Shown piece after piece: positions 1 through 64,000 of a stretch of DNA of 64,000 nt (positions are counted from its first letter, which is position 1; each line of letters starts with the position of its first letter). The stretch is from Candidatus Krumholzibacteriia bacterium (lineage in GTDB: Bacteria; Krumholzibacteriota; Krumholzibacteriia; LZORAL124-64-63). The notes under the pieces were generated by a model that searched no databases, had not been told where the DNA came from, and was given only the letters and a program-made list of their open reading frames with translations. The position numbers and the translations under genes are program-made. The stretch spans positions 6,147 through 70,146 of the forward strand of contig JAZBOO010000280.1 in the NCBI GenBank assembly GCA_036351155.1. Reading direction: 5' to 3'.

Positions 1-506
1 TGATCGGGGGCGGACACCAGGAACGCGGACGTCGGGCCGGCACCGAAAACACCCCCGGCATCGCCGGCATGGGTGCGGCTTGCACCCTGGCGGCGGCCAA
101 CATCGCCCACGAGAACACCGTGGTCCGCGGCATGAGGGACCGTCTGGAGCAGGGCCTCCTGGAGGCCATCCCCGACAGCCGCCGCAACGGTGACGCGGAG
201 TTCCGTCTGCCCAACACCACCAATATCAGTTTCGAGTTCATCGAGGGCGAAGGCATCCTGCTGTTGCTGGATCGCCTGGGTGTGGCCGCCAGCAGCGGGT
301 CGGCCTGCACCAGCGGCAGCCTCGAGCCCAGCCACGTGCTGCGCGCCATGGGCCTGCCCTTCACCCAGGCCCACGGGTCCATCCGGTTTTCCCTTTCGCG
401 TTACAATCGCCCCGAAGAAATCGAGTACGTGATCAAGGCCCTGCCCCCCATCATTGCCCGACTGCGCATGATCACGCCCTTCAATGCCGAAAGGGCGACG
501 TTCTAG
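1..506 (+). CDS. Cysteine desulfurase (IscS/NifS family), C-terminal part; the 5' end lies upstream of the window
   Basis: The reading frame is open from position 3. Translation ...RRAGTENTPGIAGMGAA...SSGSACTSGSLEPSHVLRAMG... matches the class V aminotransferase / cysteine desulfurase C-terminal region (SGSACTSG active-site Cys loop). Stop at 504-506. Confidence 0.85.
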   Translation, partial: IGGGHQERGRRAGTENTPGIAGMGAACTLAAANIAHENTVVRGMRDRLEQGLLEAIPDSRRNGDAEFRLPNTTNISFEFIEGEGILLLLDRLGVAASSGSACTSGSLEPSHVLRAMGLPFTQAHGSIRFSLSRYNRPEEIEYVIKALPPIIARLRMITPFNAERATF

Positions 507-510
507 GAAA

Positions 511-3500
511 ATGATGAACGCATCGCACTCCTCGTGCAGTGGGCCCACAGGTCTGCTGCACGATGCCTTTCTGGACCAGGTGGCCGGCGAGGGCCTGTTC
601 GAGGCCGTCGCTGCGGTGGATGCCGTCCTGCGCCATCATCGAGAAGACCCTCTTCTTCTTTCTGGACTGCAAAGCGGGGCCCAGGCCCTGCTGCTGGCGG
701 CCTGGGGCTTGAAGTCCGGCCGCTCGGGCCTGGTCGTCGCCCCGGATCGGGAAACGGCCGCCCAGCTGGCCGATGATCTCGAGGTGTGGCTGGGCTCGGA
801 GCAGGTGATCTATCTGCCTCAGGAAGAAGTCCTGGCCTTTGACCACAGCTCGCCCGAGCCCGCCCTGGTGGGTGATTTCCTGGAAGGGCTGTTGCGTCTG
901 CAGAACCAGCAGAAGGCCCTGGTGGTGACTTCGCTGTACGGGATGCGGCAGCGGGTCATGGCCCCGGGCACTCTGGAGAAGGCCACCCTGCGCCTGAAGG
1001 TGGGCCAGCAGGTCGACATGGACGATCTGGGCCAGGCCCTGGCCCAGCGCGGTTATCGACCGGCGGGTATGGTCTCCCGGGTGGGTGACTTCGCCCGGCG
1101 CGGCGGCCTGCTCGACATCTTTACCCCCGGCGCCCAGCCCCTGCGGATCGAGTTCTTCGACGATGAAATCGTCTCGGTGCGCGTATTCGACGTGGAAAGC
1201 CAGCGGACCATCGAACGGGTGGACGAGGCGGTCATCCTGCCGGTGAGCATGCTGCTGCTGGATGACGACGCGGTGCTGGCCTGCCTGGGCAAGGTCGAAC
1301 AGGCCATGTCCGAAGAGGACGCCCAGGAGGTGGACCCTGATTTCCTGATCGACCTGGAGGCACGCCTCGAGGACCGGCTGGTGGATGACGGTCTGGAATC
1401 GTTCCTCCCCTGGCTGGGTCCCACCGCCACGGTGAGCGACTACCTGCCCGAGGGCACGCCTGTTTTCTGGATCGATCCGGTGCGCCTGAACAGCCAGACC
1501 GAATTGCTGGAAGAAGAATTGCCCCGGTTGCGCAAGGGCCGCCTGGCCAAGGAGCCCATCCTGCCCAGGGTGGCCGAGCTGGTGACCCCTGTCGACCAGC
1601 TGGATCGACCCGGGCGCAACAACGTGTTCGTGGCCGAATCCTGGATCAAGGGTGATGTGGCCGGCTACTGGCTGGATTCTCATCCCGGCGAGTTTCTGGA
1701 GTACCGGACCACGGGCCAGGAGTTGCGGGGCGGTGACGTGGCCCAGCTGGCGTCCGAGCTGAAGAAGCGGGAAGAAGAGGGGCAAACCGTTCTGATGCTG
1801 TGCGACAACGCCGGCCAGGCGGGCCGCCTGACTGAACTGCTCGAGGAGATGGACGAGACGCTGGATCTGGCCCGGCCTCGGGTGGCCAGCCTGGGTGCCG
1901 GATTCAGCTGGCCGGAAATTGGTGTGTCCGTCATCACCGACCACGAATTTTTTCAGCGTTACCGACGGCCCACCAAGGTGCGGCACCGCAGCAGCGGTCT
2001 GGTCAAGGAGCGGGCTTCGCTCAAGCCCGGCGAGTTCGTGGTCCACCTGGAATATGGCATCGGTCACTACAAGGGTCTGCAGGTCATCACCGTCGAGGGT
2101 GTGGAACGCGAGTGCCTGCGGGTCGAGTATGCCGAGGGCGGCCAGGTGTACGTCCCGGTCGAGAACATCGACCAGGTGGAAAGGTACAGCTCGGACCAGG
2201 GAGCCAATCCACCCCTGGCCAAGCTGGGCTCGGGCAGCTGGCTCAAGGTCAAGGGGCGGGCCCGCAAGGCCATCAAGGCCATGGCCGCCGAGCTGATCGA
2301 ACTTTATGCCGCGCGCGAGGCCCGCCCCGGGCACGCTTTCCCGGCCGATTCCCATCTGCAAAAAGCTCTCGAGGAATCTTTCCTGTTCGAAGAAACCCCC
2401 GACCAGCTGACCGCCATTGCCGACGCCAAGCAGGACATGGAAAGCGCCCAGCCCATGGACCGCCTGGTCTGCGGCGATGTGGGCTTCGGCAAGACCGAGG
2501 TGGCGTTGCGGGCCGCCTTCAAGGCCGTGGACGCGGGCAAGCAGGTGGCCGTTCTGTGCCCCACCACCCTGCTGGCGGTGCAGCACGGCGAGACGTTTTC
2601 CGAGCGTTTCCGCGATTTTCCGGTGCGGGTGGAAACCCTGAGCCGTTTCAAGACCACCGCCGAGGCCAAGCAGCTGCTGGCCGAGTGTGCCGCCGGCAAG
2701 GTCGATGTGCTCATTGGCACCCATCGTCTCCTGTCCCGCGATGTCCGGTTCAAGGACCTGGGCCTGCTGGTGGTGGACGAGGAGCAGCGTTTTGGCGTGA
2801 AGCACAAGGAGCGGATCAAGGAGATCAAGCGTCAGGTTGACGTGATGACCCTGAGCGCCACGCCCATTCCACGCACCCTGTACCTGGCCCTGATGGGGGC
2901 CCGAGACATGAGCCTGATCAACACCCCACCGCGCGACCGTTTGCCCATCCACACCGAGCTGTGTGCGTTCAGCAAGCAGACCCTGGTCGAGGCCATCCTG
3001 CGTGAGATGCACCGCGGCGGACAGGTCTTCTTCGTGCACAACCGGGTGCAGACCATCGAGGGGACGGCCCAGCTGATCAAGCAGCTGCTGCCCAACGTGA
3101 GGGTGGCCTGGGCCCACGGGCAGATGAAGGAAGATCGGCTCGAGTCCATCATGACCAGGTTCCTGAATCATGAATTCGATGTGCTGGTGGCCACGGCCAT
3201 CATCGAATCGGGTCTGGACATGCCCCGGGTGAACACCATCATCATCGACCGGGCCGATCGCTTCGGTCTGGCCCAGCTTTACCAGCTGCGGGGCCGCGTG
3301 GGGCGCAGCAATCACCGGGCGTTCGCCTATCTGATGACCCCGCCCGGGGAGCGTCTGACCCCGGAGGCCCGTCGACGGCTGGCCGCCCTCGAGGAGTTTC
3401 AGGCACTGGGCTCGGGATACCACATCGCCATGCGGGATCTGGAAATCCGGGGGGCCGGCAACCTGCTGGGCGAGGAACAGCACGGGCACATGGAGGCCAT

Positions 3501-4104
3501 CGGTTTCGATCTGTACTGCCGTCTGCTGGAGGAAACGGTGGCGGAACTTCGAGGCGGTGGTGGTGTTGCACCGCTGGATGTGAAGGTCGACCTGCGTCTG
3601 AGCGCCTATCTGCCTGACAGTTACGTGGGCGATCCCCAGCAGAAAATGGACCTCTACCGCCGTCTGGCGCGATTGCGCAAGGTGGGAGCCTGTCGGCGGA
3701 TTGCCGAGGAGTTCAAGGACCGCTACGGTCCGCTGCCCCCGGCGGTCGAACATCTGGTGGCCATCCAGGAGCTGAAAATCCTGGCCGGGTCCCTGGGAGT
3801 CGAGGAAATCAAGGGAAGCCGTCAGGGGCTAGATTTCTTTTTCGCTGGCGGTCAGGAACCCGAACCCGCTATAATTCAGGGTTTGATGGGCTCGGGGCAC
3901 CCTCCCACGCGCGAGGGGACTTCACCGGCATTCCACCCAGGCCTCAAGTTCCGGGCGGTCGACCAGCTGATCATGAGCGTTCCCGCGGCCAGGGAGGAGT
4001 TCCTCTCGGTGGCGGCGGCCATGTTGCGCCGGGTGGCCGAACTCAAGAAAATCGTCGCCGACCGTACAGCACCGTCGGCCCGTTTTGTCAAAACCGAGGA
4101 GTGA
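511..4104 (+). CDS. mfd: Transcription-repair coupling factor Mfd
   Basis: 1206-aa ORF with Walker A LVCGDVGFGKTEVALRAAFKAV, DEEQRFGV (DEAD-like) and the TRCF C-terminal domain. ATG 511/514 follows AGGAAA; the ORF-track start at 484 overlaps the upstream stop, so the exact start is uncertain. Confidence 0.93.
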   Translation: MMNASHSSCSGPTGLLHDAFLDQVAGEGLFEAVAAVDAVLRHHREDPLLLSGLQSGAQALLLAAWGLKSGRSGLVVAPDRETAAQLADDLEVWLGSEQVIYLPQEEVLAFDHSSPEPALVGDFLEGLLRLQNQQKALVVTSLYGMRQRVMAPGTLEKATLRLKVGQQVDMDDLGQALAQRGYRPAGMVSRVGDFARRGGLLDIFTPGAQPLRIEFFDDEIVSVRVFDVESQRTIERVDEAVILPVSMLLLDDDAVLACLGKVEQAMSEEDAQEVDPDFLIDLEARLEDRLVDDGLESFLPWLGPTATVSDYLPEGTPVFWIDPVRLNSQTELLEEELPRLRKGRLAKEPILPRVAELVTPVDQLDRPGRNNVFVAESWIKGDVAGYWLDSHPGEFLEYRTTGQELRGGDVAQLASELKKREEEGQTVLMLCDNAGQAGRLTELLEEMDETLDLARPRVASLGAGFSWPEIGVSVITDHEFFQRYRRPTKVRHRSSGLVKERASLKPGEFVVHLEYGIGHYKGLQVITVEGVERECLRVEYAEGGQVYVPVENIDQVERYSSDQGANPPLAKLGSGSWLKVKGRARKAIKAMAAELIELYAAREARPGHAFPADSHLQKALEESFLFEETPDQLTAIADAKQDMESAQPMDRLVCGDVGFGKTEVALRAAFKAVDAGKQVAVLCPTTLLAVQHGETFSERFRDFPVRVETLSRFKTTAEAKQLLAECAAGKVDVLIGTHRLLSRDVRFKDLGLLVVDEEQRFGVKHKERIKEIKRQVDVMTLSATPIPRTLYLALMGARDMSLINTPPRDRLPIHTELCAFSKQTLVEAILREMHRGGQVFFVHNRVQTIEGTAQLIKQLLPNVRVAWAHGQMKEDRLESIMTRFLNHEFDVLVATAIIESGLDMPRVNTIIIDRADRFGLAQLYQLRGRVGRSNHRAFAYLMTPPGERLTPEARRRLAALEEFQALGSGYHIAMRDLEIRGAGNLLGEEQHGHMEAIGFDLYCRLLEETVAELRGGGGVAPLDVKVDLRLSAYLPDSYVGDPQQKMDLYRRLARLRKVGACRRIAEEFKDRYGPLPPAVEHLVAIQELKILAGSLGVEEIKGSRQGLDFFFAGGQEPEPAIIQGLMGSGHPPTREGTSPAFHPGLKFRAVDQLIMSVPAAREEFLSVAAAMLRRVAELKKIVADRTAPSARFVKTEE

Positions 4105-4106
4105 CA

Positions 4107-5945
4107 ATGTACCCCTGCAAGCTTTACCGAACCCCCGCAGCGCGCCCTGCCGCGGGCCTGGTTTTCCTGATCCTGATCCTGACCTTCCTGCTGGCCGGTT
4201 GCGGCGGCGGCGACAAGTCCGGGACTTCCGGAGACAGGGATGCCGTGGTTCTGGCCACCGTTGGCGAGGTCGAGGTCACCGACCTGGACTACGAGAGGGG
4301 CCTGGTCAAGCTGGAGCCCAACGAGCTGCCCGTGGACGACCAGGGCCAGTTCCTGGACATGGCCGGCCGTGAGGGGAAGAAGGAATTCCTCGAGGTGCTG
4401 ATCAACAAGGAACTGCTGAACCTCAAGGCGCGGCAGCTGGGTTACGACCAGGAACCGGATGCGGTCAATGCCCGTAAAAGCCTGCTGGCCTATCATGCCC
4501 AGGAGGCCCTGTGGAAGCAGGTGGTGGGCGAGCCCGCCAACACCATCACCGAGGAGGAACTGCAGGCCTTCTACGCCAACATGGGGAAGACGCGCAACTG
4601 CCAGTTCGTGATCTGCAACTTCATTGAAGATGCACATGCGGCCAAGAAGCACGCCGAAGGCGGAGCGGACTGGGACGAGATGGTGGACAAGTTCCACGAC
4701 GGCAGTGAGGATCCCGCCGGCAAGTACGAAATTGCGGTGCCCTACGGCCAGTACAGTTCCAGCTTCGAGGACAGGGTTTACGAGATCCCCATCGGCGGGA
4801 TCACCGAACCGATCAAGACCAGCTACGGCTACTGGGTCCTGCGGGTCATGAATGAAAAGCAGGGCAAGAAGCCGGACCTGGAGGCGGCCAAGGCCCAGGT
4901 GCTGGACATCACCCGCAATCGCAAGATGGGGCGGGCCCGCAACGACTTCCAGGAATCGGTCATCGCCAAGCACCAGCTGACCTTCGACGAGGATGTGCTG
5001 TGGATCTGCTACCAGGGCATTCCCGAGGGCGATATCATGGATCCGGCCACCAATCAGCCCCGCAATCGTGAGGATCTGGAGCCCCTGAACGTGCCGGCGG
5101 CCGACCTGGATCGCTTCTTCTTCTCGTACTACCTGGGCGGGGAGCTCAAGGAATTCACGCTGGGCGATTACAAGGAGCACTTCGACAAGATGGGTGTGTT
5201 CCAGCGTCCCAAGCGCGGCGACATGCTGGGCGGACTGCGCCAGAAGATCACCAACGAGGTGGGCAAGGGATTCATGGAAGAGGAAGCCCGCGAGCGCGGT
5301 CTGGAAGAGGATCCCGAAGTGGTGGCCAAGGTGGACACCAAGGTCGAGGAGATCATGGTCACCCGCCTCTACGGTGATCTGGTCACCTTCGATGAGAGGG
5401 TCACCATTCCCCAGATGGACGAGTACTACGCGCAGTATCCCGAGAAATTCCTGGAGCCCGAGGTGCGCGAAGGCCGCCTGGTGGTCTGCCTGAATCCCAA
5501 GCAGGCGGGACAGGCCCGAGACAAGGCCCGGACGGGCGCTCCCTGGCGGGAAATCCTCAAGGAATTCGGCAACGACAAGGGTAACATCGCCCAGGGTGGG
5601 AAGATCACCAAGGTGATCGTGGGTGAGCCCACGCCCCTGGAAGTGGTGCTGTTCGCCATGCAGGAGGGCGAAGTCAGCGATCCCTTCCCCATGGAAAACG
5701 GGCGCCACGGTGTGGTCATGCTGGAAAGCGTGACTCCGGAGCGGATGCCGGCCCGTGAGGGACTGAACGAAAAGATTGCCTTCCGCATCAAGAATGAGCG
5801 GCGGGAAAAGGCCTTCAAGGACCTTCTGGCCCAGTGGTCCGAGGAGTTCGGGGTGACCCGCTTCGAGGAGAACCTGGACGGTCTGCCCAGCTACGAGGAA
5901 CTCAAGACGGTGCAGCAGCCTGAAAACCTGGTGCCGGTGAATTAG
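4107..5945 (+). CDS. Lipoprotein with parvulin-type peptidyl-prolyl cis-trans isomerase domain (PrsA/SurA-like)
   Basis: Signal peptide plus lipobox LLAGCGGG. The PpiC-type region has ITEPIKTSYGYWVLRV. ATG 4107 sits 6 nt after AGGAG; the ORF-track GTG at 4101 overlaps the mfd stop. Confidence 0.8.
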   Translation: MYPCKLYRTPAARPAAGLVFLILILTFLLAGCGGGDKSGTSGDRDAVVLATVGEVEVTDLDYERGLVKLEPNELPVDDQGQFLDMAGREGKKEFLEVLINKELLNLKARQLGYDQEPDAVNARKSLLAYHAQEALWKQVVGEPANTITEEELQAFYANMGKTRNCQFVICNFIEDAHAAKKHAEGGADWDEMVDKFHDGSEDPAGKYEIAVPYGQYSSSFEDRVYEIPIGGITEPIKTSYGYWVLRVMNEKQGKKPDLEAAKAQVLDITRNRKMGRARNDFQESVIAKHQLTFDEDVLWICYQGIPEGDIMDPATNQPRNREDLEPLNVPAADLDRFFFSYYLGGELKEFTLGDYKEHFDKMGVFQRPKRGDMLGGLRQKITNEVGKGFMEEEARERGLEEDPEVVAKVDTKVEEIMVTRLYGDLVTFDERVTIPQMDEYYAQYPEKFLEPEVREGRLVVCLNPKQAGQARDKARTGAPWREILKEFGNDKGNIAQGGKITKVIVGEPTPLEVVLFAMQEGEVSDPFPMENGRHGVVMLESVTPERMPAREGLNEKIAFRIKNERREKAFKDLLAQWSEEFGVTRFEENLDGLPSYEELKTVQQPENLVPVN

Positions 5946-5953
5946 GAGCCAAA

Positions 5954-7267
5954 ATGAATCGTTTCCTGCCCATTCTTGTCCTGGTGATGCTCGCGATGTC
6001 GTCCTTGTCGCCCGCGATGGCCCAGACCGCCGGCGAAACCCAGCTGGTGGATCGAATCGTGGCCATCGTGGACGAGGAGGCCATCCTCATGAGCGACCTG
6101 GAACGGGAGATGGAACTCTACCGGATGGAACGGGAATACGCGGGCCAGCCGATCGATCAGAAGCCGGAGGAGATCCGGAGCGAAATGCTGAACCGGCTGG
6201 TGGAAAGCAAGCTGATCATCGCGGCGGCCAAGCAGGCGGACATGACCGTTGATGCGGAGGCCATCAAGGCCAGCGTGGAGCAAAAGATTGATCAGTTTGT
6301 CGAGCATTTCGGCTCCATGGAAAATCTCCAGAGCGAGCTGGCCCGCAGTGGGATGACCCTGGGCGATTATCGGGCCCGGATGACCAGCCAGCTGATGGAT
6401 CAACAGTACCTGCGCCTGGTGGTGGGCAAGTATATCCGCCCCGATGTGGAGGTGCTGGAAAATGAGATCCGGCAGTACTATCTGGACAACCTGGACCAGA
6501 TGCCGGCCGAGCCCGACAGCGTGACCATCGCCAACATTCTGATCCCGGTGCAGCCCTCGGTCGATGTGCGGCAGGCGGTGCAGGCGCGGGTTACCGAGGT
6601 TCAGGCAGCTCTGGCCAAGGGGACCCCCTTCGCCGACGTGGCGCGCCAGCTGAGCATGGGACCCAACGCCGCGCGGGGGGGAGCCATCGGAACCCTGGCC
6701 CCCGGCGACCTGTTCGATCCCAACCTGGACCGGGCGGCCTTCGCGCTGGCGGCCGGTCAGGTGAGTGAACCGGTGGTCAGCACCCGCGGTGTGCATCTGC
6801 TGCGGGTCGATGCCGTGCAGCCCGACGGGCGTCGGGCCATCAGCCAGATCTTCTTTCCCATCGAGATCACCGAGGCCGACATGAACGCGGCCAAGGCCCG
6901 CATGGACCAGGCCCGCAACCGGGTTCTGCAGGGCGAGAGCTTTGCTCTGGTGGCGGCCGAGGTCAGTGGTGATCCGGTTTCGGCCCGGGCGGGCGGGGTG
7001 CTGGGAACCTTCCGGCTGGAAGATCTGAGTGCCCAGTTCCAGGAAGTCCTGGAACCGGCCAACATCGGCGAGATCACCGAACCGGTGCTGACGCCGGCGG
7101 GGTGGTATGTGTTCCTGGTGCAGGACCGCAGGGATGGCCACCGCTACACCTTCGAGGAATTGAAGGAAGATCTGCGCCAGGTGGTGGAAGGGCAAAAGAT
7201 CGAGGCGGCCCTGGCCGAGTATGTGGCCGGGCTGAGGAATCGGTTCTTCATCGACGAGAAAAGCTGA
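5954..7267 (+). CDS. surA: Periplasmic chaperone / PPIase SurA
   Basis: Signal peptide MNRFLPILVLVMLAMSSLSPAMA, SurA N-terminal chaperone region, parvulin domain (VSTRGVHLLRV). RBS GGAG precedes ATG 5954. Confidence 0.85.
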   Translation: MNRFLPILVLVMLAMSSLSPAMAQTAGETQLVDRIVAIVDEEAILMSDLEREMELYRMEREYAGQPIDQKPEEIRSEMLNRLVESKLIIAAAKQADMTVDAEAIKASVEQKIDQFVEHFGSMENLQSELARSGMTLGDYRARMTSQLMDQQYLRLVVGKYIRPDVEVLENEIRQYYLDNLDQMPAEPDSVTIANILIPVQPSVDVRQAVQARVTEVQAALAKGTPFADVARQLSMGPNAARGGAIGTLAPGDLFDPNLDRAAFALAAGQVSEPVVSTRGVHLLRVDAVQPDGRRAISQIFFPIEITEADMNAAKARMDQARNRVLQGESFALVAAEVSGDPVSARAGGVLGTFRLEDLSAQFQEVLEPANIGEITEPVLTPAGWYVFLVQDRRDGHRYTFEELKEDLRQVVEGQKIEAALAEYVAGLRNRFFIDEKS

Positions 7268-7293
7268 CCGCCATCGCGATCCGGAAATTGGAC

Positions 7294-7329
7294 GGCTCAG
7301 GGACCCTGCTCCCTGAGCCGTTTTGTTTC
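7294..7329 (+). terminator. Rho-independent terminator of surA: GGCTCAGGGA-ccctgc-TCCCTGAGCC followed by GTTTTGTTT
   Basis: Perfect 10-bp GC-rich stem, 6-nt loop and a U-rich tail, 27 nt after the surA stop. It overlaps the last codons of the convergent minus-strand gene. Confidence 0.75.
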
Positions 7330-8787
7330 GGCCTCCAGAAAGGCGGGCAACCAGGGGAAGGCTTCCAGCAGGTTGCCGCAATTCTCGGCGAAGGCGCTCA
7401 TGACCTCGGGGTTGCGGCTGCTCCAGAGCAGGGTGATCCATTCCTTGAGCAGACGGTCGGCGGTGTCCTGGTCGGTGTCGAGGGTGCCCTGGAAATCCTG
7501 CCCCACCGCCAGTTGACAGACCAGCAGACCCAGCTGCGCGATGGGATCAGGACCGGAGTGCCGCGCCAGGATCTGGCCCGCGCCTGCCGGTCGGCCCTGA
7601 CCCAGCAGCAGCCGCGCGCAGGGAATGGCCGCTTCGGGGTGGGCGTTGAGATGGTCCCCGAGGGGGGCCTGTTCCGGGTCAAATCCCGCGCAAACCGAGA
7701 GGGCCATCAGGGCCTCGGTGTCGGTGGGGGCCGAGACAGCCGCCTGCCTGGCCAGGATCGAGGCCCGGTCTCGATCGCCACGGTTCAGGGCCAGACGGCA
7801 TAGTCCCAGAAGTGGGCGGGTCACCGCCAGCTGACTGGCCGCATCGGCAGGGAGATCCAGGCAGCGCTGGAAGGCTGCACCCGCCTGGTCCGTTTGCTCC
7901 GCCGCCTCATGCAGCAGACCCCGCTGCAGCCACCAGGCGGCCGATTCCCCTGACCAGTGGCGATGAGCGTCCAGCCAGGTGAGTCCTTCGCGGGGATCGC
8001 TGAACAGCCTCTGCACCATCATGGCCGCCAGTTCACCGCTCCAGGCCCGGCCCTTGAGGTCTTGCGCCTGCTGGGGCGTCAGCCCGGCCAGGTGCTCCAC
8101 ACAGGCGTGAGCCTCCTGCCGGCCCAGATCCTGATCTTCCCAGAAACGCGCGATTTCCAGGATCTTGAACCGACAGTAAAAATCCTCGGGATCCTGCTCC
8201 AGGGACAGCCGCAACAGGGTCAGATCCCGATCCTTCTTGTTGCGGTCGGCGGCCACCTCACGCACGTAGCCCAGGTGGTCGACCACGCCGTCGAGGTGGA
8301 CCAGTTTCAAGCTCTCGCGCCCGAGCATGTCCTGTACGGGGACCGAGATATCCTCGTGGATGCGGTAGCGAAAGCGCACCTCGGGCCGGTTGCGGAACAG
8401 TCGCAGAAGCCGGCTTTCCCGCCGGTGTCCCCCGGGCAGCTGGTTGCGCATGACCACCGTGGCCGCCCCGGCCTGCGGGTCGTGCACCAGCCGGCGAATT
8501 TCCGCTTTCAATGTGGGGCTCACACGTTCATCGGCATCGAGGAACAGGATCCACTGGCCGGTGGCCGGCTGCAGAGAGGCGTTGCGGGCGGCGGCAAAAT
8601 CATCGTCCCAGGGATAATCCACCAGCTGGGCTCCGGCCTGCTTCAGCAGGGCGGCCGAGGCATCCCTTGATCCGGTGTCCACGGCGATGAATTCATCCCA
8701 CAGCCCATCCACAGCCGCCAGGAAGTCGGGCAGCATGGTTTCTTCATCACGAAAAATCATACACAAGCTCAAGATGGGCCGGGGCAT
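7297..8787 (-). CDS. Family 2 glycosyltransferase fused to a TPR-repeat C-terminal domain
   Basis: N-terminus ILSLCMIFRDEETMLPDFLAAVDGLWDEFIAVDTGSRD...LFLDADE is the GT2 fold with a DxD motif. The C-terminal half is repetitive and helical (TPR-like). AGGAGC RBS lies 6 nt upstream of ATG 8787. Confidence 0.8.
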   Translation of the reverse strand: MPRPILSLCMIFRDEETMLPDFLAAVDGLWDEFIAVDTGSRDASAALLKQAGAQLVDYPWDDDFAAARNASLQPATGQWILFLDADERVSPTLKAEIRRLVHDPQAGAATVVMRNQLPGGHRRESRLLRLFRNRPEVRFRYRIHEDISVPVQDMLGRESLKLVHLDGVVDHLGYVREVAADRNKKDRDLTLLRLSLEQDPEDFYCRFKILEIARFWEDQDLGRQEAHACVEHLAGLTPQQAQDLKGRAWSGELAAMMVQRLFSDPREGLTWLDAHRHWSGESAAWWLQRGLLHEAAEQTDQAGAAFQRCLDLPADAASQLAVTRPLLGLCRLALNRGDRDRASILARQAAVSAPTDTEALMALSVCAGFDPEQAPLGDHLNAHPEAAIPCARLLLGQGRPAGAGQILARHSGPDPIAQLGLLVCQLAVGQDFQGTLDTDQDTADRLLKEWITLLWSSRNPEVMSAFAENCGNLLEAFPWLPAFLEAETKRLREQGP

Positions 8788-8939
8788 GGGTGCTCCTGTT
8801 CGGGGAGAAAGTTGACCGGGACATTATGACCTTCCGGGCACGGATTGTGCAACCTATCACCTGAACAGAACGTGCACGGCCCCCGGGCCGGGCTGCGGCT
8901 GGACCCCAGAACGGGTCCGTCAAACCACAGGAGAAGACC

Positions 8940-9734
8940 TTGGCCACCGACATCAGCGGAACAGGGCAGGACAAGAGCAGCGGACCGCTCGATGCCCGCA
9001 CGATCATCAACTTCTACCGGGTCAATCTGGAGTACAAGGATCAGATGGCCCTGCGGGATATCAATTTCTCGGTGGACAACGGGGAGTTCCTTTGCCTGAC
9101 CGGGCCCAGCGGCGCAGGCAAGAGCAGCATCCTGCGCCTGATCGCCATGGATGCCATCCCCACGCGCGGCGAAGTGATCGTCAAGGGGATGCTGGCCACG
9201 AAGATGAATCGCAAGAAGATCGCCCTGCTGCGGCGCGAGATAGGGTTCGTTTTCCAGGACTTCCGGCTGCTGGAAGACCGCAGCGTGGAAGAGAACGTTG
9301 CTTTCGCGCAACTCGTTGTGGGCGTGTCAAATGCTGAGATCAAGAAGAACGTCATGCGCGTGCTCACCCAGGTGGGCTTGCACGACAAGAAGCACCGCCG
9401 GCCCCGCGAGCTGAGCGGCGGGGAGCAGCAGCGGGTGGCCATCGCCCGGGCCATGGTCAACAGTCCCAAGATCCTGCTGGCCGACGAGCCCACCGGCAAC
9501 CTCGATCCGGTCACTGCGCAGGAGATCATCGACCTGCTGTTCCGCATCAACGATGGGGGCACCTGCGTGATCTTCAGCACCCACGACCACGAAATCGTCA
9601 AGACCTTCGGCCAGAGGGTCATGATCATCGACGGGGGCAAGGTCAAGTCCGATATCCAGCGCCGCCAGGCGGTCGACCGCAACGCCCGTCTGACCGACAA
9701 GATGTTCCAGGCCGAGGAGGCCCTCCATGCTTAA
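8940..9734 (+). CDS. ftsE: Cell division ATP-binding protein FtsE
   Basis: Walker A GPSGAGKSS, ABC signature LSGGEQQRVAIARA, Walker B ILLADEPTGNLD. TTG start with AGGAG 6 nt upstream; the start could be further downstream. Confidence 0.9.
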   Translation: MATDISGTGQDKSSGPLDARTIINFYRVNLEYKDQMALRDINFSVDNGEFLCLTGPSGAGKSSILRLIAMDAIPTRGEVIVKGMLATKMNRKKIALLRREIGFVFQDFRLLEDRSVEENVAFAQLVVGVSNAEIKKNVMRVLTQVGLHDKKHRRPRELSGGEQQRVAIARAMVNSPKILLADEPTGNLDPVTAQEIIDLLFRINDGGTCVIFSTHDHEIVKTFGQRVMIIDGGKVKSDIQRRQAVDRNARLTDKMFQAEEALHA

Positions 9735-10611
9735 GCGCGCCCAGTTCAGCTACATCGTGCGGGAATCGTTCGCCGGCTTCCACCGGCGGAAATTGACCAC
9801 GGGTGTCACCATCCTGATCATGGGTTCGTCCCTGCTGGTCCTGGCCGTCCTGACCCTGGCCACCCTGAATCTGGGCTATCTGCTGGAATCGGCCCGCGCC
9901 AGCATCGACGTGCGGGTTTTCCTGAAGGAAGGCCTGGCCACCGAGGAGGTGGCCGAGCTTCAGCCCCGCCTGGTGGTCATTCCCGGGGTGCAGCAGGTGA
10001 ACTTCATCACGCCGGAGGCGGCCCTGCACGAGTTCCGGGCCAGCCTGGGGGAAGATGCCGACATTCTCGACCTGATGGACACCAACCCCTTGCCCGCCTC
10101 TTACCACCTGACGCTGAATCCGAACGCGCGCAACCTGGACGCCGTGCGGGCGATCCGGGACGAGATCGCCGCCTGGCCCGAATCGGGCGACGTGGTGTTC
10201 AACCAGGCCTGGGTGGACGCGCTGGAGGCCTGGGCTTTCCGCTTCCAGGTGGCCAGCCTGATCGTGGGCCTGGTGGTCTTCTTCGCGGCCGTGTTCGTGA
10301 TCTCCAACACCGTCAAGCTGACCATGGCGGCCAACGCCCGGGTGATCTCCATCCAGAAGCTGGTCGGGGCCACCAACGGGTTCATTCGCACGCCCTACCT
10401 CATGGAAGGCATCATCCAGGGGCTGCTGGCCGGAATGCTGGCCATGGGGCTGCTGGCCGGGGCGGGACATATCTTCGGCGATCAGGTGGGCGACGTGGTT
10501 TTCTTCGCGCCCGGTCAGATTGCCGGCTTTATCGGCTTCTGCGTGTTGCTGGGATTCCTGGGGTCCTGGTCGGCCATGCGCAAGTACCTGCGCCTGGGGA
10601 GTGAAATCTGA
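9727..10611 (+). CDS. ftsX: Cell division permease FtsX
   Basis: Four TM segments and a large periplasmic loop. It overlaps the ftsE stop by 8 nt, which implies translational coupling. FtsX family architecture. Confidence 0.88.
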   Translation: MLKRAQFSYIVRESFAGFHRRKLTTGVTILIMGSSLLVLAVLTLATLNLGYLLESARASIDVRVFLKEGLATEEVAELQPRLVVIPGVQQVNFITPEAALHEFRASLGEDADILDLMDTNPLPASYHLTLNPNARNLDAVRAIRDEIAAWPESGDVVFNQAWVDALEAWAFRFQVASLIVGLVVFFAAVFVISNTVKLTMAANARVISIQKLVGATNGFIRTPYLMEGIIQGLLAGMLAMGLLAGAGHIFGDQVGDVVFFAPGQIAGFIGFCVLLGFLGSWSAMRKYLRLGSEI

Positions 10612-11816
10612 TGACATGGTGGCGTAAAAGCAGTGCCTGGTTGCTGATTCCGGTGGCCATGTTGACCCTGGCGGTGGCCGGGGCCCAGGAGAACGATCGC
10701 AATGCCGATCTGTTGCGGGGCAAGATGGCCGAGAGCGAGAAGGAGCTGACGGCCATCCGCGAGGAGATCAGGGCCCAGCAGAACCGGATGAAGGGGCTGG
10801 ACACCCGTGAGGCCGAGGTGACCCGGGACCATCAGGAAATCCTGGCCGAGATCGACCTGATCCAGCAGCTGCTCAGCGGCATGGATCAGCGTCAGCGCCT
10901 GCTCGAAGAGCAGAAGGAGGGGCTGCAGGTTTCCCTGGAGCGCAGCCGGCGCGCCTACCGGGGGGGGCAGGAAGCCCTGGCGGAAAACCTGCGGGCCATG
11001 TACCGGCGGGGCCGTTTCGGACGGGTGGAGATGATCCTCACCTCGCCCAGCTTTTCCAGCTTCGTGACCCGGATGCGCTACGAAGCCCTGCTGACCCGGC
11101 TGGGTGCGGGGCTGGTGGAGCAGACCAAGCAGGAAGCCATCAACATCCACAGCCGGCAGAAGCAGCTGGAAGTGGCCCAGGCCGAGATCAACCTCTCGCG
11201 GCAGGAGGCTTCGGCCCAGACCAGCCGCCTGGAAGATCTGGTGGCCGAGCAGATGGCCGCCTTGCGCGACCTCAAGGGTGAGCGTCAGAGCATCAGCGGC
11301 CGTTTGCTGGAACTGAGCATGAACGAGCAGCGACTGTCCTACGTGCTGGAAGACCTTGAGCAGCAGCGCCAGGAGAAAGCCGCGCGCCAGGTGCCTCCGA
11401 CCACGGGCTCGCTGCAGGAGATGGCCGGGCAGCTGGAATGGCCCGTTCAGGGCGAGCTGCCGCGGGGGTTCGGCCGGTCGGTGCACCCACGATTCAAGAC
11501 CGTCACCCTGAACAATGGTGTGAACATTGCCGCGTCGGTGGGGGCCCCGGTGGCCGCCGTGGGCCTGGGCGTGGTGGAATTCGCGGATGTTTTGCCTGGA
11601 TTCGGTCAATGCGTTATCCTTGATCACGACAATGGGTACTACACCCTTTACGCGCATCTGGACCGGACCTTCGTGACCAAGGGGCAGGATATTGCCCGAG
11701 GCCAGGTCATTGCCGAGGTCGGACGCCCCGAACCCGGAGAGCCCTCGCAGCTCTATTTCGAGGTTCGGCTGGGCAAGACGCCCCTGGATCCCGCCGACTG
11801 GTTGAGGACGCGGTAG
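10611..11816 (+). CDS. EnvC-like coiled-coil M23 peptidase (murein hydrolase activator)
   Basis: Signal peptide, long coiled-coil region, C-terminal LytM/M23 domain (GVNIAASVGAPVAAVGLGVV...YYTLYAHL). Start overlaps the ftsX stop (ATGA). Confidence 0.85.
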   Translation: MTWWRKSSAWLLIPVAMLTLAVAGAQENDRNADLLRGKMAESEKELTAIREEIRAQQNRMKGLDTREAEVTRDHQEILAEIDLIQQLLSGMDQRQRLLEEQKEGLQVSLERSRRAYRGGQEALAENLRAMYRRGRFGRVEMILTSPSFSSFVTRMRYEALLTRLGAGLVEQTKQEAINIHSRQKQLEVAQAEINLSRQEASAQTSRLEDLVAEQMAALRDLKGERQSISGRLLELSMNEQRLSYVLEDLEQQRQEKAARQVPPTTGSLQEMAGQLEWPVQGELPRGFGRSVHPRFKTVTLNNGVNIAASVGAPVAAVGLGVVEFADVLPGFGQCVILDHDNGYYTLYAHLDRTFVTKGQDIARGQVIAEVGRPEPGEPSQLYFEVRLGKTPLDPADWLRTR

Positions 11817-11859
11817 TTCCGGACCCGACCGCGCACCCATCCGAACAGCGGAGCATACC

Positions 11860-13041
11860 GTGGGCAGGACCGCCTTTCCCGGCCGCCAGGCCGTTCTCGA
11901 CAAGCTGCTCCAGGTCAAGCAGGGCGACAAGCTGGGGCAACCGTTCCTGCTGGTGGGGCCCGAGGGCAGCGGCAAGGAAAACACCGCCCTCGAATTTGCC
12001 CGCTTGCTCAACTGTGTCGCGCCGCAGACCTGCGGGCCCGCCCGCCTGTGTGAAAGCTGCGTCAAGATCCTGGGCTTCCAGCACCCTGATGTCCGCTGGA
12101 TCGGGCCGGCCCCGGCGGCCATCAAGGAAGCCGAGGTGCGGGACCTCTTCGATGCCAAGATCGCCAACCCCTTCTTTCAGCCGCCCTACGCCGCCACCAG
12201 TTTCGTCAGCATCGGCGATCCCGAAAATCCGGGCCCGCTCTCCATCCGGTCCATCATCCACTTTCTGCGGCGGCGTGCTTTTCAGAGCCCGTACAAGGTG
12301 GCCGTGGTGGCCGACGGCCATCGCATGAACGCGGCGGCGGCCAACGCCTTTCTGAAAACACTGGAGGAGCCGCCTCCGGCCACGGTCATCTTCGTGCTGA
12401 GCACCGGCACCGAGGGCATGCTGCCCACCATCCTGTCCCGCTGCCAGAAGATCCGCTTCGAGCCCTGGCCCGAGACCGAGCTGGTCACGCTGCTAGGCAC
12501 CATGACCGATCAGCCGCCCGAGGCGGTGAGCCAGGCCGTGCGCGTCAGCGACGGCAATGCGCGTCGGGCTCTGGAACTGCTGCGGCCCGAAACCGGGATG
12601 GTGCTGGACTGGGCGGCCCAGGTCTTCGGCTGGATCCAGGAGCAGAGACATGCCCTGGCCGGCATTGCGGCCGATGAGATCCACCGCGGCCTGCTGGGGC
12701 ACGCCGTGCTGCCGGAAGGGGCGGGGCCCAAGACGGGTGAGCTGAAGGACACGGCCAGCCGGCGCAATCGCGCAATCCAGTTGTGTGAACTGCTCAACTT
12801 GCACTACAGTGACACGGTGGGCCTGATCGAGGCCGGCGACCAGTGGCCTTGCCGACTGCCCGCGATGGCGTCGGTCACGGGCCAGGCGGCGCGCCGTCGA
12901 CAGACGGCCACCTTGCTGAAGGACATGGAAAGGATCGATGCCGCCCGCGGGGACATCGACCGCAACCTCAACATCGGACTGGTCCTGGCGGTCCTGTTCG
13001 AAGAATTGATAGAGAATGTCCGAAGAGATCAGACCAGCTGA
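11860..13041 (+). CDS. holB: DNA polymerase III delta' subunit
   Basis: GPEGSGKENTALEFARLLNC followed by a Zn-module CxxC (CESCVKI) and SRCQ sensor motif, typical of delta'. Confidence 0.85.
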   Translation: MGRTAFPGRQAVLDKLLQVKQGDKLGQPFLLVGPEGSGKENTALEFARLLNCVAPQTCGPARLCESCVKILGFQHPDVRWIGPAPAAIKEAEVRDLFDAKIANPFFQPPYAATSFVSIGDPENPGPLSIRSIIHFLRRRAFQSPYKVAVVADGHRMNAAAANAFLKTLEEPPPATVIFVLSTGTEGMLPTILSRCQKIRFEPWPETELVTLLGTMTDQPPEAVSQAVRVSDGNARRALELLRPETGMVLDWAAQVFGWIQEQRHALAGIAADEIHRGLLGHAVLPEGAGPKTGELKDTASRRNRAIQLCELLNLHYSDTVGLIEAGDQWPCRLPAMASVTGQAARRRQTATLLKDMERIDAARGDIDRNLNIGLVLAVLFEELIENVRRDQTS

Positions 13042-13978
13042 TGAATCCATCCCGGGCCCGGTGCCCGGTCTGGATGTCCCCTTGCCGGCTCCGGATGAGC
13101 CGGAGCTGGTGCTGGTGCAGTTCAAGGGCCACCGCAAGGGCTACTATCACAATCGGAACCGGCTGGATCTGGTGCGCGGTCAGTACTGCGTGGTCGAGGC
13201 GGACCGGGGCCGCGACATGGGGCGGATCACCTACATCGGGCCCGGCAAGCCGGAGTGGTGGGGCACCGCCAACATGCAGGGTGTGCTGGCGGTGGCCGAC
13301 GAGAAGGACCTGGAACGACTGCACAACAATCGGGGCGACGAGTGGGAGTTCTGGGATATCTGCCAGGAGAAGATCCAGTACCGTCGGTTGAAGATGAACC
13401 TGGTCAGCGTCGAGCGGCAGTTCGACCACAAGAAGATCACCTTTTATTTCACGGCCGAGAAGCGGGTCGACTTTCGCGAACTTGTGCGGGACCTGGCCGC
13501 CGTGTTCCGCACCCGCATCGAGCTGCGGCAAATCGGTGTGCGCGATGAGGCTCGTCTGAAGGGCGGGCTGGGCATCTGCGGCCGCGAGTTCTGCTGCTCC
13601 GGTTTCCTTCACGAATTTTTGCCCGTCACCCTGAAGATGGCCAAGGTGCAGCAGCTGCCCCTGAACCCCGGCAAGCTGAGCGGCCCCTGTGGCCGGCTGC
13701 GCTGCTGCCTGACCTTCGAGCAGGATGTGTATCAGGAAGTCCGCCGTCGGTTGCCCCGCGTGGGGGCCAGGGTGCAGACACCCGCCGGCCCCGGAACGGT
13801 GCGCAAGCTGGACCTGCTGCAGGAAGAGGTGGGCGTTTCGGTGCCCGGAGTGGATGGACTGAGCGTCTATCGCGCGGCGGACCTGTGCTGGGACGGCGAT
13901 GCTGATCTGCCCGAGCCGCGATCAATAAATTCGTCCAGCTGTGGCCAGGGCGGCTGTTCCCGGAGAGGCCCCCATTGA
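13016..13978 (+). CDS. PSP1 C-terminal domain protein (RicT/YaaT homolog)
   Basis: Conserved PSP1 region ...ICGREFCCSGFLHEFLPVTLKMAKVQQL...GPCGRLRCCL... with a cysteine cluster. It sits in the classic position downstream of holB and overlaps holB by 26 nt. Confidence 0.85.
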   Translation: MSEEIRPADESIPGPVPGLDVPLPAPDEPELVLVQFKGHRKGYYHNRNRLDLVRGQYCVVEADRGRDMGRITYIGPGKPEWWGTANMQGVLAVADEKDLERLHNNRGDEWEFWDICQEKIQYRRLKMNLVSVERQFDHKKITFYFTAEKRVDFRELVRDLAAVFRTRIELRQIGVRDEARLKGGLGICGREFCCSGFLHEFLPVTLKMAKVQQLPLNPGKLSGPCGRLRCCLTFEQDVYQEVRRRLPRVGARVQTPAGPGTVRKLDLLQEEVGVSVPGVDGLSVYRAADLCWDGDADLPEPRSINSSSCGQGGCSRRGPH

Positions 13979-14778
13979 TCGACAGCCACGTCCACCTGAA
14001 CCGCCAGGAACTTTCCGGTGAAACCGCCGCCGTTCTGGAACGGGCCGCCGCCGCCGGTGTCCACGGCTTCCTGAACGTGGGGTATGATCTGGAGACCAGC
14101 GAAGCCTCCATTGCCCTGGCCGAATCCGACCCCCGCATTCTGGCCACCGTGGGCATTCATCCTCATGACGCGCTGCTGCTGGCCGACGACCAGGGGAAAA
14201 TCACCCCCGCTGGTGAAACCGCCCTGGCCCGGCTGGAAGAGCTGGCGGCGCATCCCCGGGTGGTGGGCATCGGGGAAATCGGTCTCGATTTTTTTCGCGA
14301 CCTTTCGCCCCGTCCGGCCCAGGCGGCGGCCATGACCTGGCAGCTGCAGCTGGCCAATCGGCTGGAACTGCCGGTGGTGTTCCATATCCGTGACGCCTGG
14401 CCGGAAACCCTGCAGCTGATCGACCAGGTGGGTGTTCCGGTCAAGGGCGGCGTGCTCCACAGTTTCAGCGGCACGCCCGAGAATGTGGAATGGGCTCGGG
14501 CCCGGGGCATGCACCTGGGGATTGGCGGGCCGGTGACCTACAAGAACAGCCACCTGCCCCAGCTGGTGGAGCAGGCGGGCCTGGACCTGCTGCTTCTGGA
14601 AACCGATGCGCCCTGGCTGCCCCCGGTGCCCTACCGGGGCAAGCGCAACGAGCCGGCTTATCTGGCCCATACCCGCGATGGCATCGCTTTGGCACTGAAC
14701 TTGCCACCAGATGAGGTGGCCCAGAGGACCACAGCCAACTTCCAGCAGATCTTCGGCGGAGGACTCGGTGACACGTAG
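13975..14778 (+). CDS. tatD: TatD-family metal-dependent DNase (YabD-like)
   Basis: N-terminus MIDSHVHLN, GIHPHDA, VVGIGEIGLDF, LPVVFHIRDA, LHSFSG, LLLETDAPWL: all TatD signature blocks. ATGA overlap with the PSP1 stop. Confidence 0.9.
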   Translation: MIDSHVHLNRQELSGETAAVLERAAAAGVHGFLNVGYDLETSEASIALAESDPRILATVGIHPHDALLLADDQGKITPAGETALARLEELAAHPRVVGIGEIGLDFFRDLSPRPAQAAAMTWQLQLANRLELPVVFHIRDAWPETLQLIDQVGVPVKGGVLHSFSGTPENVEWARARGMHLGIGGPVTYKNSHLPQLVEQAGLDLLLLETDAPWLPPVPYRGKRNEPAYLAHTRDGIALALNLPPDEVAQRTTANFQQIFGGGLGDT

Positions 14779-15604
14779 CCAGCAGAATCTTTTGCGGGAT
14801 TACGGCATCAAACCGGTGAAACGGCGCGGTCAGAATTTCCTGATCGACACCAATCTGGCCCGGTCCATCGCCCAGGATACCCTGGAACTCGGCCGTGAAA
14901 TCCTGGAACTGGGGGCGGGCGGCGGGGCCCTGACCGTCCACCTATTGGGACAGGCGTCCCGTGTGGTGTGCGTGGAAGTGGACCGTCACCTGTGTGCCTT
15001 GCTGCAGGCGGAATTCGGTCATCTGCCAGAATTCCAGCTGGTGGAAGGCGATCTGGCCAAGCTGGACTGGACAGCCACCCTGGACCTGGCCGGACCGCGG
15101 CCCGTGGTGGCCGGCAACCTGCCCTACGTCCTGACCAGCAAGGTCCTGTTTGCCCTGGCCGACCACCGCAACCGCACCGCAGGCGGGGTGTTCATGGTCC
15201 AGAAAGAGGTGGCCGAACGGTTGACCGCCACCCCGGGAGGCCGGGACTACGGGATCCTGGCGGTGGTCCTGGGCTCGCTGTTTGAAATCAGACTGGTGCG
15301 AACGGTACCTTCTACCGTATTTTGGCCCCGGCCCGAGGTGGCATCGGCCATCGTGCGGCTGGTGCCCGGGGAAATCTGGGAGGATGCCGAGTACCACCAG
15401 TTCACCGCCGTGGTGAAGACCCTGTTCGGGCAACGCCGGAAAAAATTGCGCACCCAGCTGCGGGCGCATTTCCAGCTGGAAGGTGCCGAGATCGACGATC
15501 TCTGCCGACCCATCGATCTGGACCCCGATCTCAGGCCCGAGCAGATCGAGGCTTCATTGCTACGTCAACTGGCCGCGAAGCTGCCGCGGAAGGACAGTTC
15601 TTGA
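14768..15604 (+). CDS. rsmA: 16S rRNA (adenine1518/1519-N6)-dimethyltransferase RsmA/KsgA
   Basis: GQNFLID, LELGAGGGALT (SAM-binding) and NLPY motifs. GTG 14768 lies 5 nt after GGAGGA. The ORF-track start at 14711 would overlap tatD by 68 nt. Confidence 0.88.
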   Translation: MTRSQQNLLRDYGIKPVKRRGQNFLIDTNLARSIAQDTLELGREILELGAGGGALTVHLLGQASRVVCVEVDRHLCALLQAEFGHLPEFQLVEGDLAKLDWTATLDLAGPRPVVAGNLPYVLTSKVLFALADHRNRTAGGVFMVQKEVAERLTATPGGRDYGILAVVLGSLFEIRLVRTVPSTVFWPRPEVASAIVRLVPGEIWEDAEYHQFTAVVKTLFGQRRKKLRTQLRAHFQLEGAEIDDLCRPIDLDPDLRPEQIEASLLRQLAAKLPRKDSS

Positions 15605-17682
15605 ACTTGCATCGCTCCGGAGCAGGCAACACGAAAACACCGAGGCCCTGGCTGATCCTGGCCCTGGTCCTGTTGCTGTGTCCGGCGGTGGTCCTGGCCC
15701 AGGAATATGCCCAGGCCGACAGCCTGGCCACGGCCGATGGCGACACGCTGTCCGCCGATATGACCGTGGCCGAGATGGCCGCCCTGGAGAATGCGCGCAG
15801 CCGATCCGCCGAGGCCGAAGACCTGCCCACAGGGTTCTTCATCGGACTGAACAGCAGCGCCAAGGCCGGCATCAGTTTCGATGTCCGCGTGAACAGGTTC
15901 TACGGGGAGCTGAAGAACGATGTGGTCATGGCCGGGGGATCCACCTTCAACAACACGGCCAAGTGGTCCTGGGACGATTTTCGTCAGCAGGAGAAGACGG
16001 TGGATGTCCGCAACGACCGCTTCCTGTACAACTCCGGCACTCTGCTGCCTTTCAAGCTGAGCTCGAACGGAAGCTGGGACTGGTCCGAGGACAACACCAT
16101 CAACTCGGCCGGGTTCGAGAACCTCTCCAAGCGCGATTTCAAGACCGGCAACATCCAGCTCAACAAGCCCAAGTTCGATCTCGCGGGCATGAAAGCCATC
16201 CTGAAAACATCGGTGGGCACCAGCGACCAGAAGGCAGTCAGTCGCGACCAGCGCAACGATTTCACCGAGGCTTTTCTGGACGGTGGAGCCCAGCTGGGGC
16301 GGGAACTGGTCGAGGGTGTGGCTCTGGCCACCAGCGTGTACGGCAAGACCATCTCCGGTGACAAGACTCTGGGCGACAGCGCGGCGCCGACCACGACCAA
16401 CAGTGATTCGCTGGGCATCGGGGTCTACTTCGAGCGGGGAATTGCCAACGGCCGGTTGACCATTGCCCGCAGCAACTTCGAAGAGAAGTACCTGGACTAC
16501 CGGCGCAACACCACCGGGCAGATCGACACCGTGCGCGTGGACGAGTTTGACAAGGTTGTCGACGAGCTGAAGACCACCGATGCGGTGAGTGTCGAGTTCG
16601 AGAATCAGATGCGGGTGGGCCGGCTGGGTTTCCGGACTTCCCTGTCACGGGATGCGGACGAACTGGCTTACCAGGCCAGCGGTGTGGGCCGCAAGGAAAG
16701 GCAAACCGACAAGGCCCGGTTCGGACTCACCTATGCCACCGGACGGGACTCCTTCAGCCTGGACTATCACTACCTCTGGAAATGGGACGATCAGCGCCTC
16801 AAGAATGCGACGGCCAACCGCGGGCGTCAGTACATCAAGAATCGCGATCTGGATTTCTTCTACGGCCGTGAGCTTTTCAAGGCCACCGATCTCACTGTCA
16901 AGTACCACACGGGTCTGGGGCAGGATATCGCCCAGAATCAGTTCAACGCCAATGACAAGGATCGCCTGAACAACGACCTGTCCATTCAGATGGGGCGCGA
17001 CTGGCGGGGCAAGTTCAAGGTGGATCTGCTGTTTGCCTACAAGCAGAGCAAGGATGTGGCCATCCGGTCGACCAGCTCGGCCAACAACAACCTCAAGGAT
17101 TCTTACGAGGTGTCGCCGGGCTACCGCTGGCCGCTGGCCGACTGGCTGACCTTGAGCCAGACCTACCGCATCTATATCCAGTACACGGATTACGTGTATT
17201 CCGATCTGGAGCAGGTGACGCGCGAGGACGACTACAGCAAGCGGGGCAATCTGAACTCCATCGTGGTCATCAAACCGTCCAGGCGGCTTGAGGTGGCCAT
17301 CCGGCACGATTACAACAAACGATCCAGCGCCGTGAAATCGGCCACCGATGTTCTGGGCCGCACCAGCTACTTCACCAAGCAGAAGCAGGCCATCAACAAG
17401 ATCGATCTGGGGGCCACCTTCAAGTTGACCGAGGGGGTGACCATCGAGGCGGCCACCTTCCGGACTCGCGACTTCAAGGAGATTTTCGGCACCTCGGTGA
17501 GTGATAGCGAGGTCTTCAGCGGCGAGGTCTGGATCGGGGCCAAGGTGGATCAAGCGTGGGGCCCCAACGACGATCTGTTGCTGTCGGCGGTCATCAAGAA
17601 GTACAATGCCTTCGGGCCCAGCGTCACCGAAGAGACCAGTGATTACTGGGAAGCCGATGTCTCGCTGAAGTGGGGGTTCTAG
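15601..17682 (+). CDS. Outer-membrane beta-barrel protein of unknown family
   Basis: TTG 15601 overlaps the rsmA stop. Signal peptide TKTPRPWLILALVLLLCPAVVLAQE. Polar, beta-rich, alternating-pattern sequence with a C-terminal aromatic residue (...LKWGF), characteristic of OMPs. The ORF-track upstream extension to 15322 is a GC-driven artefact. Confidence 0.6.
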   Translation: MNLHRSGAGNTKTPRPWLILALVLLLCPAVVLAQEYAQADSLATADGDTLSADMTVAEMAALENARSRSAEAEDLPTGFFIGLNSSAKAGISFDVRVNRFYGELKNDVVMAGGSTFNNTAKWSWDDFRQQEKTVDVRNDRFLYNSGTLLPFKLSSNGSWDWSEDNTINSAGFENLSKRDFKTGNIQLNKPKFDLAGMKAILKTSVGTSDQKAVSRDQRNDFTEAFLDGGAQLGRELVEGVALATSVYGKTISGDKTLGDSAAPTTTNSDSLGIGVYFERGIANGRLTIARSNFEEKYLDYRRNTTGQIDTVRVDEFDKVVDELKTTDAVSVEFENQMRVGRLGFRTSLSRDADELAYQASGVGRKERQTDKARFGLTYATGRDSFSLDYHYLWKWDDQRLKNATANRGRQYIKNRDLDFFYGRELFKATDLTVKYHTGLGQDIAQNQFNANDKDRLNNDLSIQMGRDWRGKFKVDLLFAYKQSKDVAIRSTSSANNNLKDSYEVSPGYRWPLADWLTLSQTYRIYIQYTDYVYSDLEQVTREDDYSKRGNLNSIVVIKPSRRLEVAIRHDYNKRSSAVKSATDVLGRTSYFTKQKQAINKIDLGATFKLTEGVTIEAATFRTRDFKEIFGTSVSDSEVFSGEVWIGAKVDQAWGPNDDLLLSAVIKKYNAFGPSVTEETSDYWEADVSLKWGF

Positions 17683-17683
17683 C

Positions 17684-18304
17684 ATGATGATCCTGGACCG
17701 AGGGCCCCGGCTGGGCCAGACCCTGGTGCTGACCCTGGGGCTGGCCATGTTCTTGAGTGGGTGTCTTTTTGAACCCCGCGATGACGAACCGCCTTCCCTG
17801 GGTGCCCAGGTCACGTACAACCCGCGGAACAGTCCGCGCAATGTCTGGGAGAACCTGCAAATTTCCCTCCAGAACAACGACAGCTTCGGCTGGGAGGAAA
17901 ATATCAGTCCCGATTTCACCTACGAGCCCGATTCGGAATCTGTGCCCGCGGATAATCCCGGTTTTTTTCAAGGCTGGAACTTCGAGCGAGAAAAGGCATT
18001 CATCAATAACTTCTATACCAGTCCGGTGACTTCTCAGGCCCAGATGCGCAACGACGAATTCATTGTCCCGGAAGCTTCGGGGGTCGAGGTGATCTGGACC
18101 GAGGTCATCTATTTTGTGCGGGTGACCAACACCAATGACAATTCCGAAATCCGGTATCGAGGTTCAGCAAATATCACCTTTAAGCTCGAGGGCAATTTCT
18201 GGTATGTTTACAGGTGGGTGGATCTCATCGGGGAAAATGACCCCGATACTGGTCAGCCATTGCCAACTCTGGGGGTGCTGCGCGGAACATTTGGTAGCAA
18301 TTAA
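17684..18304 (+). CDS. Lipoprotein, unknown function (paralog 1)
   Basis: ATG lies 1 nt after the OMP stop. Signal peptide plus lipobox LSGC. Weak similarity to the downstream lipoprotein. Confidence 0.6.
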   Translation: MMILDRGPRLGQTLVLTLGLAMFLSGCLFEPRDDEPPSLGAQVTYNPRNSPRNVWENLQISLQNNDSFGWEENISPDFTYEPDSESVPADNPGFFQGWNFEREKAFINNFYTSPVTSQAQMRNDEFIVPEASGVEVIWTEVIYFVRVTNTNDNSEIRYRGSANITFKLEGNFWYVYRWVDLIGENDPDTGQPLPTLGVLRGTFGSN

Positions 18305-18434
18305 ACACAGTATATGTTAAATTCATGGGAGAGTATCCCGGTTTTTAACCGCAACATGCCGCGTTTCTGGTTGGGCTTCTCGTTCAAATTCCCTGTCACC
18401 CCAGGGAGGCCCTGGAATTATGGAGGACCGTGAG

Positions 18435-19061
18435 ATGAAAAGGAACTTTCTGTTACTCTTGATGGCCCTGGCCCTGATGGTCGGTCCGGCCGGTTGTATC
18501 TTCTCGCCCGACGATAATACAGGGGATCCCCCTGGAGGGAACACCGACCTGGAGTACCCCAAGGATCCCGATACCCTCATCAAAAATTTCAAGCGCATCT
18601 ACACCGAGATGCGGATTGATGATTTCAAGGCCATGCTCTTCAGCGAGTACAAGACCGTACTTCTGCCCTCGACTCTCGAGGAATGGAACGATGCGGGGAA
18701 CCCCCTGGCCGAGGATGTTTTCTACCGTGAGGACGAGATCAACATCCACCAGAACATGTTCTCCGGGAATACGGGGCTGCGACCGAATGGCGATACGGTT
18801 CCGCCCATCGCTTCCATCCAGGTTGATCTCCTCTCAAAGTTGACGAGCTGGGAGCTCATTCCCGAATCCCATGTCCATTTTTCCGGGCAGGGAGGGTACT
18901 GGGCCCTGTTCCATGTGAATCTTTCCTTCTACCTTCCGGACGGATCCCGATTCCAGGTTCAACAAAATGTGGAGTTCTACGTGGTGCCCACCGACGACAA
19001 CGGACGCACCAAGTGGCTGCTGCTGGGCCAGGTCGGGATCGAGCCCAGTAATGATCCCTAG
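18435..19061 (+). CDS. Lipoprotein, unknown function (paralog 2)
   Basis: GGAGGA lies 7 nt upstream of ATG 18435. Signal peptide plus lipobox GPAGC. Preceded by an AT-richer promoter-like gap (18305-18420). Confidence 0.6.
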   Translation: MKRNFLLLLMALALMVGPAGCIFSPDDNTGDPPGGNTDLEYPKDPDTLIKNFKRIYTEMRIDDFKAMLFSEYKTVLLPSTLEEWNDAGNPLAEDVFYREDEINIHQNMFSGNTGLRPNGDTVPPIASIQVDLLSKLTSWELIPESHVHFSGQGGYWALFHVNLSFYLPDGSRFQVQQNVEFYVVPTDDNGRTKWLLLGQVGIEPSNDP

Positions 19062-19153
19062 ACCCGGGCCCTTGGCCGGATCTGCTTGACAGCCGATACA
19101 CAAAGAGGGAGCCTTGACGGGCTCCTTCTTTTCCCCGCATATGGAGATGCGAC

Positions 19154-20635
19154 TTGAAATTGCCAGGAATGTCCCCCCGAAAGAAAACCAAGGCCCGCGG
19201 GAAAGCTCCCGCCCGCCGCAAGAAGAAAACGGCCAGACCTCCCTGGCTGGGCGCCGTGCTGGGTGTAGCTCTCGTGCTCATGGTGGCCATGATCGGGTTG
19301 CTCAAGTGGTCGGAGTCACGCACCGGTCAAACGGCCCTGCTGTCCATGGGGTCGGAAAAGATGTTCGGCGAAGTGCAGGCGGCCATCGATGAGCAGCTGG
19401 CTCCGCTGTTTCCCGGCTGGCGCTCCGGCCCCGTCGGACCGGGCAGCGCGCCAGGTGACCACGACTGGCCCGCCGACGAGTTCGGCTCCGGCGCGGCGGT
19501 GTGGTGCCGGGTGCTGTCCGTCCCTGCCGATGTTCCCTACCGCCACCTTTCCTGGCAGATCGCTCAGGCCCTTGAACCGCTGGGAGCCCGGGTCCTCTGG
19601 TCCCAGCGCCTGTACCCGGACCAGCCTTCGGCGGCCCAGGCCCAGCCCAGCGAGGAGCTGGATCTGCTGAGGTTGGATCTGGGCGTACCCGGCCGCCCCA
19701 CCCACACCCTGGTGTTGCAACGCCAGGGCCATGAGGCGCCGGTGCGCTGGGGCACAGGGCCGGGGATCACCGCCTGGTCCGCGCTGGCCGCCCGCCACGA
19801 TGCGCCGCTGGTGGCCCTGGTCATCGACGACTGGGGCTATGCCAAGACCACCGCCACGCGCCAGCTGATCAGCTTGCCGGTTCCACTGACCATGGCCGTC
19901 CTGCCGGGGCTGTCCTATTCTCGTGAATTTGCCCTGGAAAAAACCGACCTGGTGCTGCCTCCGGATCTCCTGAAAGGCGCCGCCGGGGTGGGGCAGCGGG
20001 CCGCCCCGGGCCGCATCGAGCGTCTGGCGGCCGGGTGTTTCGTGGAGGTGAGCGTGGATCGGCCGCGCACCCGCTCGGAAGTCCGGCGCCGGGAAATCCT
20101 GCTCCATCTGCCCATGCAGCCCGAAGGCTACCCCGAAACCAATCCCGGCAGCGAGGCCATCATGGTGGGCATGTCCCGCACCGACATGGAAGTCCGGGTG
20201 GACAAGGCGCTGAACCAGCTGGACCGCGTCACCGGCGTGAACAATCACATGGGCAGTGCGGCCACCAGTGATCCCGCCACCATGGACAATCTCATGGCGG
20301 TCCTGGAGGATCGGGGGCTGCTCTTCCTGGACAGCCTGACCTCATCGCGCTCGGTGGCCTACGATGCGGCCCGGCAACAGGGCATTCCCGCCCTGAAGAA
20401 CCGCCTTTTTCTGGACTACGACAACGAGGACGAGCAAAAGATCACCGCCAAGCTGAATCGCCTGGTCCAGGCCGCCCGCAGCACCGGGTACGCCGTGGGC
20501 ATCGGCCACCCTCACCCTGCCACCGCCCGGGTGCTGGCCAGGGAAATCCCGCGGCTGGTGGCCGAGGGTGTGGTCTTCGTGACCGTCTCGGAATTGCACG
20601 CCCTCGTGGACCATCGTCAGAAAGTTTTGCCATGA
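19154..20635 (+). CDS. Divergent polysaccharide deacetylase family protein (YibQ-like) with N-terminal basic tail and TM anchor
   Basis: LVALVIDDWGY...NNHMGSAATSD...GIGHPHP match the YibQ/DUF610 deacetylase-like family. N-terminus KKTKARGKAPARRKKKTARP followed by a TM helix. Confidence 0.7.
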   Translation: MKLPGMSPRKKTKARGKAPARRKKKTARPPWLGAVLGVALVLMVAMIGLLKWSESRTGQTALLSMGSEKMFGEVQAAIDEQLAPLFPGWRSGPVGPGSAPGDHDWPADEFGSGAAVWCRVLSVPADVPYRHLSWQIAQALEPLGARVLWSQRLYPDQPSAAQAQPSEELDLLRLDLGVPGRPTHTLVLQRQGHEAPVRWGTGPGITAWSALAARHDAPLVALVIDDWGYAKTTATRQLISLPVPLTMAVLPGLSYSREFALEKTDLVLPPDLLKGAAGVGQRAAPGRIERLAAGCFVEVSVDRPRTRSEVRRREILLHLPMQPEGYPETNPGSEAIMVGMSRTDMEVRVDKALNQLDRVTGVNNHMGSAATSDPATMDNLMAVLEDRGLLFLDSLTSSRSVAYDAARQQGIPALKNRLFLDYDNEDEQKITAKLNRLVQAARSTGYAVGIGHPHPATARVLAREIPRLVAEGVVFVTVSELHALVDHRQKVLP

Positions 20636-21732
20636 GCCCAGCCGAATCTCCTGTGGTCCACTTTTTTCCTCTGGCTGATCAGGTGGAGAGGGAACTCGAC
20701 CCCGCGGTGCTGAAGAAGGCCACCACCGCCGTGGTGAGCCGTCTGGCGCTCAGGCCGGTGAGCCAGGGCGCGTGGGCCGTCAAGGTGCACCTGGGGGCCC
20801 GGGGACGGCCCGCCGCCGTGTCCCCGGAATGGGTCCAGGCCGGCAGTGCCCAGCTGGGTGGGCCGGTGGAGATCTGCGACACCCTGTCGATCACCAGCGA
20901 AGGTCTGCACACTCCCGAGGAACTGCGCAGGACCGCTCTGGCCAAGGGCCATGCCGCGGGGTTCAAGGTGGCCGATGATCCCGCGCTGGGTGAGGCCGTC
21001 CCGGTCAAGGGCCAGCTGGTCCATCCGAGTGGCCGTCCCGGGCGGGAAGCTCGCCTGGCTGCCGGCCTCGCTCCCGCCCAGGGTCTGCTGGTGATGAATG
21101 CGGTGGACACCCATCCTCACCTGGGTTTCCAGGGAGCCATGGCGCAGCTGGCCCTGGGTTGCAGTGATCGCCAGGCCAAGCTGGACCTGCACCGGGATAT
21201 CCGGCCCAAGGTGGACACGCCTCTGTGCGCGGGCTGTGGGTCCTGTCTGGCCGTGTGTCTCTTCGATGCCATCGATCTGAAGTCGGGGCGCGCAGTGATT
21301 GACCACACCCGATGCACCGGGTGCGGAGAATGCATGACGGTGTGCCACCTGGCAGGCATTGCGGCAGAAAATCCGGCCAGCCTGGAAAACTATCAGGTGC
21401 AGCTGGCGGAAACAGCCACCGCTCTCTGGCAAGGGACCGAGTGGCAGCGGGCGGGGCGTCTGGGCTTCGTGAACTACCTGGTCCATCTGGATCGCCGCCA
21501 CAACCGATCGGCTCCCCGGGGAAGGGGGCGCGCCCTTCATCTGGGGGTGCTGGCCTCACGCGATCCCGTGGCCCTGGACCGGGCCACCTGGGACCTGCTG
21601 GCAGAGTACACGGGACGCGATCTGACCGCCTGGTGTGGTTATCCCCAGAATCCGGGGGTGCTGCTGGAGCGCATGGCCCTGTGGACCGACTGCAGCCAGG
21701 AGTACCGCCTGGTGGAGGTGGCGGGCCCCTGA
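20632..21732 (+). CDS. DUF362-domain protein with two 4Fe-4S ferredoxin-type motifs
   Basis: CAGCGSCLAVC and CTGCGECMTVC clusters (CxxCxxCxxxC) embedded in a DUF362-like scaffold. ATGA overlap with the upstream stop. Confidence 0.7.
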   Translation: MSPAESPVVHFFPLADQVERELDPAVLKKATTAVVSRLALRPVSQGAWAVKVHLGARGRPAAVSPEWVQAGSAQLGGPVEICDTLSITSEGLHTPEELRRTALAKGHAAGFKVADDPALGEAVPVKGQLVHPSGRPGREARLAAGLAPAQGLLVMNAVDTHPHLGFQGAMAQLALGCSDRQAKLDLHRDIRPKVDTPLCAGCGSCLAVCLFDAIDLKSGRAVIDHTRCTGCGECMTVCHLAGIAAENPASLENYQVQLAETATALWQGTEWQRAGRLGFVNYLVHLDRRHNRSAPRGRGRALHLGVLASRDPVALDRATWDLLAEYTGRDLTAWCGYPQNPGVLLERMALWTDCSQEYRLVEVAGP

Positions 21733-21863
21733 AACCGGGGCAAGTGACCATGGTGCCGGCAGATCCCGGAACGGCTCTTCTCCGATTTATTGCCATTTCC
21801 TGGAAAAATTGAACAGGCTGTGTTATCATGGTTGCCGGCTAATCCGGCGGGGCGCGTCTTTCT

Positions 21864-21921
21864 GTGCGCCTTGATGCGATCTCGACGCCCCGTCCGTACT
21901 GACATCAAGGCGTGCTTTTTT
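21864..21921 (+). terminator. Putative intrinsic terminator after the DUF362 gene (10-bp stem CGCCTTGATG / CATCAAGGCG, long loop, TTTTTT)
   Basis: Inverted repeat followed by a T6 tract in the gap before secD. The 26-nt loop is unusually long. Confidence 0.45.
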
Positions 21922-22009
21922 ATGTGATGTTGACCCGTATATCCTCGGAAGTTCATTGGTGACAATTACTTCCGTCATTGCGGCAGACGGCATTCCAGGA
22001 GTTGAAAAA

Positions 22010-23737
22010 ATGAACCGTTCCCTGCAGATCAGGGCTGGACTGAGTATCCTTGTCCTCCTGTTCTCCATCTATGGGTTGTTGCCCACCTTCAAAGCCCTGT
22101 CGATTTCCTCCGAGGAACGCGAGGCGGCCAAGGACGACCCGGTCAAGATGGCGGAAATCTCTGAAATCGACGCGGCGGCCATTCGCCGGGGGCTGGATCT
22201 CAAGGGTGGTATGTATCTGGTGCTCGAAGTCGAGCAAACCGGGATGAATTCCTCCGAAGCCCAGAATACCCTCGATCGAGTCAAGACCATCCTGACCAAC
22301 CGGATCGACAAGTTCGGCGTCAGCGAGCCGGAAATCACCACCTTCGGCAGCAGCCGTATCGTGGTGAAGTTGCCGGGTCTGCAGGATCCCGAGCGGGCCA
22401 AGAACCTGCTGGGCTCCACCGCCCAGCTGGAATTCCGTCTGGTGCGCCCGGACGCGGAAATCCAGACGGCTCTCGAGACCCTGGACGAGCTGTTCCTGGG
22501 TAGCGTGACGGCCGAGACCAGTGAGCCTGAAGCTGGGGTTGATCCCGTGGAAACGCCTGCCGAGGACCCGGCCGAGGTCGATGACCCCGCCGTGGCCGAA
22601 GCCGACTCCGCCGGGGAAGAGAATCCCTTCGGCGACCTGGACGAACTGGCCGACAACGAGGCCGCCGCCGAGGATTTCCTGCGCGATCATCCCTTCAGCG
22701 GCCGGCTGATTGTTCAGCCCGGCATCTTGGCCACCCCTCTGTTCGTCAACGAGGACGATGTCCTGCTGGTGCAGGGCATGCTCGATGACCCGCGCGCCAA
22801 GCGTCGCCTGCGTGACATGGAATTCCAGCTCGGCGCCGAGGCCATGGCCTTTGGCGAGGGCCTGTTCCTGCGCCCCCTGTATCTGGTCGACGGCAAGCCC
22901 GGCATGACCGGTGACCACCTCAAGAGTGCCGTGCCGACCGCCAACCCGGACCGTCCCGGCAGCTGGCAGGTGAGCTTCGCCCTGGACAGCCGTGGCGCCC
23001 GCACCTTTGCCAAGCTCACGGGTGAGAACATCAACCGTTTCCTGGCGATCAGCCTGGACGACCGCATCGCCTCGGCGCCGCGGATCGACAGCCGCATTCC
23101 CGGCCAGGGCGTGATCACCGGCGACTTCGACCACAACGAAGCCAAGGACCTTTCCACTCTGCTGGAAGCCGGTGCCCTGCCCGTCGACATCTACATTGCC
23201 GAGGAGCGTACCGTGGGCCCGAGCCTGGGGAGCGACTCCATCCGCATGGGTGTCTCGGCCGCTCTGTACGGCTCCATCCTGGTGATCCTGTTCATGCTGA
23301 TCTACTACCGGATCAGCGGTCTGGTGACCGTGATTGCCCTGATCAGCAACATCCTCATCCTGATGGCCATCCTGGGTCAGGCGGGGCTGGTGCTCACCTT
23401 GCCTGGTATTGCGGGTATCATCCTGACGGTGGGTATGGCCGTTGATGCCAACGTGCTGATCAACGAGCGTATTCGCGAGGAGCTCCGCAAGGACAAGACC
23501 ATTCGCGCGTCGGTGCAGGCCGGGTATGCCAACGCCACCCGGACCATCCTGGACGCCAATATCACGACCCTGATCGCGGGCGGCATCCTCTGGATGTTCG
23601 GCACCGGCCCCATCAAGGGCTTTGCCGTCACCCTGAGCATCGGTATCGCCACCAGCGTATTCACGGCCCTGGTCATGACCCGTTTCATCATGGAGATGTA
23701 CACGCGGAACAAGGGCCAGCAGAAAATGAGTATCTAG
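22010..23737 (+). CDS. secD: Protein translocase subunit SecD
   Basis: N-terminal TM, LDLKGGMYLVLEV, large periplasmic domain, six C-terminal TM segments with SecD/SecF signature blocks. Contains an acidic insertion (PAEDPAEVDDPAVAEADSAGEE). Confidence 0.92.
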   Translation: MNRSLQIRAGLSILVLLFSIYGLLPTFKALSISSEEREAAKDDPVKMAEISEIDAAAIRRGLDLKGGMYLVLEVEQTGMNSSEAQNTLDRVKTILTNRIDKFGVSEPEITTFGSSRIVVKLPGLQDPERAKNLLGSTAQLEFRLVRPDAEIQTALETLDELFLGSVTAETSEPEAGVDPVETPAEDPAEVDDPAVAEADSAGEENPFGDLDELADNEAAAEDFLRDHPFSGRLIVQPGILATPLFVNEDDVLLVQGMLDDPRAKRRLRDMEFQLGAEAMAFGEGLFLRPLYLVDGKPGMTGDHLKSAVPTANPDRPGSWQVSFALDSRGARTFAKLTGENINRFLAISLDDRIASAPRIDSRIPGQGVITGDFDHNEAKDLSTLLEAGALPVDIYIAEERTVGPSLGSDSIRMGVSAALYGSILVILFMLIYYRISGLVTVIALISNILILMAILGQAGLVLTLPGIAGIILTVGMAVDANVLINERIREELRKDKTIRASVQAGYANATRTILDANITTLIAGGILWMFGTGPIKGFAVTLSIGIATSVFTALVMTRFIMEMYTRNKGQQKMSI

Positions 23738-23825
23738 GTCTCGACCCGGTCGAGCGCAGATATACACCCCCGGCAACGGGGCATGAAACCGAGCCGGCAG
23801 GGTTCGGGAAAGGTCGGACAGGAAG

Positions 23826-24752
23826 ATGGAATTCTTCAGGAACCCCAGCATCAACTTTGTTGGCGGCATGAAGGGGGCGTTCACCGTCTCGGCGGTGCTC
23901 GTCGTGCTGAGCCTTCTTTCGCTGCTGATCCACGGCGGTCCGCGGATGAGCATCGATTTCACGGGCGGCTCGGTTTTGCAGGTCAAGATTTCGCCCGTGC
24001 CCGAGGTGGGCGACATTCGCTCCACCCTGGAAAACGCCGGCTACGAGGGTGTGCAGGTGACCGAGTTCGGCTCGCAGGACGAGTTCCTGATCACCTTCGT
24101 GAACCCCGAAAGCACCGAGGAAACCCTCGATGCGGCCCAGGGCCTGCTGGCCGATCTCCGCACGGGCCTGAGCGGTTCGGAAATCGAGCTGCGGCGCGAA
24201 GAGACCGTGGGACCCAAGATCGGCGGCGAGCTGCGCGATGCCGCGGTGAACTCCGTGGTCTCGGCCCTGGCCCTGATCGTGCTGTACATCACCATCAGGT
24301 TCGTGTTCCGCTACGGGATCGCGGCCATCATCGCGTTGATTCACGATGTGTCCTTGACCCTGGGTGTGTTCTCGTTGCTCGACTTCGAGATCAGCCTGCA
24401 GATCATCGCCGCCTTCCTCACCATCATCGGTTACTCGCTGAACGACACCATCGTGGTGTTCGATCGTATTCGCGAGAACATGAGGCTGCGCCGCAAGGAG
24501 AGCTATCGCGAGGTCATCAACCGGTCCATCAACGAGTGCCTGAGCCGGACGGTGCTGACCTCGGTCACCACCTTCTTCGTGTCCGCCATGCTCTACATTT
24601 TCGGCGGCCCGGTGATTCACGATTTTGCCTTCGCGCTGTGCTTCGGCGTGGTCATCGGTACCTACAGCTCGATGTTCATCGCCAGCCCCGTGCTGGTGTG
24701 GTGGTACGAGCGTCGGATCGCCGACAAGAAGCGCATGGCCACCGACATGTAA
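23826..24752 (+). CDS. secF: Protein translocase subunit SecF
   Basis: MEFFRNPSINFVGGMK..., DFTGGS, six TM segments, SecF family. Confidence 0.92.
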   Translation: MEFFRNPSINFVGGMKGAFTVSAVLVVLSLLSLLIHGGPRMSIDFTGGSVLQVKISPVPEVGDIRSTLENAGYEGVQVTEFGSQDEFLITFVNPESTEETLDAAQGLLADLRTGLSGSEIELRREETVGPKIGGELRDAAVNSVVSALALIVLYITIRFVFRYGIAAIIALIHDVSLTLGVFSLLDFEISLQIIAAFLTIIGYSLNDTIVVFDRIRENMRLRRKESYREVINRSINECLSRTVLTSVTTFFVSAMLYIFGGPVIHDFAFALCFGVVIGTYSSMFIASPVLVWWYERRIADKKRMATDM

Positions 24753-24760
24753 CGGCCCCG

Positions 24761-24832
24761 GAACACTGGCCCCAAAACAAGGGATCCGGAATGTCCTCGC
24801 CACTTCGTGGCTGCGGATTTTCCGGATCCCTT
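24761..24832 (+). terminator. Long nested palindromic element after secF: 21-bp stem CCCAAAACAAGGGATCCGGAA / TTCCGGATCCCTTGTTTT(T)GGG, with inner hairpin GCCACttcGTGGC in the loop
   Basis: Seen directly in the sequence, 9 nt after the secF stop. The U-run lies inside the 3' arm. A second related hairpin GCCACttctcgGTGGC sits at 24848-24863. Confidence 0.55.
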
Positions 24833-25105
24833 GTTTTTGGGCCAGTGTTCCGGGGAAGCCACTTCTCGGTGGCCATACTGTCCGCTTACGGGGTATAGAA
24901 GTCTCTTTTCGCGGTCAAATGGTCCGGAGGAGAAGCTGCGGGTACTGAGGGGCTTGGCGGCAAAATCCTTGCTTTCACCTATTTCCTGGCGAAAAATTGA
25001 GGTTTGGGGGTACAATGGGGGAGTGAGGTCCACAGGAAGTCTCCAGGCATGATCCTTGCCCTTTTCCTGGTGAGACATGGACCAATTTTTCTGGAGAGAC
25101 CGGAA

Positions 25106-25606
25106 TTGACCTATTTCAAGAAAACATCCCACCTTCATCAGATCGGCTTCTTCCTGGGGCTGGGGCTGCTGGTGTTCACGTGCGCCATTCCTGCCCTGGG
25201 CAAGATCGACAAGTCGGGGGCTCGCCTATCCGGCGCCGAGCCTGACCTCGTTTTCGAGGCCATTGCCACGGCCTGGGAACTCGGGGACGAGGATGCTCTG
25301 GCCAAGCTGGTGCACGAGAACGGCCTGCGGGTGACCAGCGGCGACTACAACCGTTTCACCGATTACAGCCCCAGTCAGGCATTCTACTATTTCCGCAATC
25401 AGTTTCGCACCTACCCGACGGTGTCCTTCGGCATCGAACGCATGCAAAAGCAGATGTCGGGTCAGGACCGGGTGCATGGTATGGTGAGCTGGCAATACCA
25501 GCGCACCAGGGGTGGGCCGGTGCAGGAACTCAAGCTGGTCCTGGTTTTGACCCGGCAGGGAAGCAACTGGCGGCTGGCGGAGATCAATACCATCAACAAG
25601 AGGTAA
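25106..25606 (+). CDS. Small secreted protein, possibly NTF2/SnoaL-like fold
   Basis: GGAGAG lies 7 nt upstream of TTG 25106. Signal peptide MTYFKKTSHLHQIGFFLGLGLLVFTCAIPALG. About 130-aa mature domain. The fold assignment is an inference only. Confidence 0.5.
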   Translation: MTYFKKTSHLHQIGFFLGLGLLVFTCAIPALGKIDKSGARLSGAEPDLVFEAIATAWELGDEDALAKLVHENGLRVTSGDYNRFTDYSPSQAFYYFRNQFRTYPTVSFGIERMQKQMSGQDRVHGMVSWQYQRTRGGPVQELKLVLVLTRQGSNWRLAEINTINKR

Positions 25607-25609
25607 TTC

Positions 25610-28600
25610 ATGACCTGGTTGGTCAGCCAGGCGGCACGCGCGCTGGGTATTCTCTGTCTGCTGGGGCAGGGATTTCTCGTTTATGCGGGCAGCACGGTGG
25701 GGCCTGAGCCGGGACTGGCTCTGCCCGGGCTGTTTCTGGCCCTGACCATCGTCCAGGCGGTGGTTTTTTCCCTGGAACTGCGAAAAAAGCTGACGAGCCT
25801 GGACGAAGCGGGGCGCCGTGCCCTGTTCCTGCCGAGTGTTTTTCTGACCGTGGCCATCGGAACCATGCTGGCCTGTGGGCTGGTGGTTCTGTCCCGGGGG
25901 ACCGGTGCGGGAGACTCATCCTGGAAAGATCCCGAAAGCTCTTCACCGGTGCTGGCCGAGGCACTGCTGGCCCTGGAACAGTATCCTGCCGCCTCGGCCG
26001 CTCTGCTCGATGGGGTCCGGGTGATGCGCGGCCAGCTGGAGAGCCAGCCCGTCAAGGGCGATTGGTTTCGATTGCTGGCCCCGTGGCCGGAGCAGTGGAG
26101 CCGCTATTTTCCTGCGGCGGATGCCTTGCCTGGCGATTTGCTGGTCCATCGTCGGGGCTCACCTCTGGCCTGGACCGAGGGTGCGGAGCCTCTGCCTCCC
26201 CCGCCTTCCCAGGACGTGCGTGCCCTGCCCGTGGACTTTCTGACCCAGCATGCGGGGACCTGGTACCTGCGCAGCTTCGTGATGCTGTCCTCGGAAACCC
26301 TGCTCGAATGGCAGGTGCCCCTGGAAGGACCTCAGCTGGCCCACCGCTGGCCGGGACTGGAACTGTCCGTGAGATCCCTCAACGAGGGCACTCTGACAGG
26401 GAAGGTGGCCCTGACCGACTCCGATCAGGCACGCCAGCTGGTCGCCCAGATGGAACCCGGCAGTGCCGACCAGGCGGCGAGCAAGGGCCGGGCACGTCTC
26501 ATGATCCTCTTGACCCTGGGGTGGCTGCTGGGGCTGACATCGTGGTTTCACATCCTGGCCGGACACGGAGTCTGGCTGGGCTCTCTCTGGGCGGGACGTG
26601 CGCTGCTGGCGGGCGTGGACTTCTTCCGCTGGTTTCCTCAGGCCTTCCCCGACCTCACCGCCCCGGCTCCTCCCGGCCATCCCATCAGCCTGGTGGGGCC
26701 TGCCTACTTTGCCACCCCCTTTGCCTCGGGGTGGTTCGCCTCCACGGCCGATGCCCTGCTGACCGCCCTGGTGGTGGGTCTGACGGCCTGGGCCCTTCTG
26801 CGCTCACGAGGCCTGGTGGGATGGACCGATGAGCTGGCGCGGGCCGGGAAAACCCGCCCTCTGCTGGGACAGGGTCTGGTGTCGGGGCTGGTGTTTGGAC
26901 TGGTGGGTGCGGGATTGCTCTGGCTCGCCCACCTCTTTGCAAGCCTGGTGGCCGACAATGCCAACCCGCGGCTGATCGGCCAGGGCGTCTCGGTGGGGTT
27001 TCTCTCCTTCTGGGGCCTCCATGTGGTGCTGATGGTGATCCCCTTCAGTCTGGCATCCCTGCTGGTGGGCTGGGCCGGCGACCGACCCTGGCCCGAGCGC
27101 ACCCGACTGGGCGGTTGGCTGGCCGCCGCTGGTTTGGGCGGACTGGTTTCGGGCGCGGTTTTCTTCTTCCTGCCGCGCGACTGGTGGTGGCAACCCGCGC
27201 TGGCCGGTCTGATCACGGCGACCTGGTGGCTGGTGGCTCCTGCCCTGCGTTCGCGCCCCCGCTTCTTGCGGCGGTTTGCCTGGCCCACGGTGATGCTGCT
27301 GGTGGTGGTCTGGAACTACGTGTCCCTGCGAGAAGTGTATGACCAGGCCGAGCGCAGCTGGCTGGTGAGCAAGGGCCACCTCATCACCAGCCCCGGGGAG
27401 GAGGGGACGCGCTTCCTCCTGGAAGATGCCATGCTGGGGATGCGGGAAACGGACCGCCTCAGTCCCTCGACGGGCGAGGGTGTGGGCATCTGGCGGGACC
27501 ATCCGGCCTACCTGCTGTGGGCGTCCTCGCCCTTGCGGGACCTGGGCTATGCCTGCTCGGTGGAGATCATCGACACCGAGTACGGTGCCACCCCGTTTTT
27601 TGCCACCGGGTTCATGCGCGATTCGGGTTATGAACTGCTCAGTCGCGGCAACTGGACCGACCGCGAAGGGGCTCCCGCCACCGACGACGAGCAACTGCAA
27701 TTCCAGACCGAACGCCGGGTCTATCCCGGGGGCGAAGAAGAGGTCCTGGTGGCCCGGATGGGCCGGGCCGGTGATCTGGGCTGGATCCGGGTGGAGTTGC
27801 CGGTGCGCAGCTGGCGGATCTCGACCCTGCTGGCCGACCTGCGCGATGAGGTCCCGGTGGACAGTGGTTACCGGCCCCGGGCGGAAGTGGATCGCCCCAT
27901 TCTTCTCTTGCGGGGGGACAACCAGGGGTGGCTGGGAACGGGAGATCCCGGTCTGAAGGGAGCACAGGCCAGTGGCCTCCTGACCGAGCTGAAGCAGGGA
28001 GTGCGTCCCTGGGCGGCGATCGAGCGAGACGATGGCACCTGGCTGTGTCGCTGGAACCCCCTGCCGGACAATCTGGCCCGGTCCCCGGGAGAAGGCTTCC
28101 TGCTGGGGCTGAGACGCGCGGGCCCGGTGGAAGACCTGCTGGATCTTTCGCGGATCATGCTGATCAATCTGGTGTTGCTGCTGGTCCTGTTTGGCCTGGT
28201 TCAGGGCACGGAGCGACTGCGCCTGGCGTTCCTGCCTGCGGGCGCGAATCGGCCGAACAGCCAGGGGCCCTGGCTGCCCGGGTTTCAGGAGCGGTTTCTG
28301 GCGGGCTATCTCATGCTCGGCCTCCTGTTGCTCCTGGTGGTGGGCATGTCGGTGGACCGGGTGGGTTATCAGCGGGTGCTGACCGAATCCAAGGAAAAAA
28401 CCCTGGATGGGCTGAACCAGGCCATTTCCCAGCTGCGCAGTCTGCTGGCCGAACAGGCCGGAGCCATGGCGGCCAGCGAGTACATCTCGGACCTGCTGGT
28501 GGGCGAAATGGCCGGGCAGCGTCCGGTGGGTCCTCCCAGTCGACGCCAGGCCATGGTCTTTGCGGGTGATGGCACGCTGGTACTGGACGAAACCCTCAGC

Positions 28601-30394
28601 AATCTGACCGATACCGAGGCGCGGGTGCTGCTCACCGCCGGCCGCAGTAACCCCTTGATCGTGATCAGAGATGACCAGCAGATCTACGTGGCCACCGTGA
28701 TTCCGGTGGATCTTTTCGCTCCGGTGGAAGGGGTGGCCGACGAGGACTCGCTGGTGCTGAACCCGGAACCTGGAGAAGGGTTCTTTCTCTACCGCCAGCA
28801 GCTGGATTCCGAGTTTCTGGGCAGCCTGGCCGACCTGGTGCGCGGTCAGGCCACCTTGTATCTGGAGGGGCAGCCCTATCTGGCCAGCCATCCGGGACCC
28901 GTCTTTGCGGGCCGAAAAAATTTGCTGACGGGACCGGATCTGATGGCCTCGTTGCTGGACCATCCCTGGGGTCCGGGGGTCTTTCCCCGTCCGGGGCGCA
29001 CCTTCGCCTTTTCCGGCAGTCAGCCCTTGCCCGTGTTTGCCCGGGACGAGCAAGGACGTCTGGTGCCCCAGCCCATCCCCGGGGTCATGTCCCTGGCCTT
29101 CCCGGATCGGGAGCAACAGTACAACCAGCAACGTCGCGAGACGGTCCTTTTCCTGGCGGGGCTGGCCAATCTCATCTTGCTGACGGCCCTGATGCTGGCC
29201 CTGGTCATGTCCTGGAACCTCTTCCGCCCGTTGCGGGTGCTTCTGACGGCGACCCGCCGTCTGGCCGACGAAGATTTTGATGCGCCTCTGCCTCCGGGCG
29301 GTCGGGATGAGGTGGGTCGACTGGCTCAGGCCTTCGGTTTGATGAGAGGTCAGCTCCGCACCGCCCGCGAAAAACTGGCGGCCCGGGAAAAGTTTCTGGC
29401 CGGTGTGCTGGACCAGGTGACGGTGGGTGTGGCGGTGGTGGACCGGCAGGGGCAGGTGGCAGCGCTGAACCCCGCCGGCCGGCATATCCTGACGGATTTT
29501 CAGCCCGAGATGGAAGAGCAGGCGGCCGTGCGCGGCCTGGTCGAGATTTTCCGGGACATGGCCGCGGGAAAGCCCACCTGGTCCGGTGAAATCCGCAGCG
29601 CCGATGGTCAGCATACCCTGCGGGGCGCCATGGCACCCCTGGATATTGCCGGGGGCGAGTCGGACACCATGCTGGTGTTCGAGGACATCACCGAGTTTCT
29701 GCAGACCAAGAAGATGGCCATCAACGCCGAGCTGGCGCGCCAGGTGGCCCATGAGATCAAGAACCCTCTGACTCCCATCCAGCTGTCGGTTCAGCTGCTG
29801 GACCAGGCCTGGCGAGATCAGCACCCGCGCCTGGATGCCATCGTACCCGAGACCGTGCAGAGGGTGCTGTCGCAGGTGGAACTGTTGCGGACCATCGCCT
29901 CGGAGTTCAGCCTGCTGGGGCAGCCCGGCGAGCTGGATCTAGTGGTTCTGGACCTGGCGCACCTGGTAGGTGAGGTGACCGATGCCTACCAGGGCGCCGG
30001 GGCTGTGGATTCCGATCATTTCCGGGTGGAAGTGGCCGATTGCCCCCACCCGCTGGTCCTGGGGGAACGGGATGCTCTGCGCAAGATCCTGGGTAATCTC
30101 ATGCAGAACAGCCTGGATGCCACGCGGCCCGAGGAGCCTCTGTCGGTGCAGGTGAGCTGGCGCATCCAGGCGGGCCGGCTGACGCTGGTCTGGGTGGACA
30201 ACGGCCAGGGTTTGCTGCCGGAGGTGGCTGATCGGCTGTTTGATCCCTATTTTTCCACCAAGAGCAAGGGCACCGGTCTGGGCCTGGCCATCTGCCGGAA
30301 CCTGGCCGACCGCATGGGAGGATCCATGACTCTGGCCAACCGACAGGATGCGCCGGGGGCCCAGGCCACCTTGACCTTGCCGCGCGCCAAGTGA
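25610..30394 (+). CDS. Giant (1594 aa) polytopic sensor histidine kinase: about 9-10 TM segments and large periplasmic regions, then HAMP-PAS-HisKA-HATPase (NtrY-like core)
   Basis: C-terminus has HEIKNPLTPIQLSVQLL (H-box), LGNLMQNSLDA (N-box) and GTGLGLAICRNLADRMGG (G2-box). A HAMP/PAS segment precedes it. Many hydrophobic helices in the first 560 aa and one more near residue 850. Confidence 0.85.
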   Translation: MTWLVSQAARALGILCLLGQGFLVYAGSTVGPEPGLALPGLFLALTIVQAVVFSLELRKKLTSLDEAGRRALFLPSVFLTVAIGTMLACGLVVLSRGTGAGDSSWKDPESSSPVLAEALLALEQYPAASAALLDGVRVMRGQLESQPVKGDWFRLLAPWPEQWSRYFPAADALPGDLLVHRRGSPLAWTEGAEPLPPPPSQDVRALPVDFLTQHAGTWYLRSFVMLSSETLLEWQVPLEGPQLAHRWPGLELSVRSLNEGTLTGKVALTDSDQARQLVAQMEPGSADQAASKGRARLMILLTLGWLLGLTSWFHILAGHGVWLGSLWAGRALLAGVDFFRWFPQAFPDLTAPAPPGHPISLVGPAYFATPFASGWFASTADALLTALVVGLTAWALLRSRGLVGWTDELARAGKTRPLLGQGLVSGLVFGLVGAGLLWLAHLFASLVADNANPRLIGQGVSVGFLSFWGLHVVLMVIPFSLASLLVGWAGDRPWPERTRLGGWLAAAGLGGLVSGAVFFFLPRDWWWQPALAGLITATWWLVAPALRSRPRFLRRFAWPTVMLLVVVWNYVSLREVYDQAERSWLVSKGHLITSPGEEGTRFLLEDAMLGMRETDRLSPSTGEGVGIWRDHPAYLLWASSPLRDLGYACSVEIIDTEYGATPFFATGFMRDSGYELLSRGNWTDREGAPATDDEQLQFQTERRVYPGGEEEVLVARMGRAGDLGWIRVELPVRSWRISTLLADLRDEVPVDSGYRPRAEVDRPILLLRGDNQGWLGTGDPGLKGAQASGLLTELKQGVRPWAAIERDDGTWLCRWNPLPDNLARSPGEGFLLGLRRAGPVEDLLDLSRIMLINLVLLLVLFGLVQGTERLRLAFLPAGANRPNSQGPWLPGFQERFLAGYLMLGLLLLLVVGMSVDRVGYQRVLTESKEKTLDGLNQAISQLRSLLAEQAGAMAASEYISDLLVGEMAGQRPVGPPSRRQAMVFAGDGTLVLDETLSNLTDTEARVLLTAGRSNPLIVIRDDQQIYVATVIPVDLFAPVEGVADEDSLVLNPEPGEGFFLYRQQLDSEFLGSLADLVRGQATLYLEGQPYLASHPGPVFAGRKNLLTGPDLMASLLDHPWGPGVFPRPGRTFAFSGSQPLPVFARDEQGRLVPQPIPGVMSLAFPDREQQYNQQRRETVLFLAGLANLILLTALMLALVMSWNLFRPLRVLLTATRRLADEDFDAPLPPGGRDEVGRLAQAFGLMRGQLRTAREKLAAREKFLAGVLDQVTVGVAVVDRQGQVAALNPAGRHILTDFQPEMEEQAAVRGLVEIFRDMAAGKPTWSGEIRSADGQHTLRGAMAPLDIAGGESDTMLVFEDITEFLQTKKMAINAELARQVAHEIKNPLTPIQLSVQLLDQAWRDQHPRLDAIVPETVQRVLSQVELLRTIASEFSLLGQPGELDLVVLDLAHLVGEVTDAYQGAGAVDSDHFRVEVADCPHPLVLGERDALRKILGNLMQNSLDATRPEEPLSVQVSWRIQAGRLTLVWVDNGQGLLPEVADRLFDPYFSTKSKGTGLGLAICRNLADRMGGSMTLANRQDAPGAQATLTLPRAK

Positions 30395-30446
30395 GCAGCC
30401 CCCGAGAGCATCCGGAAGGACGCCCATGACTTCGCACCTCAGGATC

Positions 30447-31127
30447 ATGACACGTGGCCGGCAGGTTTTCTCCCTGCTGGTCGTCCTGTTGATGGCCGGA
30501 GGCGGGGCAGTGCTGGCGCGTCAGTCCGACCAGGCCGAGGTGCGCATCGCCCGCCTGCATTACGATGGGGGCGGCGACTGGTACTGCGACCCGAGCAGTC
30601 TGCCCAACTGGCTGGAACAGTTCAGCCGACGTACGGGCATTGCCACGGCGGCCACCGAGGCGGTGGTTACCCTGGATAGCGAGGATCTGTATCAGTATCC
30701 CTTCCTCTACCTGAGTGGACACGGCCGCATTGATCTGAAGCAGGAAGATCTGAGCGAGCTGCGCCGGTATCTCGAGGCCGGCGGGTTTCTCTACGCCGAC
30801 GACAACTACGGGCTGGACCCCTCGTTCCGTCAGATGATCGCGCAGCTGTTTCCCGAGCGGGAGCTGGCACCCATCGGAGCCGATCATCCCATTTTCCGAG
30901 CCTTCTATCGGTTGCCGGGGGTGCCCAAGATCCATCAGCACGATGGGGAACCTGCCCAGGCTTTCGGCGTATCCCATGAGGGCCGTCTGGTGGTGTTCTG
31001 CACCTGGAGCGCGGACATCGGCGATGGACTGGAGGACGCGGACGTCCACGGCGATCCCCCGCATGTGCGGGAGGCGGCCACCCAGATGGCGGTCAACGTG
31101 TTGATGTATGCCCTGACTCATCCGTAA
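30447..31127 (+). CDS. DUF4159-like secreted protein (class I glutamine amidotransferase-like fold)
   Basis: Signal peptide, RLHYDGGGDWYCD and FLYLSGHG...GGFLYADDNYG blocks that I recall as the DUF4159 family. Family assignment is from memory, not a search. Confidence 0.55.
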   Translation: MTRGRQVFSLLVVLLMAGGGAVLARQSDQAEVRIARLHYDGGGDWYCDPSSLPNWLEQFSRRTGIATAATEAVVTLDSEDLYQYPFLYLSGHGRIDLKQEDLSELRRYLEAGGFLYADDNYGLDPSFRQMIAQLFPERELAPIGADHPIFRAFYRLPGVPKIHQHDGEPAQAFGVSHEGRLVVFCTWSADIGDGLEDADVHGDPPHVREAATQMAVNVLMYALTHP

Positions 31128-31135
31128 CAGAAAAA

Positions 31136-34100
31136 ATGGCACCCATGGATATCCGGCAGACATTCCAGGATCAGTTGTACAGCCTGCTGGGGCGCACCCG
31201 CCGGCGCATCCTGGTGCTGGGCCTGCTGCGGGTGCTGGCGGTTGCCGGGCCCATGACGGTGCTGGCGGTCTGGTCGCTGGGCACCGGTCCCGAGCCGGGC
31301 CCCGTACTGGCGGGCGGTCTGGTGTTTTCCCTGCTGGCTGCCTGGGTGGCTCTGGTCTGGACGCAGGTGGTTTGTCCCCTGTGGCGGTTGCGCCGCCCCG
31401 TGGATCTGGTGGACAGGGTCGAGAAGTTCGGCGACTTTGCCAATGTCCTGGTGGCGGGAGAGGAAGCCCTGCGGCAGCCGGAGCGCTGGGAGGCGGACAC
31501 CTCGGTGCGCCGCGAATTGCGAGACCGGGTGTTCCGGCAGGGTTTGCGCATCCTGGGTTTCTTGAGCCCCGAACGGGTTTTTCCGCACCGTCATCTGCGC
31601 GCTGGCCTGGTGGGCCTGGGCTTGCTGGGGACCGGCGTGCTGTTCATTGGCCTGGCCCAGCCGACCGTGGGCCGTCAGGGAATAGCGCGTCTGCTCCGCC
31701 CCATCCCGCCGGCGGCGGTGCCCCAGGTGGCGGGCATCTATCCCTGGGACACTCCTGACCATGTGGTGGCCGGCGAGGAAGTCCGGCTTTCCGTGCGGGA
31801 TTTCGGAGGCGGAAACGATCTGGCCGTCTGTGAGATCCGGGTGGGACAGGGCCTGTGGCAACCGCTGGAAGCCAGATCCGAAACCGTTCCCCGGGACCAG
31901 GCCTTCCTGCCGCCCCCCTTCAAGCTGTGGATGTCCCAGGTGGACAACGTGCGCGAGGATTTTTCCTGGCGTTTTCGGCGCGGGTCTCGGGTTTCTCCCG
32001 AGCAACGCGTCACGGTGCGGCACCATCCATTGCTGACCAACCTGGGCGTGACCATTCAGCCCCCCGAGTACACCGGTCTGGATGAGCAGGCCCTCGATCG
32101 GTTGCCCACCTGGCTGGAAGTTCCCACCGGTGCGGGCCTGGTCTTGCAGGGGACGGCGAATCACCCGCTGAGCGTGGCCGAGCTGGTGATCTCGGGGCAA
32201 GATGCCCAGGCCCTGGCCATCTCCGGTTCACGGGTGGAGGGCGCGCTGCGTATCGAGGATTCCCTGACCTTCCAGCTGGCCCTGCAGGACAGTTTCGGGC
32301 TGACCAATCTCTCCCCTCTGGTTTACGAAGTGCGGGCCATCCCCGATGAAAAGCCCCTGGTCCAGCTGGTGCGCCCAGGCGACGATGGGCTGCTGCCGCT
32401 GGATGGGATCCTGCCCCTGGGTCTGGATGCCACCGACGACTACGGACTGACCCGCCTGGAACTGCAGCTGCGCGTGGTGGATGGGCCCGAAGAAGGGGAA
32501 GGTGATACCGGCTGGACCATGGGAACCCACCGCATCTGGCAGGGGACGGGGCCTGCCGGCGGATCCTTCACGACAGCCTGGGGCACGGTGCGCCTGGACG
32601 CCCGGATGGCGGAAAATGACGGAGCCCCCCTGCGGGTGGAGATGCAGGTCGATGCGGATATCGCCGACCTGGATCTGGTGCCGGGCGATGTTCTGGAACT
32701 CAGGCTGGGTGCAGTGGACAACCGCCGTCCCGGCTCCGGGCAGATTTCCTACAGCCGGGCGCTACGGCTGGTTTTGCCCTCGGCGGCCGATGTCCTGGCC
32801 AATCAGGCGGAAGCCAATGAACAGCGGCGCGACGAGCTGGAGGAGGCGCGCCGGCGCGGGCTGGAACTGGGCCAGGATCTGGACCGTTTGAATCGCGAGC
32901 TCATGAAGAATCCTCTGCCCGACTGGGCGCGCCGCCAGGAGATGGAAGAGGCCATTGCCCGTCAGCAGCGTCTGCAGGAAGAGCTGTCCCGTCTGGCTGC
33001 CGAGTTGACCAGTGATCTGGATCGTATGGCGTCAGGGCAGATGACCAGCGAGCGGATGCTGGAAAAGGCCGAGGAAGTATCCTCCCTTCTGAACCAGGAT
33101 CCCGACCAGAGCTTGCAGGATCTTCTGGAGCGCATGAAACAGAGTGGCGAGGAGGCGGCTGCCGAGGAGATGGTCCGGGCCATCCGCGAGGTGGGGCAGG
33201 ACCAGAAGGACATGGCGCGGCGCCTGGATGCGGCTCTGGCCATGCTGAACCGCATGGAGCGGGAACAGGAGATGGAGGGCCTGACCGCCCTGCTGGAGCA
33301 GATGATCCGCAAGCAGCAGGAACTGGCCGATCTGAGCCGGGAACTGGCGGATCAGCAGGAGCAACAGGCGGGCGAAGGTCAGGACCAGGAGGCGGCCGGT
33401 GATCCGGACGCCGAATCGGGGGAACCGCAAGAAGGTGATCCGCAGCAAGGTGAACAGCAGGAAGGCGAACAGCAACCGGGAGACCAGCAACCGGGAGACC
33501 AGCAACCGGGAGACCAGCAACCGGGAGACCAGCAGTCCGGCGAACAGCAGGAAGGATCTCCCGAGGACACTCCCACCGCCGAGGAACTGGCCAGACGCCA
33601 GGAGGCCCTGGCCGAGGAGCTGGAGGAGCTGGAGGAAAGGCTGGAAAAAGCCCTGGCCGAATTGCAGGAGCAACAGCAACAGGACAACGGTCAGCAGTCG
33701 CCCGACAGCGAGAAGATGGAGCAGGCCCTGCAGGAAGCCCTGGAACAGCTGGAAAGCCAGAAGGAAAAGGGAGGCATGAAGAAGGCCTCCGAGCAGCTGT
33801 CCCAGATGGATCCCGAACAGGCGGCCAAGCTGCAGCAGGAAAGTCTGCGTGATCTGGGAGCGCTGTACCACGTGATCCTGGAAACGCAGCAGGCCATGCA
33901 GTCGGCCATGCAGCAAAATCAGGTGTCGTCCCTGCGGGGACTGGCCGCCGACATGCTGGCCCTTTCCACGCGCCAGGAGGAGATCTCCCTGGCCATCCCC
34001 TCGCAGCTGCGCGATGTGCGGTCCCTGGGACTGACCCGCAGTCAGCACCGACTGCAGCGGTCGGCCACCGGTGTGCGCGATCGCTTGAGCCTTCTGCTGG

Positions 34101-34924
34101 AAGAGTCTCCGGCCCGGATCATGCGCCTGCTGGCCAAGCTGGACGAGCTGATCGAGCAAATGGGGCACACCGTGCAGTCCATGGAGGACAACCGCGGCCC
34201 CGTGGCGCGGCGCGACGCGCTGGCCAGTCTGGCGTCGGCCAACCGGATCGTGATCGGGCTGTTGACCGAAGCGCAGATCACCAGTCAGAGCAGCAGCCCC
34301 GGCAGCAACGGGCAGCAGCAGAGCATGGCCCAGCAGCTGCAGCAGATGGCTCAGGAACAGGCCAAGCTCAACGGAATGACCGATCAGTTGCGGCAGATGC
34401 TGGCCAACCGCGGCATGAGCCAGGAAGCCCGCTCGCAGATGAAACGCCTGGGTGAGGCCCAGGGCAATCTGGCCGGACAGCTGCAGGAGCTGGAGGAGAA
34501 AGAACGGGAGAATGCCGAAGGTGAGCGCCTGCTGGGCGACCTGGGCGAGCTGGGTCGTCAGATGGAAAGCATCAGCGGGGAGATGGACGACGGCCTGGTC
34601 AGCGAGGAAACGCTGGTGAGGCAAGAGCGCATCCTGAGCCGGCTGCTGGATGCGCGCAACTCGGTGCGACGGCGGGACTACACCAGCCGCCGGGAAAGCC
34701 GGACCGCCGGTCAACTCTACACGGACATGCAAGGCCCGCTGGATGGCGATGACCCGGCCGCAGCAGAGCGCAGCTTCCGCCTGCGTTACCAGGCCCTGGA
34801 AAAGGCGCCGCTTGAATACCGTGATCTGGTGCGGCGCTACTTTGCGGCCCTGGACAGCTTGCGAGCCATGGATGGAGCAGATCTCTGGCCCGACCAGGCA
34901 GATCAGCGAAAGGAACTGCCATGA
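31136..34924 (+). CDS. Large (1262 aa) N-terminal double-TM envelope protein with beta-rich ectodomain, long coiled coils and an acidic Q/E/P/G/D repeat region (DUF4175-like)
   Basis: Two TM helices at residues 25-75, then about 350 aa of beta-rich sequence, then about 750 aa that are heptad-like and rich in E/Q/R/L/A. Contains (QPGDQ)4. Family assignment is tentative. Confidence 0.7.
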   Translation: MAPMDIRQTFQDQLYSLLGRTRRRILVLGLLRVLAVAGPMTVLAVWSLGTGPEPGPVLAGGLVFSLLAAWVALVWTQVVCPLWRLRRPVDLVDRVEKFGDFANVLVAGEEALRQPERWEADTSVRRELRDRVFRQGLRILGFLSPERVFPHRHLRAGLVGLGLLGTGVLFIGLAQPTVGRQGIARLLRPIPPAAVPQVAGIYPWDTPDHVVAGEEVRLSVRDFGGGNDLAVCEIRVGQGLWQPLEARSETVPRDQAFLPPPFKLWMSQVDNVREDFSWRFRRGSRVSPEQRVTVRHHPLLTNLGVTIQPPEYTGLDEQALDRLPTWLEVPTGAGLVLQGTANHPLSVAELVISGQDAQALAISGSRVEGALRIEDSLTFQLALQDSFGLTNLSPLVYEVRAIPDEKPLVQLVRPGDDGLLPLDGILPLGLDATDDYGLTRLELQLRVVDGPEEGEGDTGWTMGTHRIWQGTGPAGGSFTTAWGTVRLDARMAENDGAPLRVEMQVDADIADLDLVPGDVLELRLGAVDNRRPGSGQISYSRALRLVLPSAADVLANQAEANEQRRDELEEARRRGLELGQDLDRLNRELMKNPLPDWARRQEMEEAIARQQRLQEELSRLAAELTSDLDRMASGQMTSERMLEKAEEVSSLLNQDPDQSLQDLLERMKQSGEEAAAEEMVRAIREVGQDQKDMARRLDAALAMLNRMEREQEMEGLTALLEQMIRKQQELADLSRELADQQEQQAGEGQDQEAAGDPDAESGEPQEGDPQQGEQQEGEQQPGDQQPGDQQPGDQQPGDQQSGEQQEGSPEDTPTAEELARRQEALAEELEELEERLEKALAELQEQQQQDNGQQSPDSEKMEQALQEALEQLESQKEKGGMKKASEQLSQMDPEQAAKLQQESLRDLGALYHVILETQQAMQSAMQQNQVSSLRGLAADMLALSTRQEEISLAIPSQLRDVRSLGLTRSQHRLQRSATGVRDRLSLLLEESPARIMRLLAKLDELIEQMGHTVQSMEDNRGPVARRDALASLASANRIVIGLLTEAQITSQSSSPGSNGQQQSMAQQLQQMAQEQAKLNGMTDQLRQMLANRGMSQEARSQMKRLGEAQGNLAGQLQELEEKERENAEGERLLGDLGELGRQMESISGEMDDGLVSEETLVRQERILSRLLDARNSVRRRDYTSRRESRTAGQLYTDMQGPLDGDDPAAAERSFRLRYQALEKAPLEYRDLVRRYFAALDSLRAMDGADLWPDQADQRKELP
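33473..33532 (+). repeat. Perfect tandem repeat 4 x 15 bp (CAACCGGGAGACCAG), flanked by degenerate copies, inside the CDS; encodes (QPGDQ)n
   Basis: Read directly from the sequence. The flanks GAACAGCAGGAAGGCGAACAG and CAGTCCGGCGAACAG are diverged units. Confidence 0.9.
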
Positions 34925-36867
34925 GCAAGAGCCTGCTGATCATTCTTGTCCTGGGTGCCGTCATCCTGGGGGCATCACCCGCACCGGCGCAGGAGCAACA
35001 GGGGCCCCGTCTGGTCCCACCGCGAGCGCAGCGGGGTGTGGTGCAGTCCGGACAGCAGCTGGCGGATCTGCGTCGCCGCGTCCTGGAGCTCGACCGCCTG
35101 ATCGGGCTGGGCAGTGTGGCCCGAGCCGAATCGCTGCTGGAAGACCTTGCGCAACACAGTCTGCTGAAGGACGAGCTGGTCAGCCGCCGCATCAAGCTGG
35201 CGCAGCTCCGCGACGACCATCGCCAGGCGGTGGATCTGAGCCGGGAGGCGGTCATCTCCCAGCCGCTGAATGCGGCCCTCTGGCGTTCGTTGACCAGCTC
35301 ACTGCTGGCGGTGGCCGAGCCCGACAGTGCCCGCGAGGCGGCCGGCATGTTCATCGCCACCAGCCCCAATGCCCGCAGTGCCGGAATGGTGGCGGTGGAA
35401 CTGTTCCAGATGGCGCAGCGGCCCCGGGTCAGCCTGGGGTTGATCGACTCGCTGCGGATCTCGCTGGCCGAGCCCCGGTATCTGGGCCGTCAGCGGGCGG
35501 TGTGCCTGCTGCAGCTGGGCGAACCCGAGGAGTCGGCCGATGAGGTGGTGGCCGAGCTCAGGTACAACCCCTTCAACATTTCCCTGCTGCGCACCGATTT
35601 GCTGGAAGAGGCCTACCAGCCGGGAAGGCACCAGGATTTTCTGGACCGCTTGAAGAATCGCGCTGCGGAATCCGGGAGCCGGACGGCCGAGTCGGTTCTG
35701 CTGGCCAACCTGTACCTGGCCGATGGACAGGCGGAGCCGGCCCTGGAGGCCATCGCCTCAAGCTTTGACACGCGCAGCTCCCAGATCACCGTGCTGCAGA
35801 ACGGGGTGTCCCTGTCCCAGGAGCTGGAACTGCTGGAAGATCCCAGGCAGCGGCACGCCACGGTGGAGTACCTGCTGGACACCATGGCCCGTATGTGTGG
35901 CCCGGTGAATCCCGATCAGGGCCTGCGTCTGCGGGCGGCCGACCATCTGGCCCGGGTCTGTGAACAGGGGCTGGAAATGGGGGCGCTGGGGGGCGATCCA
36001 CGACAGGCCGTGGAGCGCTACGGCGAGTATCTGCAGCTGGTCCGGAAGGTGCACCCGGCCAGTCAGTATCTGTACTCCTCGCAGATCAAGCTGGCCGCCT
36101 ACACCCGTGATGAACTGCGCAAGCCCCGCCAGGCAGCGGGACGGCTGGAACGCATGCTCATGGATCTGGATCTGCCCACCGAGGGCGTGGCGCTGGTGCG
36201 CCTGACTCTGGGCGAGTGCTACCTGGCCGCCGGGGACACCGCGCGCGGGCGTACGGTGCTGACCCAGCTGGGGCGCGACCCCGAGTTCCGTGAAGCGGCG
36301 GGCCATGCTCATTTCCACCTGGCCCGGCTGGACCTGGCCGAGGGCCATTTCGCCACGGCCCGCGATCGTTTCGCCGTGGCGGCCATGGACAATCCCGCCG
36401 CCCCCTACGCCAACGATTCCCTGGAGCTGGGGCTGGCCATTGCCGAGGAGATGGACAATCCTTCCGGCGGCCCGGCCATCCTTCAGCTTTACGGGCAAAG
36501 CGTCTATTTCGATCTGACGCGCCGGCCGGAAGACCATCTGGCTGCACTGGAACATTTCGTGGCCCAGGCCGATCTGCGACTGGATCCTGACGACAAGCAG
36601 CACCTGCTGGAACGAGGGCGCAGGGAACTGGCCGAGGCCTACCAGGAGGCCGGGCGCTTGGAGGACGCGCTGGCCCAGTGGAACGCCATCGTTTTGAATC
36701 ACCCCGATGGGCGGCACCCCGCCCTGGCCCTGCTTTCTCGTGCCCAGCTGTTCGCCAGGACCGGGCGCCCCGAAGAATCCCGACAGGCCATGGAGCAGCT
36801 GCTGGCCCAGTACCCCGACTACCTGTTCGTCGAGGATGTGCGCGACGAGCTGAGGAATTTGCCATGA
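34921..36867 (+). CDS. Secreted TPR-repeat protein
   Basis: Signal peptide MSKSLLIILVLGAVILGASPAPAQ, then repeated amphipathic helix pairs rich in A/L/R/E with an all-helical TPR-like periodicity. ATGA overlap with the upstream stop. Confidence 0.7.
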   Translation: MSKSLLIILVLGAVILGASPAPAQEQQGPRLVPPRAQRGVVQSGQQLADLRRRVLELDRLIGLGSVARAESLLEDLAQHSLLKDELVSRRIKLAQLRDDHRQAVDLSREAVISQPLNAALWRSLTSSLLAVAEPDSAREAAGMFIATSPNARSAGMVAVELFQMAQRPRVSLGLIDSLRISLAEPRYLGRQRAVCLLQLGEPEESADEVVAELRYNPFNISLLRTDLLEEAYQPGRHQDFLDRLKNRAAESGSRTAESVLLANLYLADGQAEPALEAIASSFDTRSSQITVLQNGVSLSQELELLEDPRQRHATVEYLLDTMARMCGPVNPDQGLRLRAADHLARVCEQGLEMGALGGDPRQAVERYGEYLQLVRKVHPASQYLYSSQIKLAAYTRDELRKPRQAAGRLERMLMDLDLPTEGVALVRLTLGECYLAAGDTARGRTVLTQLGRDPEFREAAGHAHFHLARLDLAEGHFATARDRFAVAAMDNPAAPYANDSLELGLAIAEEMDNPSGGPAILQLYGQSVYFDLTRRPEDHLAALEHFVAQADLRLDPDDKQHLLERGRRELAEAYQEAGRLEDALAQWNAIVLNHPDGRHPALALLSRAQLFARTGRPEESRQAMEQLLAQYPDYLFVEDVRDELRNLP

Positions 36868-38135
36868 CCCGATTGCGATGGACCTTGCTGATTGCCGTGT
36901 TGTTGACCCTGGGCGGGTCGGGCGCAGCCCGGGCCCAGAGGTACCTGCTGGTGCCCATGGACCTGACCCAGAACAACCACCTGCGGGCGTACGGGCACGC
37001 CTTCCACACACTGCAGGCGGGGGACAAGGTCAACTGGCTGTTGAACTATCGCGGGGGCAGTTTTTTGATGGACGACACCCAGCGCGCCCGTCTCGATGCC
37101 CGCCTGCTGGGGGTGCGCTTCGAGGAGGTGGGCGAGGCGGATGTGGCCGCTATCCGGCAAATCGTCCAGCAGGAAAACATGGACGAGGTGCTGCTGGAAA
37201 CGCCGCCCCGCATTGCCGTGTACAGTCCGCCCAGCAAGCAACCCTGGGACGATGCGGTGACCCTGGCCCTGACCTATGCCGAGGTGCCCTACGATGTGAT
37301 CTACGACGAGGACATCATGGCCGGCCGCCTGGGTGACTACGACTGGCTGCACCTGCACCACGAGGATTTTTCGGGGCAGTACGGGAAGTTCTATGCCAGC
37401 TTCGGCTACGAGCCCTGGTACCTGGAACAGAAGCACCAGAGCGAGGAGATGGCGACCCGTCTGGGCTTCGACACGGTGTGGGAGCTGAAGCACGCGGTGG
37501 CCCAGACCATCCAGCAGTACGTGGACCAGGGCGGGTTCCTGTTCGCCATGTGCTCGGCCACCGACACCATCGAAATTGCTCTGGCCTGGCTGCACACCGA
37601 CATCGTGTCCGAACCCTTCGACAACACGCCCTATGACCTGGATTATCGCCGCAAGGTGGACTTCGAACAGACGTTCGGCCTGACCGATTTCAAGCTCGTG
37701 ACCAATCCGATGATGTATGAATTTTCGGATATCGACTCGAGCAACTACGCCCAGATGCGCGGCGCCGAGGCCGACTACTTCACCCTGTTCGCCTTTGCCG
37801 CCAAGTACGACCCGGTGCCGGCCATGCTTACCCAGAACCACGTCAACGTGATCAACGGATTTCTGGGACAAACCACCGGGTACTTCAAGAAGCACCTGAA
37901 GCGCTCGGTGATCGTTCTGGCTGCGGTGGAGGGCACGGACGAGGTCAAGTATATCCATGGCAAGCGGGGCATGGGCACCTGGACCTTTCTGGGCGGGCAC
38001 GACCCCGAAGATTACCAGCACCGGGTGGGTGATCCCCCCACCGATCTGGACCTGTATCCCACCAGCCCGGGATACCGTCTGATCCTCAACAATGTCCTTT
38101 TCCCGGCCGCCAAGAAGAAGCCGCAGAAGACTTGA
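36864..38135 (+). CDS. Secreted class I glutamine amidotransferase-like (ThuA/DUF4159-related) protein
   Basis: ATG overlaps the TPR gene stop (ATGA). Signal peptide MTRLRWTLLIAVLLTLGGSGAARA. DYDWLHLHHEDFSG...GGFLFAMCSATD resembles the GATase1-like core also seen in the 30447 protein. The ORF-track start at 36678 is an upstream artefact. Confidence 0.55.
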   Translation: MTRLRWTLLIAVLLTLGGSGAARAQRYLLVPMDLTQNNHLRAYGHAFHTLQAGDKVNWLLNYRGGSFLMDDTQRARLDARLLGVRFEEVGEADVAAIRQIVQQENMDEVLLETPPRIAVYSPPSKQPWDDAVTLALTYAEVPYDVIYDEDIMAGRLGDYDWLHLHHEDFSGQYGKFYASFGYEPWYLEQKHQSEEMATRLGFDTVWELKHAVAQTIQQYVDQGGFLFAMCSATDTIEIALAWLHTDIVSEPFDNTPYDLDYRRKVDFEQTFGLTDFKLVTNPMMYEFSDIDSSNYAQMRGAEADYFTLFAFAAKYDPVPAMLTQNHVNVINGFLGQTTGYFKKHLKRSVIVLAAVEGTDEVKYIHGKRGMGTWTFLGGHDPEDYQHRVGDPPTDLDLYPTSPGYRLILNNVLFPAAKKKPQKT

Positions 38136-38277
38136 TATTGTTGCCCGAGTTGGCCTTCTGGACATCGAGGATCAGTTTTCCTTGCTAACCTCTTGTAATC
38201 TGATAGGATTTACGGGTGATCCCATTCCGGATGGGACTGACCTGCCCCCTGAACAGGACGATCAAAGAGGAGGAAGC

Positions 38278-38463
38278 ATGGAGTACCCGAGTTGCAAGAA
38301 GTGCCAGGACGGGGTGCTGTTGCCTCTGAGTGATTACGGCCGTGATGGAGCGCCCATCCGCTTCAAGGCCTGGGTGTGCCACAACCCCGATTGCGGTTTC
38401 AGCATCCGCATCGACAACGGGGAAATCAGCCACGGCAAGGAATTGCGCCCCTCGGTGAAATAG
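38278..38463 (+). CDS. 61-aa zinc-ribbon mini-protein (CxxC...CxxxxC)
   Basis: Strong RBS GAGGAGGAAG precedes ATG 38278. MEYPSCKKCQDG...WVCHNPDCGF gives four Cys in two pairs. Confidence 0.6.
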   Translation: MEYPSCKKCQDGVLLPLSDYGRDGAPIRFKAWVCHNPDCGFSIRIDNGEISHGKELRPSVK

Positions 38464-38495
38464 GTCCGATCACCCGAAGCAGGAAGAATGATGGA

Positions 38496-39347
38496 TCACA
38501 AGGTGTGGCCGTCATCTTCCCGGGTTTGCGCCGCCATGCGGGCTTCCCACAGGAATTTTCCCACCGCCACCATCACCAGGAGAGACACAGCTGCCCAGAT
38601 GAATGTGCTCAGCTGCCAGGGCTGAGGCACCATATCGCGGGGCCCTTGCCGGACCATCAACACCAGCGAAATCCCGTTATGGATGGCGTGGCACAGCCAG
38701 CAGGCGGTCAACGACCGGGTGGCCTCCCAGACGAAGGCCAGGACCACGCCCACCCCGATCAGGCCGAACAGGATCCAGGCTTCCCCGTGCAGGATTCCGA
38801 AGACCAGTGAGGAAACTGCCGTGCCGGCCAGCGGGCCCCAGACGCTCGAGGCCAGGCGGTGCAACAGGCCGCGGAAGATGATCTCCTCGGCCAGGGGCGC
38901 CACCACCACCAGAGCCAGGAAGGCCAGGGCCAGTTCCAGGGGGCCCTCGGGCAGGTGGTCGTTCATGAAGGCGACCGATTCGGGGTGAGCCGGGGTCAGG
39001 CGCAGGGAGAGCTCGGCCAGGATGGAGGTGGGCACCAGCCCGGCCACCGCCAGCAGGCCGGTGGCGCCGAGGATGGTCCAGGGGGGCAGGTCCAGGGCAA
39101 AATCCCGCACCAGTTGCAGCTTGCGCAGACGCGCCACCGCCAGCAGAGGCAGGAACACCCCCAGCACCGCTCCGCCGAGGACGGGAATGGCCAGCCCGCC
39201 GAAGGTGCTGAACGCGGCAAACTGTCCGAAGAAATTCCCCGTCAAGACCAGGAAAAACAGGCCCAGGATCTCGGTCCGGGACCAGGATACCCACAGCCCG
39301 GCGGGGATGTCGCTGTCGGTCAAGCGGTTGTCACGGTTTTCGTTCAT
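38496..39347 (-). CDS. CPBP-family intramembrane metalloprotease (CAAX protease / Abi-like)
   Basis: EEIIFRG, FGILHG and HAIHN motifs within multiple TM helices. The start may instead be the upstream ATG at 39458. Confidence 0.75.
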   Translation of the reverse strand: MNENRDNRLTDSDIPAGLWVSWSRTEILGLFFLVLTGNFFGQFAAFSTFGGLAIPVLGGAVLGVFLPLLAVARLRKLQLVRDFALDLPPWTILGATGLLAVAGLVPTSILAELSLRLTPAHPESVAFMNDHLPEGPLELALAFLALVVVAPLAEEIIFRGLLHRLASSVWGPLAGTAVSSLVFGILHGEAWILFGLIGVGVVLAFVWEATRSLTACWLCHAIHNGISLVLMVRQGPRDMVPQPWQLSTFIWAAVSLLVMVAVGKFLWEARMAAQTREDDGHTL

Positions 39348-39480
39348 GGGACCAAGGTCGCTTGAAAACGGAGGTGGGGCAACCCATGTTTTCGGGCGAA
39401 CGGGTCGGACCATTTCTCCGACCATGGGGCCCGCAATGATCCGTGCATTGCCGGGCAAAAATGGTTAGACTGGTTTCCTC

Positions 39481-40251
39481 TTGCCAATCGATCTCCTGGG
39501 AAAGGGCTATTCCGTGGTGCAACCAGCGGACCGCAACATCGACACCGTCATATTCGACCTCGACAACACCTTGACCGACTTCATGAAGGCCAAGGAGAAC
39601 TCGGTGCGCGCGGCGGTGGACGCCATGATCGACGCCGGTCTTCCCCTGGGACGCCAGGAGGCGGTGGATCAGGTTTTTGCCATCTACAAGAATGTGGGGA
39701 TCGAGCACCAGCGCATCTTCGATCTTTTCCTGGAGAAAACGGTGGGCCGGGTGGACGACCGGATCCTGGCCGCCGCGGTGGTGGCGTACCGCAGGGCCCG
39801 GGGCGGGTCCCTGGTGCCCTATCCGCACGCCAAGTTCGTCCTGAACCGCCTGCTGAAGGAAGGGTACAAGCTGGCCGTGGTCAGCGACGCCCGCAGCTAC
39901 GAGGCCTGGTTGCGCCTGAATTACATCGGCCTGCAGCACACCTTCGACCTGGTGTTGACCTTCGATGAAACCGGGCACCACAAGCCCGACCCCACACCCT
40001 TCCTGATGGCTCTGGAAAAGCTGGATGCCAGGGCCGAGCGGACGGTGCTGATCGGGGACTGGGTGGAACGGGACATCCTGGGGGGACAGAATGCCGGACT
40101 GCACACCGTTTACGCCCGTTACGGAGACAAGTACAGCCAGTATGCCGACAAGGTGGACACGCCGGAAACCAAGCCGGATTTCGTGGTGGATGACCTGCTG
40201 CAGTTGCTCGATGTTCTGGACCAGCTGAATGGTAAGGAGACTCAGGGATGA
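39481..40251 (+). CDS. HAD-superfamily hydrolase (subfamily IA)
   Basis: VIFDLDNTL (motif I), VVSDA (II), K...GDW.ERD (III/IV). TTG start; an alternative GTG at 39514 lies after GAAAGGG. Confidence 0.8.
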   Translation: MPIDLLGKGYSVVQPADRNIDTVIFDLDNTLTDFMKAKENSVRAAVDAMIDAGLPLGRQEAVDQVFAIYKNVGIEHQRIFDLFLEKTVGRVDDRILAAAVVAYRRARGGSLVPYPHAKFVLNRLLKEGYKLAVVSDARSYEAWLRLNYIGLQHTFDLVLTFDETGHHKPDPTPFLMALEKLDARAERTVLIGDWVERDILGGQNAGLHTVYARYGDKYSQYADKVDTPETKPDFVVDDLLQLLDVLDQLNGKETQG

Positions 40252-41894
40252 GGGTGTGTACCGCCAGGGAAATGGGGGCCATCGACCGGGCCACCATCGC
40301 AGCCGGAACTCCGGGCCGCGAACTCATGGAGCGCGCGGGGCAGGCCATGGCCGAGGTCTGCTGGGATTACCTGGAGGAACTGGATTCTCTGGGCCTGACC
40401 ACCTTTCCCGAGGACGCCAGCGAAGCCCCCCATGTCCTGGTTCTTTGCGGCAAGGGCAACAACGGGGGAGACGGGTTGGTTCTGGCCCGGCTCATGCACC
40501 TCGAAGGCGCCGAGGTCACGGTGATGATGCTGGCCGGACGCAACGACCTGACACCCGACACCGGGGTGAACTTCGATCTGCTGCCCCAGGGCGTGACCAT
40601 TGTCCACGCCGCCGGGCCCCAGTGGGCCTGTACCGTGGAACAGCTGGCCGAGCGGGCCGATGTGATGGTCGATGCGATCTTCGGGACGGGCATCAAACCG
40701 CCCCTGCGCACGCATCATGTCGACCTGATCCGGGCCATCAATGACACCGGCCTACCTTGCCTGGCCCTGGACATCCCCTCCGGGGTGTGCGGCGATGATG
40801 GAACGGTGGATCCGGTCGCGGTGGCCGCTGATCTGACGGTGACGGTGGGATTGCCCAAGCGCGGGCTGCTGTTCCGGCCCGGCCGCGATTTCACCGGAGA
40901 TGTTTCGGTGGTGGATATCGGCTTTGCCGCCGCCACCTGCCAGGAGCACACCGCCGATCATCAGTATCTGCTGCGGAACGATTACCTGGAGCTACTTCCT
41001 CCCCGCTTTCCCAGCGGGCACAAGTACACCCACGGCACTCTGGCCATTCTGGCCGGGTCGCGCCGCTTCGGTGGAGCGGCCCATCTGACCGGCCTGGGCG
41101 CCCTGCGCTCGGGAGTGGGACTGGTCACCCTGGCGGCCCCTCACAGTCTGGAAGTTCCCCTGCGGACAGGCCTGCCCGACCTCCTGACCATGCCTCTGGC
41201 CGAGACCGAGGCCGGGACCATCGCACCGCTGGACGACAGCATCTTGCAGGCCCTGTGGGCCAGGCAACGAGCCTGGGCGGTGGGGCCCGGGCTGGACAGT
41301 CATCCGGAGACCGACCGCTGGGTGGTCGAGACCCTGGCCGCCGGCACCTTGCCCGTGGTGGTGGATGCCGATGGTCTGGGGGCCTTTGCCCGGCGGGAAG
41401 TGGTGCCGAAGTTCGGGGCCACCGAGGTGGTGCTGACACCTCACGCGGCGGAACTGGCGCGCCTGATCGGGTGCTCGGCCGCCGAGGTCGAGTCCCGCAA
41501 GCTCGAGCTGGTGCCGGAGCTGGCCCGGCGCTGGAACGTGGTCCTGTTGCTGAAGGGGTCGACCACCCTGATCGCCGGCCCCGAGGGGACGCTGTATTTC
41601 AACACCACCGGCGATGATGCCCTGGCCAGGGGCGGTTCCGGCGATATCTTGACGGGGCTGATCGGCGGGTTGCTGGGCCAGGGAATGTCCGCCCTCGAGG
41701 CCGCTCTGCTGGGGGCATACGTCCACGGGCTGGCCGGTAGCTTGGCCGCTCAGGGGCGGAGCACCCGGGCAGTCCGGGTGACCGAGATTGCCGAAGCCAT
41801 GGGCCCGGTATTCGAAGACATGGAAAAAGAGGCCAGCGGGTCCGCCCGTCTGCGCGAGCGCATCTGGCCCGTGACCTCCGGAGACACCACATGA
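40248..41894 (+). CDS. nnr: Bifunctional NAD(P)H-hydrate repair enzyme Nnr (YjeF-N epimerase plus carbohydrate-kinase-like dehydratase)
   Basis: GKGNNGGDGLVLAR (YjeF_N), C-terminal GGSGDILTGLIGGLLGQG (dehydratase). Confidence 0.88.
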   Translation: MRVCTAREMGAIDRATIAAGTPGRELMERAGQAMAEVCWDYLEELDSLGLTTFPEDASEAPHVLVLCGKGNNGGDGLVLARLMHLEGAEVTVMMLAGRNDLTPDTGVNFDLLPQGVTIVHAAGPQWACTVEQLAERADVMVDAIFGTGIKPPLRTHHVDLIRAINDTGLPCLALDIPSGVCGDDGTVDPVAVAADLTVTVGLPKRGLLFRPGRDFTGDVSVVDIGFAAATCQEHTADHQYLLRNDYLELLPPRFPSGHKYTHGTLAILAGSRRFGGAAHLTGLGALRSGVGLVTLAAPHSLEVPLRTGLPDLLTMPLAETEAGTIAPLDDSILQALWARQRAWAVGPGLDSHPETDRWVVETLAAGTLPVVVDADGLGAFARREVVPKFGATEVVLTPHAAELARLIGCSAAEVESRKLELVPELARRWNVVLLLKGSTTLIAGPEGTLYFNTTGDDALARGGSGDILTGLIGGLLGQGMSALEAALLGAYVHGLAGSLAAQGRSTRAVRVTEIAEAMGPVFEDMEKEASGSARLRERIWPVTSGDTT

Positions 41895-42901
41895 AGATCC
41901 TGGGCATCGAAACCTCCTGCGACGACACCAGCGTGGCCCTTTTCGACAGCGAAGGCGGAGTGGCGGAAAATCTGGTCTCCTCCCAGGTGGACCTGCACAA
42001 CCATTTCGGCGGTGTGGTTCCGGAACTGGCCAGCCGGGCCCATCTGGTCAACCTGCTGCCCCTGGTGCAGATGTTGATGGACCGGCAAAAGCTGGCCCTG
42101 GACGACCTGGATGGGGTGGCGGTCACGGCGGGACCGGGGCTCATCGGGGCCCTGCTGGTGGGATTGTCCACGGGCAAGGCGGTGGCCATGGCGGCCGACC
42201 TGCCCCTGGTGGGAGTGCACCATATCGAGGGGCACATCCTGGCCAACGCGCTGACGCAGGAAATGCAATTGCCCGCGGTGGTGCTGGTGGTTTCGGGCGG
42301 TCACACCGAGGTGATCCACATGCCCGAGGTGGGACGCTACGAGCGGCTGGGCGCCACCCTGGACGATGCCGCCGGCGAAGCCTTCGACAAGACGGCCAAG
42401 ATCCTGGGCTTGCCATACCCGGGAGGGCCGCACATCGACCGGCTGGCCAAGCAGGGCCACCCCGGGCGCCACAGCTTTCCTCGCCCCCTGCTCAAGGACA
42501 AGCGGGTGGTGTTCAGCTTCAGCGGGCTGAAAACGGCGGCCCGCCTGGCGGTGGAAGGATTACCTCGCCCCCTGATGGACCAGGATGTGGCCGATGTCTG
42601 CTACGAGGTGCAGGAGGCCATCGTGGACTCACTGTGCGCCAAGCTGTTCATGGCCGCCCGCCGGAAGAAGGTGGGCGCCGTTTATCTGGCCGGGGGCGTG
42701 GCGGCCAACGGGCGCTTGCGTGAGCGCGTGGCCACCGAGGCCCAGAAACGCGGACTGCACTTTGTCCCGCCGGAACGCGTGTATTGCACCGACAACGCGG
42801 CCATGATTGCCTACGCCGGCTGGCAGCATTTCCAGCATGGCAGACAGGATGGTCTGGACCTGGATTCGTTCCCCCGGGGTTCCCTCTCTTCCTGGCGGTG
42901 A
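41891..42901 (+). CDS. tsaD: tRNA N6-adenosine threonylcarbamoyltransferase TsaD
   Basis: MKILGIETSCDDTSVAL, His-His metal motif (HIEGH), GVAANGRLR. Overlaps the nnr stop. Confidence 0.9.
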   Translation: MKILGIETSCDDTSVALFDSEGGVAENLVSSQVDLHNHFGGVVPELASRAHLVNLLPLVQMLMDRQKLALDDLDGVAVTAGPGLIGALLVGLSTGKAVAMAADLPLVGVHHIEGHILANALTQEMQLPAVVLVVSGGHTEVIHMPEVGRYERLGATLDDAAGEAFDKTAKILGLPYPGGPHIDRLAKQGHPGRHSFPRPLLKDKRVVFSFSGLKTAARLAVEGLPRPLMDQDVADVCYEVQEAIVDSLCAKLFMAARRKKVGAVYLAGGVAANGRLRERVATEAQKRGLHFVPPERVYCTDNAAMIAYAGWQHFQHGRQDGLDLDSFPRGSLSSWR

Positions 42902-43032
42902 CCTGTGTTCCCCGCCGAACAAAAAAACCTGCCTGAATAAGCCTCTCCTGGCATGTCCTTTGCCTGTTTTGCCTGACATATTCCACGTTCCCGGGGGACC
43001 GGGGGCCAAGCAAGCGCATCAAAAGGAAACAA

Positions 43033-44031
43033 ATGTCAGGAAACGCACGCATCCTGGTCGCGGATGACGAGCCGCATATCCGTCGCATTCTGCAGTTTCT
43101 GCTGGAGAATGAGGGGTTTGAGGTCTATCTGGCCGAAGACGGCAGTCAGGCCTGGGAAGCGGTGCGTTCATTTCAGCCGGATCTGGTCCTCCTGGATGTG
43201 ATGATGCCACGGATGGATGGTTTTGCAGTACTGGACGAGATTCGTGCCGGTTACGAAACCGCCACCCTGCCGGTGATCATGTTGACGGCCAAGGGCGAAT
43301 CGGTGGACAAGGTGCGGGGCCTCAAGGGTGGGGCCAACGACTACGTCATCAAGCCCTTCAATCACGATGAATTGTTGTTGCGGGTGGGAAACCTGCTGGA
43401 AGTGACCCGGCGCGAGCGCGAGGCCAATCCCCTGACGGGTCTCCCCGGAAACCGTTCCATCGAGCGGGAAACCCTGAGGCGCATCAGCTCGAAGGATCCT
43501 TTCGGGTTCATGTACATCGATATCGATCGATTCAAGAGTTTCAACGACTACTATGGCTATTCCCGGGGCGACCACGCCATCAGCTATCTGGCGGGAGTGC
43601 TGGTCAGCTGTTCCCGTCGGTTCGGCACCGGAGACGATTTCGTGGGCCACGTGGGAGGCGACGACTTCGTCCTGATCACCTCCAGCACCAAGGCGGAGGC
43701 GCTGGCGCGCAAGATCATCGAGGAATTCGACGAGGGTATTGCCGGCCTGCACGACGTGGAGGACTACCGGCGGGGGTACCTGGAGGTGGAAAGCCGAGCG
43801 GGGGAAGTGGAGCAGTTCCCCTTGATCACCCTGACGGTGGCTCTGGTGAACAATGCCGAGGGCCGGTTCCGTCATCCCGCCGAGATCAGCGACACCATGG
43901 TGGAGCTGAAGAAGTACGGCAAGACCATGGCCAGCAGTGTCCTGGTCAGGGAGCGCCGGAATCGCCAGGGTGAAGAGGAGTTCGTGGCCACGGGTGTGAA
44001 AACGCGTGGAGAGGGACCCGATCATGAATAG
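43033..44031 (+). CDS. Response regulator with receiver domain plus GGDEF-type domain carrying a variant GGDDF motif
   Basis: ILVADDE...LLDVMMP...KPF receiver. GGDEF-domain blocks TGLPGNR, DIDRFKSFND and GHVGGDDFVLI. Confidence 0.85.
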   Translation: MSGNARILVADDEPHIRRILQFLLENEGFEVYLAEDGSQAWEAVRSFQPDLVLLDVMMPRMDGFAVLDEIRAGYETATLPVIMLTAKGESVDKVRGLKGGANDYVIKPFNHDELLLRVGNLLEVTRREREANPLTGLPGNRSIERETLRRISSKDPFGFMYIDIDRFKSFNDYYGYSRGDHAISYLAGVLVSCSRRFGTGDDFVGHVGGDDFVLITSSTKAEALARKIIEEFDEGIAGLHDVEDYRRGYLEVESRAGEVEQFPLITLTVALVNNAEGRFRHPAEISDTMVELKKYGKTMASSVLVRERRNRQGEEEFVATGVKTRGEGPDHE

Positions 44032-46285
44032 AACCGACCCGCGCCAGATCGGCAGTCAGGGACTGGAGCAGACGGGCTGGAGTGAGCTGGCCTGGCAGGA
44101 TCACTTGCCGGACCTGGAAGAATTTTTGCGCCTGGTGGCCGTGCGGAGTTTGGCTCTGGCGCCCGGAGGAGTGACAGCCATCGGGGTGCCCCCCGTGGGG
44201 ATCTCCTATCTGGCCCCTCTGCACCATCAGCTGACGGGACTGGCCTGTCGTCTTGCCCGCAAGAGTGGTCAGCCGGGCTGGGATGCCTGGCCCGCCGCCT
44301 GGACCAAGGGAACCTTCGGTGCCCACGGTGAACAGGGTGCGGGCACGGGACCCTGGCCTGATTACTGGGCCTTGCCGGTGACTCCCGTCGAAGGGTGGGC
44401 CTGGCGAGAAGAGCGACTGCAGGTTGATGGCGCGACCCTGATGACCATCCTGGTCCTGTTCCCCGAGGATGAAGGGATGCAGGATGAGGTGAAAAGCGGT
44501 CTGGCCAGCCTCGGGTCCGAACTGGTGGTTCTGCTGCGCATGTGGGTGGCGGCGCGACGGGCTCAGGCCCAGCTGTCCCGCCTGAGCACCGAGAACCAGG
44601 CCCTGACCCGGCTCAATGTTCTGCAGGAAAAAGCGGTGGCCCGGGCCAGCCATGAATTCAAGACCCCGTTGACTTCGATCACCGCCTACACCGATGCCCT
44701 GCGGGAACAGATCACCGATGACGATTTCCCTCATGCCACGGAATTTCTGGACGTGATCCGGTCCGAGGCCGGACGGTTGCTGAGACTGGTCAACCGGATC
44801 AGCGATCAATCCCGCCTGAACGCCGGTCTGGAACTGCTGGAAGCGGTGCCCACGGAACTTCCGGACCTGATCGAGGGGGCGGCCTCTGCCCTGGGTCCCA
44901 GCCTGGCGGAAAAGAACCTCCACCTGACCACCGACTTTGCCCCCCACCTGCCCCCGGTGATGGCGGACGCCGATCTGGTGCGGCAGGTTCTGGTCAACCT
45001 GATGGGCAATGCGGTCAAGTACACGCCGAAGGGCGGCAACATCGAAGTGGTGGTGAGCGAACGCGAGGCCACCGTCAGGATCAGCATCAACGACACCGGC
45101 GTGGGGATTGCCGAAGAGGAACTCCAGCGTATCTTCCGTGAATTCTACCGCACGCGCGAACAGGCCGCCCTGCACGAGGGAACCGGGCTGGGACTGGCCA
45201 TTGTCCGCAGCATCGTGAATCTGCACGGTGGCTTCGTGACCGCCCGCCGTCGCCAGCCGGCCGGCACCAGCTTTGCCGTGCACTTGCCCAAGGAAATCCA
45301 CGCGCCGCATCCCTTGCCTCTGGCCTATACCTCGCGTGTGGACCGGGACCAGGCCTGGCGTCTGGTGAGCACGGTGTGCCGCCTGGCCGCCGAGTTGACC
45401 GGAAGCATGTCCGTGGAAATCCAGTTGCCCGACGCGGAAGGCCGGCCGGTGACGGTGGCCTCCATGGGGCATGGTCATTCTGGCGGAGAGAGCCCCTGGC
45501 TGACCCAGGATCTGGGCCAGGGCGGGGGGGCCTGCGGTCGGCTGCGGGTGGGATCGCCGCGAGAAGGTCAAGGCTACGATCAGGCCCGGGAGAAACAGCT
45601 GGCGGTGATTGCCGAAACCGCCGCCCTGGCCTTGCGCAGTCTGCTGCCGGAAGGTGCCGAGGGATCGGACACTTCCTCCAGCACTCTGGTGGCCAAGGTG
45701 GCCGAGGCGGTCCAGGCCATCCTGCAGATCCGGCGGTCCGGGGTCCCCACCTCGACGGCCGAGGCTCTGGATCTGATGGAGAAGCTGGGCCAGGCCATGA
45801 AGCTCTCCCCCGAGGTCATCCGCCGCCTCTGTTACGCCGCTCTGGTCCATGATGCGGGCATGGCCCGGGTCGAGGTGGAAATCGTGATGGGCACCTCGGC
45901 CCTGTCCTGGGATCAACGCGACGAGGTGGAACGCCACGTGGAGCAGGGCCTGGAATTGATGGCTCCGTTGCTGCCGGATCCGGAAACCCGTTCCTGCATT
46001 GCGCATCATCATGAACGATTTGACGGCCAGGGTTACCCCGCGGGCCTCAAGGGTGAAGATATTCCTCTGGGAGCACGCCTTCTGGCGGTCATCGACACCT
46101 GGTTTGCTCTGACGCGTGAGCGTCCCTATCGCCCCTGCCTGTCTCCGGAAGAGGCCTGGCAGGAAATGGAAAAACATAGCGGAAGCCAGTTCGACGCCGC
46201 CGTCGTCCGCGCTTTCGGAGACGTGCTGGCGAGCGAGGGAATCATCCCCGGATTTCCCGCTCCAACCCACCAAGACCGGGGCTGA
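44024..46285 (+). CDS. Cytoplasmic histidine kinase fused to GAF-like and HD-GYP domains
   Basis: ASHEFKTPLTSI (H-box), NAVKYT / GTGLGLAIV (HATPase), then LVHDAGM ... HHHERFDGQGYP (HD-GYP). Start ambiguous: ATG 44006 or 44024, both overlapping the upstream gene end. Confidence 0.82.
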   Translation: MNRTDPRQIGSQGLEQTGWSELAWQDHLPDLEEFLRLVAVRSLALAPGGVTAIGVPPVGISYLAPLHHQLTGLACRLARKSGQPGWDAWPAAWTKGTFGAHGEQGAGTGPWPDYWALPVTPVEGWAWREERLQVDGATLMTILVLFPEDEGMQDEVKSGLASLGSELVVLLRMWVAARRAQAQLSRLSTENQALTRLNVLQEKAVARASHEFKTPLTSITAYTDALREQITDDDFPHATEFLDVIRSEAGRLLRLVNRISDQSRLNAGLELLEAVPTELPDLIEGAASALGPSLAEKNLHLTTDFAPHLPPVMADADLVRQVLVNLMGNAVKYTPKGGNIEVVVSEREATVRISINDTGVGIAEEELQRIFREFYRTREQAALHEGTGLGLAIVRSIVNLHGGFVTARRRQPAGTSFAVHLPKEIHAPHPLPLAYTSRVDRDQAWRLVSTVCRLAAELTGSMSVEIQLPDAEGRPVTVASMGHGHSGGESPWLTQDLGQGGGACGRLRVGSPREGQGYDQAREKQLAVIAETAALALRSLLPEGAEGSDTSSSTLVAKVAEAVQAILQIRRSGVPTSTAEALDLMEKLGQAMKLSPEVIRRLCYAALVHDAGMARVEVEIVMGTSALSWDQRDEVERHVEQGLELMAPLLPDPETRSCIAHHHERFDGQGYPAGLKGEDIPLGARLLAVIDTWFALTRERPYRPCLSPEEAWQEMEKHSGSQFDAAVVRAFGDVLASEGIIPGFPAPTHQDRG

Positions 46286-46296
46286 AAGAGGTTGTC

Positions 46297-46686
46297 ATGA
46301 TCGACTCGGCCAGGATTCTCATCGTGGATGACGAGAAGCCCATCGCCACGTTGCTGGCACAGACCTTCGAGCAGGAAGGGCATCAGGTGGCGAGCGCCCA
46401 CGACGGGATCGACTGCATGAACAAGATGGCCAGCTTCCGGCCCGACGTGGTGATCATGGACATCATGATGCCCAAGCTGGACGGCATCGACACCACCAAG
46501 CTGATCCGACGCAATCAGAGCTACGCGGGGACCATCATCGTGGCGCTGTCGGCCAAGGCCGATGAAGACACCCGCCACAAGATGAAGGACGTGGGAGCCA
46601 ACCTGTTCATGCGCAAGCCGTTTTCCATCGCCAAGCTGGTTGCCCGCGTGTCTCACATGCTGGAAACCCGATCGCAATCGAGGTAG
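46297..46686 (+). CDS. Single-domain response regulator (CheY-like)
   Basis: ILIVDDE, D..IMDIMMP, LSAK, KPF. Confidence 0.88.
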   Translation: MIDSARILIVDDEKPIATLLAQTFEQEGHQVASAHDGIDCMNKMASFRPDVVIMDIMMPKLDGIDTTKLIRRNQSYAGTIIVALSAKADEDTRHKMKDVGANLFMRKPFSIAKLVARVSHMLETRSQSR

Positions 46687-46692
46687 CCAGGG

Positions 46693-49347
46693 GTGACACA
46701 CGTCCTGACCATTCTGCTGACCGCTGGGCCAACCCTGACCGGGTTCTGGGCCGTGATGTCGGTATCGTGGTGGACGACACTGATTCTCATGGCCGCCAGC
46801 GGGGTGGGGGTCTGGGTGGGGCAGATGGGGCGCCGGCAATATCTGCGCCGCCGTCTCAGTGCCCAGGCGGAGCGCCAGGCGCGGCAAGAAAAAACCGCGC
46901 AGCTGAACCGCCGATGCCGGGTTCTGGAAAAAATTCTGGCGGTGTCCACGCGCCTCAGCCGGATTCGCAATCCCCAGGAATTGCAAACCCGGATTGTGGA
47001 AGCCGTGGCGGAGATCGGGGGATTCAACCGGGTGGTCCTGTACCTGTGGTCCGACAGCACGGGAGCCTTCGAAGCCCGCAGTTTTGCGGGAATGGACGCC
47101 GAACAGCAGAAGCAGGTGGGCGGGCACCAGGTGTCCCGGGTCGAGTATGCCGCGCGGTGCAACGTGCGCTTCCGTTTTTCGAACAGCTTCCTGGTCCACG
47201 ATGGTCCCGTTCAAGAAGGACCGGCGCGAGAACGCACCCCCGGTGACCCGGTGACCGGAGGCGGATCAGGCAAGGTCTGGCGCGCCGGACAAGTTCTGGT
47301 GGCCCCGTTGCTGAGTTCCGATGGTGAGGAGATCGGGTACCTGGATCTGGACGAACCCGTCCACGGTGAGGTGCCGGATGTGGTGGACCTGCGACAGCTG
47401 GAGTTCCTGTTCCAGCATGCGGCGGCCAGCCTGGAGTCGGCCGGCATTCATCACACCTTGGCCCGCAGCAACGCCGAGCTGCAGGTGGCCTCCGAGAAGC
47501 TGAACAGCCTGAACGACATGAAGAATAACTTCGTGGCGAATGTCAGTCACGAGTTGCGCACGCCGCTGACCTCGATCTCGGCCTACGCCGAGATGTTGCA
47601 GCAGAACATGGGCACCATGAGCGAAGAGGTGCGGAGCGAGTTCCTGAGGGTGATCCACAACGAGAGCCTGAAGCTGACCGACGTGATCAACGACCTGCTG
47701 GAACTGGGCAACATGGAAAACGGGCGGGTCCAGTCGCCGTCCATGACGGTGGACCTGACGGCCATGGTGACGCGTCTGGTGGATTCCTGGCGATCGCGCG
47801 CCCAGGAAAAGGGAATTGCCCTGAAACTGGAGTGTGATATTCCCGCGCTATCCATGCCTGCCGACGGATTGCTGATGCAGCAGATGCTGACCCACCTGCT
47901 GAGCAACGCCTTCAAGTTTTCCGCGAAGGGCGGACTGGTGCGGGTGACTCTGGCGGAAACGGGGACGGCGGTGCGATTGTCGGTCGAGGACCGCGGCATC
48001 GGCATTCCCGAGGAGAAGCTGGGACGTATTTTCGACCCGTTCTACCAGGTGGACGGCTCGGCCACGCGACAGCACAACGGACAAGGCGTGGGGCTGGCCA
48101 TCTGTCGGGATATCGTCAATCACCACGACGGGCGCATCTGGGCGGAAAATCTCCAGCCCAGGGGGGCCCGGTTCACGGTGCTGCTCCCGCGGCGTTCTCC
48201 GGTCTTGCAGCCCGTGGCCACCGATCCCATCAGCGGATCTCCTTTCCAGCCGGGCGAGTTCATGCAGCGGGTCATGCACTGGGTCGGGGAAAGCCTGGGG
48301 GTCCAGACGGCCACCCTGATGATGCCCGACTCGGACCATGAGTACCTGGCCATCCGGGCGGCGGTGGGCTTGCCGGAGTCGGTGGTCCAGAGTGCCCGGG
48401 TGCGACGGGGATCCGGGTTTGCCGGCCGGGTCTGGGAAAGCGGACAAACCCTCCTGGTGGATGACGTGGCTGCCGAGGGCCTGCCTGGGCGCGACCAGAG
48501 TGAACCCCGCTATTCCACGTCGAGCCTTCTGTGTGTCCCCTTGAAGAACAAGGACGAGTGCCTGGGGGTGGTGGCGGTCAACAACCGCTTCGACGGCAAG
48601 CCGCTGGACGCCGATGATCGCCTCCTGCTGGAAAGCCTGGCTCCCAGACTGGCCGAACTTTTACGGCGTCATGCCCACTGGCAGGCCGATTCTCATCATT
48701 TCGCCCAGATCCGGGATACCCTGCGGACCATCACGGGCATTGGCCACCTGCGCCAGGAAAGCCTCCTGGAAACCTGCCAGGAGATCTGCCTGGCCAGCGC
48801 GCGGGCGATCAACATGCCGGATGAAGATCTGCGGCACCTGGCCTTTGCCCTGCAGTTCTATGATGTGGGGCTGGGCTATGTCCCGCGGGAGCTGCTGAAC
48901 AAGCCCGGCCCCCTGGACGATGACGAGCAGCGCACGGTACGCCAGCACGTCAAGACGGGTCTGGTGGTCCTGGAGCCTCTGGCCGCGCCGTCCAAGATTC
49001 GCCAGTTGATCCTGCACCACCACGAGAACGTGGATGGGTCGGGTTATCCCGAAGGTCTGGCCGGGGAGTCCATTCCTCTGGGTTCTCGACTGTTGCGGCT
49101 GACCGACACCCTGGCGGCCCTGCTCAGCACCCGACCCTGGCGGCCGGCGCGCAGTCTGGATGAGGCTCTGGAGGAGATCCGCTGGGGCATCGGGACTCAT
49201 TATTGTCCGCGAATGGCCGAGATCTTCTTGCGGGAAGCTGAATTGCGCCGACCGCGGATAGTGGAGCAACAGGAACGCGGCATGGACCACGCCGTTTTCA
49301 AGCGGCCCGTTCTGGATCCCGCGCAGATGGCTCCCCTCAACAGTTGA
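46693..49347 (+). CDS. Membrane-anchored histidine kinase with GAF, HisKA/HATPase, second GAF and a divergent HD-GYP-like domain (Y-D instead of H-D)
   Basis: N-terminal TM helices. NVSHELRTPLTSI, NAFKFS, GQGVGLAICRDI. C-terminus FYDVGLGY ... HHHENVDGSGYP aligns to the HD-GYP of the 44024 protein with His replaced by Tyr. Confidence 0.82.
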   Translation: MTHVLTILLTAGPTLTGFWAVMSVSWWTTLILMAASGVGVWVGQMGRRQYLRRRLSAQAERQARQEKTAQLNRRCRVLEKILAVSTRLSRIRNPQELQTRIVEAVAEIGGFNRVVLYLWSDSTGAFEARSFAGMDAEQQKQVGGHQVSRVEYAARCNVRFRFSNSFLVHDGPVQEGPARERTPGDPVTGGGSGKVWRAGQVLVAPLLSSDGEEIGYLDLDEPVHGEVPDVVDLRQLEFLFQHAAASLESAGIHHTLARSNAELQVASEKLNSLNDMKNNFVANVSHELRTPLTSISAYAEMLQQNMGTMSEEVRSEFLRVIHNESLKLTDVINDLLELGNMENGRVQSPSMTVDLTAMVTRLVDSWRSRAQEKGIALKLECDIPALSMPADGLLMQQMLTHLLSNAFKFSAKGGLVRVTLAETGTAVRLSVEDRGIGIPEEKLGRIFDPFYQVDGSATRQHNGQGVGLAICRDIVNHHDGRIWAENLQPRGARFTVLLPRRSPVLQPVATDPISGSPFQPGEFMQRVMHWVGESLGVQTATLMMPDSDHEYLAIRAAVGLPESVVQSARVRRGSGFAGRVWESGQTLLVDDVAAEGLPGRDQSEPRYSTSSLLCVPLKNKDECLGVVAVNNRFDGKPLDADDRLLLESLAPRLAELLRRHAHWQADSHHFAQIRDTLRTITGIGHLRQESLLETCQEICLASARAINMPDEDLRHLAFALQFYDVGLGYVPRELLNKPGPLDDDEQRTVRQHVKTGLVVLEPLAAPSKIRQLILHHHENVDGSGYPEGLAGESIPLGSRLLRLTDTLAALLSTRPWRPARSLDEALEEIRWGIGTHYCPRMAEIFLREAELRRPRIVEQQERGMDHAVFKRPVLDPAQMAPLNS

Positions 49348-49432
49348 CCAGTTGAGACTCAACCTGGTGCCGGAGATGCCGATCACCGGGGACAGGAAAC
49401 GCCCCATTCGCCCATAGACCGGAGGAACGGCC

Positions 49433-49804
49433 TTGTTCAAAGTCCTGATCGCCGATGACGAGCACAACATTCGCAACATCCTGGATTTCAGCCTGCATGC
49501 CGAAGGTTTCGATGTCATCGCCGTGCACAGCGGGGAGGAGGCCTTCGCGCGGGCGGTGGAAGAGATCCCGAGCCTGATCATTCTGGACGTCATGATGCCC
49601 GGCCAGGGGGGCATGGAAACCTGCAAGCAATTGAAGCAGGACCAGCGGACCGCCGGCATTCCCGTGATTCTCCTGACGGCGCGCAGCAGCAAGCAGGATC
49701 GTGAGGAAGGGATGGCCTGTGGCGCCGATCAGTACATCACCAAGCCCTTCAGCCCTCAGAAAGTGATCGGGGCGGTCCAGGAACTTCTGGGTGCCATGTC
49801 CTGA
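49433..49804 (+). CDS. Single-domain response regulator (CheY-like)
   Basis: GGAGGAA lies 6 nt upstream of TTG 49433. VLIADDE, LDVMMP, TAR, KPF. Confidence 0.85.
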   Translation: MFKVLIADDEHNIRNILDFSLHAEGFDVIAVHSGEEAFARAVEEIPSLIILDVMMPGQGGMETCKQLKQDQRTAGIPVILLTARSSKQDREEGMACGADQYITKPFSPQKVIGAVQELLGAMS

Positions 49805-49818
49805 CCGGATTTTTCTCG

Positions 49819-49849
49819 GCCCCTGCCAGCTGGCGGGGGCTTTTTTTTT
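49819..49849 (+). terminator. Rho-independent terminator GCCCCTGCC-agct-GGCGGGGGC followed by T9
   Basis: GC-rich stem with one G-U wobble and nine consecutive T, 15 nt after the receiver gene stop. Confidence 0.85.
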
Positions 49850-49916
49850 GGTGGTTGGACTGCGGCCAGCCGGCAGGGTAATTTGGGGGCACCCCAACCA
49901 AGGCGGAGCCGACCCC

Positions 49917-51923
49917 GTGGACTTTCTGGTCAACATCATCTTGCCCGTTCCCCTCTTGCAGGACTTTTCCTACCGTTGTGTTGTGGACGAGGAAGCGCAA
50001 GAGACGGCCCCGGAAGCCGGCGATCTGGTGGCGGTTCCCTTCGGCCGCCGCAAGAAGGTCATCGGCCTGGTGGTGGCGGTGAAACCGCTGGCCGCCGAGG
50101 TGACCAAGGTGGACGGTTTCACCCTGAAAAACGTGGCCCATCGCTATGGACCGGAATATCGGATCACCGGAGAGCGCCGCCGCCTTCTGGACTGGATGGC
50201 GGCCTACTATGCCTTGCCCGCCGGAGAGGTGGTGCCCCTGTTCCATCCTCCTGGTCCCGGGACCCGATCCAGAGGCAAGGCCGCCACCGAGGAGTTCCCC
50301 ACCGGCGATAACCAGAAGATCGTGCTGACCCCCGCCCAGAACCGTGCTGTGGCCATGGCCGCCGAGCACCTTGAGGCCGATCGCTTCGGAGTGATGTTGC
50401 TGCATGGCGTGACGGGCAGCGGCAAGACCGAGGTCTACCTGACGGTCATCGAACAGGCCCTGGCCGCGGGGAAAGGGGCCATTTTTCTGCTCCCGGAAAT
50501 TGCCCTGACGCCCCAGATGCTGGCCCGGGTCACCGCGCGCTTCGGCAGTCGAGTGGCCGCCCTTCATTCCGGTCTGGCCGCCGGCCAGAGGTGCCAGGTG
50601 CACGAGAAGGCCGCGCGGGGGGAAATCGAGGTGGTGGTGGGTCCGCGATCTGCCCTGTTTGCGCCGGTGCAGAACCTGGGTGTGATCGTGGTGGACGAGG
50701 AACACGAGGGGTCCTACAAGCAGGATGAAAAACCGCGCTACCACGCCCGTCACGCCGCGCTGGTGCGGGGCCGGGAAAACGGGGCGGTGGTCATTCTGGG
50801 CTCGGCCACACCCGATCTCGAAAGCATGGACAATGCTCGCCGCGGGCGCTATCAGCTGCTGGAGCTGCCCGACCGCATGGGCGGACACCTCCCTGTGGTG
50901 GAGCTGGTGGACATGCGGGGACCGCAGGCCATGGCAGGATTCTCTCCCCACCTGGTGGAGGCCATCGGTGAAACTCTGGATCAGAAGCGTCAGGTCATCC
51001 TGTACTACAACCGTCGGGGCTTTGCGCGCGTGATGCAATGCCGGGACTGCGGCGAGGTGGTCATGTGCCCCAACTGCGATATCGGGCTCACCTATCACCT
51101 GCGTCCCCGCCGCCTGCTGTGTCACTACTGCGACCACACGCGCGAGGTATGCGACACCTGTCCCGCCTGTGGATCCGAGAACTTCCTGCCCCAGGGGGGC
51201 GGCACCGAGAAGGTGGAGCTCAATCTGGAAGCCCATTTTCCGGAGGCGCGGCTGCTTCGGCTGGACCGCGACACGACCTCCCGCCGCGGCAGCCATCACC
51301 GCATCCTGGCCAGCTTTGCCCGCCGGGAAGCCGATATCCTGGTGGGCACCCAGATGGTGGCCAAGGGGCACCACTTCCCCGGGGTGGGTCTGGTGGGGGT
51401 GCTGGCGGCTGATGATGGTCTGGGCCTGCCCGATTTCCGCGCCGCCGAACGCACCTTCCAGCTGTTGACCCAGGTGGCCGGCCGCAGCGGGCGCACCGAG
51501 AAGGGCCGGGTGGTGTTTCAGACCTATCGCCCGGACGATCCGGTGATTTCGGCGGCCAGCTGCCACGACTATCATCAGTTCGAGGAGCAGGAGCTGCCCC
51601 AGCGGCAGGCCCTGGGCTATCCTCCCGGCCGGCGCCTGGTGCGGGTGGCCGTCAGCGGTCGCCTGTTGAAGCGCGCCGAGGAAGTGTCCGGCCAGCTGGG
51701 CGACGTCTTGCGTACCAACCTGGCCGGGCCCGAGATCACCGTCCTGGGCCCCGCCCCGGCCGTCTTTCCCCGCCTTCATGATCGCTACCGATTTCAGATC
51801 CTGATCAAGGGCACTCTGGGCCTGGAGGCCAAGGCCTGGCTGGCTCAAACCCTCGAGGCCTTGCGGCAGCAGTTCCGGGACATCGATGTGTTCCACGACG
51901 TCGATCCCACGTCGGTTTTTTAG
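49917..51923 (+). CDS. priA: Primosomal protein N' (PriA helicase)
   Basis: N-terminal 3'-DNA-binding region, Walker A GVTGSGKTEVY, DEEHEGSYKQ (DEAH), Cys-rich Zn module CPNCD...CHYCDH...CPACG. GTG 49917 is chosen because the ORF-track start at 49791 would contain the upstream terminator. Confidence 0.88.
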   Translation: MDFLVNIILPVPLLQDFSYRCVVDEEAQETAPEAGDLVAVPFGRRKKVIGLVVAVKPLAAEVTKVDGFTLKNVAHRYGPEYRITGERRRLLDWMAAYYALPAGEVVPLFHPPGPGTRSRGKAATEEFPTGDNQKIVLTPAQNRAVAMAAEHLEADRFGVMLLHGVTGSGKTEVYLTVIEQALAAGKGAIFLLPEIALTPQMLARVTARFGSRVAALHSGLAAGQRCQVHEKAARGEIEVVVGPRSALFAPVQNLGVIVVDEEHEGSYKQDEKPRYHARHAALVRGRENGAVVILGSATPDLESMDNARRGRYQLLELPDRMGGHLPVVELVDMRGPQAMAGFSPHLVEAIGETLDQKRQVILYYNRRGFARVMQCRDCGEVVMCPNCDIGLTYHLRPRRLLCHYCDHTREVCDTCPACGSENFLPQGGGTEKVELNLEAHFPEARLLRLDRDTTSRRGSHHRILASFARREADILVGTQMVAKGHHFPGVGLVGVLAADDGLGLPDFRAAERTFQLLTQVAGRSGRTEKGRVVFQTYRPDDPVISAASCHDYHQFEEQELPQRQALGYPPGRRLVRVAVSGRLLKRAEEVSGQLGDVLRTNLAGPEITVLGPAPAVFPRLHDRYRFQILIKGTLGLEAKAWLAQTLEALRQQFRDIDVFHDVDPTSVF

Positions 51924-51963
51924 GCTCTGTTCAACGTTCAAAAACTATCACAAAACTGAACAA

Positions 51964-51992
51964 TTGTGCCAGCCGGAGCCCTTTGGTATACT
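51964..51992 (+). promoter_or_regulatory. Near-consensus sigma70-type promoter TTGTGC-17 bp-TATACT upstream of the cysteine protease gene
   Basis: Hexamers and 17-bp spacer read directly. The ATG at 52056 is preceded by GAAAGG. Confidence 0.5.
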
Positions 51993-52055
51993 TTATTCAT
52001 CAATACCCCCGAATACGAAATCATCGGGATTAATGCACTGTCTGAAAGGTTTGCC

Positions 52056-55000
52056 ATGCGCAAGTCCTGCATCTTGCTGGGAATCTGTCTGTTTCTCGGG
52101 CTGGCGTCCGGAGCTGTCGCCGCCGATCAACTGGATATCGAGGCCATTCGTCAGGACATCGAGCGCTACGGCTGGTCCTTCGAAGTGGACGATGCCTTCT
52201 CGCGCAGTCTGACCCCGGAGCAGCGGCAGAACCTGCGCGGTTACCGCCCCCCGGAGGACTACCAGAAGATTCTGGACGAGAACTTGAAGATCTTTCCGGT
52301 GGACAAGGATCTGCCCTCGAGTCTGGACTGGCGGGATGTGAACGGCGTGACCTCGGTCAAGAACCAGGGGGACTGCGGAAGTTGCTGGGCCTTCGCGGCC
52401 ACCGCCGAGCTGGAATCGTTCATCAAGATCTACTACGGCGAAGACACCAACCTGTCCGAGCAGCAGGTGGTTTCCTGCAATCCCTACGGGGCCGATTGCG
52501 ATGGGGGCTGGGCCAACGCGGCTTACTTCGTGTTCCGCCAGTATGGGGCCGCCCAGGAAAACTGCATTCCCTACCTGGGCATGAGCCCGCCCGCTGCTCC
52601 GTGCGAGCAGGATGATTTCAAGAAGTACGGCTTCATCACCGGGTGGCATTCCATTTCCAACAACGTGCAGCAGATCAAGGAAGCCCTTCAGGACGGTCCG
52701 GTGTGCACGGCCATTGACGCCAGCGATGAGTTCGAGGCCTACGAGAGTGGCTGCTACGATGTGCCCGGCGGCTGGACCAATCACCTGGTGCTCATCGTGG
52801 GTTACGACGATCGTGCCTGCGGGAACAACGGGGCCTGGATCATCAAGAACAGCTGGGGTTACGACTTCGGCGATGGCGGGTACATCTACGTCCAGTACGG
52901 AGCCGGATCCACGGGACAGAGCGTGACCCAGCTGGAGTATACCCCCCCTCCGACTTCCATTTCCATCCACACCGGGGTCACCGAAGAGCCCATCTATGCC
53001 GACGAGACTGCTCTGATCGAGTGGGGCACCTCGGGGGCCGCCGCACCCCTGGTGGACATCTACTTCGGCAACGAGGGCCACTGTCACCCGGTGCTGGTGG
53101 CGGAGAATTTGCCCAACACCGGCAGCTACAACTGGACGGTGCCCAACCTGGGGACCAACTACGGCAGCCTGGTGGTCTATCCCAGCAGCGGCACCGAGGA
53201 CGGCTTCGGGATCACCGAGGAATACATCCGGGTGGTCGGTCACAAGACCCGTTACGTCTCGCCCAGCGGCAGTAACACCGCGCCTTTCGAATCTCCCGAA
53301 ACGGCGGCCCACAGCATCAGTGATGCCGTGGTGGCCTGCACCGGGACCGACAGCGTGCTGGTGGCAGGCGGCCACTATCTCGGCACGGTGACCGTCGGAA
53401 CCACGGTGCGACTGCTCGGTGGCTACAGCCAGGATTTCAGCGTCCGCGACCCGGAGACCTACCCCACCGTGATCCAGAGCGGCAACACCGGAATGCGTTT
53501 CCTGGAAGGCTCCGGGGACTTCGGGATGGCCGACGGATTCGTGTTCCGCGATTGCACCGGCAGTCCCGGCAGCGTGCCGGAATCAGGGAGTCATGGCGGC
53601 GGCATCTTTGTGCGCAACGCCTCGCCCCTGATTCTCAACTGTGTGTTCGAAGAAAATCTGGCCTCGGCCAGTTCAGGGACGGGCTTCGGTGGCGGTATCT
53701 GCGTGGTGGGCGGCCAGCCCGAGATCAGGGATTGCGTTTTCCGCGACAACGTGGGCAGCCAGGGTGGCGCGGTCGGTATTTTCGATGGGGCCCACGCGAC
53801 CCTGATCGATTGTCAAATTCTGGGCAATGCCTGCCGGGACAGCTCCAGCGCCAACACCGGCGCCGGCCTGTTCGTCAGAAATGCCGCCGTGACTCTCCAG
53901 GGCGGCGCCATCGGTGGCAATGGCGGGGGAGCGGGTGCGGGCATGCACCTCCTGGGTTCCCAGGCGGACCTCAGCCGAGTGGACATCCGGAACAACCGGG
54001 CCCAGGTCGATGGGGGCGGTATTCTGGCCGTGGACTCCACACTGGATCTGGCCAATGTGAAGCTGACCGGTAACGTGTCGAACACCGGCAGTGGTGGTGG
54101 ACTGTCCGGTCAGGGAACCTCTCTCACCCTGCGCAACGTGCAGATCACCGACAACCGCAGTGCCATCCTGGGTGGTGGCATGTTCGCCAGCGGGGCCACC
54201 GGACTGGTGGAGAATTGCCTGGCCAGCGGCAACACCGCGGGCAATACGGGGGGCCTGATGGCCCTGGCTTCCGGGCCCATGACCGTGCGCAACAATATCG
54301 TCAGCGAGAATTTTGGCGGCGGCCTCACCGTGATCGGTTCGGAGGTCACCGTCGGCTCGAACAACGTGTGGCAGAACGAAGGCGGCGACTACGTGTCCAT
54401 GGCCGTACCGGCGGCTGATTTTTCCGCCGATCCTCTGTTCCTGAATGCGGCGGCGGGCGATTACGGTCTGGCGCAGTATTCTCCGTGTGTGGACCGTGGC
54501 GAGATGGCCGCGGATTGCCTGGACCCGGACGGCTCCCGAGCGGACGTGGGTCTGCTGGGTGGCCCGGGCGCGGACTTCGTGGCCCCTGATCATGTGACCG
54601 GGGCGGCACTCGAGGATCTGGGCGGCGGAACCTGGCGCCTGACCTGGAACGCCCTGGGGGCCGACAACATCAGCCACTACGTGGTTTACCGGGACACCTC
54701 CGAGGTGTTCGAGCCCTCGCCCAGCAAGGCCCTGGCCACCATCGACCACCCGGGAACGGTGTTCGAGGATTCCCCGGGTATGGAGTGCTACTATCTGGTG
54801 GCGGCCATCGATGAGACGGGGTACAGCGGCGGATATTCCGCGCAGGTGAGCACAGCCGGAAGCATCAGTGCGGCCGGCGACAGCGATTTGCCCCGAAGCC
54901 TGGCCATCGCCAAGGTGGTGCCCAACCCCTTCAATCCCCGGACCACCCTGAGCTACGATGTGCCCCGGACCGGGCGCGTGGAACTGGCGGTTTACGACAT

Positions 55001-55172
55001 CAAGGGGCGGCTGGTGAAACGGCTGGTTTCGGGGACGGTCCAGGCGGGTCGGCACACCGTGAGCTGGAGCGGGCAGGACAGTCATGGCCATTCGGTGGCC
55101 GCCGGCGTGTACTTTGCCCGGATGAGTGATGGGCACTCGGCCACGACGACGAAGATGGTGCTGACCAAGTAG
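52056..55172 (+). CDS. Secreted papain-family (C1A) cysteine protease with parallel beta-helix repeats and a C-terminal T9SS/FlgD-Ig-like sorting domain
   Basis: Signal peptide MRKSCILLGICLFLGLASGAVAAD. QGDCGSCWAFA (catalytic Cys), GWTNHLVLIVGY (His), NSWG (Asn). Long G/N/S/T-rich repeats in the middle. C-terminus VVPNPFNPRTTLSYDVPRTGRVELAVYDIKGRLV...GVYFARMSDG. Confidence 0.85.
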   Translation: MRKSCILLGICLFLGLASGAVAADQLDIEAIRQDIERYGWSFEVDDAFSRSLTPEQRQNLRGYRPPEDYQKILDENLKIFPVDKDLPSSLDWRDVNGVTSVKNQGDCGSCWAFAATAELESFIKIYYGEDTNLSEQQVVSCNPYGADCDGGWANAAYFVFRQYGAAQENCIPYLGMSPPAAPCEQDDFKKYGFITGWHSISNNVQQIKEALQDGPVCTAIDASDEFEAYESGCYDVPGGWTNHLVLIVGYDDRACGNNGAWIIKNSWGYDFGDGGYIYVQYGAGSTGQSVTQLEYTPPPTSISIHTGVTEEPIYADETALIEWGTSGAAAPLVDIYFGNEGHCHPVLVAENLPNTGSYNWTVPNLGTNYGSLVVYPSSGTEDGFGITEEYIRVVGHKTRYVSPSGSNTAPFESPETAAHSISDAVVACTGTDSVLVAGGHYLGTVTVGTTVRLLGGYSQDFSVRDPETYPTVIQSGNTGMRFLEGSGDFGMADGFVFRDCTGSPGSVPESGSHGGGIFVRNASPLILNCVFEENLASASSGTGFGGGICVVGGQPEIRDCVFRDNVGSQGGAVGIFDGAHATLIDCQILGNACRDSSSANTGAGLFVRNAAVTLQGGAIGGNGGGAGAGMHLLGSQADLSRVDIRNNRAQVDGGGILAVDSTLDLANVKLTGNVSNTGSGGGLSGQGTSLTLRNVQITDNRSAILGGGMFASGATGLVENCLASGNTAGNTGGLMALASGPMTVRNNIVSENFGGGLTVIGSEVTVGSNNVWQNEGGDYVSMAVPAADFSADPLFLNAAAGDYGLAQYSPCVDRGEMAADCLDPDGSRADVGLLGGPGADFVAPDHVTGAALEDLGGGTWRLTWNALGADNISHYVVYRDTSEVFEPSPSKALATIDHPGTVFEDSPGMECYYLVAAIDETGYSGGYSAQVSTAGSISAAGDSDLPRSLAIAKVVPNPFNPRTTLSYDVPRTGRVELAVYDIKGRLVKRLVSGTVQAGRHTVSWSGQDSHGHSVAAGVYFARMSDGHSATTTKMVLTK

Positions 55173-55196
55173 ATCATTCACCAGGCGCGTCGAGAC

Positions 55197-55235
55197 AAAA
55201 AAGGCCCCGGGCTTGCACCCGGGGCCACTTTTTTT
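55197..55235. terminator. Bidirectional intrinsic terminator AAAAAA-GGCCCCGGG-cttgca-CCCGGGGCC-TTTTTTT between convergent genes
   Basis: Perfect 9-bp GC stem flanked by an A6 tract and a T7 tract, giving U-tails in both orientations. Confidence 0.85.
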
Positions 55236-55581
55236 ACTCCGACCACACGGCCAGCTCATTGCCGCCGGGCTCGCTGAAGTGGAAACGCTTGCCCCCGGGA
55301 AACTCGTAGGTCTCCTTCACAATGGTCCCCCCGGCAGCTTTCACCTTGGCCACCACGGAATCCAGATCCGGAGCGTAAAAAACCACCAGAGGGCCGCCGC
55401 TTGCCGCCTTGTCGCCCTGGGCGAAACCACCGCGCATGGCGGCGTCCTTGAAGCTGGCGTACTCCGGTCCAAAGTCCTTGAACTCATAGCCGAAAACCTC
55501 CTGGAAGAAGGCCTTGCTACCGTTCAGATCGGTGGTGGTGAATTCGATGTAATCGATGGCGTTGGGATGGCTCATGTTCAA
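55234..55581 (-). CDS. VOC-family (glyoxalase / bleomycin-resistance-like) protein
   Basis: IDYIEFTTTDL...FFQEVFGYEF...GGPLVVFYAPDLD...FHFSEPGGNELAVWS pattern of the betaalphabetabetabeta VOC fold. Confidence 0.65.
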   Translation of the reverse strand: MNMSHPNAIDYIEFTTTDLNGSKAFFQEVFGYEFKDFGPEYASFKDAAMRGGFAQGDKAASGGPLVVFYAPDLDSVVAKVKAAGGTIVKETYEFPGGKRFHFSEPGGNELAVWSE

Positions 55582-56899
55582 ACCTTTCTGGATGGATCGG
55601 GTTCATTGTCTGCAGAGATGATACTCCAAGCAGTCCGAATTGCACATCATCTCGTCCGAACATCAGGTCGATGGTCCATTCCAGGGCGATCCTCAGGCGT
55701 CGTCCCCAGCCGGGCATCTTCATGAGATAGACCGTGCGCCACAGGAACCACGCGGCAAAACCGGCCAGCTTGATGGGGCCGATGCGGGCCACGCCGGTGC
55801 GGCAACCCAGGGCCACCAGCTGGCCGCGGTCCCGGATCACACATGGTCCGGTGGGCTGCCCACGCAGGACCCGCAGGAGGTTGTCGGCCAGTTGCCGCCC
55901 CTGCTGGACGGCGGCCTGGGCCGTGGCCGGATAGGGGCGTCCCGTCGGATCGGGGTTGACGGCGCAATCGCCGATGGCCCACAGGTGTTCGTGGCCCTGG
56001 ACCCTGAGGTCGGGGGAGCAAAGGATCCAGCCACGTTCGTCCGACGGGAGCCCCAGTGCTGTCAGTGCCGGGTTGGGTGCGATCCCGGCACACCAGATGA
56101 CCGTCCGGGTGGCCAGACGGTCACCGCCGGCCAGAATGATATGATCTTCGCTCACTTCCTGAACAGAGGTGTTCAGGCGCAGGTGAATGCCGCGCTGCTG
56201 CAGTTTTTCGGCGGCAAATGACGCCAGCTTGGCGTCCAGGTTGGGCAAGATGCGGGGTGCGATATCGATCAGCGTGACCGTGATGTCCGAATCGTGGACA
56301 TGGCTGTAGCGACGGGCGGCCCTTTTGAGGAACACCTCGAACTCACCGGCCACTTCCACCCCGGTGAAACTCGAACCGACCACGGCAAAGTGCAGCAGTT
56401 CGCGGCGCAGCAGGTGGTCCGGCGACTGATCGGCTTGCTCCAGCAAGCGGATGGCCCGGTCGCGCAGAGCGATGGCGTCCGCCACCCCCTTGACCTGCAG
56501 TCCGTGCTGGTGCAGTCCGGGGATGGGGGGCAAATTGGTGATGCTGCCCATGCCCAGAACCAGGTGATCGTAAGGGATGTTCCGGGGTTGAGCCTGTCCC
56601 ACCGGGCGCACAGCTATGGTCTTCTGATCCAGGTCGGCCCCGATAAATTCCCCCATGAGGAGGTCGTCCGAACGCGTGAAGGCGCGCAGTCCCACCACCG
56701 CATGCCGGGGGGATAGACTGCCGGTCCCCGCTTCCACCAGGAAGGGGTGAAAAACGAAGAAATTGTTGCGGTCGATCAGCAGGACTTCAGCCTCACCCGG
56801 CTTCAGCTTTTTCAAAAGCCGCTGCACCGCGCTGGCTCCGCCGAACCCACCGCCTACCACCACGATACGAGGAATGTCACTTTTATGGTGAATACCCAT
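55517..56899 (-). CDS. ndh: Type II NADH:quinone oxidoreductase (NDH-2)
   Basis: IVVVGGGFGG (FAD site), second GxGxxG (VVGSSFTGVE), C-terminal amphipathic membrane-anchor region. The last roughly 40 aa overlap the start of the VOC gene. Confidence 0.85.
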   Translation of the reverse strand: MGIHHKSDIPRIVVVGGGFGGASAVQRLLKKLKPGEAEVLLIDRNNFFVFHPFLVEAGTGSLSPRHAVVGLRAFTRSDDLLMGEFIGADLDQKTIAVRPVGQAQPRNIPYDHLVLGMGSITNLPPIPGLHQHGLQVKGVADAIALRDRAIRLLEQADQSPDHLLRRELLHFAVVGSSFTGVEVAGEFEVFLKRAARRYSHVHDSDITVTLIDIAPRILPNLDAKLASFAAEKLQQRGIHLRLNTSVQEVSEDHIILAGGDRLATRTVIWCAGIAPNPALTALGLPSDERGWILCSPDLRVQGHEHLWAIGDCAVNPDPTGRPYPATAQAAVQQGRQLADNLLRVLRGQPTGPCVIRDRGQLVALGCRTGVARIGPIKLAGFAAWFLWRTVYLMKMPGWGRRLRIALEWTIDLMFGRDDVQFGLLGVSSLQTMNPIHPERFEHEPSQRHRLHRIHHHRSER

Positions 56900-56938
56900 G
56901 GCATCCTACTCGGCTTGCGATTATCATTTTCATCTGTC

Positions 56939-56967
56939 TTGATTATACTTGATAAAAAAGGTATGAT
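56939..56967 (+). promoter_or_regulatory. Near-consensus sigma70-type promoter TTGATT-17 bp-TATGAT in the divergent ndh/sucA intergenic region
   Basis: Read directly. Lies about 65 nt upstream of the sucA ATG in an AT-rich gap that also contains the direct repeat CTTGAT-TATA-CTTGAT. Confidence 0.5.
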
Positions 56968-57033
56968 TTTCACGCCAGTTCCGGGTTCTCACAACCGGAA
57001 TCAACCGTCACCCACATTCCGTAATCCGGGGCC

Positions 57034-59865
57034 ATGAATAACCGTAAAAACAATGATCCCAATACGTTGAGCCTTTCATACGCGGAAATGCTCTGGCAAT
57101 CTTGGCAGGATGATCCTGCCAGCGTGCCCCCCGCCTGGCAGGCCTGGTTTGCCGCCCAGAACGTGGCTGGACCCAGTGACCCATCCTATCAGCCTTCCGG
57201 GGCGGCGAGCGACCGTGCCTTGGCCGACCAGAACAAGGTCGATCAGATGGTCAGGAATTACCGGGTCAGGGGTCATCGTATTGCCAACTTGAACCCCCTG
57301 GGCAAGCCCATGGAGGAGCCTCCTGAGCTGACCCTGGAATATTATGGATTCGGTGAAGGGGATCTGGATCGCGTCTTCTCGGCGGGAACCCTGAGCCCGG
57401 GCGATATGCTCCCGCTACGGGAAATCCAGCGCAAGCTTCAGGCCACCTATTCGCGCTTCATCGGTGTGCAGTACATGCACATCGACGACCTGCAGGTCCG
57501 GGAATGGCTGCAGGGCCGCATGGAGGCCAGTGAAAATCGTATCGAGCTGGACCACGAGGTTCAGGAACGGATCCTCAAGCGGCTGATCGACGCAGAGATT
57601 TTCGAGGAATTCATCCAGAACAAGTATCTGGGAGCCAAGCGCTTCAGCCTGGAGGGCGCCGAGACGCTCATTCCTTTGCTGGACATGGCCATCGAGCATG
57701 CCGGTCAGCAGGGGCTGGACAAGGTGGTCATCGGGATGGCTCACCGTGGTCGACTGAACGTGCTGGCCAACATCCTCCATAAAAGCCCCAAGAAGATTTT
57801 CCAGGAATTCGAGGACGCCGATGCCGAAACCTACCTGGGGCGTGGCGATGTTAAGTACCACCTCGGCCATCATTCGAACTGGACCACCCGACAGGGTGAT
57901 ATCGTTCATCTGAGCCTGTGTTTCAATCCCAGTCATCTGGAGTTTGTCACGCCGGTGGCGCAGGGGCGAGTGCGGGCCCGGCAGGATCGACTGGAGGACG
58001 CAGGTCGAGAAAAGAGCATGGCCCTTCTGATTCATGGCGATGCCGCCTTCAGCGGCCAGGGGGTCATCCAGGAGTCATTGAACCTTTCGCAGCTTGACGG
58101 CTACACCACCGGGGGGTCCCTCCATCTGGTGTTGAACAACCAGATCGGTTTCACCACGGATCCCCACGACGCGCGTTCCACGCGGTACTGCACCGACGTG
58201 GCCAAGATGCTGCAGGCCCCGGTTTTCCACGTCAACGGTGAGGACCCCGAGGCGGTGGCCCAGGTCATCAGCCTGGCCATGGACTTTCGAAAGGAGTGGA
58301 AGCGGGATGTCATCGTGGATATGTATTGTTTCCGCCGTCGCGGACACAACGAGACCGATGAGCCGGCTTTCACCCAGCCCATCATGTATCAAGCAATTGA
58401 TCGTCGCCCATCGGTGCGGGAAGGGTATCTCAAGCGTCTGACCAAGACCGGCCCTTTGACTCAGAAAACAGCGGACGAGATGCTTGTGGAACGCCGGCAA
58501 CGTTTACAGGGGATTCTGGACGAGGTGCGAGAAGGTCCCCCCGAGAAGGTGGATGAACTGGACCGGCGGAAAGTTCTGGGACCGGTCTGGAAGGAATACA
58601 TGGGCGGACCCGAGCCGGGGGGGCCCAAGCTGTACACCGGTGTGGAACAAGAGAAGCTGAAGGACATTCTCCAGAGTATTTCGAGGCATCCCGAGGACTT
58701 TCAGCCGCACCGCAAGATCAAACGACTGTTGACCCAGCGCCAGGAAATGGCCGAGGGAGAGCGCCCGCTGGACTGGGCTGCCGCCGAGGCGTTGGCCTAT
58801 GGCTCCCTGGCTCTCGAAGGCCACCCCGTACGTCTGAGTGGCCAGGACAGCCAGCGGGGCACCTTCAGCCACCGCCACTCCGTCCTGCACGACAGAGAGA
58901 CCGGGGATACTTATGCTCCTCTGCAGAATCTTGGATCTCAGCAGGGCTGGGTGCAGACCCTGAACAGCCCGCTGTCCGAGGTGGCCGTCCTGGGATTTGA
59001 GTACGGCTACAGCCTCACCTATCCCGAGGCCCTGGTCATCTGGGAAGCGCAGTTCGGGGATTTCAACAATGTGGCACAGCCCATCATTGACCAGTTCATC
59101 GCCAGTGCCGAGAGCAAGTGGGGGATGCTGTCCGGTCTGGTGATGATGTTGCCTCACGGCTTCGAGGGCATGGGGCCTGAGCATAGCAGTGCGCGGGTGG
59201 AACGTTTTCTGCAGCTGGCCGCCGAGGACAATCTGCAAATCGCCAACCCGACGACGCCCGGGCAGCTGTTCCATCTGTTGCGGCGGCAGGTCTGGCGCCA
59301 CTGGCGCAAGCCTCTGGTCCTGCTGTCCCCCAAGTCTTTGCTGCGCCACCCGGGCTGCGTCAGCTCACTGGACGATCTATCCGCCGGCTCCTTCGAGCCG
59401 GTCCTGGCCGACCCGACCGCGCCGGATCCGGCCAAGGTCAAGCGCATCTTGCTGTGCAGCGGCAAGGTGTACTACGATCTGGAAAAGGAACGCCGCAGCC
59501 GCGGCCGCGAGGATGTGGCCATTCTGCGACTGGAACAGCCTTACCCTGTGCCGGCCAGTGCCTTGATCGGTGCAGTGGGGCGGTACGCCGACGAGACTCC
59601 GCTGATCTGGGTCCAGGAAGAACCGGCCAACATGGGCGTGTGGCCCTATCTGCGTTATCGCTTCGGTCAGCGGTTCCTGGGACGCGAATTGCTGGGGGTG
59701 TGCCGCCCTGAAGCGGCCAGTCCAGCCACCGGTTCGGCCGCGAGCCACAAACTTGAACTTTGTATGCTGCTGGACCAGGTTTTCGGATCGCTGGGCGATC
59801 TATCCTCCTCCCGGCCGCCATGGAATCAGAACCCCGAAAGGATTGACCAATGTCGGTCGACGTGA
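57034..59865 (+). CDS. sucA: 2-oxoglutarate dehydrogenase E1 component
   Basis: 943-aa protein with a ThDP-binding region and the E1o-specific N-terminal region (MNNRKNN...LSYAEMLW, a characteristic E1o N-terminus). Confidence 0.9.
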
Positions 59866-61043
59866 CAGTGCCCGATCTGGGCGAGTCCATCAATGAAGTG
59901 GAAGTGTCCGGACTGCTGAAGCAGCAGGGCGATGCGGTGGCCCTGGATGAGCCCTTGATCGAGCTGGAATCGGACAAGGCCACGGTCGAGGTCCCGGCGC
60001 CGGCGGCCGGTGTGCTGGTGGAAATCCTGGTAGAGGAAGGCGCGGTCCTGAAGACCGGCGACATTCTGGCCCGGATCGATACCGACGCGGTGGCGGCTGC
60101 TCCCTCTGCTGCCGACGAGCAAAAAGAATCGGCGAAGGCGGACACTCCGCATGTCATGCCGGCGGCCCAGCGGGTCATGGACGAACGGGGGATTTCCCCG
60201 GACCAGGTCAAGGGAACCGGGCCCGGCGGCCGGGTGCTGAAAGAAGATGTGCCCGATGCGCCTCCGGCCTCCGCTCCGATCGCGCCCCGGCCGGCCGCGA
60301 AGGTGCCCGCGCCATTGCCTGCGCCCCCGACCATGACCGGGGAACGAAACGAGCGCCGCCAGCGCATGAGCCCCATTCGTCGGCGGATCGCTGAACGCCT
60401 GGTGGAATCGCAGCAAACGGCGGCCCTGTTGACCACCTTCAACGAGATCGACATGACCCGGGTCAAGGCCTTGCGTGCCGAACACCAGGAAGCCTTCACC
60501 GCACGCTACGGCGTGAAGCTGGGTTTCATGAGCTTCTTCACCAAGGCGGCCTGTGAGGCGTTGCAACTCATGCCGGGAATCAATGCCCAGATCGAGGGTG
60601 ATGAGATCCTCTATCACGACTACTGCGACATCGGAATCGCCGTGGGTGGCGGCAAGGGCCTGGTGGTGCCGGTGATCCGCAACGCTGAGATGCTGGACTT
60701 CGGGGGCCTGGAGCAGACCATTGCCGACTACGCTCAGCGCGCCCAGACCAACAAGCTTGATCTCGCAGAACTGGAAGGAGGCACCTTCACCATCAGCAAC
60801 GGTGGGGTGTACGGCTCCCTGATGAGCACGCCCATCATCAACCCGCCCCAGAGCGGAGTGCTGGGGCTGCACAGCATTCAGGACCGCCCGGTGGCCATCG
60901 ACGGCCAGGTGGTGATTCGTCCCATGATGTACGTGGCGCTCACCTACGACCATCGGCTGGTGGACGGCCGCGAAGCGGTCACGTTCCTGAAGCACATCAA
61001 GAACTGCGTCGAACAGCCCGAGCGGCTGTTGTTGAAGGTTTGA
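59850..61043 (+). CDS. sucB: Dihydrolipoyllysine-residue succinyltransferase (E2 of 2-oxoglutarate dehydrogenase)
   Basis: Lipoyl domain [19 protein letters not shown]-rich linker, catalytic domain ending [10 protein letters not shown]. Confidence 0.9.
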
Positions 61044-61045
61044 TC

Positions 61046-62422
61046 ATGGCGGCGAAAAAGCACGATCTCATCGTCATCGGAGCCGGCCCCGGCGGCTATG
61101 CCGCGGCCATCCGTGGGGCCCAGCTGGGTCTGGACACGGCCTGCATCGAAAAGGAAGCGCGTCTGGGGGGGACCTGCCTGCGGGTGGGGTGCATTCCCAG
61201 CAAGGCTCTCCTGGAAAGCAGCGAGAAGTTTGCCGAGGCGGGCCATGCCCTGGCCGGTCATGGCGTGAAGGTGGGCCAGCCGGAGCTGGACCTGGCGGCC
61301 ATGATGGGTCGCAAGGACGGCATCGTCGAGCAGCTGACCGACGGCATCGCCGGGCTGTTCAAGGTGAACAAGGTGACCCGATACGAGGGTGCGGCCCAGC
61401 TGACGGGCCCCGGCAAGGTCCAGGTGGGAGATCAGGAACTGACGGCGGACAAGATCATCATCGCCACCGGCAGTACGGCCAGTTCGCTGCCCGGGGTGGA
61501 GCTGGATGGTGACCTGGTGGGGGACAGCACAGCCGCCCTTTCCTGGTCCGCAGTGCCCGAGCATCTGGTGGTGATCGGCGCCGGGTACATCGGACTGGAG
61601 CTGGGCTCGGTTTGGGCCCGCCTCGGGGCCAAGGTCACGGTCATGGAGTATCTCAAGCGCATCTTGCCGGGCACCGATGGCGAGATTGCCCGGGTGGCTC
61701 TGCAGCTGTTCAAACGCCAGGGCCTGGATTTTGCCCTGGGCAGCCGGGTCACCGGCACGGAGATCAAGGACGGCAAGGTGCAGGTCCATCGTGATGGTGA
61801 AGATCCGGTGACCTGCGATCGGGTACTGGTTGCGGTGGGTCGACGCCCCGTGACCGAGGGCCTGGGTCTGGAAACCGCGGGGGTGTCGCTGGACGATCGA
61901 GGCTTCATCAAGGTCGATCAGCACAATCTGGCCGCGCCCGGGGTCTGGGCTGTTGGCGATGTGGCCGGGGGGGCCATGCTGGCGCACAAGGCCACGGACG
62001 AGGCGGTGGCCTGCGTGGAACGGATGGTCGGTCAGGCCGGGCATTTCGATGCATCTCTGGTACCCGGGGTGTGCTACACCGATCCGGAAATTGCGGGAGT
62101 GGGGAAGACCGAGGAAGATCTGAAGGATGCCAAGATTCCCTACAACAAGGGCGTCTACACCTTCCGTGCCAACGGCAGGGCCCTGGCTCTGGACCGCCCC
62201 GAAGGTCGCGTCAAGGTTCTGGCGCACAAGGAAACCGACCGGGTGCTGGGTGTGCACATTGTCGGGCCGCGGGCCGGTGACCTGATTGCCGAGGCCACGG
62301 CGGCCATGGCCTTCGGGGCCAGCGCCGAGGACATCGGCCGGGTTTGCCATGCGCACCCGACGCTGTCCGAAGTACTGCGTGAAGCGTCACTGGCCGCATT
62401 CGACCGGCCTCTGCACGGGTAG
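61046..62422 (+). CDS. lpdA: Dihydrolipoyl dehydrogenase (E3)
   Basis: VIGAGPGGY, redox-active GGTCLRVGCIPSK, C-terminal HAHPTLSE. An alternative TTG start at 61040 overlaps the sucB stop. Confidence 0.9.
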   Translation: MAAKKHDLIVIGAGPGGYAAAIRGAQLGLDTACIEKEARLGGTCLRVGCIPSKALLESSEKFAEAGHALAGHGVKVGQPELDLAAMMGRKDGIVEQLTDGIAGLFKVNKVTRYEGAAQLTGPGKVQVGDQELTADKIIIATGSTASSLPGVELDGDLVGDSTAALSWSAVPEHLVVIGAGYIGLELGSVWARLGAKVTVMEYLKRILPGTDGEIARVALQLFKRQGLDFALGSRVTGTEIKDGKVQVHRDGEDPVTCDRVLVAVGRRPVTEGLGLETAGVSLDDRGFIKVDQHNLAAPGVWAVGDVAGGAMLAHKATDEAVACVERMVGQAGHFDASLVPGVCYTDPEIAGVGKTEEDLKDAKIPYNKGVYTFRANGRALALDRPEGRVKVLAHKETDRVLGVHIVGPRAGDLIAEATAAMAFGASAEDIGRVCHAHPTLSEVLREASLAAFDRPLHG

Positions 62423-62444
62423 GTCGTCACGGGGGGCCGCGCTT

Positions 62445-63578
62445 TCAGATGGCCTGCAGCCACCTGTAGAGCTCGTCCAGCTCGACGCGCCCCGTGTGGT
62501 TGATCTTGCCCAGATCCTCGGGCAACACCCACCGCAATCCCACGCGCGTGGATTGCTTCTTGTCTCCCGCCAGCAGGCGCCCGAGTTCCTCGGGGCCCGG
62601 GGCCGTCCAGGTGATGGGCAGGCCGCAGGCCTCGAGCACCTCGATCATCTTGACGGCCAGGGGCAAGGGGCAGCTTCCCCTTTCGGCAGCCAGACGGAAC
62701 ACCACGGCCATGCCCACCGACACGGCTTCTCCGTGGCTCAGGGGACGGTCTGATGGCTTGCTCCATGCCTCGAGGGCGTGGCCCAGGGTGTGGCCCAGGT
62801 TCAGGTTCCTGCGTTCGCCTTTCTCCCGGAAATCCCGGTTGACGATCCCGGCCTTGACGGCCGCTGCGCGCCCGATCCACCGGGCCCAGGGCAGGCAGCC
62901 CAGCACTCCGGGAACCATCTCCTCAGCCGGCCCCTCGGCAAACAGCCGCCACAACGCGGGGCGCGCTTCGTGGATCTCTTCAAACAGGAGGGGATCTCCG
63001 ATGGCGGCAGTCTTGATCATCTCGGCCAGGCCATCGCGCCAGGCCTGGCGGGGCAGGGTGGCCAGGAAGCCCACGTCAGCCAGGACGGCGCTGGCCGGAT
63101 AGAATAGCCCCACGGGATTCTTCAGCCCCGCGGCATTGATGGCGGTCTTGCCGCCGATGGAGGCATCGACCATGGCCAGCAGTGTGGTGGGGAAGGAAAC
63201 GAAACCCATGCCGCGTCGCCACGTGCCGGCGGCCAGTCCGGCCACATCCAGCACGGCGCCTCCGCCCACGGCCACCAGGGTGCGGTCCCTGCCGACGGCC
63301 TGCTCGGCCAGCCAGTTGTAGATGACCTCCAGCTGCTGCATGGTCTTGGCGGACTCACCTCCGGGGACCACCAGGGTCTGGTGTGGGCTGGCTCCACAGC
63401 TGTTCTGGATCTGCTCGACCCACGGGGCATGGAGCAAAGCCACCGCTTCGTCCAGGAGGTATACGGGGGGGTATCCCTTGACGTATCTGGGCAGTTCAAG
63501 ACCGGCCAGAGGGCCCAGGATGTATCGGCTTTTCTCGCCGTCGAGATTCATGTCCAGGATCAGGGGTTGCTCGGCCAT
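62445..63578 (-). CDS. aroB: 3-dehydroquinate synthase
   Basis: VAVGGGAVLDVAGLAA...PTTLLAMVDASIGGKTAIN (NAD-binding/shikimate-pathway DHQS motifs), HTLGHALE metal site. Confidence 0.88.
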   Translation of the reverse strand: MAEQPLILDMNLDGEKSRYILGPLAGLELPRYVKGYPPVYLLDEAVALLHAPWVEQIQNSCGASPHQTLVVPGGESAKTMQQLEVIYNWLAEQAVGRDRTLVAVGGGAVLDVAGLAAGTWRRGMGFVSFPTTLLAMVDASIGGKTAINAAGLKNPVGLFYPASAVLADVGFLATLPRQAWRDGLAEMIKTAAIGDPLLFEEIHEARPALWRLFAEGPAEEMVPGVLGCLPWARWIGRAAAVKAGIVNRDFREKGERRNLNLGHTLGHALEAWSKPSDRPLSHGEAVSVGMAVVFRLAAERGSCPLPLAVKMIEVLEACGLPITWTAPGPEELGRLLAGDKKQSTRVGLRWVLPEDLGKINHTGRVELDELYRWLQAI

Positions 63579-63805
63579 TATTTCCTACCTGTTGAGTGAG
63601 TGTGTGACCGGCCAAAGCCAAGTGCTGTATGAATTAATAGCATTTACCGGGTGGAAATGCTAGTTGAAAATAAGTATCAGTTTCATCAACTGTTTGTTTC
63701 ACAACGGTTTAACTTGTTAACTCCTCGTGCGGTGTTTACTTTTGTCGCACCGGCCCGTCATCCTACACGCCGGTACGATTGAATTCCACAAAAGGAGTAG
63801 TTCCA

Positions 63806-64000
63806 TGGCAGGTCAGATGGTTGAAGTCCGCTGGCATGCGCGGGGTGGTCAGGGCGCCAAGACGGCAGCCATGTTCCTGGCCGAAGCCGTCCTGGAGAAG
63901 GGCAAGTACGGTCAGGGTTTTCCCGAGTACGGTCCCGAGCGTCGCGGCGCTCCCATGCGCGGGTACACGCGGATTTCCGAAACCCCCATTCGTCGGCATT
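63806..64000 (+). CDS. 2-oxoacid (pyruvate/2-oxoglutarate):ferredoxin oxidoreductase gamma subunit, N-terminal part; runs off the window
   Basis: AAGGAG lies 7 nt upstream of ATG 63806. [57 protein letters not shown] is the typical PorG/KorC N-terminus. It is not in the ORF track because no stop is reached before the window ends. Confidence 0.75.

What the first reader, a model, noticed from the sequence alone, without database searches (positions are those of the whole stretch)
43033..49804. Five-gene signalling cassette built around two histidine kinases fused to HD-GYP domains
The gene order is: receiver-GGDEF regulator, histidine kinase-GAF-HD-GYP, CheY-like receiver, TM-GAF-histidine kinase-GAF-HD-GYP, CheY-like receiver, then a strong terminator. 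Gaps are tiny or overlapping, so this is probably one operon. A histidine-kinase catalytic core covalently fused to an HD-GYP c-di-GMP phosphodiesterase is, to my knowledge, not a characterised architecture. HD-GYP is normally paired with a receiver (RpfG type) or stands alone. Two paralogous copies sit in tandem. Together with a diguanylate-cyclase-type regulator and two free receivers, this suggests a phosphorelay that directly sets c-di-GMP synthesis and degradation.
Basis: partly seen in the sequence, partly recalled or inferred. Interest (0 to 1): 0.8.

Follow-up and report, generated by a model that had tools for sequence, protein, structure and literature searches.

The report
Conserved kinase–HD-GYP c-di-GMP signalling cassette
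An uncultured Krumholzibacteria genome carries a five-gene operon, conserved across its lineage, in which two histidine kinases are each fused to an unusual HD-GYP (c-di-GMP-type) domain and sit beside a variant cyclase and two receivers; the fusion is real, recurrent and unstudied, but its parts are all known kinds and the HD-GYP domains are not standard phosphodiesterases.

Summary
Five co-oriented genes at 43033-49804 encode REC-GGDEF-like, HisKA-HATPase_c-(GAF-like)-HD-GYP, REC, TM-GAF-HisKA-HATPase_c-GAF-HD-GYP and REC. The gaps are -8, 11, 6 and 85 nt, and a 10-bp stem plus T9 terminator follows.

The organism is a Candidatus Krumholzibacteria MAG. The cassette lies between tsaD and priA in every relative I examined. 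A four-gene core also occurs in more distant uncultured lineages. Each kinase has at least 120 clusters at 90% identity, and about 70 clusters at 50% identity share the fused core. All are metagenomic. I found no paper describing the fusion.

The interpretation needs three corrections:
- Both HD-GYP domains lack the first metal-binding Glu/His segment and the HDxGK lysine.
- The second kinase carries YD instead of HD in 99% of its family.
- The cyclase motif is an invariant GGDDF.

The HD-type/YD-type pair is ancient, and both HD-GYP domains are as conserved as the kinase cores. The c-di-GMP recognition motifs (GYP, RxY[K/R]) are kept.

My best reading is a self-contained phosphorelay and c-di-GMP feedback module. 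The HD-type kinase may hydrolyse c-di-GMP, while the YD-type more likely senses it. Catalysis is untested. I rate it a new variant of a known kind, of moderate interest.

The parts
42902..43032 (+). 131-nt intergenic region upstream of g1. It is the presumed promoter region of the cassette.
   Evidence: It is the gap between the tsaD stop (42901) and the g1 ATG. The scan found no sigma-70-type consensus, so the promoter itself is inferred only.
43033..44031 (+). g1: response regulator of 332 aa, made of a receiver plus a divergent GGDEF-like cyclase domain. The phospho-acceptor Asp lies in LLDVMMP (43189-43209), LTGLPGN at 43432-43452 and GGDDF at 43654-43668.
   Evidence: Pfam Response_reg 2e-32 and GGDEF 2e-17, profile 5-101/161. 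GGDDF, ANPLTGLPGN and YGYxxGD are invariant in 10 orthologues from three lineages. There is no RxxD I-site. The best PDB relatives are active diguanylate cyclases such as DgcZ and WspR.
44024..46285 (+). g2: cytoplasmic histidine kinase of 753 aa counted from ATG 44024 (an upstream GTG at 44006 is also possible). Domain order: N-terminal alpha/beta sensor-like domain, long signalling helix, HisKA (H-box 44648-44668), HATPase_c, shortened GAF-like domain, then 'HD-type' HD-GYP (VHDAGM 45845-45862, HHERFDGQGYP 46007-46039, RPYR 46121-46132).
   Evidence: Pfam. The 753-aa orthologue P0121 is 92% identical. Orthologues have GAF at the equivalent position. AlphaFold model pLDDT 81. HD is 100% conserved and HHE/GYP/D/R invariant in 117 clusters.
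46297..46686 (+). g3: single-domain receiver of 129 aa, with the acceptor Asp in IMDIMMP (46453-46473).
   Evidence: Pfam Response_reg 8e-29. Its alpha-1 helix differs from those of g1 and g5. It is present in the Krumholzibacteria loci but absent from the distant loci L009, L012 and L013.
46693..49347 (+). g4: membrane-anchored histidine kinase of 884 aa. Domain order: TM helix (~46750-46824), coiled coil, GAF (~46963-47457), HisKA (H-box 47545-47565), HATPase_c (~47863-48195), GAF (~48250-48663), then 'YD-type' HD-GYP (FYDVGL 48856-48873, NKPGP 48898-48912, HHENVDGSGYP 49018-49050, RPWR 49132-49143).
   Evidence: Pfam. It is 100% identical to an nr protein of Candidatus Krumholzibacteria. 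YD occurs in 99% of 119 clusters, with H in none. AlphaFold pLDDT 85. Foldseek matches PmGH 4MCW over 342 columns, E 1e-15. phmmer matches 4MCW at 2.9e-23 over residues 569-849.
49433..49804 (+). g5: single-domain receiver of 123 aa with a TTG start and a GGAGGA ribosome-binding site 8 nt upstream. The acceptor Asp is in ILDVMMP (49580-49600).
   Evidence: Pfam Response_reg 7e-28, sequence. Its alpha-1 helix resembles that of the g1 receiver. It is conserved in all loci, including the distant ones.
49818..49850 (+). Intrinsic-terminator-like hairpin (10-bp stem, 8 G-C pairs) followed by T9. It ends the cassette before priA.

Best explanation
The cassette is a lineage-conserved module that couples a two-component phosphorelay to c-di-GMP.

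Shown by sequence:
- Both kinases keep every catalytic box of HisKA-type kinases.
- All three receivers keep the phospho-acceptor set.
- Each kinase carries a PmGH-like GAF-HD-GYP module after its ATP-binding domain.
- These HD-GYP domains keep the c-di-GMP recognition motifs (GYP tyrosine, RxY[K/R]) and the ligands of the second metal site (His, HH, Asp).
- They have lost the first Glu/His segment and the HDxGK lysine.
- They come as an ancient pair, one with HD and one with YD.

Inferred mechanism:
1. Cytoplasmic or membrane-proximal signals are read by the N-terminal GAF-type domains and set autophosphorylation.
2. Phosphate passes to the REC-GGDDF protein. That protein dimerises and makes c-di-GMP, as PleD, WspR and DgcR do.
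3. Phosphate also passes to the single-domain receivers, which act as sinks or protein-binding outputs.
4. c-di-GMP then binds the C-terminal HD-GYP modules of the kinases.
5. The HD-type (g2) hydrolyses c-di-GMP. The YD-type (g4), whose first metal site is altered, acts mainly as a c-di-GMP sensor that feeds back on its own kinase/phosphatase balance.

The net effect would be a closed loop that sets the c-di-GMP level and reports it through phosphorylation.
For: - Domain content and catalytic motifs. Across both families the invariant columns are H286/E287/T290/P291 (H box), N405, D433/G435/G437, F447 and G463/G465/G467.
- Receiver motifs.
- PmGH-like module.
- Motif conservation: in 119 + 117 clusters H, HHE, DGxG(Y/H)P, D and R..R are 100% conserved. 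HD is 100% in the g2 family. YD is 99% in the g4 family. K/R-P-G is kept in the g4 family only.
- RxY[K/R] and the GYP tyrosine are the c-di-GMP specificity elements.
- The HD-GYP domains are as conserved as the kinase cores: mean majority-residue fraction per column 0.73 against 0.72-0.78, and 0.69 against 0.66-0.69.
- One HD-type and one YD-type kinase occur together in every locus, including the distant ones.
- g1 keeps the Mg-binding Asp and the guanine-reading Asn/Asp, and GGDDF can be active.
- The g1 and g5 receivers share an alpha-1 helix, which suggests a shared kinase.
- Precedents: HD-GYP as a c-di-GMP receptor (DvhD), YN-GYP without activity (PA2572), and a kinase with a C-terminal c-di-GMP-binding domain (SgmT, title and abstract).
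Against: - No biochemistry exists for any member, and all members come from uncultured organisms.
- Retention of all second-site metal ligands in the YD type argues that it still binds metal and could still be a hydrolase. A pure receptor such as DvhD lost them.
- The HD type lacks H189, E185, the HDxGK lysine and the KPG lysine, so its activity is also uncertain.
- Xanthomonas RpfG lacks a key His and has low reported activity, yet a very similar Lysobacter RpfG hydrolyses c-di-GMP robustly. Missing ligands therefore do not predict activity reliably.
- GGDDF has been shown active only once, in an engineered fusion.
- Which kinase feeds which receiver is inferred from adjacency and helix similarity only.
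- No c-di-GMP effector or output gene is visible in the cassette.
Confidence: 0.4

Rival explanations
1. Both C-terminal domains are active c-di-GMP phosphodiesterases. The proteins are bifunctional kinase/phosphodiesterases whose hydrolase activity is set by the same sensor input, or by autophosphorylation. The REC-GGDDF protein is the opposing cyclase.
For: - HD_5 hits of 1e-32.
- All second-site metal ligands, the Asp of HD/YD, the GYP tyrosine and RxY[K/R] are invariant.
- The domains are as conserved as the kinase cores.
- Some HD-GYPs lacking a canonical ligand still hydrolyse c-di-GMP, such as Lysobacter RpfG, PA4781 and VCA0681.
Against: - The His of HD is Tyr in 99% of the g4 family.
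- Both families lack the E185/H189 segment and the HDxGK lysine.
- The only studied Tyr-for-His variant, PA2572 YN-GYP, has no detectable activity.
- Keeping two distinct types for so long suggests different roles.
Confidence: 0.25
2. Neither domain hydrolyses anything. Both are c-di-GMP receptor domains, like DvhD or the GGDEF domain of SgmT. They place the two kinases under second-messenger control, and c-di-GMP is degraded by enzymes encoded elsewhere.
For: - Both families have lost two ligands of the first metal site and the conserved lysine.
- Precedents exist in DvhD, PA2572 and SgmT.
- The nucleotide-contact motifs are kept.
Against: Receptor-only HD-GYPs such as DvhD lost the HD and HH ligands (SQ, MN). 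Here H, HH, D and D are 100% conserved in about 240 clusters, which is hard to explain without a metal site.
Confidence: 0.2
3. The cassette is not about c-di-GMP turnover. The HD-GYP-like domains would be metal-, redox- or other-nucleotide-sensing or protein-interaction modules (for example a Tyr-ligated iron site), and the GGDDF domain would be a non-catalytic or non-GTP output.
For: - HD-GYP activity depends on ferrous iron and is lost on oxidation, so the site could serve as a redox sensor.
- The GGDEF Pfam hit covers only 60% of the profile, with a ~25-aa insertion.
- The conserved genomic neighbours are housekeeping genes (tsaD, priA), not biofilm or motility genes.
Against: - The RxY[K/R] motif is of the c-di-GMP type (R/K, not the Q/N seen in cGAMP enzymes), and the GYP tyrosine is kept.
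- g1 keeps the guanine-specific Asn/Asp pair and is not the Hypr Ser type.
- A cyclase-type gene and HD-GYP-type genes co-occur in every locus.
Confidence: 0.1

Closest known systems
PmGH of Persephonella marina (GAF-HD-GYP, PDB 4MCW/4MDZ)
   Same: The C-terminal half of both kinases is a GAF plus HD-GYP module of this type. phmmer gives 2.9e-23 over g4 residues 569-849, and Foldseek gives E 1e-15 over 342 columns. The His250, HH, Asp305, GYP and RxY[K/R] equivalents are kept.
   Different: - Here the module is fused behind a complete histidine-kinase core.
- The E185/H189 segment is replaced by family-specific motifs.
- HDxGK is HDxGM or YDxGL.
- The His of HD is Tyr in g4.
- PmGH is a proven trinuclear-iron phosphodiesterase, whereas activity here is unknown.
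RpfC/RpfG-type systems (sensor kinase plus REC-HD-GYP response regulator)
   Same: Both link a histidine kinase to an HD-GYP domain and so put c-di-GMP signalling under two-component control.
   Different: In RpfG the HD-GYP is controlled through its own receiver, on a separate protein. Here no receiver lies between the kinase and the HD-GYP, which share one polypeptide. L003 (Rhizobiales) is an ordinary RpfG-type neighbour pair, not a fusion.
DvhD of Desulfovibrio vulgaris and PA2572 of P. aeruginosa (non-catalytic HD-GYP variants)
   Same: These are HD-GYP domains with substituted metal ligands that signal without hydrolysing c-di-GMP. DvhD binds c-di-GMP and changes conformation. PA2572 has Tyr in place of the His of HD.
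   Different: DvhD has also lost the HH pair, and PA2572 has also lost the Asp (YN). The domains here keep the Asp, HH, His and the distal Asp. Neither precedent is fused to a kinase core.
SgmT of Myxococcus xanthus (histidine kinase with a C-terminal c-di-GMP-binding GGDEF domain)
   Same: It is a histidine kinase that carries, after its catalytic core, a domain from the c-di-GMP enzyme repertoire used as a receptor (PMC3509222, title and abstract seen).
   Different: The appended domain is GGDEF (I-site binding), not GAF-HD-GYP. SgmT is a hybrid kinase with a DNA-binding partner. No cyclase gene is part of that unit, as far as I recall.
PleD/WspR/DgcR response-regulator diguanylate cyclases, and Geobacter GSU1937 (GGDDF)
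   Same: g1 has the REC-GGDEF order and aligns to DgcR over residues 3-240. It keeps the Mg-binding Asp and the guanine-reading Asn/Asp. GSU1937 shows that a GGDDF site can make cyclic dinucleotides.
   Different: - The motif is an invariant GGDDF rather than GG[DE]EF.
- YGY replaces YGH.
- There is a ~25-aa insertion after the motif.
- There is no RxxD I-site.
- Scores fall below the NCBIfam cut-offs for PleD and DgcR.
HK853-RR468 of Thermotoga maritima (HisKA kinase with a single-domain receiver partner)
   Same: It is the closest solved kinase core, at 39% identity and E 6e-45. Its cognate partner is a stand-alone receiver, like g3 and g5.
   Different: HK853 has no domains after the ATP-binding domain.

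Membership tests
HD-GYP domain (class II c-di-GMP phosphodiesterase) | HHExx(D/N)GxGYP motif | tested here: met
   HHERFDGQGYP in g2 and HHENVDGSGYP in g4. HHE, DG and G.P are 100% conserved in both families. The Tyr is 100% in the g4 family, and 76% Tyr with 19% His in the g2 family.
HD-GYP domain (class II c-di-GMP phosphodiesterase) | HD dyad (PmGH H221/D222, metal ligands) | tested here: inconclusive
   g2 and its family meet it, with HD at 100%. g4 and its family do not, with YD at 99% and His at 0%.
HD-GYP domain (class II c-di-GMP phosphodiesterase) | N-terminal metal-binding segment (PmGH E185 and H189; canonical D-x-E/D-T-G-x-H) | tested here: not met
   Aligned against a canonical RpfG-type domain, the segment is either gapped or replaced by RxGVPT in the g2 family and VGHLRxESL in the g4 family, with no His at the ligand position. 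The phmmer alignments to 4MCW start after this segment.
HD-GYP domain (class II c-di-GMP phosphodiesterase) | Second-site ligands (PmGH H250, H276, H277) and D305 | tested here: met
   All are 100% conserved in 119 + 117 clusters and invariant in the mixed alignment A1.
HD-GYP domain (class II c-di-GMP phosphodiesterase) | c-di-GMP contact motifs: KPG and RxY[K/R] | tested here: inconclusive
   RPYR (g2) and RPWR (g4) are present, with both Arg 100% conserved. KPG is kept in the g4 family (K/R 97%) but is G-E/T-S in the g2 family.
HD-GYP domain (class II c-di-GMP phosphodiesterase) | Metal-dependent hydrolysis of c-di-GMP | not testable with these tools
   This needs purified protein. No member is from a cultured organism.
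HisKA-type sensor histidine kinase | H box with phospho-acceptor His, plus N, G1, F and G2 boxes | tested here: met
   HisKA and HATPase_c score above the Pfam cut-offs in both proteins. H286, N405, D433/G435/G437, F447 and G463/G465/G467 are invariant across both families. The closest structure is HK853 at 39% identity.
GGDEF diguanylate cyclase | GG[D/E]EF active-site motif | tested here: not met
   The motif is GGDDF in g1 and in all 10 orthologues inspected.
GGDEF diguanylate cyclase | Mg-binding Asp and guanine-reading Asn/Asp (PleD D327, N335, D344) | tested here: met
   YIDIDRFKSFNDYYGYSRGD keeps all three residues, and they are invariant in orthologues. Residue roles are from established knowledge of PleD.
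GGDEF diguanylate cyclase | Full-length match to the family profile, and RxxD inhibitory site | tested here: not met
   The Pfam GGDEF hit covers profile positions 5-101 of 161 only. The position five residues upstream of GGDDF has no conserved Arg-x-x-Asp. The I-site is optional in the family.
Response-regulator receiver (REC) | Acidic pair, phospho-acceptor Asp, Thr/Ser and Lys | tested here: met
   DDE, (L/M)D(V/I)MMP, L(T/S)A(K/R) and KPF are present in g1, g3 and g5 and in their orthologues. Pfam E-values are 1e-28 to 1e-32.
RpfG family (REC-HD-GYP response regulator) | Receiver domain directly upstream of HD-GYP in one polypeptide | tested here: not met
   g2 and g4 contain no REC domain. 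The HD-GYP follows HATPase_c and GAF.

The most novel reading that the evidence does not exclude
The paired HD-type and YD-type kinase-HD-GYP proteins may form a new class of c-di-GMP-gated histidine kinases. In this reading a remodelled HD-GYP metal site, with Tyr replacing His and a new RxGVPT / GHLRxES loop replacing the Glu/His loop, has become a C-terminal second-messenger or redox input. That input would switch the kinase between kinase and phosphatase states. One paralogue would destroy the messenger and the other would read it. The resulting autonomous oscillator or homeostat would be fixed beside priA across whole uncultured phyla.
Probability: 0.2. Interest if true: 0.7.

Novelty: new variant of a known kind. 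Interest (0 to 1): 0.55.

Why it matters
Two-component systems and c-di-GMP are usually linked through a receiver domain (PleD, WspR, RpfG) or through c-di-GMP binding to a kinase (CckA and ShkA, from memory; SgmT). Here the kinase core is joined directly to a GAF-HD-GYP module. The joined genes are kept as a fixed HD/YD pair with a variant cyclase, at one genomic position, throughout Krumholzibacteria and in related uncultured lineages.

If the proposed split into one enzyme and one sensor is right, three things follow:
- It would give a compact natural example of a phosphorelay that both writes and reads its own second messenger.
- It would give a second, independent case of HD-GYP turned into a receptor.
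- It would give a natural experiment on what the first metal site of HD-GYP is for.

It also flags a distinct HD-GYP clade ([HY]DxG[ML], no Glu/His loop) that current annotation labels simply 'HD domain-containing phosphohydrolase'. If instead both domains are ordinary phosphodiesterases, this is one more domain shuffle among signalling proteins.

Tried and rejected
- The genome-contig scan with g4 returned only one true relative, L001. The other four loci were ordinary kinases.
- L003 (Rhizobiales) looked like a fusion because it matched query residues 280-845. It is an RpfG-type REC-HD-GYP gene next to a hybrid kinase, so I rejected it.
- The third homologue search, using the g1 cyclase domain alone, was saturated by Krumholzibacteria orthologues. 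It gave no view of the wider GGDDF family.
- Foldseek against afdb50, intended as a UniProt-wide architecture and taxonomy survey, was unavailable.
- Foldseek against the PDB with full-length g4 only confirmed the two halves (HK853-like, PmGH-like) and gave no residue-level information on the metal site.
- The two alignments disagree on whether the Glu/His segment is deleted or substituted. The Pfam HD_5 hit of g2 spans profile positions 5-170 without a large gap, which favours substitution in g2. For g4 the hit starts at profile position 21. Either way, no His occupies the ligand position.
- NCBIfam gave no family-level assignment for any of the five proteins. All hits were below cut-off.
- The sigma-70 promoter scan found nothing.
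- I considered that g1 might be a Hypr-type cGAMP synthase. I rejected this because the specificity Asp is kept rather than replaced by Ser.
- I considered that the long antisense ORFs (for example 43946-46273 on the minus strand) might be real genes. I rejected this as an artefact of 64% G+C, because the + strand ORFs carry all the domain hits.

Full report

Yes. The + strand carries five ORFs at the stated coordinates. Pfam gives the following.

| Gene | Coordinates | Pfam hits |
|---|---|---|
| g1 | 43033-44031 | Response_reg 2e-32; GGDEF 2e-17, profile positions 5-101 of 161 only |
| g2 | 44006/44024-46285 | HisKA 3e-14; HATPase_c 8e-29; HD_5 7e-32 |
| g3 | 46297-46686 | Response_reg 8e-29 |
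| g4 | 46693-49347 | GAF (two stretches); HisKA 4e-18; HATPase_c 4e-29; HD_5 4e-32 |
| g5 | 49433-49804 | Response_reg 7e-28 |

- With the ATG at 44024, g2 overlaps g1 by 8 nt. That start gives a 753-aa product, the same length as the 92%-identical database protein P0121.
- The other gaps are 11, 6 and 85 nt.
- A 10-bp hairpin with 8 G-C pairs, followed by nine T, lies 14 nt after the g5 stop.
- No terminator-like site with a comparable stem lies inside the cassette on the + strand.
- Upstream are yjeF/nnr (40248-41894) and tsaD (41891-42901). Downstream are priA and a papain-family protease with a type IX secretion sorting tail.

**2. Source and recurrence**

g4 is 100% identical to an nr protein of Candidatus Krumholzibacteria. 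Each kinase has at least 120 clusters at 90% identity with the same Pfam architecture. Those that carry a source name with an organism are mostly labelled Krumholzibacteria, -iia or -iota. A few are labelled Latescibacteria, Gemmatimonadales or simply 'bacterium'.

I examined eight related contigs.

| Loci | Lineage | Gene order |
|---|---|---|
| L001, L006, L007/L008, L010, L011 | Krumholzibacteria, g4 identity down to 49% | tsaD, g1, g2, g3, g4, g5, priA (L006 has an extra TPR gene between g5 and priA) |
| L009, L012 | More distant | tsaD, REC-GGDDF, 270-aa stand-alone kinase, HD-type kinase, YD-type kinase, REC, priA |
| L013 | More distant | REC-GGDDF, HD-type kinase, YD-type kinase, REC, priA |

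A profile of the fused core was searched against 1.84 billion representatives at 50% identity. About 70 clusters had the full kinase-GAF-HD-GYP span. The rest of the top 150 were multi-repeat kinases, mostly 1,500-3,500 aa, or proteins without an HD-GYP motif. The members of ten divergent clusters were all metagenomic.

The architecture is therefore well populated, but only in uncultured lineages.

**3. Anatomy of the kinases**

- Both proteins keep every catalytic box. H286, E287, T290, P291, N405, D433, G435, G437, F447, G463, G465 and G467 (g4 numbering) are invariant across a mixed alignment of both families.
- The closest solved core is HK853, at 39% identity.
- g4 has one N-terminal hydrophobic helix followed by WRR. 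The helix is clear in 68 of 71 relatives. A long coiled coil and a GAF domain follow. There is no periplasmic domain.
- g2 is cytoplasmic. It has a 120-aa alpha/beta N-terminal domain and an 80-residue helix leading into the DHp.
- After the ATP-binding domain both carry GAF plus HD-GYP, the architecture of PmGH. phmmer gives 2.9e-23 over g4 residues 569-849, and Foldseek gives E 1e-15 over 342 columns.
- In g2 of this genome the GAF is shortened and falls below Pfam detection. Orthologues have a clear GAF at the same position.
- g2 and g4 are 29% identical over 594 aa.

**4. The HD-GYP domains are not canonical**

I aligned 119 g4-family and 117 g2-family clusters with a canonical RpfG-type domain.

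| Feature (PmGH numbering) | g2 family | g4 family |
|---|---|---|
| H250, HH(E), DGxG(Y/H)P, D305, both Arg of RxY[K/R] | 100% | 100% |
| HD dyad | HD 100% | YD 99%, His 0% |
| Lys of HDxGK | Met 99% | Leu/Met |
| Lys of KPG | Gly 79% | K/R 97% |
| Segment supplying E185 and H189 | replaced by invariant RxGVPT | replaced by VGHLRxESL |

- No His stands at the H189 ligand position in either family.
- The phmmer alignments to 4MCW begin after the E185/H189 segment.
- Residue roles are taken from Galperin and Chou.
- The domains are as conserved as the kinase cores. The mean fraction of sequences sharing the commonest residue per column is 0.73 against 0.72-0.78 in the g4 family, and 0.69 against 0.66-0.69 in the g2 family. 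They are therefore under selection, not decaying.
- Every representative cluster with the fusion has [HY]DxG[ML], never HDxGK. This points to one distinct clade.
- Each locus holds one HD-type and one YD-type gene, so the split is old.

**5. The cyclase-type regulator and the receivers**

The g1 output domain is a divergent GGDEF.
- GGDDF, ANPLTGLPGN and YGYxxGD are invariant in ten orthologues from three lineages.
- A ~25-aa insertion follows the motif, and there is no RxxD site.
- The Mg-binding Asp and the guanine-reading Asn/Asp are kept. The specificity residue is Asp, not the Ser of Hypr cGAMP synthases.
- GGDDF has been shown active once, in Geobacter GSU1937. The GGDDF/EAL protein PA3258 showed no cyclase phenotype.
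- g1 is the most conserved protein of the cassette, at 62-84% identity over the cyclase domain among clusters other than its own.

All three receivers keep the acceptor set. The alpha-1 helices of g1 and g5 are alike (IRRILQFLL and IRNILDFSL), while that of g3 differs (IATLLAQTF). g3 is missing from the distant loci. This suggests that g1 and g5 share a kinase and that g3 was added later. That is inference only.

**6. Mechanism**

What the sequence shows:
- two competent kinases;
- three competent receivers;
- one probable GTP-using cyclase;
- two conserved domains that keep c-di-GMP contacts and a partial metal site.

What I infer:
1. The kinases phosphorylate g1, which then makes c-di-GMP, as in PleD, WspR and DgcR.
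2. They also phosphorylate the single-domain receivers, which act as sinks or outputs.
3. c-di-GMP returns to the kinases through their HD-GYP modules.
4. The HD-type hydrolyses c-di-GMP. The YD-type mainly senses it and shifts its kinase/phosphatase balance.

Precedents:
- DvhD is an HD-GYP without metal ligands that binds c-di-GMP and changes conformation.
- PA2572 is a YN-GYP without detectable activity.
- SgmT is a kinase with a C-terminal c-di-GMP-binding domain.

The main objection is that the YD-type keeps all second-site ligands. That fits a working metal site better than a pure receptor.

Missing ligands also do not predict activity reliably. Xanthomonas RpfG lacks a key His and has low reported activity, yet a very similar Lysobacter RpfG is robustly active.

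I therefore give the split model 0.4, the 'both are phosphodiesterases' model 0.25, the 'both are receptors' model 0.2, and a non-c-di-GMP role 0.1.

**7. Comparison with what is known**

The parts are known kinds: a HisKA kinase, REC domains, a GGDEF-like domain, and a PmGH-like GAF-HD-GYP module. The following are not described in the literature I could search:
- the covalent kinase-HD-GYP fusion without an intervening receiver;
- the HD/YD pairing;
- the remodelled first metal site;
- the fixed cassette.

It is not a member of the RpfG family, because it has no REC. It fails two defining features of canonical HD-GYP enzymes: the E/H segment in both families, and HD in g4. g1 fails the GG[DE]EF motif. 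In outline it works like a two-component system coupled to c-di-GMP.

**8. Verdict**

I rate it a new variant of a known kind. Interest is moderate (0.55). It is a recurrent, strongly conserved, unstudied arrangement with an intriguing paired active-site variant. However, domain fusions among signalling proteins are common, all members are uncultured, and no function is demonstrated.

Noticed in passing
window 25610-30394 (+): A 1594-aa ORF has HAMP, HisKA and HATPase_c only in its last ~400 residues. The first ~1190 residues have no Pfam hit. It may be a giant sensor kinase with an unknown extracytoplasmic or repeat region.
   Followed up: no
window 51966-55172 (+); also L006 16803-19838, L007 14481-17615: A papain-family cysteine protease is fused to a beta-helix region and a FlgD_ig/type IX secretion sorting tail. 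It is conserved immediately downstream of priA in all Krumholzibacteria loci examined.
   Followed up: partly
window 49791-49917: The mechanical ORF for PriA starts at GTG 49791, inside g5 and across the terminator. The real start is probably GTG 49917, after the hairpin.
   Followed up: partly
window 43946-46273 (-), 49749-51941 (-) and others: Very long antisense ORFs (775 aa, 730 aa) mirror the real genes. They have no domain content on inspection and are expected in DNA of 64% G+C.
   Followed up: partly
L009 7182-7991; L012 7171-8004: In the distant lineages a 270-aa stand-alone kinase with no sensor domain sits between the REC-GGDDF gene and the HD-type kinase. Its H box reads GHELxKP rather than SHE. 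These lineages lack the middle receiver g3.
   Followed up: partly
L010 4200-6887: YjeF/Nnr and TsaD are called as a single 895-aa product in this Krumholzibacteria contig. This is either a real fusion or a lost stop codon in the assembly.
   Followed up: no
g4 residues ~515-660 (window ~48235-48672): The GAF domain between the kinase and HD-GYP is nearly as conserved as the catalytic domains (0.71). It contains long invariant stretches such as NEPRYSTPSLLCVPL and VNNRxDGxPLDxDDR. This suggests a specific, unknown ligand.
   Followed up: no
window 31136-38135 (+): A DUF4175 protein (1262 aa), a TPR protein (648 aa) and a 485-aa ORF with no Pfam hit lie upstream. TPR genes and an adjacent ~425-aa gene without Pfam hits sit in the same place in L010 and L011, and an Rce1-like protease gene follows in all the Krumholzibacteria loci retrieved with gene calls.
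   Followed up: no
window 57034-62422 (+): An ordinary 2-oxoglutarate dehydrogenase operon (E1, E2, E3), with an NDH-2-type oxidoreductase at 55517-56899 on the minus strand.
   Followed up: no

Follow-up and report, generated by a model that had tools for sequence, protein, structure and literature searches.

A candidate non-hydrolysing HD-GYP-like sensor with Tyr-Asp at the HD dyad, fused to a histidine kinase in a Krumholzibacteriia gene cluster

Results

The window, which is the whole stretch of 64,000 nucleotides that was analysed, contains a cluster in the order of REC-GGDDF, HK-A, REC1, HK-B, and REC2 (Table 1). This arrangement was kept in the window and in seven related loci, with REC1 situated between the two kinases wherever a locus carries both and REC2 following HK-B in every one of the related loci. 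The first product matched the Pfam families Response_reg (E 2e-32) and GGDEF (E 2e-17, at profile positions 5-101 of 161 only), and the segment GHVGGDDFV, which includes its signature, was present in 8/8 related genomes. When a finer class was sought for this protein in PDB and NCBIfam, generic REC and GGDEF matches only were obtained. The hairpin downstream of REC2 was the sole strong one on the + strand within 42800-50000.

Table 1. Positions of the cluster genes and of the features of HK-B in the window.
Feature	Position	Strand	Description
REC-GGDDF	43033..44031	+	Response regulator with GGDEF-family domain, signature GGDDF; first gene of the cluster
HK-A	44006..46285	+	Histidine kinase with C-terminal HD-GYP-like domain (paralog A)
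REC1	46297..46686	+	Stand-alone receiver, 129 aa; Pfam Response_reg E 8e-29
HK-B (ORF B)	46693..49347	+	Membrane-anchored histidine kinase, 884 aa: TM-TM / GAF / HisKA / HATPase_c / GAF / YD-GYP
HK-B hydrophobic N-terminus	46693..46830	+	aa 1-46; a probable pair of membrane helices joined by hardly any external loop
HK-B kinase core	47518..48195	+	HisKA aa 276-344, HATPase_c aa 391-501; N, G1, F, and G2 boxes
HK-B second GAF	48250..48663	+	aa 520-657; Pfam GAF, GAF_2, GAF_3, E 1e-13 to 2e-19
HK-B YD-GYP core	48763..49212	+	aa 691-840; L691...Y723-D724...H752...H776-H777...D805
Tyr723 codon	48859..48861	+	TAT, at the site of the metal-binding His of the HD dyad; GAT follows
REC2	49433..49804	+	Second stand-alone receiver, 123 aa; Response_reg E 7e-28; last gene of the cluster
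Terminator-like hairpin	49818..49851	+	10 pairs, 8 of them G-C, followed by a T run

HK-A and HK-B share a HisKA and HATPase_c core and a C-terminal domain that matches Pfam HD_5 (PF13487) with an E of about 1e-32 in both. The segments that the original prediction had aligned were located in these two frames, LAFALQFYDVGLGYVP and ILHHHENVDGSGYPEGL being present in the translation of HK-B and LCYAALVHDAGMARVE and IAHHHERFDGQGYPAGL in that of HK-A, for which translation probably begins at the ATG at 44024, the resulting 753 aa being the length of its closest relative in the databases.

The kinase motifs of HK-B are intact, with Pfam E-values of 4e-18 for HisKA, within which lies the phospho-acceptor H286, and 4e-29 for HATPase_c, and with H286, N405, D433/G435/G437, F447/F450, and G463/G465/G467 kept without exception in 120 orthologs. 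Residues 1-46 gave Kyte-Doolittle values of 1.1-1.6 in 19-residue windows, and the values were strongly negative beyond them. Individually, the C-terminal domain scored E 3.5e-32 and 111.9 bits against HD_5 (cut-off 27.2) and E 7e-06 and 26.8 bits against Pfam HD (cut-off 22), and the second GAF abuts it on the upstream side, as in the GAF-HD-GYP protein PmGH. It adopts an HD-GYP fold according to an AF2 model of moderate quality (pLDDT 71.6, and about 62 near Y723), for which the top Foldseek matches were all HD-GYP proteins (9rbz, 4mcw, 4r8z, 5z7c, and 3tm8; probability 1.00, TM 0.5-0.6), with DvhD (9rbz) ranking best in structural similarity, followed by PmGH and PA4781. Public records list the protein as 'HD domain-containing phosphohydrolase'.

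The dyad of this domain reads Y723-D724 and not HD. The original prediction had placed Tyr-Asp there from an alignment by eye, and the placement was borne out by Pfam and HMMER, by profiles aligned with four HD-GYP proteins of solved structure, and by aligning the two paralogs with each other, all of which agreed. BLASTP aligned the two C-terminal domains over 143 residues ungapped (38% identity, E 5e-31) with FYDVGL opposite VHDAGM, phmmer and a 22-sequence profile put the 'fYDvG' of HK-B on the 'lHDiG' or 'mHDiG' of PmGH (4mcw), V-cGAP3 (5z7c), and PA4781 (4r8z), in line with the comparison with characterised HD-GYP proteins that the prediction had called for, and hhalign against 24 canonical HD-GYPs gave the same Tyr-on-His placement. 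The affected residue is, as had been stated, a metal ligand, corresponding to H221 of PmGH, the Ala form of which is inactive (PMC4159591). Another conserved His that could occupy the metal site, which would have spoken against the prediction, was sought near Tyr723 in the 120 orthologs and not found, the residues H715 (8 residues upstream) and H685 being His in 77/120 each.

Tyr was present at position 723 in 119/120 orthologs, which were full-length and 49-66% identical, and, therefore, it can be ascribed neither to chance nor to a sequencing error. The latter, or a pseudogene, had been considered, as TAT is one base from the His codon CAT, and was ruled out by this count together with the strong conservation of the domain. 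The lone ortholog with His (P0034) has a gene context in common with the others. Recent decay of the domain was also ruled out, because its conservation is similar to that of the kinase core: columns at least 95% identical among the 120 orthologs made up 31% of the HD-GYP core, compared with 38% of HisKA and 44% of HATPase_c. The HD-GYP-like domain is, therefore, functional. Furthermore, the clade with YD had a bootstrap support of 189/200, and 9/9 of the distant members examined had the order of HisKA-HATPase_c-GAF-HD_5. Thus, where a degenerate copy of a working enzyme had been envisaged, YD-GYP is an old, strongly conserved, kinase-fused subfamily.

We compared the residues of HK-B with the functional residues of PmGH, in which E185, H189, H221, and K225 correspond to Arg, L691, Y723, and L727, D183 to a variable site (H685 in HK-B), and D308 to Ala or Ser. 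Across the 120 orthologs, the counterpart of K225 was Leu in 90 and Met in 26, that of H189 was Leu, Ile, or Val, and that of D308 (A808) was Ala, Ser, or Gly. With respect to the canonical metal-ligand motif H...HD...H...HH...D, 2/7 ligands are gone (L691 and Y723). On the other hand, D724, H752, H776, H777, E778, G784, Y785, P786, I794, D805, R814, and R817 were all found in 120/120, so that the expectation of retained HHH and GYP blocks held, with an invariant HHHE motif. Among these residues, Y785, R814, and R817 are the equivalents of Y285, R314, and K317, which contact the nucleotide in a PmGH complex with c-di-GMP captured with Fe in the G site only (PMC4159591).

The position of the first His depends on the register of the first helix. 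A register pairing G684-H685 with the canonical G-H arose in the global mode of hhalign with six inserted residues and low confidence, and it was rejected; H685 would then fill the place of the first His, yet this residue is His in just 77/120 orthologs. The ungapped register keeps the 32-residue His-to-His spacing found in the 24 canonical sequences, and, in the AF2 model, the first core helix begins at L691 and H685 lies in a low-confidence loop, H189 of PmGH being described as 'at the start of alpha6'. We prefer the ungapped register, although it is not fully certain, and the site of the first His is unconserved in either.

As for the consequence for activity, H189A, H221A, K225A, and D183A each abolish the activity of PmGH (PMC4159591), and every HD-GYP phosphodiesterase reported to be active is di- or trinuclear with the motif H...HD...H...HH...D (PMC8177086). 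The absence of the first His alone is no proof of inactivity, because it is Phe in Xanthomonas RpfG and robust c-di-GMP hydrolysis has been reported for the very similar Lysobacter RpfG. The case for the catalytic inactivity of the HK-B domain is made stronger by the further loss of the residues that correspond to H189, K225, D183, and D308. Given the loss of these catalytic residues and the invariance of the G-site ligands and guanine contacts, the most likely role of the domain is to bind a cyclic dinucleotide, leave it uncut, and control the kinase to which it is joined. The best reading of the domain, as judged from its residues, would accordingly be a non-hydrolysing regulatory or receptor role, as originally suggested.

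The near invariance of Tyr specifically, together with D724 and D805, could also point to a positive role of Tyr, for example, as a metal ligand. Tyr-Fe(III) ligation occurs in purple acid phosphatases, and Tyr was found at the same site in unrelated HD-GYPs (28/236 domains, among the best 150 of 104,205 representatives). It is, hence, conceivable that the domain has remained a phosphodiesterase by remodelling its metal centre, in which Tyr723 is a tyrosinate ligand next to the invariant D724, D805, H752, H776, and H777 or the remaining G-M pair is sufficient, the authors of the PmGH study having left room for a contribution of this pair to hydrolysis and the Lysobacter RpfG being active. We consider this very improbable, as K225 and D183, the Ala forms of which are inactive in PmGH, are gone together with H189 and its buttress D308, and as Phe, which is no metal binder, occupies the Tyr site in one member of the clade (P0130) and in other HD-GYP domains. 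The only Tyr variant tested, PA2572, is inactive. In addition, P0034 carries His in the same gene context, and, therefore, the exchange between His and Tyr seems to be tolerated on an already non-catalytic background.

The first paralog, which had been taken by implication to be intact, is also non-canonical. HK-A retains HD (H615-D616), but it has Ser583 in place of H189 (Ala or Ser across its family), Met619 in place of K225 (Met in 118/121 of the family), and Phe in place of D308. Whether the losses common to A and B came before the His-to-Tyr change is a question of whether their domains are sister groups, for which neighbour-joining gave a bootstrap of 59/200 with crude distances and one numerical warning.

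Three Cys residues of HK-B were conserved in the close orthologs, C695, C699, and C838 being Cys in 116, 108, and 119 of 120, respectively. Together with the His cluster, they could serve in the sensing of a metal or redox state, which is one form of the possibility that the domain senses something other than c-di-GMP; pGpG, 3'3'-cGAMP, or another product of the GGDDF protein would be other forms, as some HD-GYPs use cGAMP or prefer pGpG. We regard this possibility as quite unlikely, in that the guanine contacts equal those binding c-di-GMP in PmGH, and the cysteines cannot define the function of the clade because the motif, when looked for in more distant members with YD, was absent.

With respect to the source of a ligand, the REC-GGDDF protein is a candidate. 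The GGDDF signature is usually inactive, as in PA3258, and the sole GGDDF enzyme shown to be active yields cGAMP besides c-di-GMP, which would also suit a ligand other than the latter. Because the signature is usually inactive and the GGDEF match is limited to the first ~100 of 161 positions, this protein is no more than a tentative source of the ligand. The gene of this family always adjoins the cluster kinases, which fits the alternative that the HD-GYP-like domain is a module for protein-protein interaction or dimerisation that binds no nucleotide, with, for example, the GYP loop docking the neighbouring protein. Docking of this kind has been described between RpfG and GGDEF proteins and suggested for RpfG-family members that are inactive, which work via protein-protein contacts, and the GYP of HK-B is invariant. 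An interaction role would, however, leave the invariant G-site ligands (H752, H776, H777, and D724) and R814 and R817 unexplained and could coexist with nucleotide binding, and, as a substitute for it, we think it unlikely.

Discussion

The reading that we propose, to which we assign an even chance of being correct, is that ORF B is a working histidine kinase, anchored in the membrane, in which the C-terminal module of GAF and HD-GYP-like domains acts as a non-hydrolysing nucleotide sensor and not as a phosphodiesterase. In PmGH, the nucleophile is generated by one half of the metal centre, the M/H side (E185, H189, and H221, with the support of K225, D183, and D308), and this half is dismantled in ORF B. 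The other half, consisting of the G-site ligands D222, H250, H276, and H277 with D305, the GYP loop, and the guanine contacts R314 and K317 (PmGH numbering), is invariant. The domain would, thus, probably carry one metal at most. Its ligand would probably be c-di-GMP or a closely related nucleotide (pGpG or cGAMP, for example), bound in the manner of the PmGH form with the G site only and uncut c-di-GMP trapped. The bound nucleotide would then change how the C-terminal module is placed against the dimeric kinase core and alter the ratio of kinase to phosphatase activity, with the three receivers of the operon (REC-GGDDF, REC1, and REC2) as the presumable phosphoryl acceptors. If REC-GGDDF is a cyclase activated by phosphorylation, this could result in a feedback loop between the two-component system and the cyclic-dinucleotide signal.

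A wider proposal, which is tentative and less likely than the reading above, is that the kinase-fused YD-GYP proteins represent a new class of histidine kinases gated by a second messenger, in which a half-dismantled, single-metal HD-GYP domain binds the cyclic dinucleotide produced by the co-encoded REC-GGDDF protein, acting as a cyclase under the control of phosphorylation, and switches the kinase between its kinase and phosphatase states, forming a feedback circuit across the lineage. If true, the Krumholzibacteria lineage would have a self-contained circuit of two kinases, three receivers, and one cyclase. The cluster, as a defined set of six proteins, could be rebuilt in vitro, and confirmation would link cyclic dinucleotides directly to two-component phosphorylation in a phylum that is uncultured and has scarcely been studied. 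The finding also bears on annotation, as censuses that equate HD-GYP with phosphodiesterase would miscount both kinases of the cluster. In the literature searched, nothing relevant was found either on kinase-HD-GYP fusions or on c-di-GMP in Krumholzibacteria, which is no proof of absence.

That inactive GGDEF and EAL domains act as receptors of c-di-GMP is well established, and the idea of a dead enzyme as a sensor is already known for HD-GYP domains too, with PA2572 and DvhD as precedents. PA2572 of Pseudomonas aeruginosa, a protein with REC and 'YN-GYP', shows undetectable c-di-GMP hydrolysis and has a regulatory role in a two-component setting (PMC3411652, PMC3749722). According to its description in the literature, it resembles HK-B in having Tyr at the His of the dyad and in keeping GYP; however, it has lost the Asp, which is invariant as Asp724 in HK-B, and it is a REC-fused response regulator, whereas the HK-B domain is fused through GAF to the C-terminus of a kinase (HisKA-HATPase_c-GAF). 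HnoD (HD to SE, HHE to QLE) and ECA3548 (HD to HT, HHE to ANE) are likewise inactive and regulatory (Galperin and Chou, bioRxiv 10.1101/2021.11.05.467447), but they have also lost HHE and are fused to REC or PilZ, whereas HK-B keeps HHHE and is fused to a kinase.

Gating of a histidine kinase by c-di-GMP on one of its own domains also has precedents, the site being the catalytic ATP-binding domain in CckA. Such binding switches the activity of ShkA, CckA, and MtrB, the nucleotide sitting on the pseudo-receiver domain in ShkA (PMC6969517, PMC7010744, PMC12282275). None of the three is reported to use an HD-GYP-like domain, through which HK-B would be gated.

DvhD of Desulfovibrio vulgaris (dCache-PAS-degenerate HD-GYP; 9RBZ, 9RC0), the first structurally proven HD-GYP receptor, dated 2026, binds c-di-GMP with no hydrolysis and passes a conformational change on along a helical stalk (PMC13090378). 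It ranked first among the structural matches of the AF2 model of the HK-B domain and was matched in sequence by profile with an E of 2e-24. The two differ in that DvhD has lost essentially all metal ligands, including the HH pair and the Asp (SQ for HD, MN for HH), and binds without metal, whereas HK-B keeps D724, H752, H776, H777, and D805, with its ligand losses limited to H221 and H189 (plus E185 and K225), and also in that the output of DvhD is the control of a periplasmic protease, whereas HK-B has a cytoplasmic kinase core. The HK-B family would add a second, different solution for a receptor, in which the domain keeps half of the metal centre and lies at the C-terminus of a histidine kinase. 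PmGH of Persephonella marina (4MCW, 4MDZ), an active trinuclear c-di-GMP phosphodiesterase, has the GAF-HD-GYP module and fold in common with HK-B, in which D222, H250, H276, H277, D305, GYP, and R314 are identical and K317 is conservatively replaced by Arg817, and HK-B is closest in kind to the state of PmGH with the G site only that trapped intact c-di-GMP.

Tyr723 of HK-B at the HD-His position

HK-B, a histidine kinase identical (100%) to the nr entry 'HD domain-containing phosphohydrolase [Candidatus Krumholzibacteria bacterium]', carries a C-terminal HD-GYP-like domain for which the original prediction had read YD in place of the HD dyad. The four peptide strings quoted there were all found in the translated ORFs. 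An alignment of the C-terminal domains of HK-B and its neighbouring paralog HK-A needed no gaps across 143 residues (38% identity, E 5e-31), and FYDVGL of HK-B faced VHDAGM of HK-A. By phmmer and by a profile built from 22 orthologs, 'fYDvG' fell on HD-x-G of PmGH of Persephonella marina (4mcw), V-cGAP3 (5z7c), and PA4781 (4r8z), and hhalign against 24 canonical HD-GYP domains gave the same placement. Because all these alignments and a codon check agree, Tyr723 is at the position of PmGH H221, which is, as had been predicted for the HD His, a metal ligand, and its mutation (H221A) abolishes phosphodiesterase activity (PMC4159591).

Positions in the window and in related loci
Feature	Position	Strand	Description
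REC-GGDDF	43033-44031	+	cluster gene 1; cyclase-like response regulator
HK-A	44006-46285	+	759 aa; HisKA-HATPase_c-HD_5 (Pfam)
REC1	46297-46686	+	129-aa stand-alone receiver between HK-A and HK-B
HK-B	46693-49347	+	884 aa
HK-B hydrophobic segment	aa 1-46		N-terminal
HK-B first GAF-like region			between hydrophobic segment and HisKA
HK-B HisKA	aa 276-344		Pfam
HK-B HATPase_c	aa 391-501		Pfam
HK-B second GAF domain	aa 520-657		Pfam
HK-B C-terminal domain			Pfam HD_5, E 3.5e-32
HK-B C695-Q-E697-I-C699	48775-48789		first core helix
HK-B Tyr723	48859-48861		codon TAT
HK-B C838	49204-49206		within 'FCPRM'
REC2	49433-49804	+	123-aa stand-alone receiver downstream of HK-B
Hairpin	49818-49841	+	terminator-like, with T run
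Secreted-type protein	51966-55172	+	C1 peptidase
REC-GGDDF homologues	L002 4323-5330; L003 3274-4266; L004 3190-4176; L005 3263-4288; L006 3168-4208; L087 1594-2571; L088 4630-5613
P0034 (HK-B ortholog)	L004 7001-9745
Cluster without HK-A	L088 4630-8657

Among 120 full-length orthologs (49-66% identity, same architecture in all), residue 723 was Tyr in 119 and His in one, P0034; judged from these sequences, Tyr723 is a conserved feature and no accident. Columns at least 95% identical made up 31% of the HD-GYP core, 38% of HisKA, 44% of HATPase_c, 22% of the second GAF domain, and 7% of the first, and the H, N, G1, F, and G2 boxes of the kinase did not vary. Purifying selection thus acts on the kinase and on the variant domain alike. 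In P0034, which reads LEFHDVGM, the gene context is unchanged and the equivalents of Lys225 and the first His are still absent; thus, a His-Tyr exchange is tolerated at this position on an already non-canonical background.

The close orthologs also keep C695, E697, and C699 of a family-specific motif (in 116, 119, and 108 of the 120) and C838 (119/120; canonical HD-GYPs have 'FDP' there), which are not conserved among distant members of the YD clade. A redox or metal role for these residues is conceivable.

Residues of the metal centre and nucleotide site

The first helix precedes the region covered by the local alignments to solved structures, and its register was treated separately. The first His lies 32 residues ahead of the HD His in the 24 canonical sequences, a spacing that leads to L691 in HK-B; hhalign in global mode placed G684-H685 on the canonical G-H via six inserted residues, with low confidence. 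In the AF2 model of the domain (mean pLDDT 71.6; core helices 85-94), the first core helix begins at model residue 32, corresponding to L691, and H685 is in a low-confidence loop. L691 is favoured as the predicted first-His equivalent because of the canonical spacing, the modelled helix start, and the location of PmGH H189 'at the start of alpha6' (PMC4159591). Neither L691 nor H685 corresponds to a conserved position in the 120 orthologs, and therefore a conserved first-His ligand is absent under both registers. The top Foldseek matches in the PDB were all HD-GYP domains, namely, DvhD (9rbz, E 4e-07), PmGH (4mcw), PA4781 (4r8z), V-cGAP3, and Bd1817.

HK-B equivalents of PmGH residues and their occupancy in 120 orthologs
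PmGH	HK-B	Orthologs
D183	H685	H77, Q18, R13, N8
E185	R687	R88, H9, C8, P7
H189	L691	L71, I22, V21
H221	Y723	Y119, H1
D222	D724	120/120
K225	L727	L90, M26
H250	H752	120/120
H276, H277	H776, H777	120/120 each
G284, Y285, P286	G784, Y785, P786	120/120 each
D305	D805	120/120
D308	A808	A58, S37, G9
R314	R814	120/120
K317	R817	120/120

The activity of PmGH is essentially abolished by H189A, H221A, D222A, H250A, H276A, H277A, K225A, and D183A (PMC4159591). H189 is a ligand of the H-site, the metal site adjoining H221, and is buttressed, with R192, by D308; the proposed nucleophile is a hydroxide bridging the M-H pair, and a crystal that kept only the G-site iron held uncut c-di-GMP (PMC4159591). A review gives the general ligand set as H...HD...H...HH...D and describes every reported active HD-GYP phosphodiesterase as at least dinuclear (PMC8177086); HK-B reads L...YD...H...HH...D. 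More than one residue has therefore changed: HK-B has lost the side of the metal centre thought to generate the nucleophile, with the G-site ligands, D805, and all nucleotide-contact equivalents invariant. The YD-GYP domain is probably devoid of c-di-GMP phosphodiesterase activity. A remodelled but active centre, with the Tyr as a ligand, is highly improbable. That the domain senses another ligand is distinctly improbable; the invariant residues include the equivalents of Y285, R314, and K317, which contact c-di-GMP in PmGH (PMC4159591).

HK-A as a separate variant family

The supposed contrast between an intact enzyme, HK-A, and a dead copy, HK-B, did not hold, because HK-A itself lacks the equivalents of K225, H189, and D308. 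In an alignment of 121 rows (HK-A and 120 relatives), the HD dyad was kept (H and D in 119 each), with Met in 118 at the K225 position, Ala in 72 and Ser in 34 at H189, Phe in 91 at D308, and, at the GYP Tyr, His in 23 rows and Phe in 4. The Tyr at the HD-His position is thus confirmed as observed, and the degenerate-receptor interpretation holds in part, its comparison with an intact paralog falling away. HK-A belongs to a conserved variant family of its own, which has the LHDAGMARVE motif; HK-A itself may still have weak activity. RpfG-type proteins generally retain the Lys. The H189 position is also substituted, by Phe, in Xanthomonas RpfG (PMC4159591), and the very similar Lysobacter RpfG was reported to hydrolyse c-di-GMP robustly. 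The longest HK-A ORF has a GTG start at 44006 and overlaps the REC-GGDDF gene end by 26 bases; its start is probably the ATG at 44024 (753 aa), which fits the length of its closest database relative (753 aa, 92% identity).

The kinase-linked YD clade

With the HK-B domain as query, an exhaustive HMMER search returned 104,205 representatives (E up to 0.001). Among the best 150 of these, 236 domains had a residue in the HD-His column, with His in 176 and Tyr in 28, and 22 of the 28 were Y-D with Leu or Met at Lys225. The order HisKA-HATPase_c-GAF-HD_5 was found in all nine distant members of the YD group scanned; a tenth protein, P0233, had HD_5-HisKA-HATPase_c. Neighbour-joining bootstraps supported the kinase-fused YD group (189/200) and the HK-A family (171/200), with 59/200 for the two as sister groups. 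In unrelated tandem-domain proteins, Tyr or Phe was also seen sporadically together with a retained Lys. Such proteins with two or three HD-GYP-like domains (P0131, P0198, P0125, P0127, and P0173) often have Y-D-K, F-D-K, or Y-E-M in at least one copy; replacement of the HD His by Tyr or Phe therefore arose repeatedly in the superfamily. This recurrent choice is compatible with a side chain that would occupy the room vacated by the His and the metal and that, in the case of Tyr, would hydrogen-bond the remaining Asp.

Gene cluster and neighbourhood

In the window, REC-GGDDF, HK-A, REC1, HK-B, and REC2 are followed by the region's only strong terminator-like hairpin on the plus strand. This order is repeated in five loci with orthologs of 49-65% identity and in L087, a locus that encodes a distant YD-clade member. 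In another distant relative (L088), HK-A is missing and REC-GGDDF/REC/HK-B/REC remains; thus, the constant element is the YD-type kinase, with HK-A either optional or added later. The wider neighbourhood is also conserved, with HAD, YjeF, and TsaD upstream and PriA and a C1 peptidase downstream. The last of these, beside PriA in most related loci examined, is a large protein of secreted type that combines a papain-like C1 peptidase with a beta-helix region and, at its C-terminus, an FlgD_ig/Por_Secre_tail-like sorting domain (Pfam families recorded for its counterparts in related loci). REC1 and REC2 flank HK-B and show very high conservation throughout the lineage; they are candidates for phosphotransfer partners or for phosphate sinks.

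The GGDDF signature (GHVGGDDFV) and the NPLTGLPGN motif of REC-GGDDF were each present in 8/8 genomes, and the Pfam GGDEF match is confined to the initial ~100 of the model's 161 positions, the C-terminal half having no match. Proteins with a GGDDF motif are mostly considered inactive, as is PA3258, and GSU1937 is an active example that makes cGAMP and c-di-GMP (PMC8835794). The variant domain might also be a pure protein-interaction module, for example, one docking the GGDDF protein through GYP; this possibility is considered unlikely.

Proposed role and relation to known systems

As the most likely mechanism, we propose that HK-B is an active kinase and that its C-terminal GAF and YD-GYP module detects a cyclic dinucleotide, leaves it intact, and adjusts how strongly the kinase signals to the receivers of its operon. 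The chances that the YD-GYP domain serves as a nucleotide receptor and acts on the kinase are about even.

The concept of a degenerate HD-GYP sensor is already known, and a degenerate HD-GYP domain alone is no surprise to a specialist. PA2572 ('YN-GYP') has Tyr at the same position, no activity, and a regulatory role (PMC3411652, PMC3749722); HnoD and ECA3548 have inactive HD-GYP domains with altered HD and HHE motifs (bioRxiv 10.1101/2021.11.05.467447); and DvhD has an HD-GYP domain free of metal, which was crystallised together with c-di-GMP and does not hydrolyse it (PMC13090378). No account of kinase-HD-GYP fusions, nor of c-di-GMP signalling in Krumholzibacteria, turned up in the searchable literature. 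The histidine kinases ShkA, CckA, and MtrB are regulated by c-di-GMP (PMC6969517, PMC7010744, PMC12282275), but through binding modules unlike HK-B's HD-GYP-like domain. The HK-B family differs from PA2572, HnoD, ECA3548, and DvhD in three ways: the Asp, the HHHE motif, and D305 are all retained, so that no more than half of the centre is dismantled; the domain is fused to a histidine kinase C-terminus; and the gene sits in a fixed cluster of five genes. Its fusion to a kinase, its half-retained metal site, and its conserved operon together make this a well-defined, testable system.

Follow-up and report, generated by a model that had tools for sequence, protein, structure and literature searches.

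A predicted papain-family protease zymogen of Krumholzibacteriia with a β-helix stalk and a C-terminal domain of the type IX sorting class

The locus considered here raises the question of what is made when a papain-like catalytic domain is joined to a long β-rich region and a C-terminal domain of the Por-secretion type, and where such an enzyme would act. All positions refer to the window, the whole 64-kb stretch of DNA that was analysed. The gene occupies positions 52056–55172 of the + strand and encodes a protein of 1038 residues, which is large and not, as a preliminary description had it, giant. The observation itself is real: the motifs CGSCWAF (residues 107–113), NH (242–243) and NSWG (265–268) and the tail VVPNPFNPRTT...YDIKGRLV...GVYFARMS were all found, and the interpretation first placed on the gene is supported. 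The domains listed at that stage (protease, β-helix and C-terminal domain) are present, but two β-sandwich domains had been missed (Table 1). Taken as a whole, the product is probably an exported C1A cysteine endopeptidase zymogen that is displayed extracellularly on a rigid stalk.

The open reading frame begins at either GTG 51966 or ATG 52056. The true start is the ATG, because a Shine–Dalgarno sequence precedes the equivalent ATG in all orthologs (AAGG or GGAGG 7–10 nt 5′ of the start codon in 10/10 orthologous loci) and because GTG 51966 lies within the conserved promoter; the GTG was rejected on these grounds. The promoter had been called near-consensus. The element can be read at the position given and is conserved in orthologs, but its −35 hexamer is weak, with three of six consensus matches, for which reason it is not listed by a consensus scanner, and it belongs to the extended −10 type. 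An element resembling TTGTnn-17-(T/C)G(G/C)TATAAT is kept in the orthologous spacers between priA and the protease gene, with a mean best score of 9.3 compared with 6.67 ± 0.37 in shuffled sequences (0/1000 of which reach 9.3), and TGnTAnnnT is found in seven of ten orthologous regions compared with 1.2 expected. The terminator hairpin is common to the protease gene and a convergent glyoxalase-family gene (55234–55581, − strand); it was called on both strands, in agreement with its first description as bidirectional. Flanked by this conserved extended −10 promoter and a terminator that works in both directions, the gene forms a transcription unit of its own. Rfam gave no family anywhere in the window, the 5′ leader of the gene included.

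Table 1. Features of the protease gene and its predicted product.
Feature	Window position	Strand	Residues	Details
Promoter	51964–51992	+		−35 TTGTGC (51964–51969), 17-nt spacer, TATACT (51987–51992) preceded by TGG (extended −10); read directly
Shine–Dalgarno-like GAAAGG	52042–52047	+		8 nt 5′ of the ATG
Predicted Sec signal peptide	52056–52124	+	1–23	MRKSCILLGICLFLGLASGAVA↓AD; read from sequence, pLDDT <50
Predicted propeptide, shortened cathepsin-L (I29)-like inhibitory pro-region	52125–52310	+	24–85
Papain-family (C1A) catalytic domain	52311–52946	+	86–297	Q104 (52365–52367), C110 (52383–52385), H243 (52782–52784), N265 (52848–52850), W267
β-Sandwich domain 1 (weakly Kre9/KNH-like Ig)	52947–53243	+	298–396	AF2 all-β, pLDDT ~90
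Right-handed parallel β-helix	53244–54590	+	397–845	Ends in invariant DPDGSxxD loop (823–830)
FN3-like β-sandwich domain 2	54591–54860	+	846–935	AF2, seven strands
Flexible linker, presumed site of CTD removal	54861–54902	+	936–949	Low pLDDT
T9SS type A C-terminal sorting domain (CTD), FlgD-Ig-like subtype	54903–55169	+	950–1038	TIGR04183, PF18962, FlgD_ig
Bidirectional intrinsic terminator	55203–55226	both		GGCCCCGGG-cttgca-CCCGGGGCC, A-run upstream, T-run downstream

The catalytic domain has the two-lobe fold of papain. Pfam Peptidase_C1 (PF00112) matches residues 86–284 with an E value of 2.3e-49 (168.9 bits, cutoff 20.7), and 170 C1A chains match in a PDB search at E ≤ 1e-5, the best being ananain (2e-41). 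Gln104, Cys110, His243, Asn265 and Trp267 align with the CGSCWAF, NH and NSWG segments of ananain and bromelain, fall at the positions of Gln19, Cys25, His159, Asn175 and Trp177 of papain and are invariant (n = 50 homologs); the Cys/His/Asn triad is intact, as had been proposed. The catalytic centre is complete (Gln104 of the oxyanion hole, Cys110, His243 and Asn265), and activity is predicted. The predicted mode of cleavage is that of an endopeptidase, since the domain has neither the occluding loop nor the additional chains found in cathepsins that act as exopeptidases. C1A heads with short propeptides are widespread in prokaryotes and are found on many different tails. Xylellain from Xylella fastidiosa (PDB entry 3OIS), with an identity of only 20%, has neither stalk nor CTD, and Cwp84, a C1A peptidase of Clostridioides difficile, uses Gram-positive cell-wall-binding repeats.

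The N-terminal region points to synthesis as a zymogen. In the signal peptide, as read from the sequence, a basic n-region (MRK) is followed by a hydrophobic core and an AVA↓A cleavage motif; these 23 residues are of low confidence in the AF2 model and vary more across the family than any other segment. No obvious pro-domain had been seen between the signal peptide and the catalytic domain, apart from about 75 residues that could serve as an inhibitory propeptide. That view is probably wrong. The segment is 62 residues long, and the model aligns best with structures of proenzymes, in which some 60 further residues are matched; phmmer alignments also extend, in part, into procathepsin propeptides. 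Pfam Inhibitor_I29 has no match in the pro-region even at E ≤ 10. On the predicted structure and these partial alignments, the protein is likely to be made as an inactive zymogen with a cathepsin-L-like propeptide. It resembles the C1A zymogens of MEROPS (procathepsins L, K and S, pro-papain, procaricain, pro-bromelain/ananain) in fold, in the Gln/Cys/His/Asn/Trp set, in two of the papain disulfides, in a probable N-terminal inhibitory propeptide and in an endopeptidase-type domain of about 212 residues. It differs from them in being bacterial, in the length of the propeptide (about 96 residues in the cathepsin-L-like zymogens), which is without the N-terminal helices that bear the ERFNIN region, in the roughly 740 residues of non-catalytic modules that follow the enzyme and, apparently, as read from the sequence, in the position of the third disulfide.

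These modules suggest the following course of events. The precursor would enter the periplasm by way of Sec and fold there with the propeptide in the active-site cleft, forming the papain-type disulfides. [quoted passage not shown] The linker has pLDDT values below 50 at residues 936–944 in the full-length model and at residues 93–96 of a separate C-terminal model. Removal of the propeptide could be autocatalytic or occur in trans. The stalk would hold the protease head some 9–10 nm or more from the membrane (estimated from about 19 coils at 4.8 Å), where the enzyme would cut external proteins as an endopeptidase. Nutritional digestion is its most likely role, with environmental protein being broken down for uptake.

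The distribution of the gene bears on this role. More than 120 full-length orthologs with the same six modules (43–94% identity) are found in metagenome-assembled genomes (MAGs) of Krumholzibacteria, from which the copy in the window does not differ in kind; it is one more member. Every Krumholzibacteriia locus sampled has an ortholog, always directly downstream of priA, at identities down to 44%, and the protein is conserved over its full length of 1038 residues with hardly any indels across homologs. The neighbours (PriA, two-component proteins and central metabolism) form housekeeping surroundings; this gene context was taken from relatives at 94, 62 and 49% identity, as the exact protein was looked up in public assemblies without a match. 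Within Krumholzibacteriia the gene, with its six modules, has been passed on vertically. A literature search on these orthologs found no paper that describes them and no experimental study.

Strict synteny and conservation of this kind are unusual in a purely nutritional exoenzyme and count against a feeding role.

The same molecule, exported in the same way, might instead have a non-nutritional housekeeping task as a surface maturase or sheddase for other surface or T9SS cargo proteins. Comparable processing is carried out by Cwp84 on the S-layer precursor of C. difficile and by gingipains on surface proteins, those of fimbriae among them. The presence of the gene just after priA in every sampled locus, in a housekeeping setting, the nearly indel-free sequence and the conserved promoter all favour such a task, and exoenzymes that serve nutrition tend to differ in how many copies there are and where they lie. 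Against it, the locus has no linked gene for a candidate substrate, the synteny may reflect vertical inheritance alone, two divergent copies (L017 and L018) occur in one Zodletone MAG and the sequence holds nothing that tells a maturase from a digestive enzyme. We regard this role as unlikely, and the fuller proposal of a dedicated Krumholzibacteriia maturase or sheddase exported by a type IX-like pathway as more unlikely still. Were that fuller proposal true, FCB phyla other than Bacteroidota would have a separate and as yet uncharacterised branch of CTD sorting, of which the FlgD-Ig-type CTD would be the mark.

Export of the digestive zymogen depends on the nature of its C-terminal domain, which had been assigned to the FlgD-Ig-like/Por-secretion type. 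The assignment holds: the TIGR04183 score is 30.6 bits (cutoff 23), the PF18962 score is 30.3 bits for the tail by itself (gathering score 27) and 23.4 bits in the full-length scan, and FlgD_ig matches at E = 3.5e-10 and, in a second scan, at 44.8 bits. Asp981 and Gly984 (in YDIKGRLV), Lys1033 (in KMVLTK) and Leu1036 are invariant (n = 50 homologs). A glycine in the β3–β4 loop and a lysine in the last strand are essential in Porphyromonas gingivalis CTDs (PMC11285876), and Asp981/Gly984 and Lys1033 correspond to these motifs as judged by sequence pattern. Across 83 loci, the domain was found in 56 proteins, in all 56 as a single copy ending 0–4 residues from the stop codon. These proteins range from 85 to 1915 residues and carry unrelated cargo, including pullulanase, subtilase, C25 protease, Big_5/FN3 and β-helix proteins, and they share a conserved K-[MILV]-x-[LY]-[LA]-[KR] terminus.

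The secretion machinery itself was also sought. None of the core genes (SprA/Sov, PorV, PorU, GldK/L/M/N, PorK/L/M/N) was found among the window genes with Pfam and NCBIfam models, and none among the CTD-bearing large and envelope-like ORFs scanned in Krumholzibacteriota loci totalling about 0.2 Mb. Two candidates were discarded. A TPR protein in the window scores 17.5 bits as PorW/SprE against a cutoff of 250, which is noise; a protein with Propeptide_C25, Peptidase_C25 and CTD matches (L045) reaches the PorU model through its CTD only (51 versus 420 bits) and is a gingipain-like cargo. A literature search on Krumholzibacteriota with T9SS, secretion or peptidases returned no paper connecting the phylum with T9SS. 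As the core genes were not located, we only infer the T9SS route for the protease.

This leaves room for a reading in which the domain is a FlgD-type Ig module for binding or structure, and no T9SS signal, the protein being periplasmic or leaving the cell by another way. By sequence profile, the domain is indeed nearer to FlgD Ig domains, its best solved relatives (E = 5e-7), than to the solved P. gingivalis CTDs of PorU, RgpB and PorZ (E = 0.03–0.24), and no core genes were located in the loci scanned. A Foldseek search with the model of the two C-terminal domains retrieved FN3 tandems of a generic kind and placed PorU no higher than rank 42, which makes it uninformative on the CTD. The curated TIGR04183 and PF18962 cutoffs are nevertheless passed, an Ig module of a general kind would be expected at internal positions or in tandem as well rather than as the single terminal copy seen on such diverse cargo, and the protein has neither the N-terminal domain of FlgD nor a flagellar context; we judge this reading very unlikely. 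Identification of the protein as the flagellar hook-capping protein FlgD was rejected: the match is confined to the Ig-like part, the FlgD N-terminal domain is lacking, the neighbourhood contains no flagellar genes and the NCBIfam FlgD equivalogs score 17–28 bits against cutoffs of 230–383.

A sorting role for the domain would bring the protein close to the T9SS proteases of Bacteroidota. The gingipains RgpB and Kgp comprise a signal peptide, an inhibitory propeptide, a cysteine protease, one or more Ig-like domains and a cleavable type A CTD that serves T9SS export and attachment to the surface (PMC11285876), and the Krumholzibacteriia protease follows the same overall module logic. It differs in being C1A and not C25, in the long β-helix that is inserted, in a CTD of the FlgD-Ig-like subtype that is distantly similar to those of P. 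gingivalis and in its host, the uncultivated phylum Krumholzibacteriota, which has no documented T9SS.

Between head and tail lie the two β-sandwiches and the helix. The first sandwich matches PF10342 at E = 0.0047, under its cutoff; homologs P0070, P0075 and P0108 carry a precomputed assignment to this family, which scores 36.7 bits in homolog L017. The second gives weak profile matches to FN3 proteins (anosmin, E = 0.002) and Foldseek matches to FN3 tandems. The helix was recognized by Pfam Beta_helix (E = 1.5e-16) and has the right-handed parallel β-helix fold, as proposed, but at about 450 residues it is shorter than the 500 first estimated. A sequence search of the PDB with the middle 650 residues gave only noise and no solved relative. 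Its conserved positions are mostly Gly (30), Asn (12), Asp (9), Pro (8) and Ala (7).

The fold is that of the pectin-lyase-like enzymes (PL1, PL6 and PL9 lyases and GH28 hydrolases), and we considered these as candidates. Their catalytic constellations (a Lys/Arg base with Ca ligands, or an Asp triad with His and Arg-Ile-Lys motifs) are not found here: the conserved positions, which include His513, Arg399, Arg745 and scattered Asp and no Lys or Glu, show no catalytic set of the lyase or GH28 kind. Because conserved catalytic residues are absent, an enzymatic helix was set aside as the leading view, and the helix most likely acts as a stalk. A bifunctional protein, with the helix as a polysaccharide lyase or hydrolase directed at glycoproteins, capsules or cell walls, for instance in predation, shares this fold but is hardly credible with one conserved His and two Arg, a Lys content of 0.4% and 8–17% identity to such enzymes; the scores of adhesins and autotransporter passengers are just as good. 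The likeness to SPATEs and other autotransporter passengers (Vag8) is homology of a generic fold only: the protease is a cysteine C1A and not a serine S6 enzyme, and it ends in an Ig-like CTD of about 90 residues in place of an outer-membrane β-barrel.

The proposed digestive, stalked zymogen does not overturn current understanding; public pipelines already label its orthologs automatically as 'C1 family peptidase' or 'T9SS type A sorting domain-containing protein'. It provides a fully parsed example of a surface-protease design in uncultivated FCB-group bacteria, with a papain-type zymogen head, a β-helix stalk and a sorting tag. The exact six-module design is well conserved and uncharacterised within Krumholzibacteriia, and the short-propeptide C1A head offers a convenient enzyme family for biochemistry. 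If the export route is true, functional T9SS-type sorting would extend to this phylum.

The protease gene encodes a product of 1038 residues, and its plus-strand frame is open from either GTG 51966 or ATG 52056 through the TAG at 55170-55172 and contains all of the motifs quoted in the preliminary description. The start codon is ATG 52056; a Shine-Dalgarno sequence (AAGG/GGAGG) lies 7-10 nt 5' of the equivalent ATG in ten orthologous loci, and GTG 51966 falls within the promoter. An AlphaFold2 model built on an alignment of 50 family sequences (mean pLDDT 88.8) resolves the protein into the parts tabulated below. Peptidase_C1, Beta_helix (E = 1.5e-16), FlgD_ig and TIGR04183 were all matched in Pfam and NCBIfam searches; the two intermediate β-sandwiches were missing from the preliminary description.

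Features of the protease (aa) and of the window (nt)
Feature	Position	Strand	Source or remark
Signal peptide	aa 1-23		Disordered in AlphaFold2 model
Pro-region, small, helical	aa 24-85		AlphaFold2 model
Papain domain	aa 86-297		AlphaFold2 model
β-Sandwich 1, weakly Kre9/KNH-like	aa 298-396		AlphaFold2 model
Long right-handed β-helix	aa 397-845		AlphaFold2 model
β-Sandwich 2, FN3-like	aa 846-935		AlphaFold2 model
Disordered linker	aa 936-944		AlphaFold2 model
Last β-sandwich (CTD)	aa 950-1036		AlphaFold2 model
Three consecutive ORFs (786, 206, 213 aa)	nt 15322-19058		
DUF4159, DUF4175 and TPR (Bat-like) genes	nt 30426-36864		
ORF of 448 aa	nt 36822-38165	-	
Two-component cluster (RR-GGDEF, HK-HD, RR, HK-GAF-HD, RR)	nt 43033-49804		Adjoins priA upstream
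Terminator-like hairpin and T-run	nt 51896-51914		Overlaps priA stop codon
Protease promoter (TTGTGC, 17 nt, TGG-TATACT)	nt 51964-51992	+	Sequence reading
Terminator hairpin with flanking A-run and T-run	nt 55203-55226		Bidirectional

The catalytic domain is matched by Pfam Peptidase_C1 over residues 86-284 (E = 2.3e-49) and by 170 papain-family chains in the PDB using phmmer, the best being ananain (E = 2e-41), with which CGSCWAF, the His of NH and NSWG pair residue for residue. Gln104, Cys110, His243, Asn265 and Trp267, the equivalents of papain Gln19, Cys25, His159, Asn175 and Trp177, are invariant across the 50 sequences, as are the cysteines equivalent to the papain pairs C22-C63 and C56-C95. 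The claimed Cys/His/Asn triad is thus intact and correctly aligned with the papain positions. The absence of an obvious pro-domain, in contrast, was not borne out. The best Foldseek matches of the model are zymogens (procathepsins K and L, pro-bromelain and pro-papain), with 281-294 aligned columns compared with ∼221 for mature enzymes, and phmmer alignments with procathepsins L, K and S begin at residues 46-61, within the pro-region. Since this region gives no match to Pfam Inhibitor_I29 and spans 62 residues compared with ∼96 in a cathepsin-L-type propeptide, residues 24-85 are described as a probable cathepsin-L-type propeptide that is N-terminally shortened and divergent in sequence.

The C-terminal domain (CTD) matches the T9SS type A sorting domain TIGR04183 with 30.6 bits (cutoff 23) and, with the isolated tail as query, Por_Secre_tail with 30.3 bits (cutoff 27), as the preliminary description had proposed. 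It also matches FlgD_ig (E = 3.5e-10), and in sequence-profile comparison FlgD Ig domains (E = 5e-7) rank ahead of the Porphyromonas gingivalis CTDs with known structures, those of PorU (0.028), RgpB (0.05) and PorZ (0.24), so that a plain Ig module was a genuine rival to a sorting signal. Against this rival, an HMM of the family CTD searched against ORFs from 83 fetched loci gave 56 matches, each the only copy in its protein and 0-4 residues from the stop codon (exactly at the stop in 53). These proteins range from 85 to 1915 residues, share the terminus K-[MILV]-x-[LY]-[LA]-[KR] and include a GH13 pullulanase (from a Krumholzibacteriia MAG), a subtilase, a gingipain-like C25 protease, Big_5/FN3 proteins and β-helix proteins. 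Conservation of the CTD within the protease family equals that of the catalytic domain, and the invariant CTD residues Gly984 and Lys1033 correspond, by sequence pattern, to the two CTD motifs that P. gingivalis requires for secretion (PMC11285876). In position and occurrence, the CTD behaves as a terminal sorting signal.

A cluster of CTD-tagged proteins was observed in an unclassified high-GC MAG (locus L045, 2719-18641): a 1915-residue protein, a C1-CTD protease, a gingipain-like Propeptide_C25/Peptidase_C25/CTD protein and a 528-residue CTD protein. The C25 protein was rejected as PorU, having matched that model only via the CTD (51 bits, compared with 420). No T9SS core components were found within the window, nor among the CTD-bearing large ORFs and envelope-like ORFs screened from the Krumholzibacteriota loci among 80 fetched; these sample ∼0.2 Mb of genomes of several Mb and are therefore uninformative on absence. 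Other FCB phyla are listed as possible T9SS holders, with Krumholzibacteriota unnamed there (PMC11285876), and we found no literature connecting this phylum with T9SS.

More than 120 full-length relatives of ∼1050 residues (43-94% identity) were obtained by protein search. Public records assign several of them to Krumholzibacteriota or Krumholzibacteria, or call them 'C1 family peptidase' or 'T9SS type A sorting domain-containing protein'; the alignment is nearly free of indels along the whole protein. Among the sampled loci, the six-module architecture occurs only in Krumholzibacteriota (17 complete copies and four truncated at contig ends); many phyla have the pro-C1 head by itself. Relatives at 94, 62 and 49% identity share an identical neighbourhood (TsaD, RR-GGDEF, HK-HD, RR, HK-GAF-HD, RR, PriA, protease), the two-component cluster being syntenic across Krumholzibacteriia down to ∼47-50% identity, and PriA lies immediately 5' of the protease in every sampled Krumholzibacteriia ortholog locus. 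An Eisenbacteria MAG (L068, 1087-5842) likewise has PriA directly ahead of a pro-C1 protease, so the two genes may have been paired before these FCB phyla diverged, or the pairing may have arisen twice. Distant full-length relatives (33-36% identity), without PriA linkage, occur in Zodletone Krumholzibacteriota, one MAG having two copies; in four such loci the protease directly follows an apparent MoxR, DUF58, BatA-type operon, judged from N-terminal sequences only. In one of these (L024, 9911-13406) the gene is present as two overlapping ORFs (pro-C1-Ig-β-helix and β-helix-FN3-Ig-CTD), either a frameshift pseudogene or an indel error of a long-read MAG. Four loci with Krumholzibacteriia-type orthologs and synteny are titled 'uncultured Fibrobacteraceae bacterium', probably a taxonomy-mapping artefact of submission.

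Despite the 132 nt spacer, the protease gene is apparently transcribed separately from priA, which has a terminator-like hairpin of its own at its end. The promoter element is retained in orthologs: in ten independent spacers between orthologous priA and protease genes, the best promoter score averages 9.3, compared with 6.67 ± 0.37 for shuffled sequences (0/1000 shuffles reach 9.3), and TGnTAnnnT occurs in seven (1.2 expected). 'Near-consensus' was an overstatement, however, because the -35 element matches at only three of six positions, and a consensus scanner did not list it. An Rfam search of the leader gave no match. The downstream terminator is bidirectional as claimed and is common to the protease gene and a convergent glyoxalase-family gene.

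The window is a housekeeping region (Mfd, SurA, FtsEX, SecDF, TsaD and PriA). Its three consecutive ORFs, without Pfam or NCBIfam matches, lie in a stretch with a GC content of 0.59-0.60 compared with ∼0.64 and also a lower GC3. The 448-residue ORF, with no family match and atypical codon-position GC (0.82/0.40/0.62), may not be a real gene.

Strict synteny and conservation suggest a housekeeping maturase as the main biological rival. With corrections to the promoter, the propeptide and the overlooked sandwiches, the evidence supports a secreted protease. The zymogen would leave the cytoplasm via Sec, and a CTD-dependent, type IX route would most likely take it across the outer membrane; the CTD would be trimmed off at the flexible linker and loss of the propeptide would activate the enzyme, leaving an endopeptidase head borne on a β-helix stalk of roughly 9-10 nm, as estimated from standard β-helix geometry. 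These results support assignment to family C1A as a T9SS-type cargo protease, adding another such protease of a known kind.
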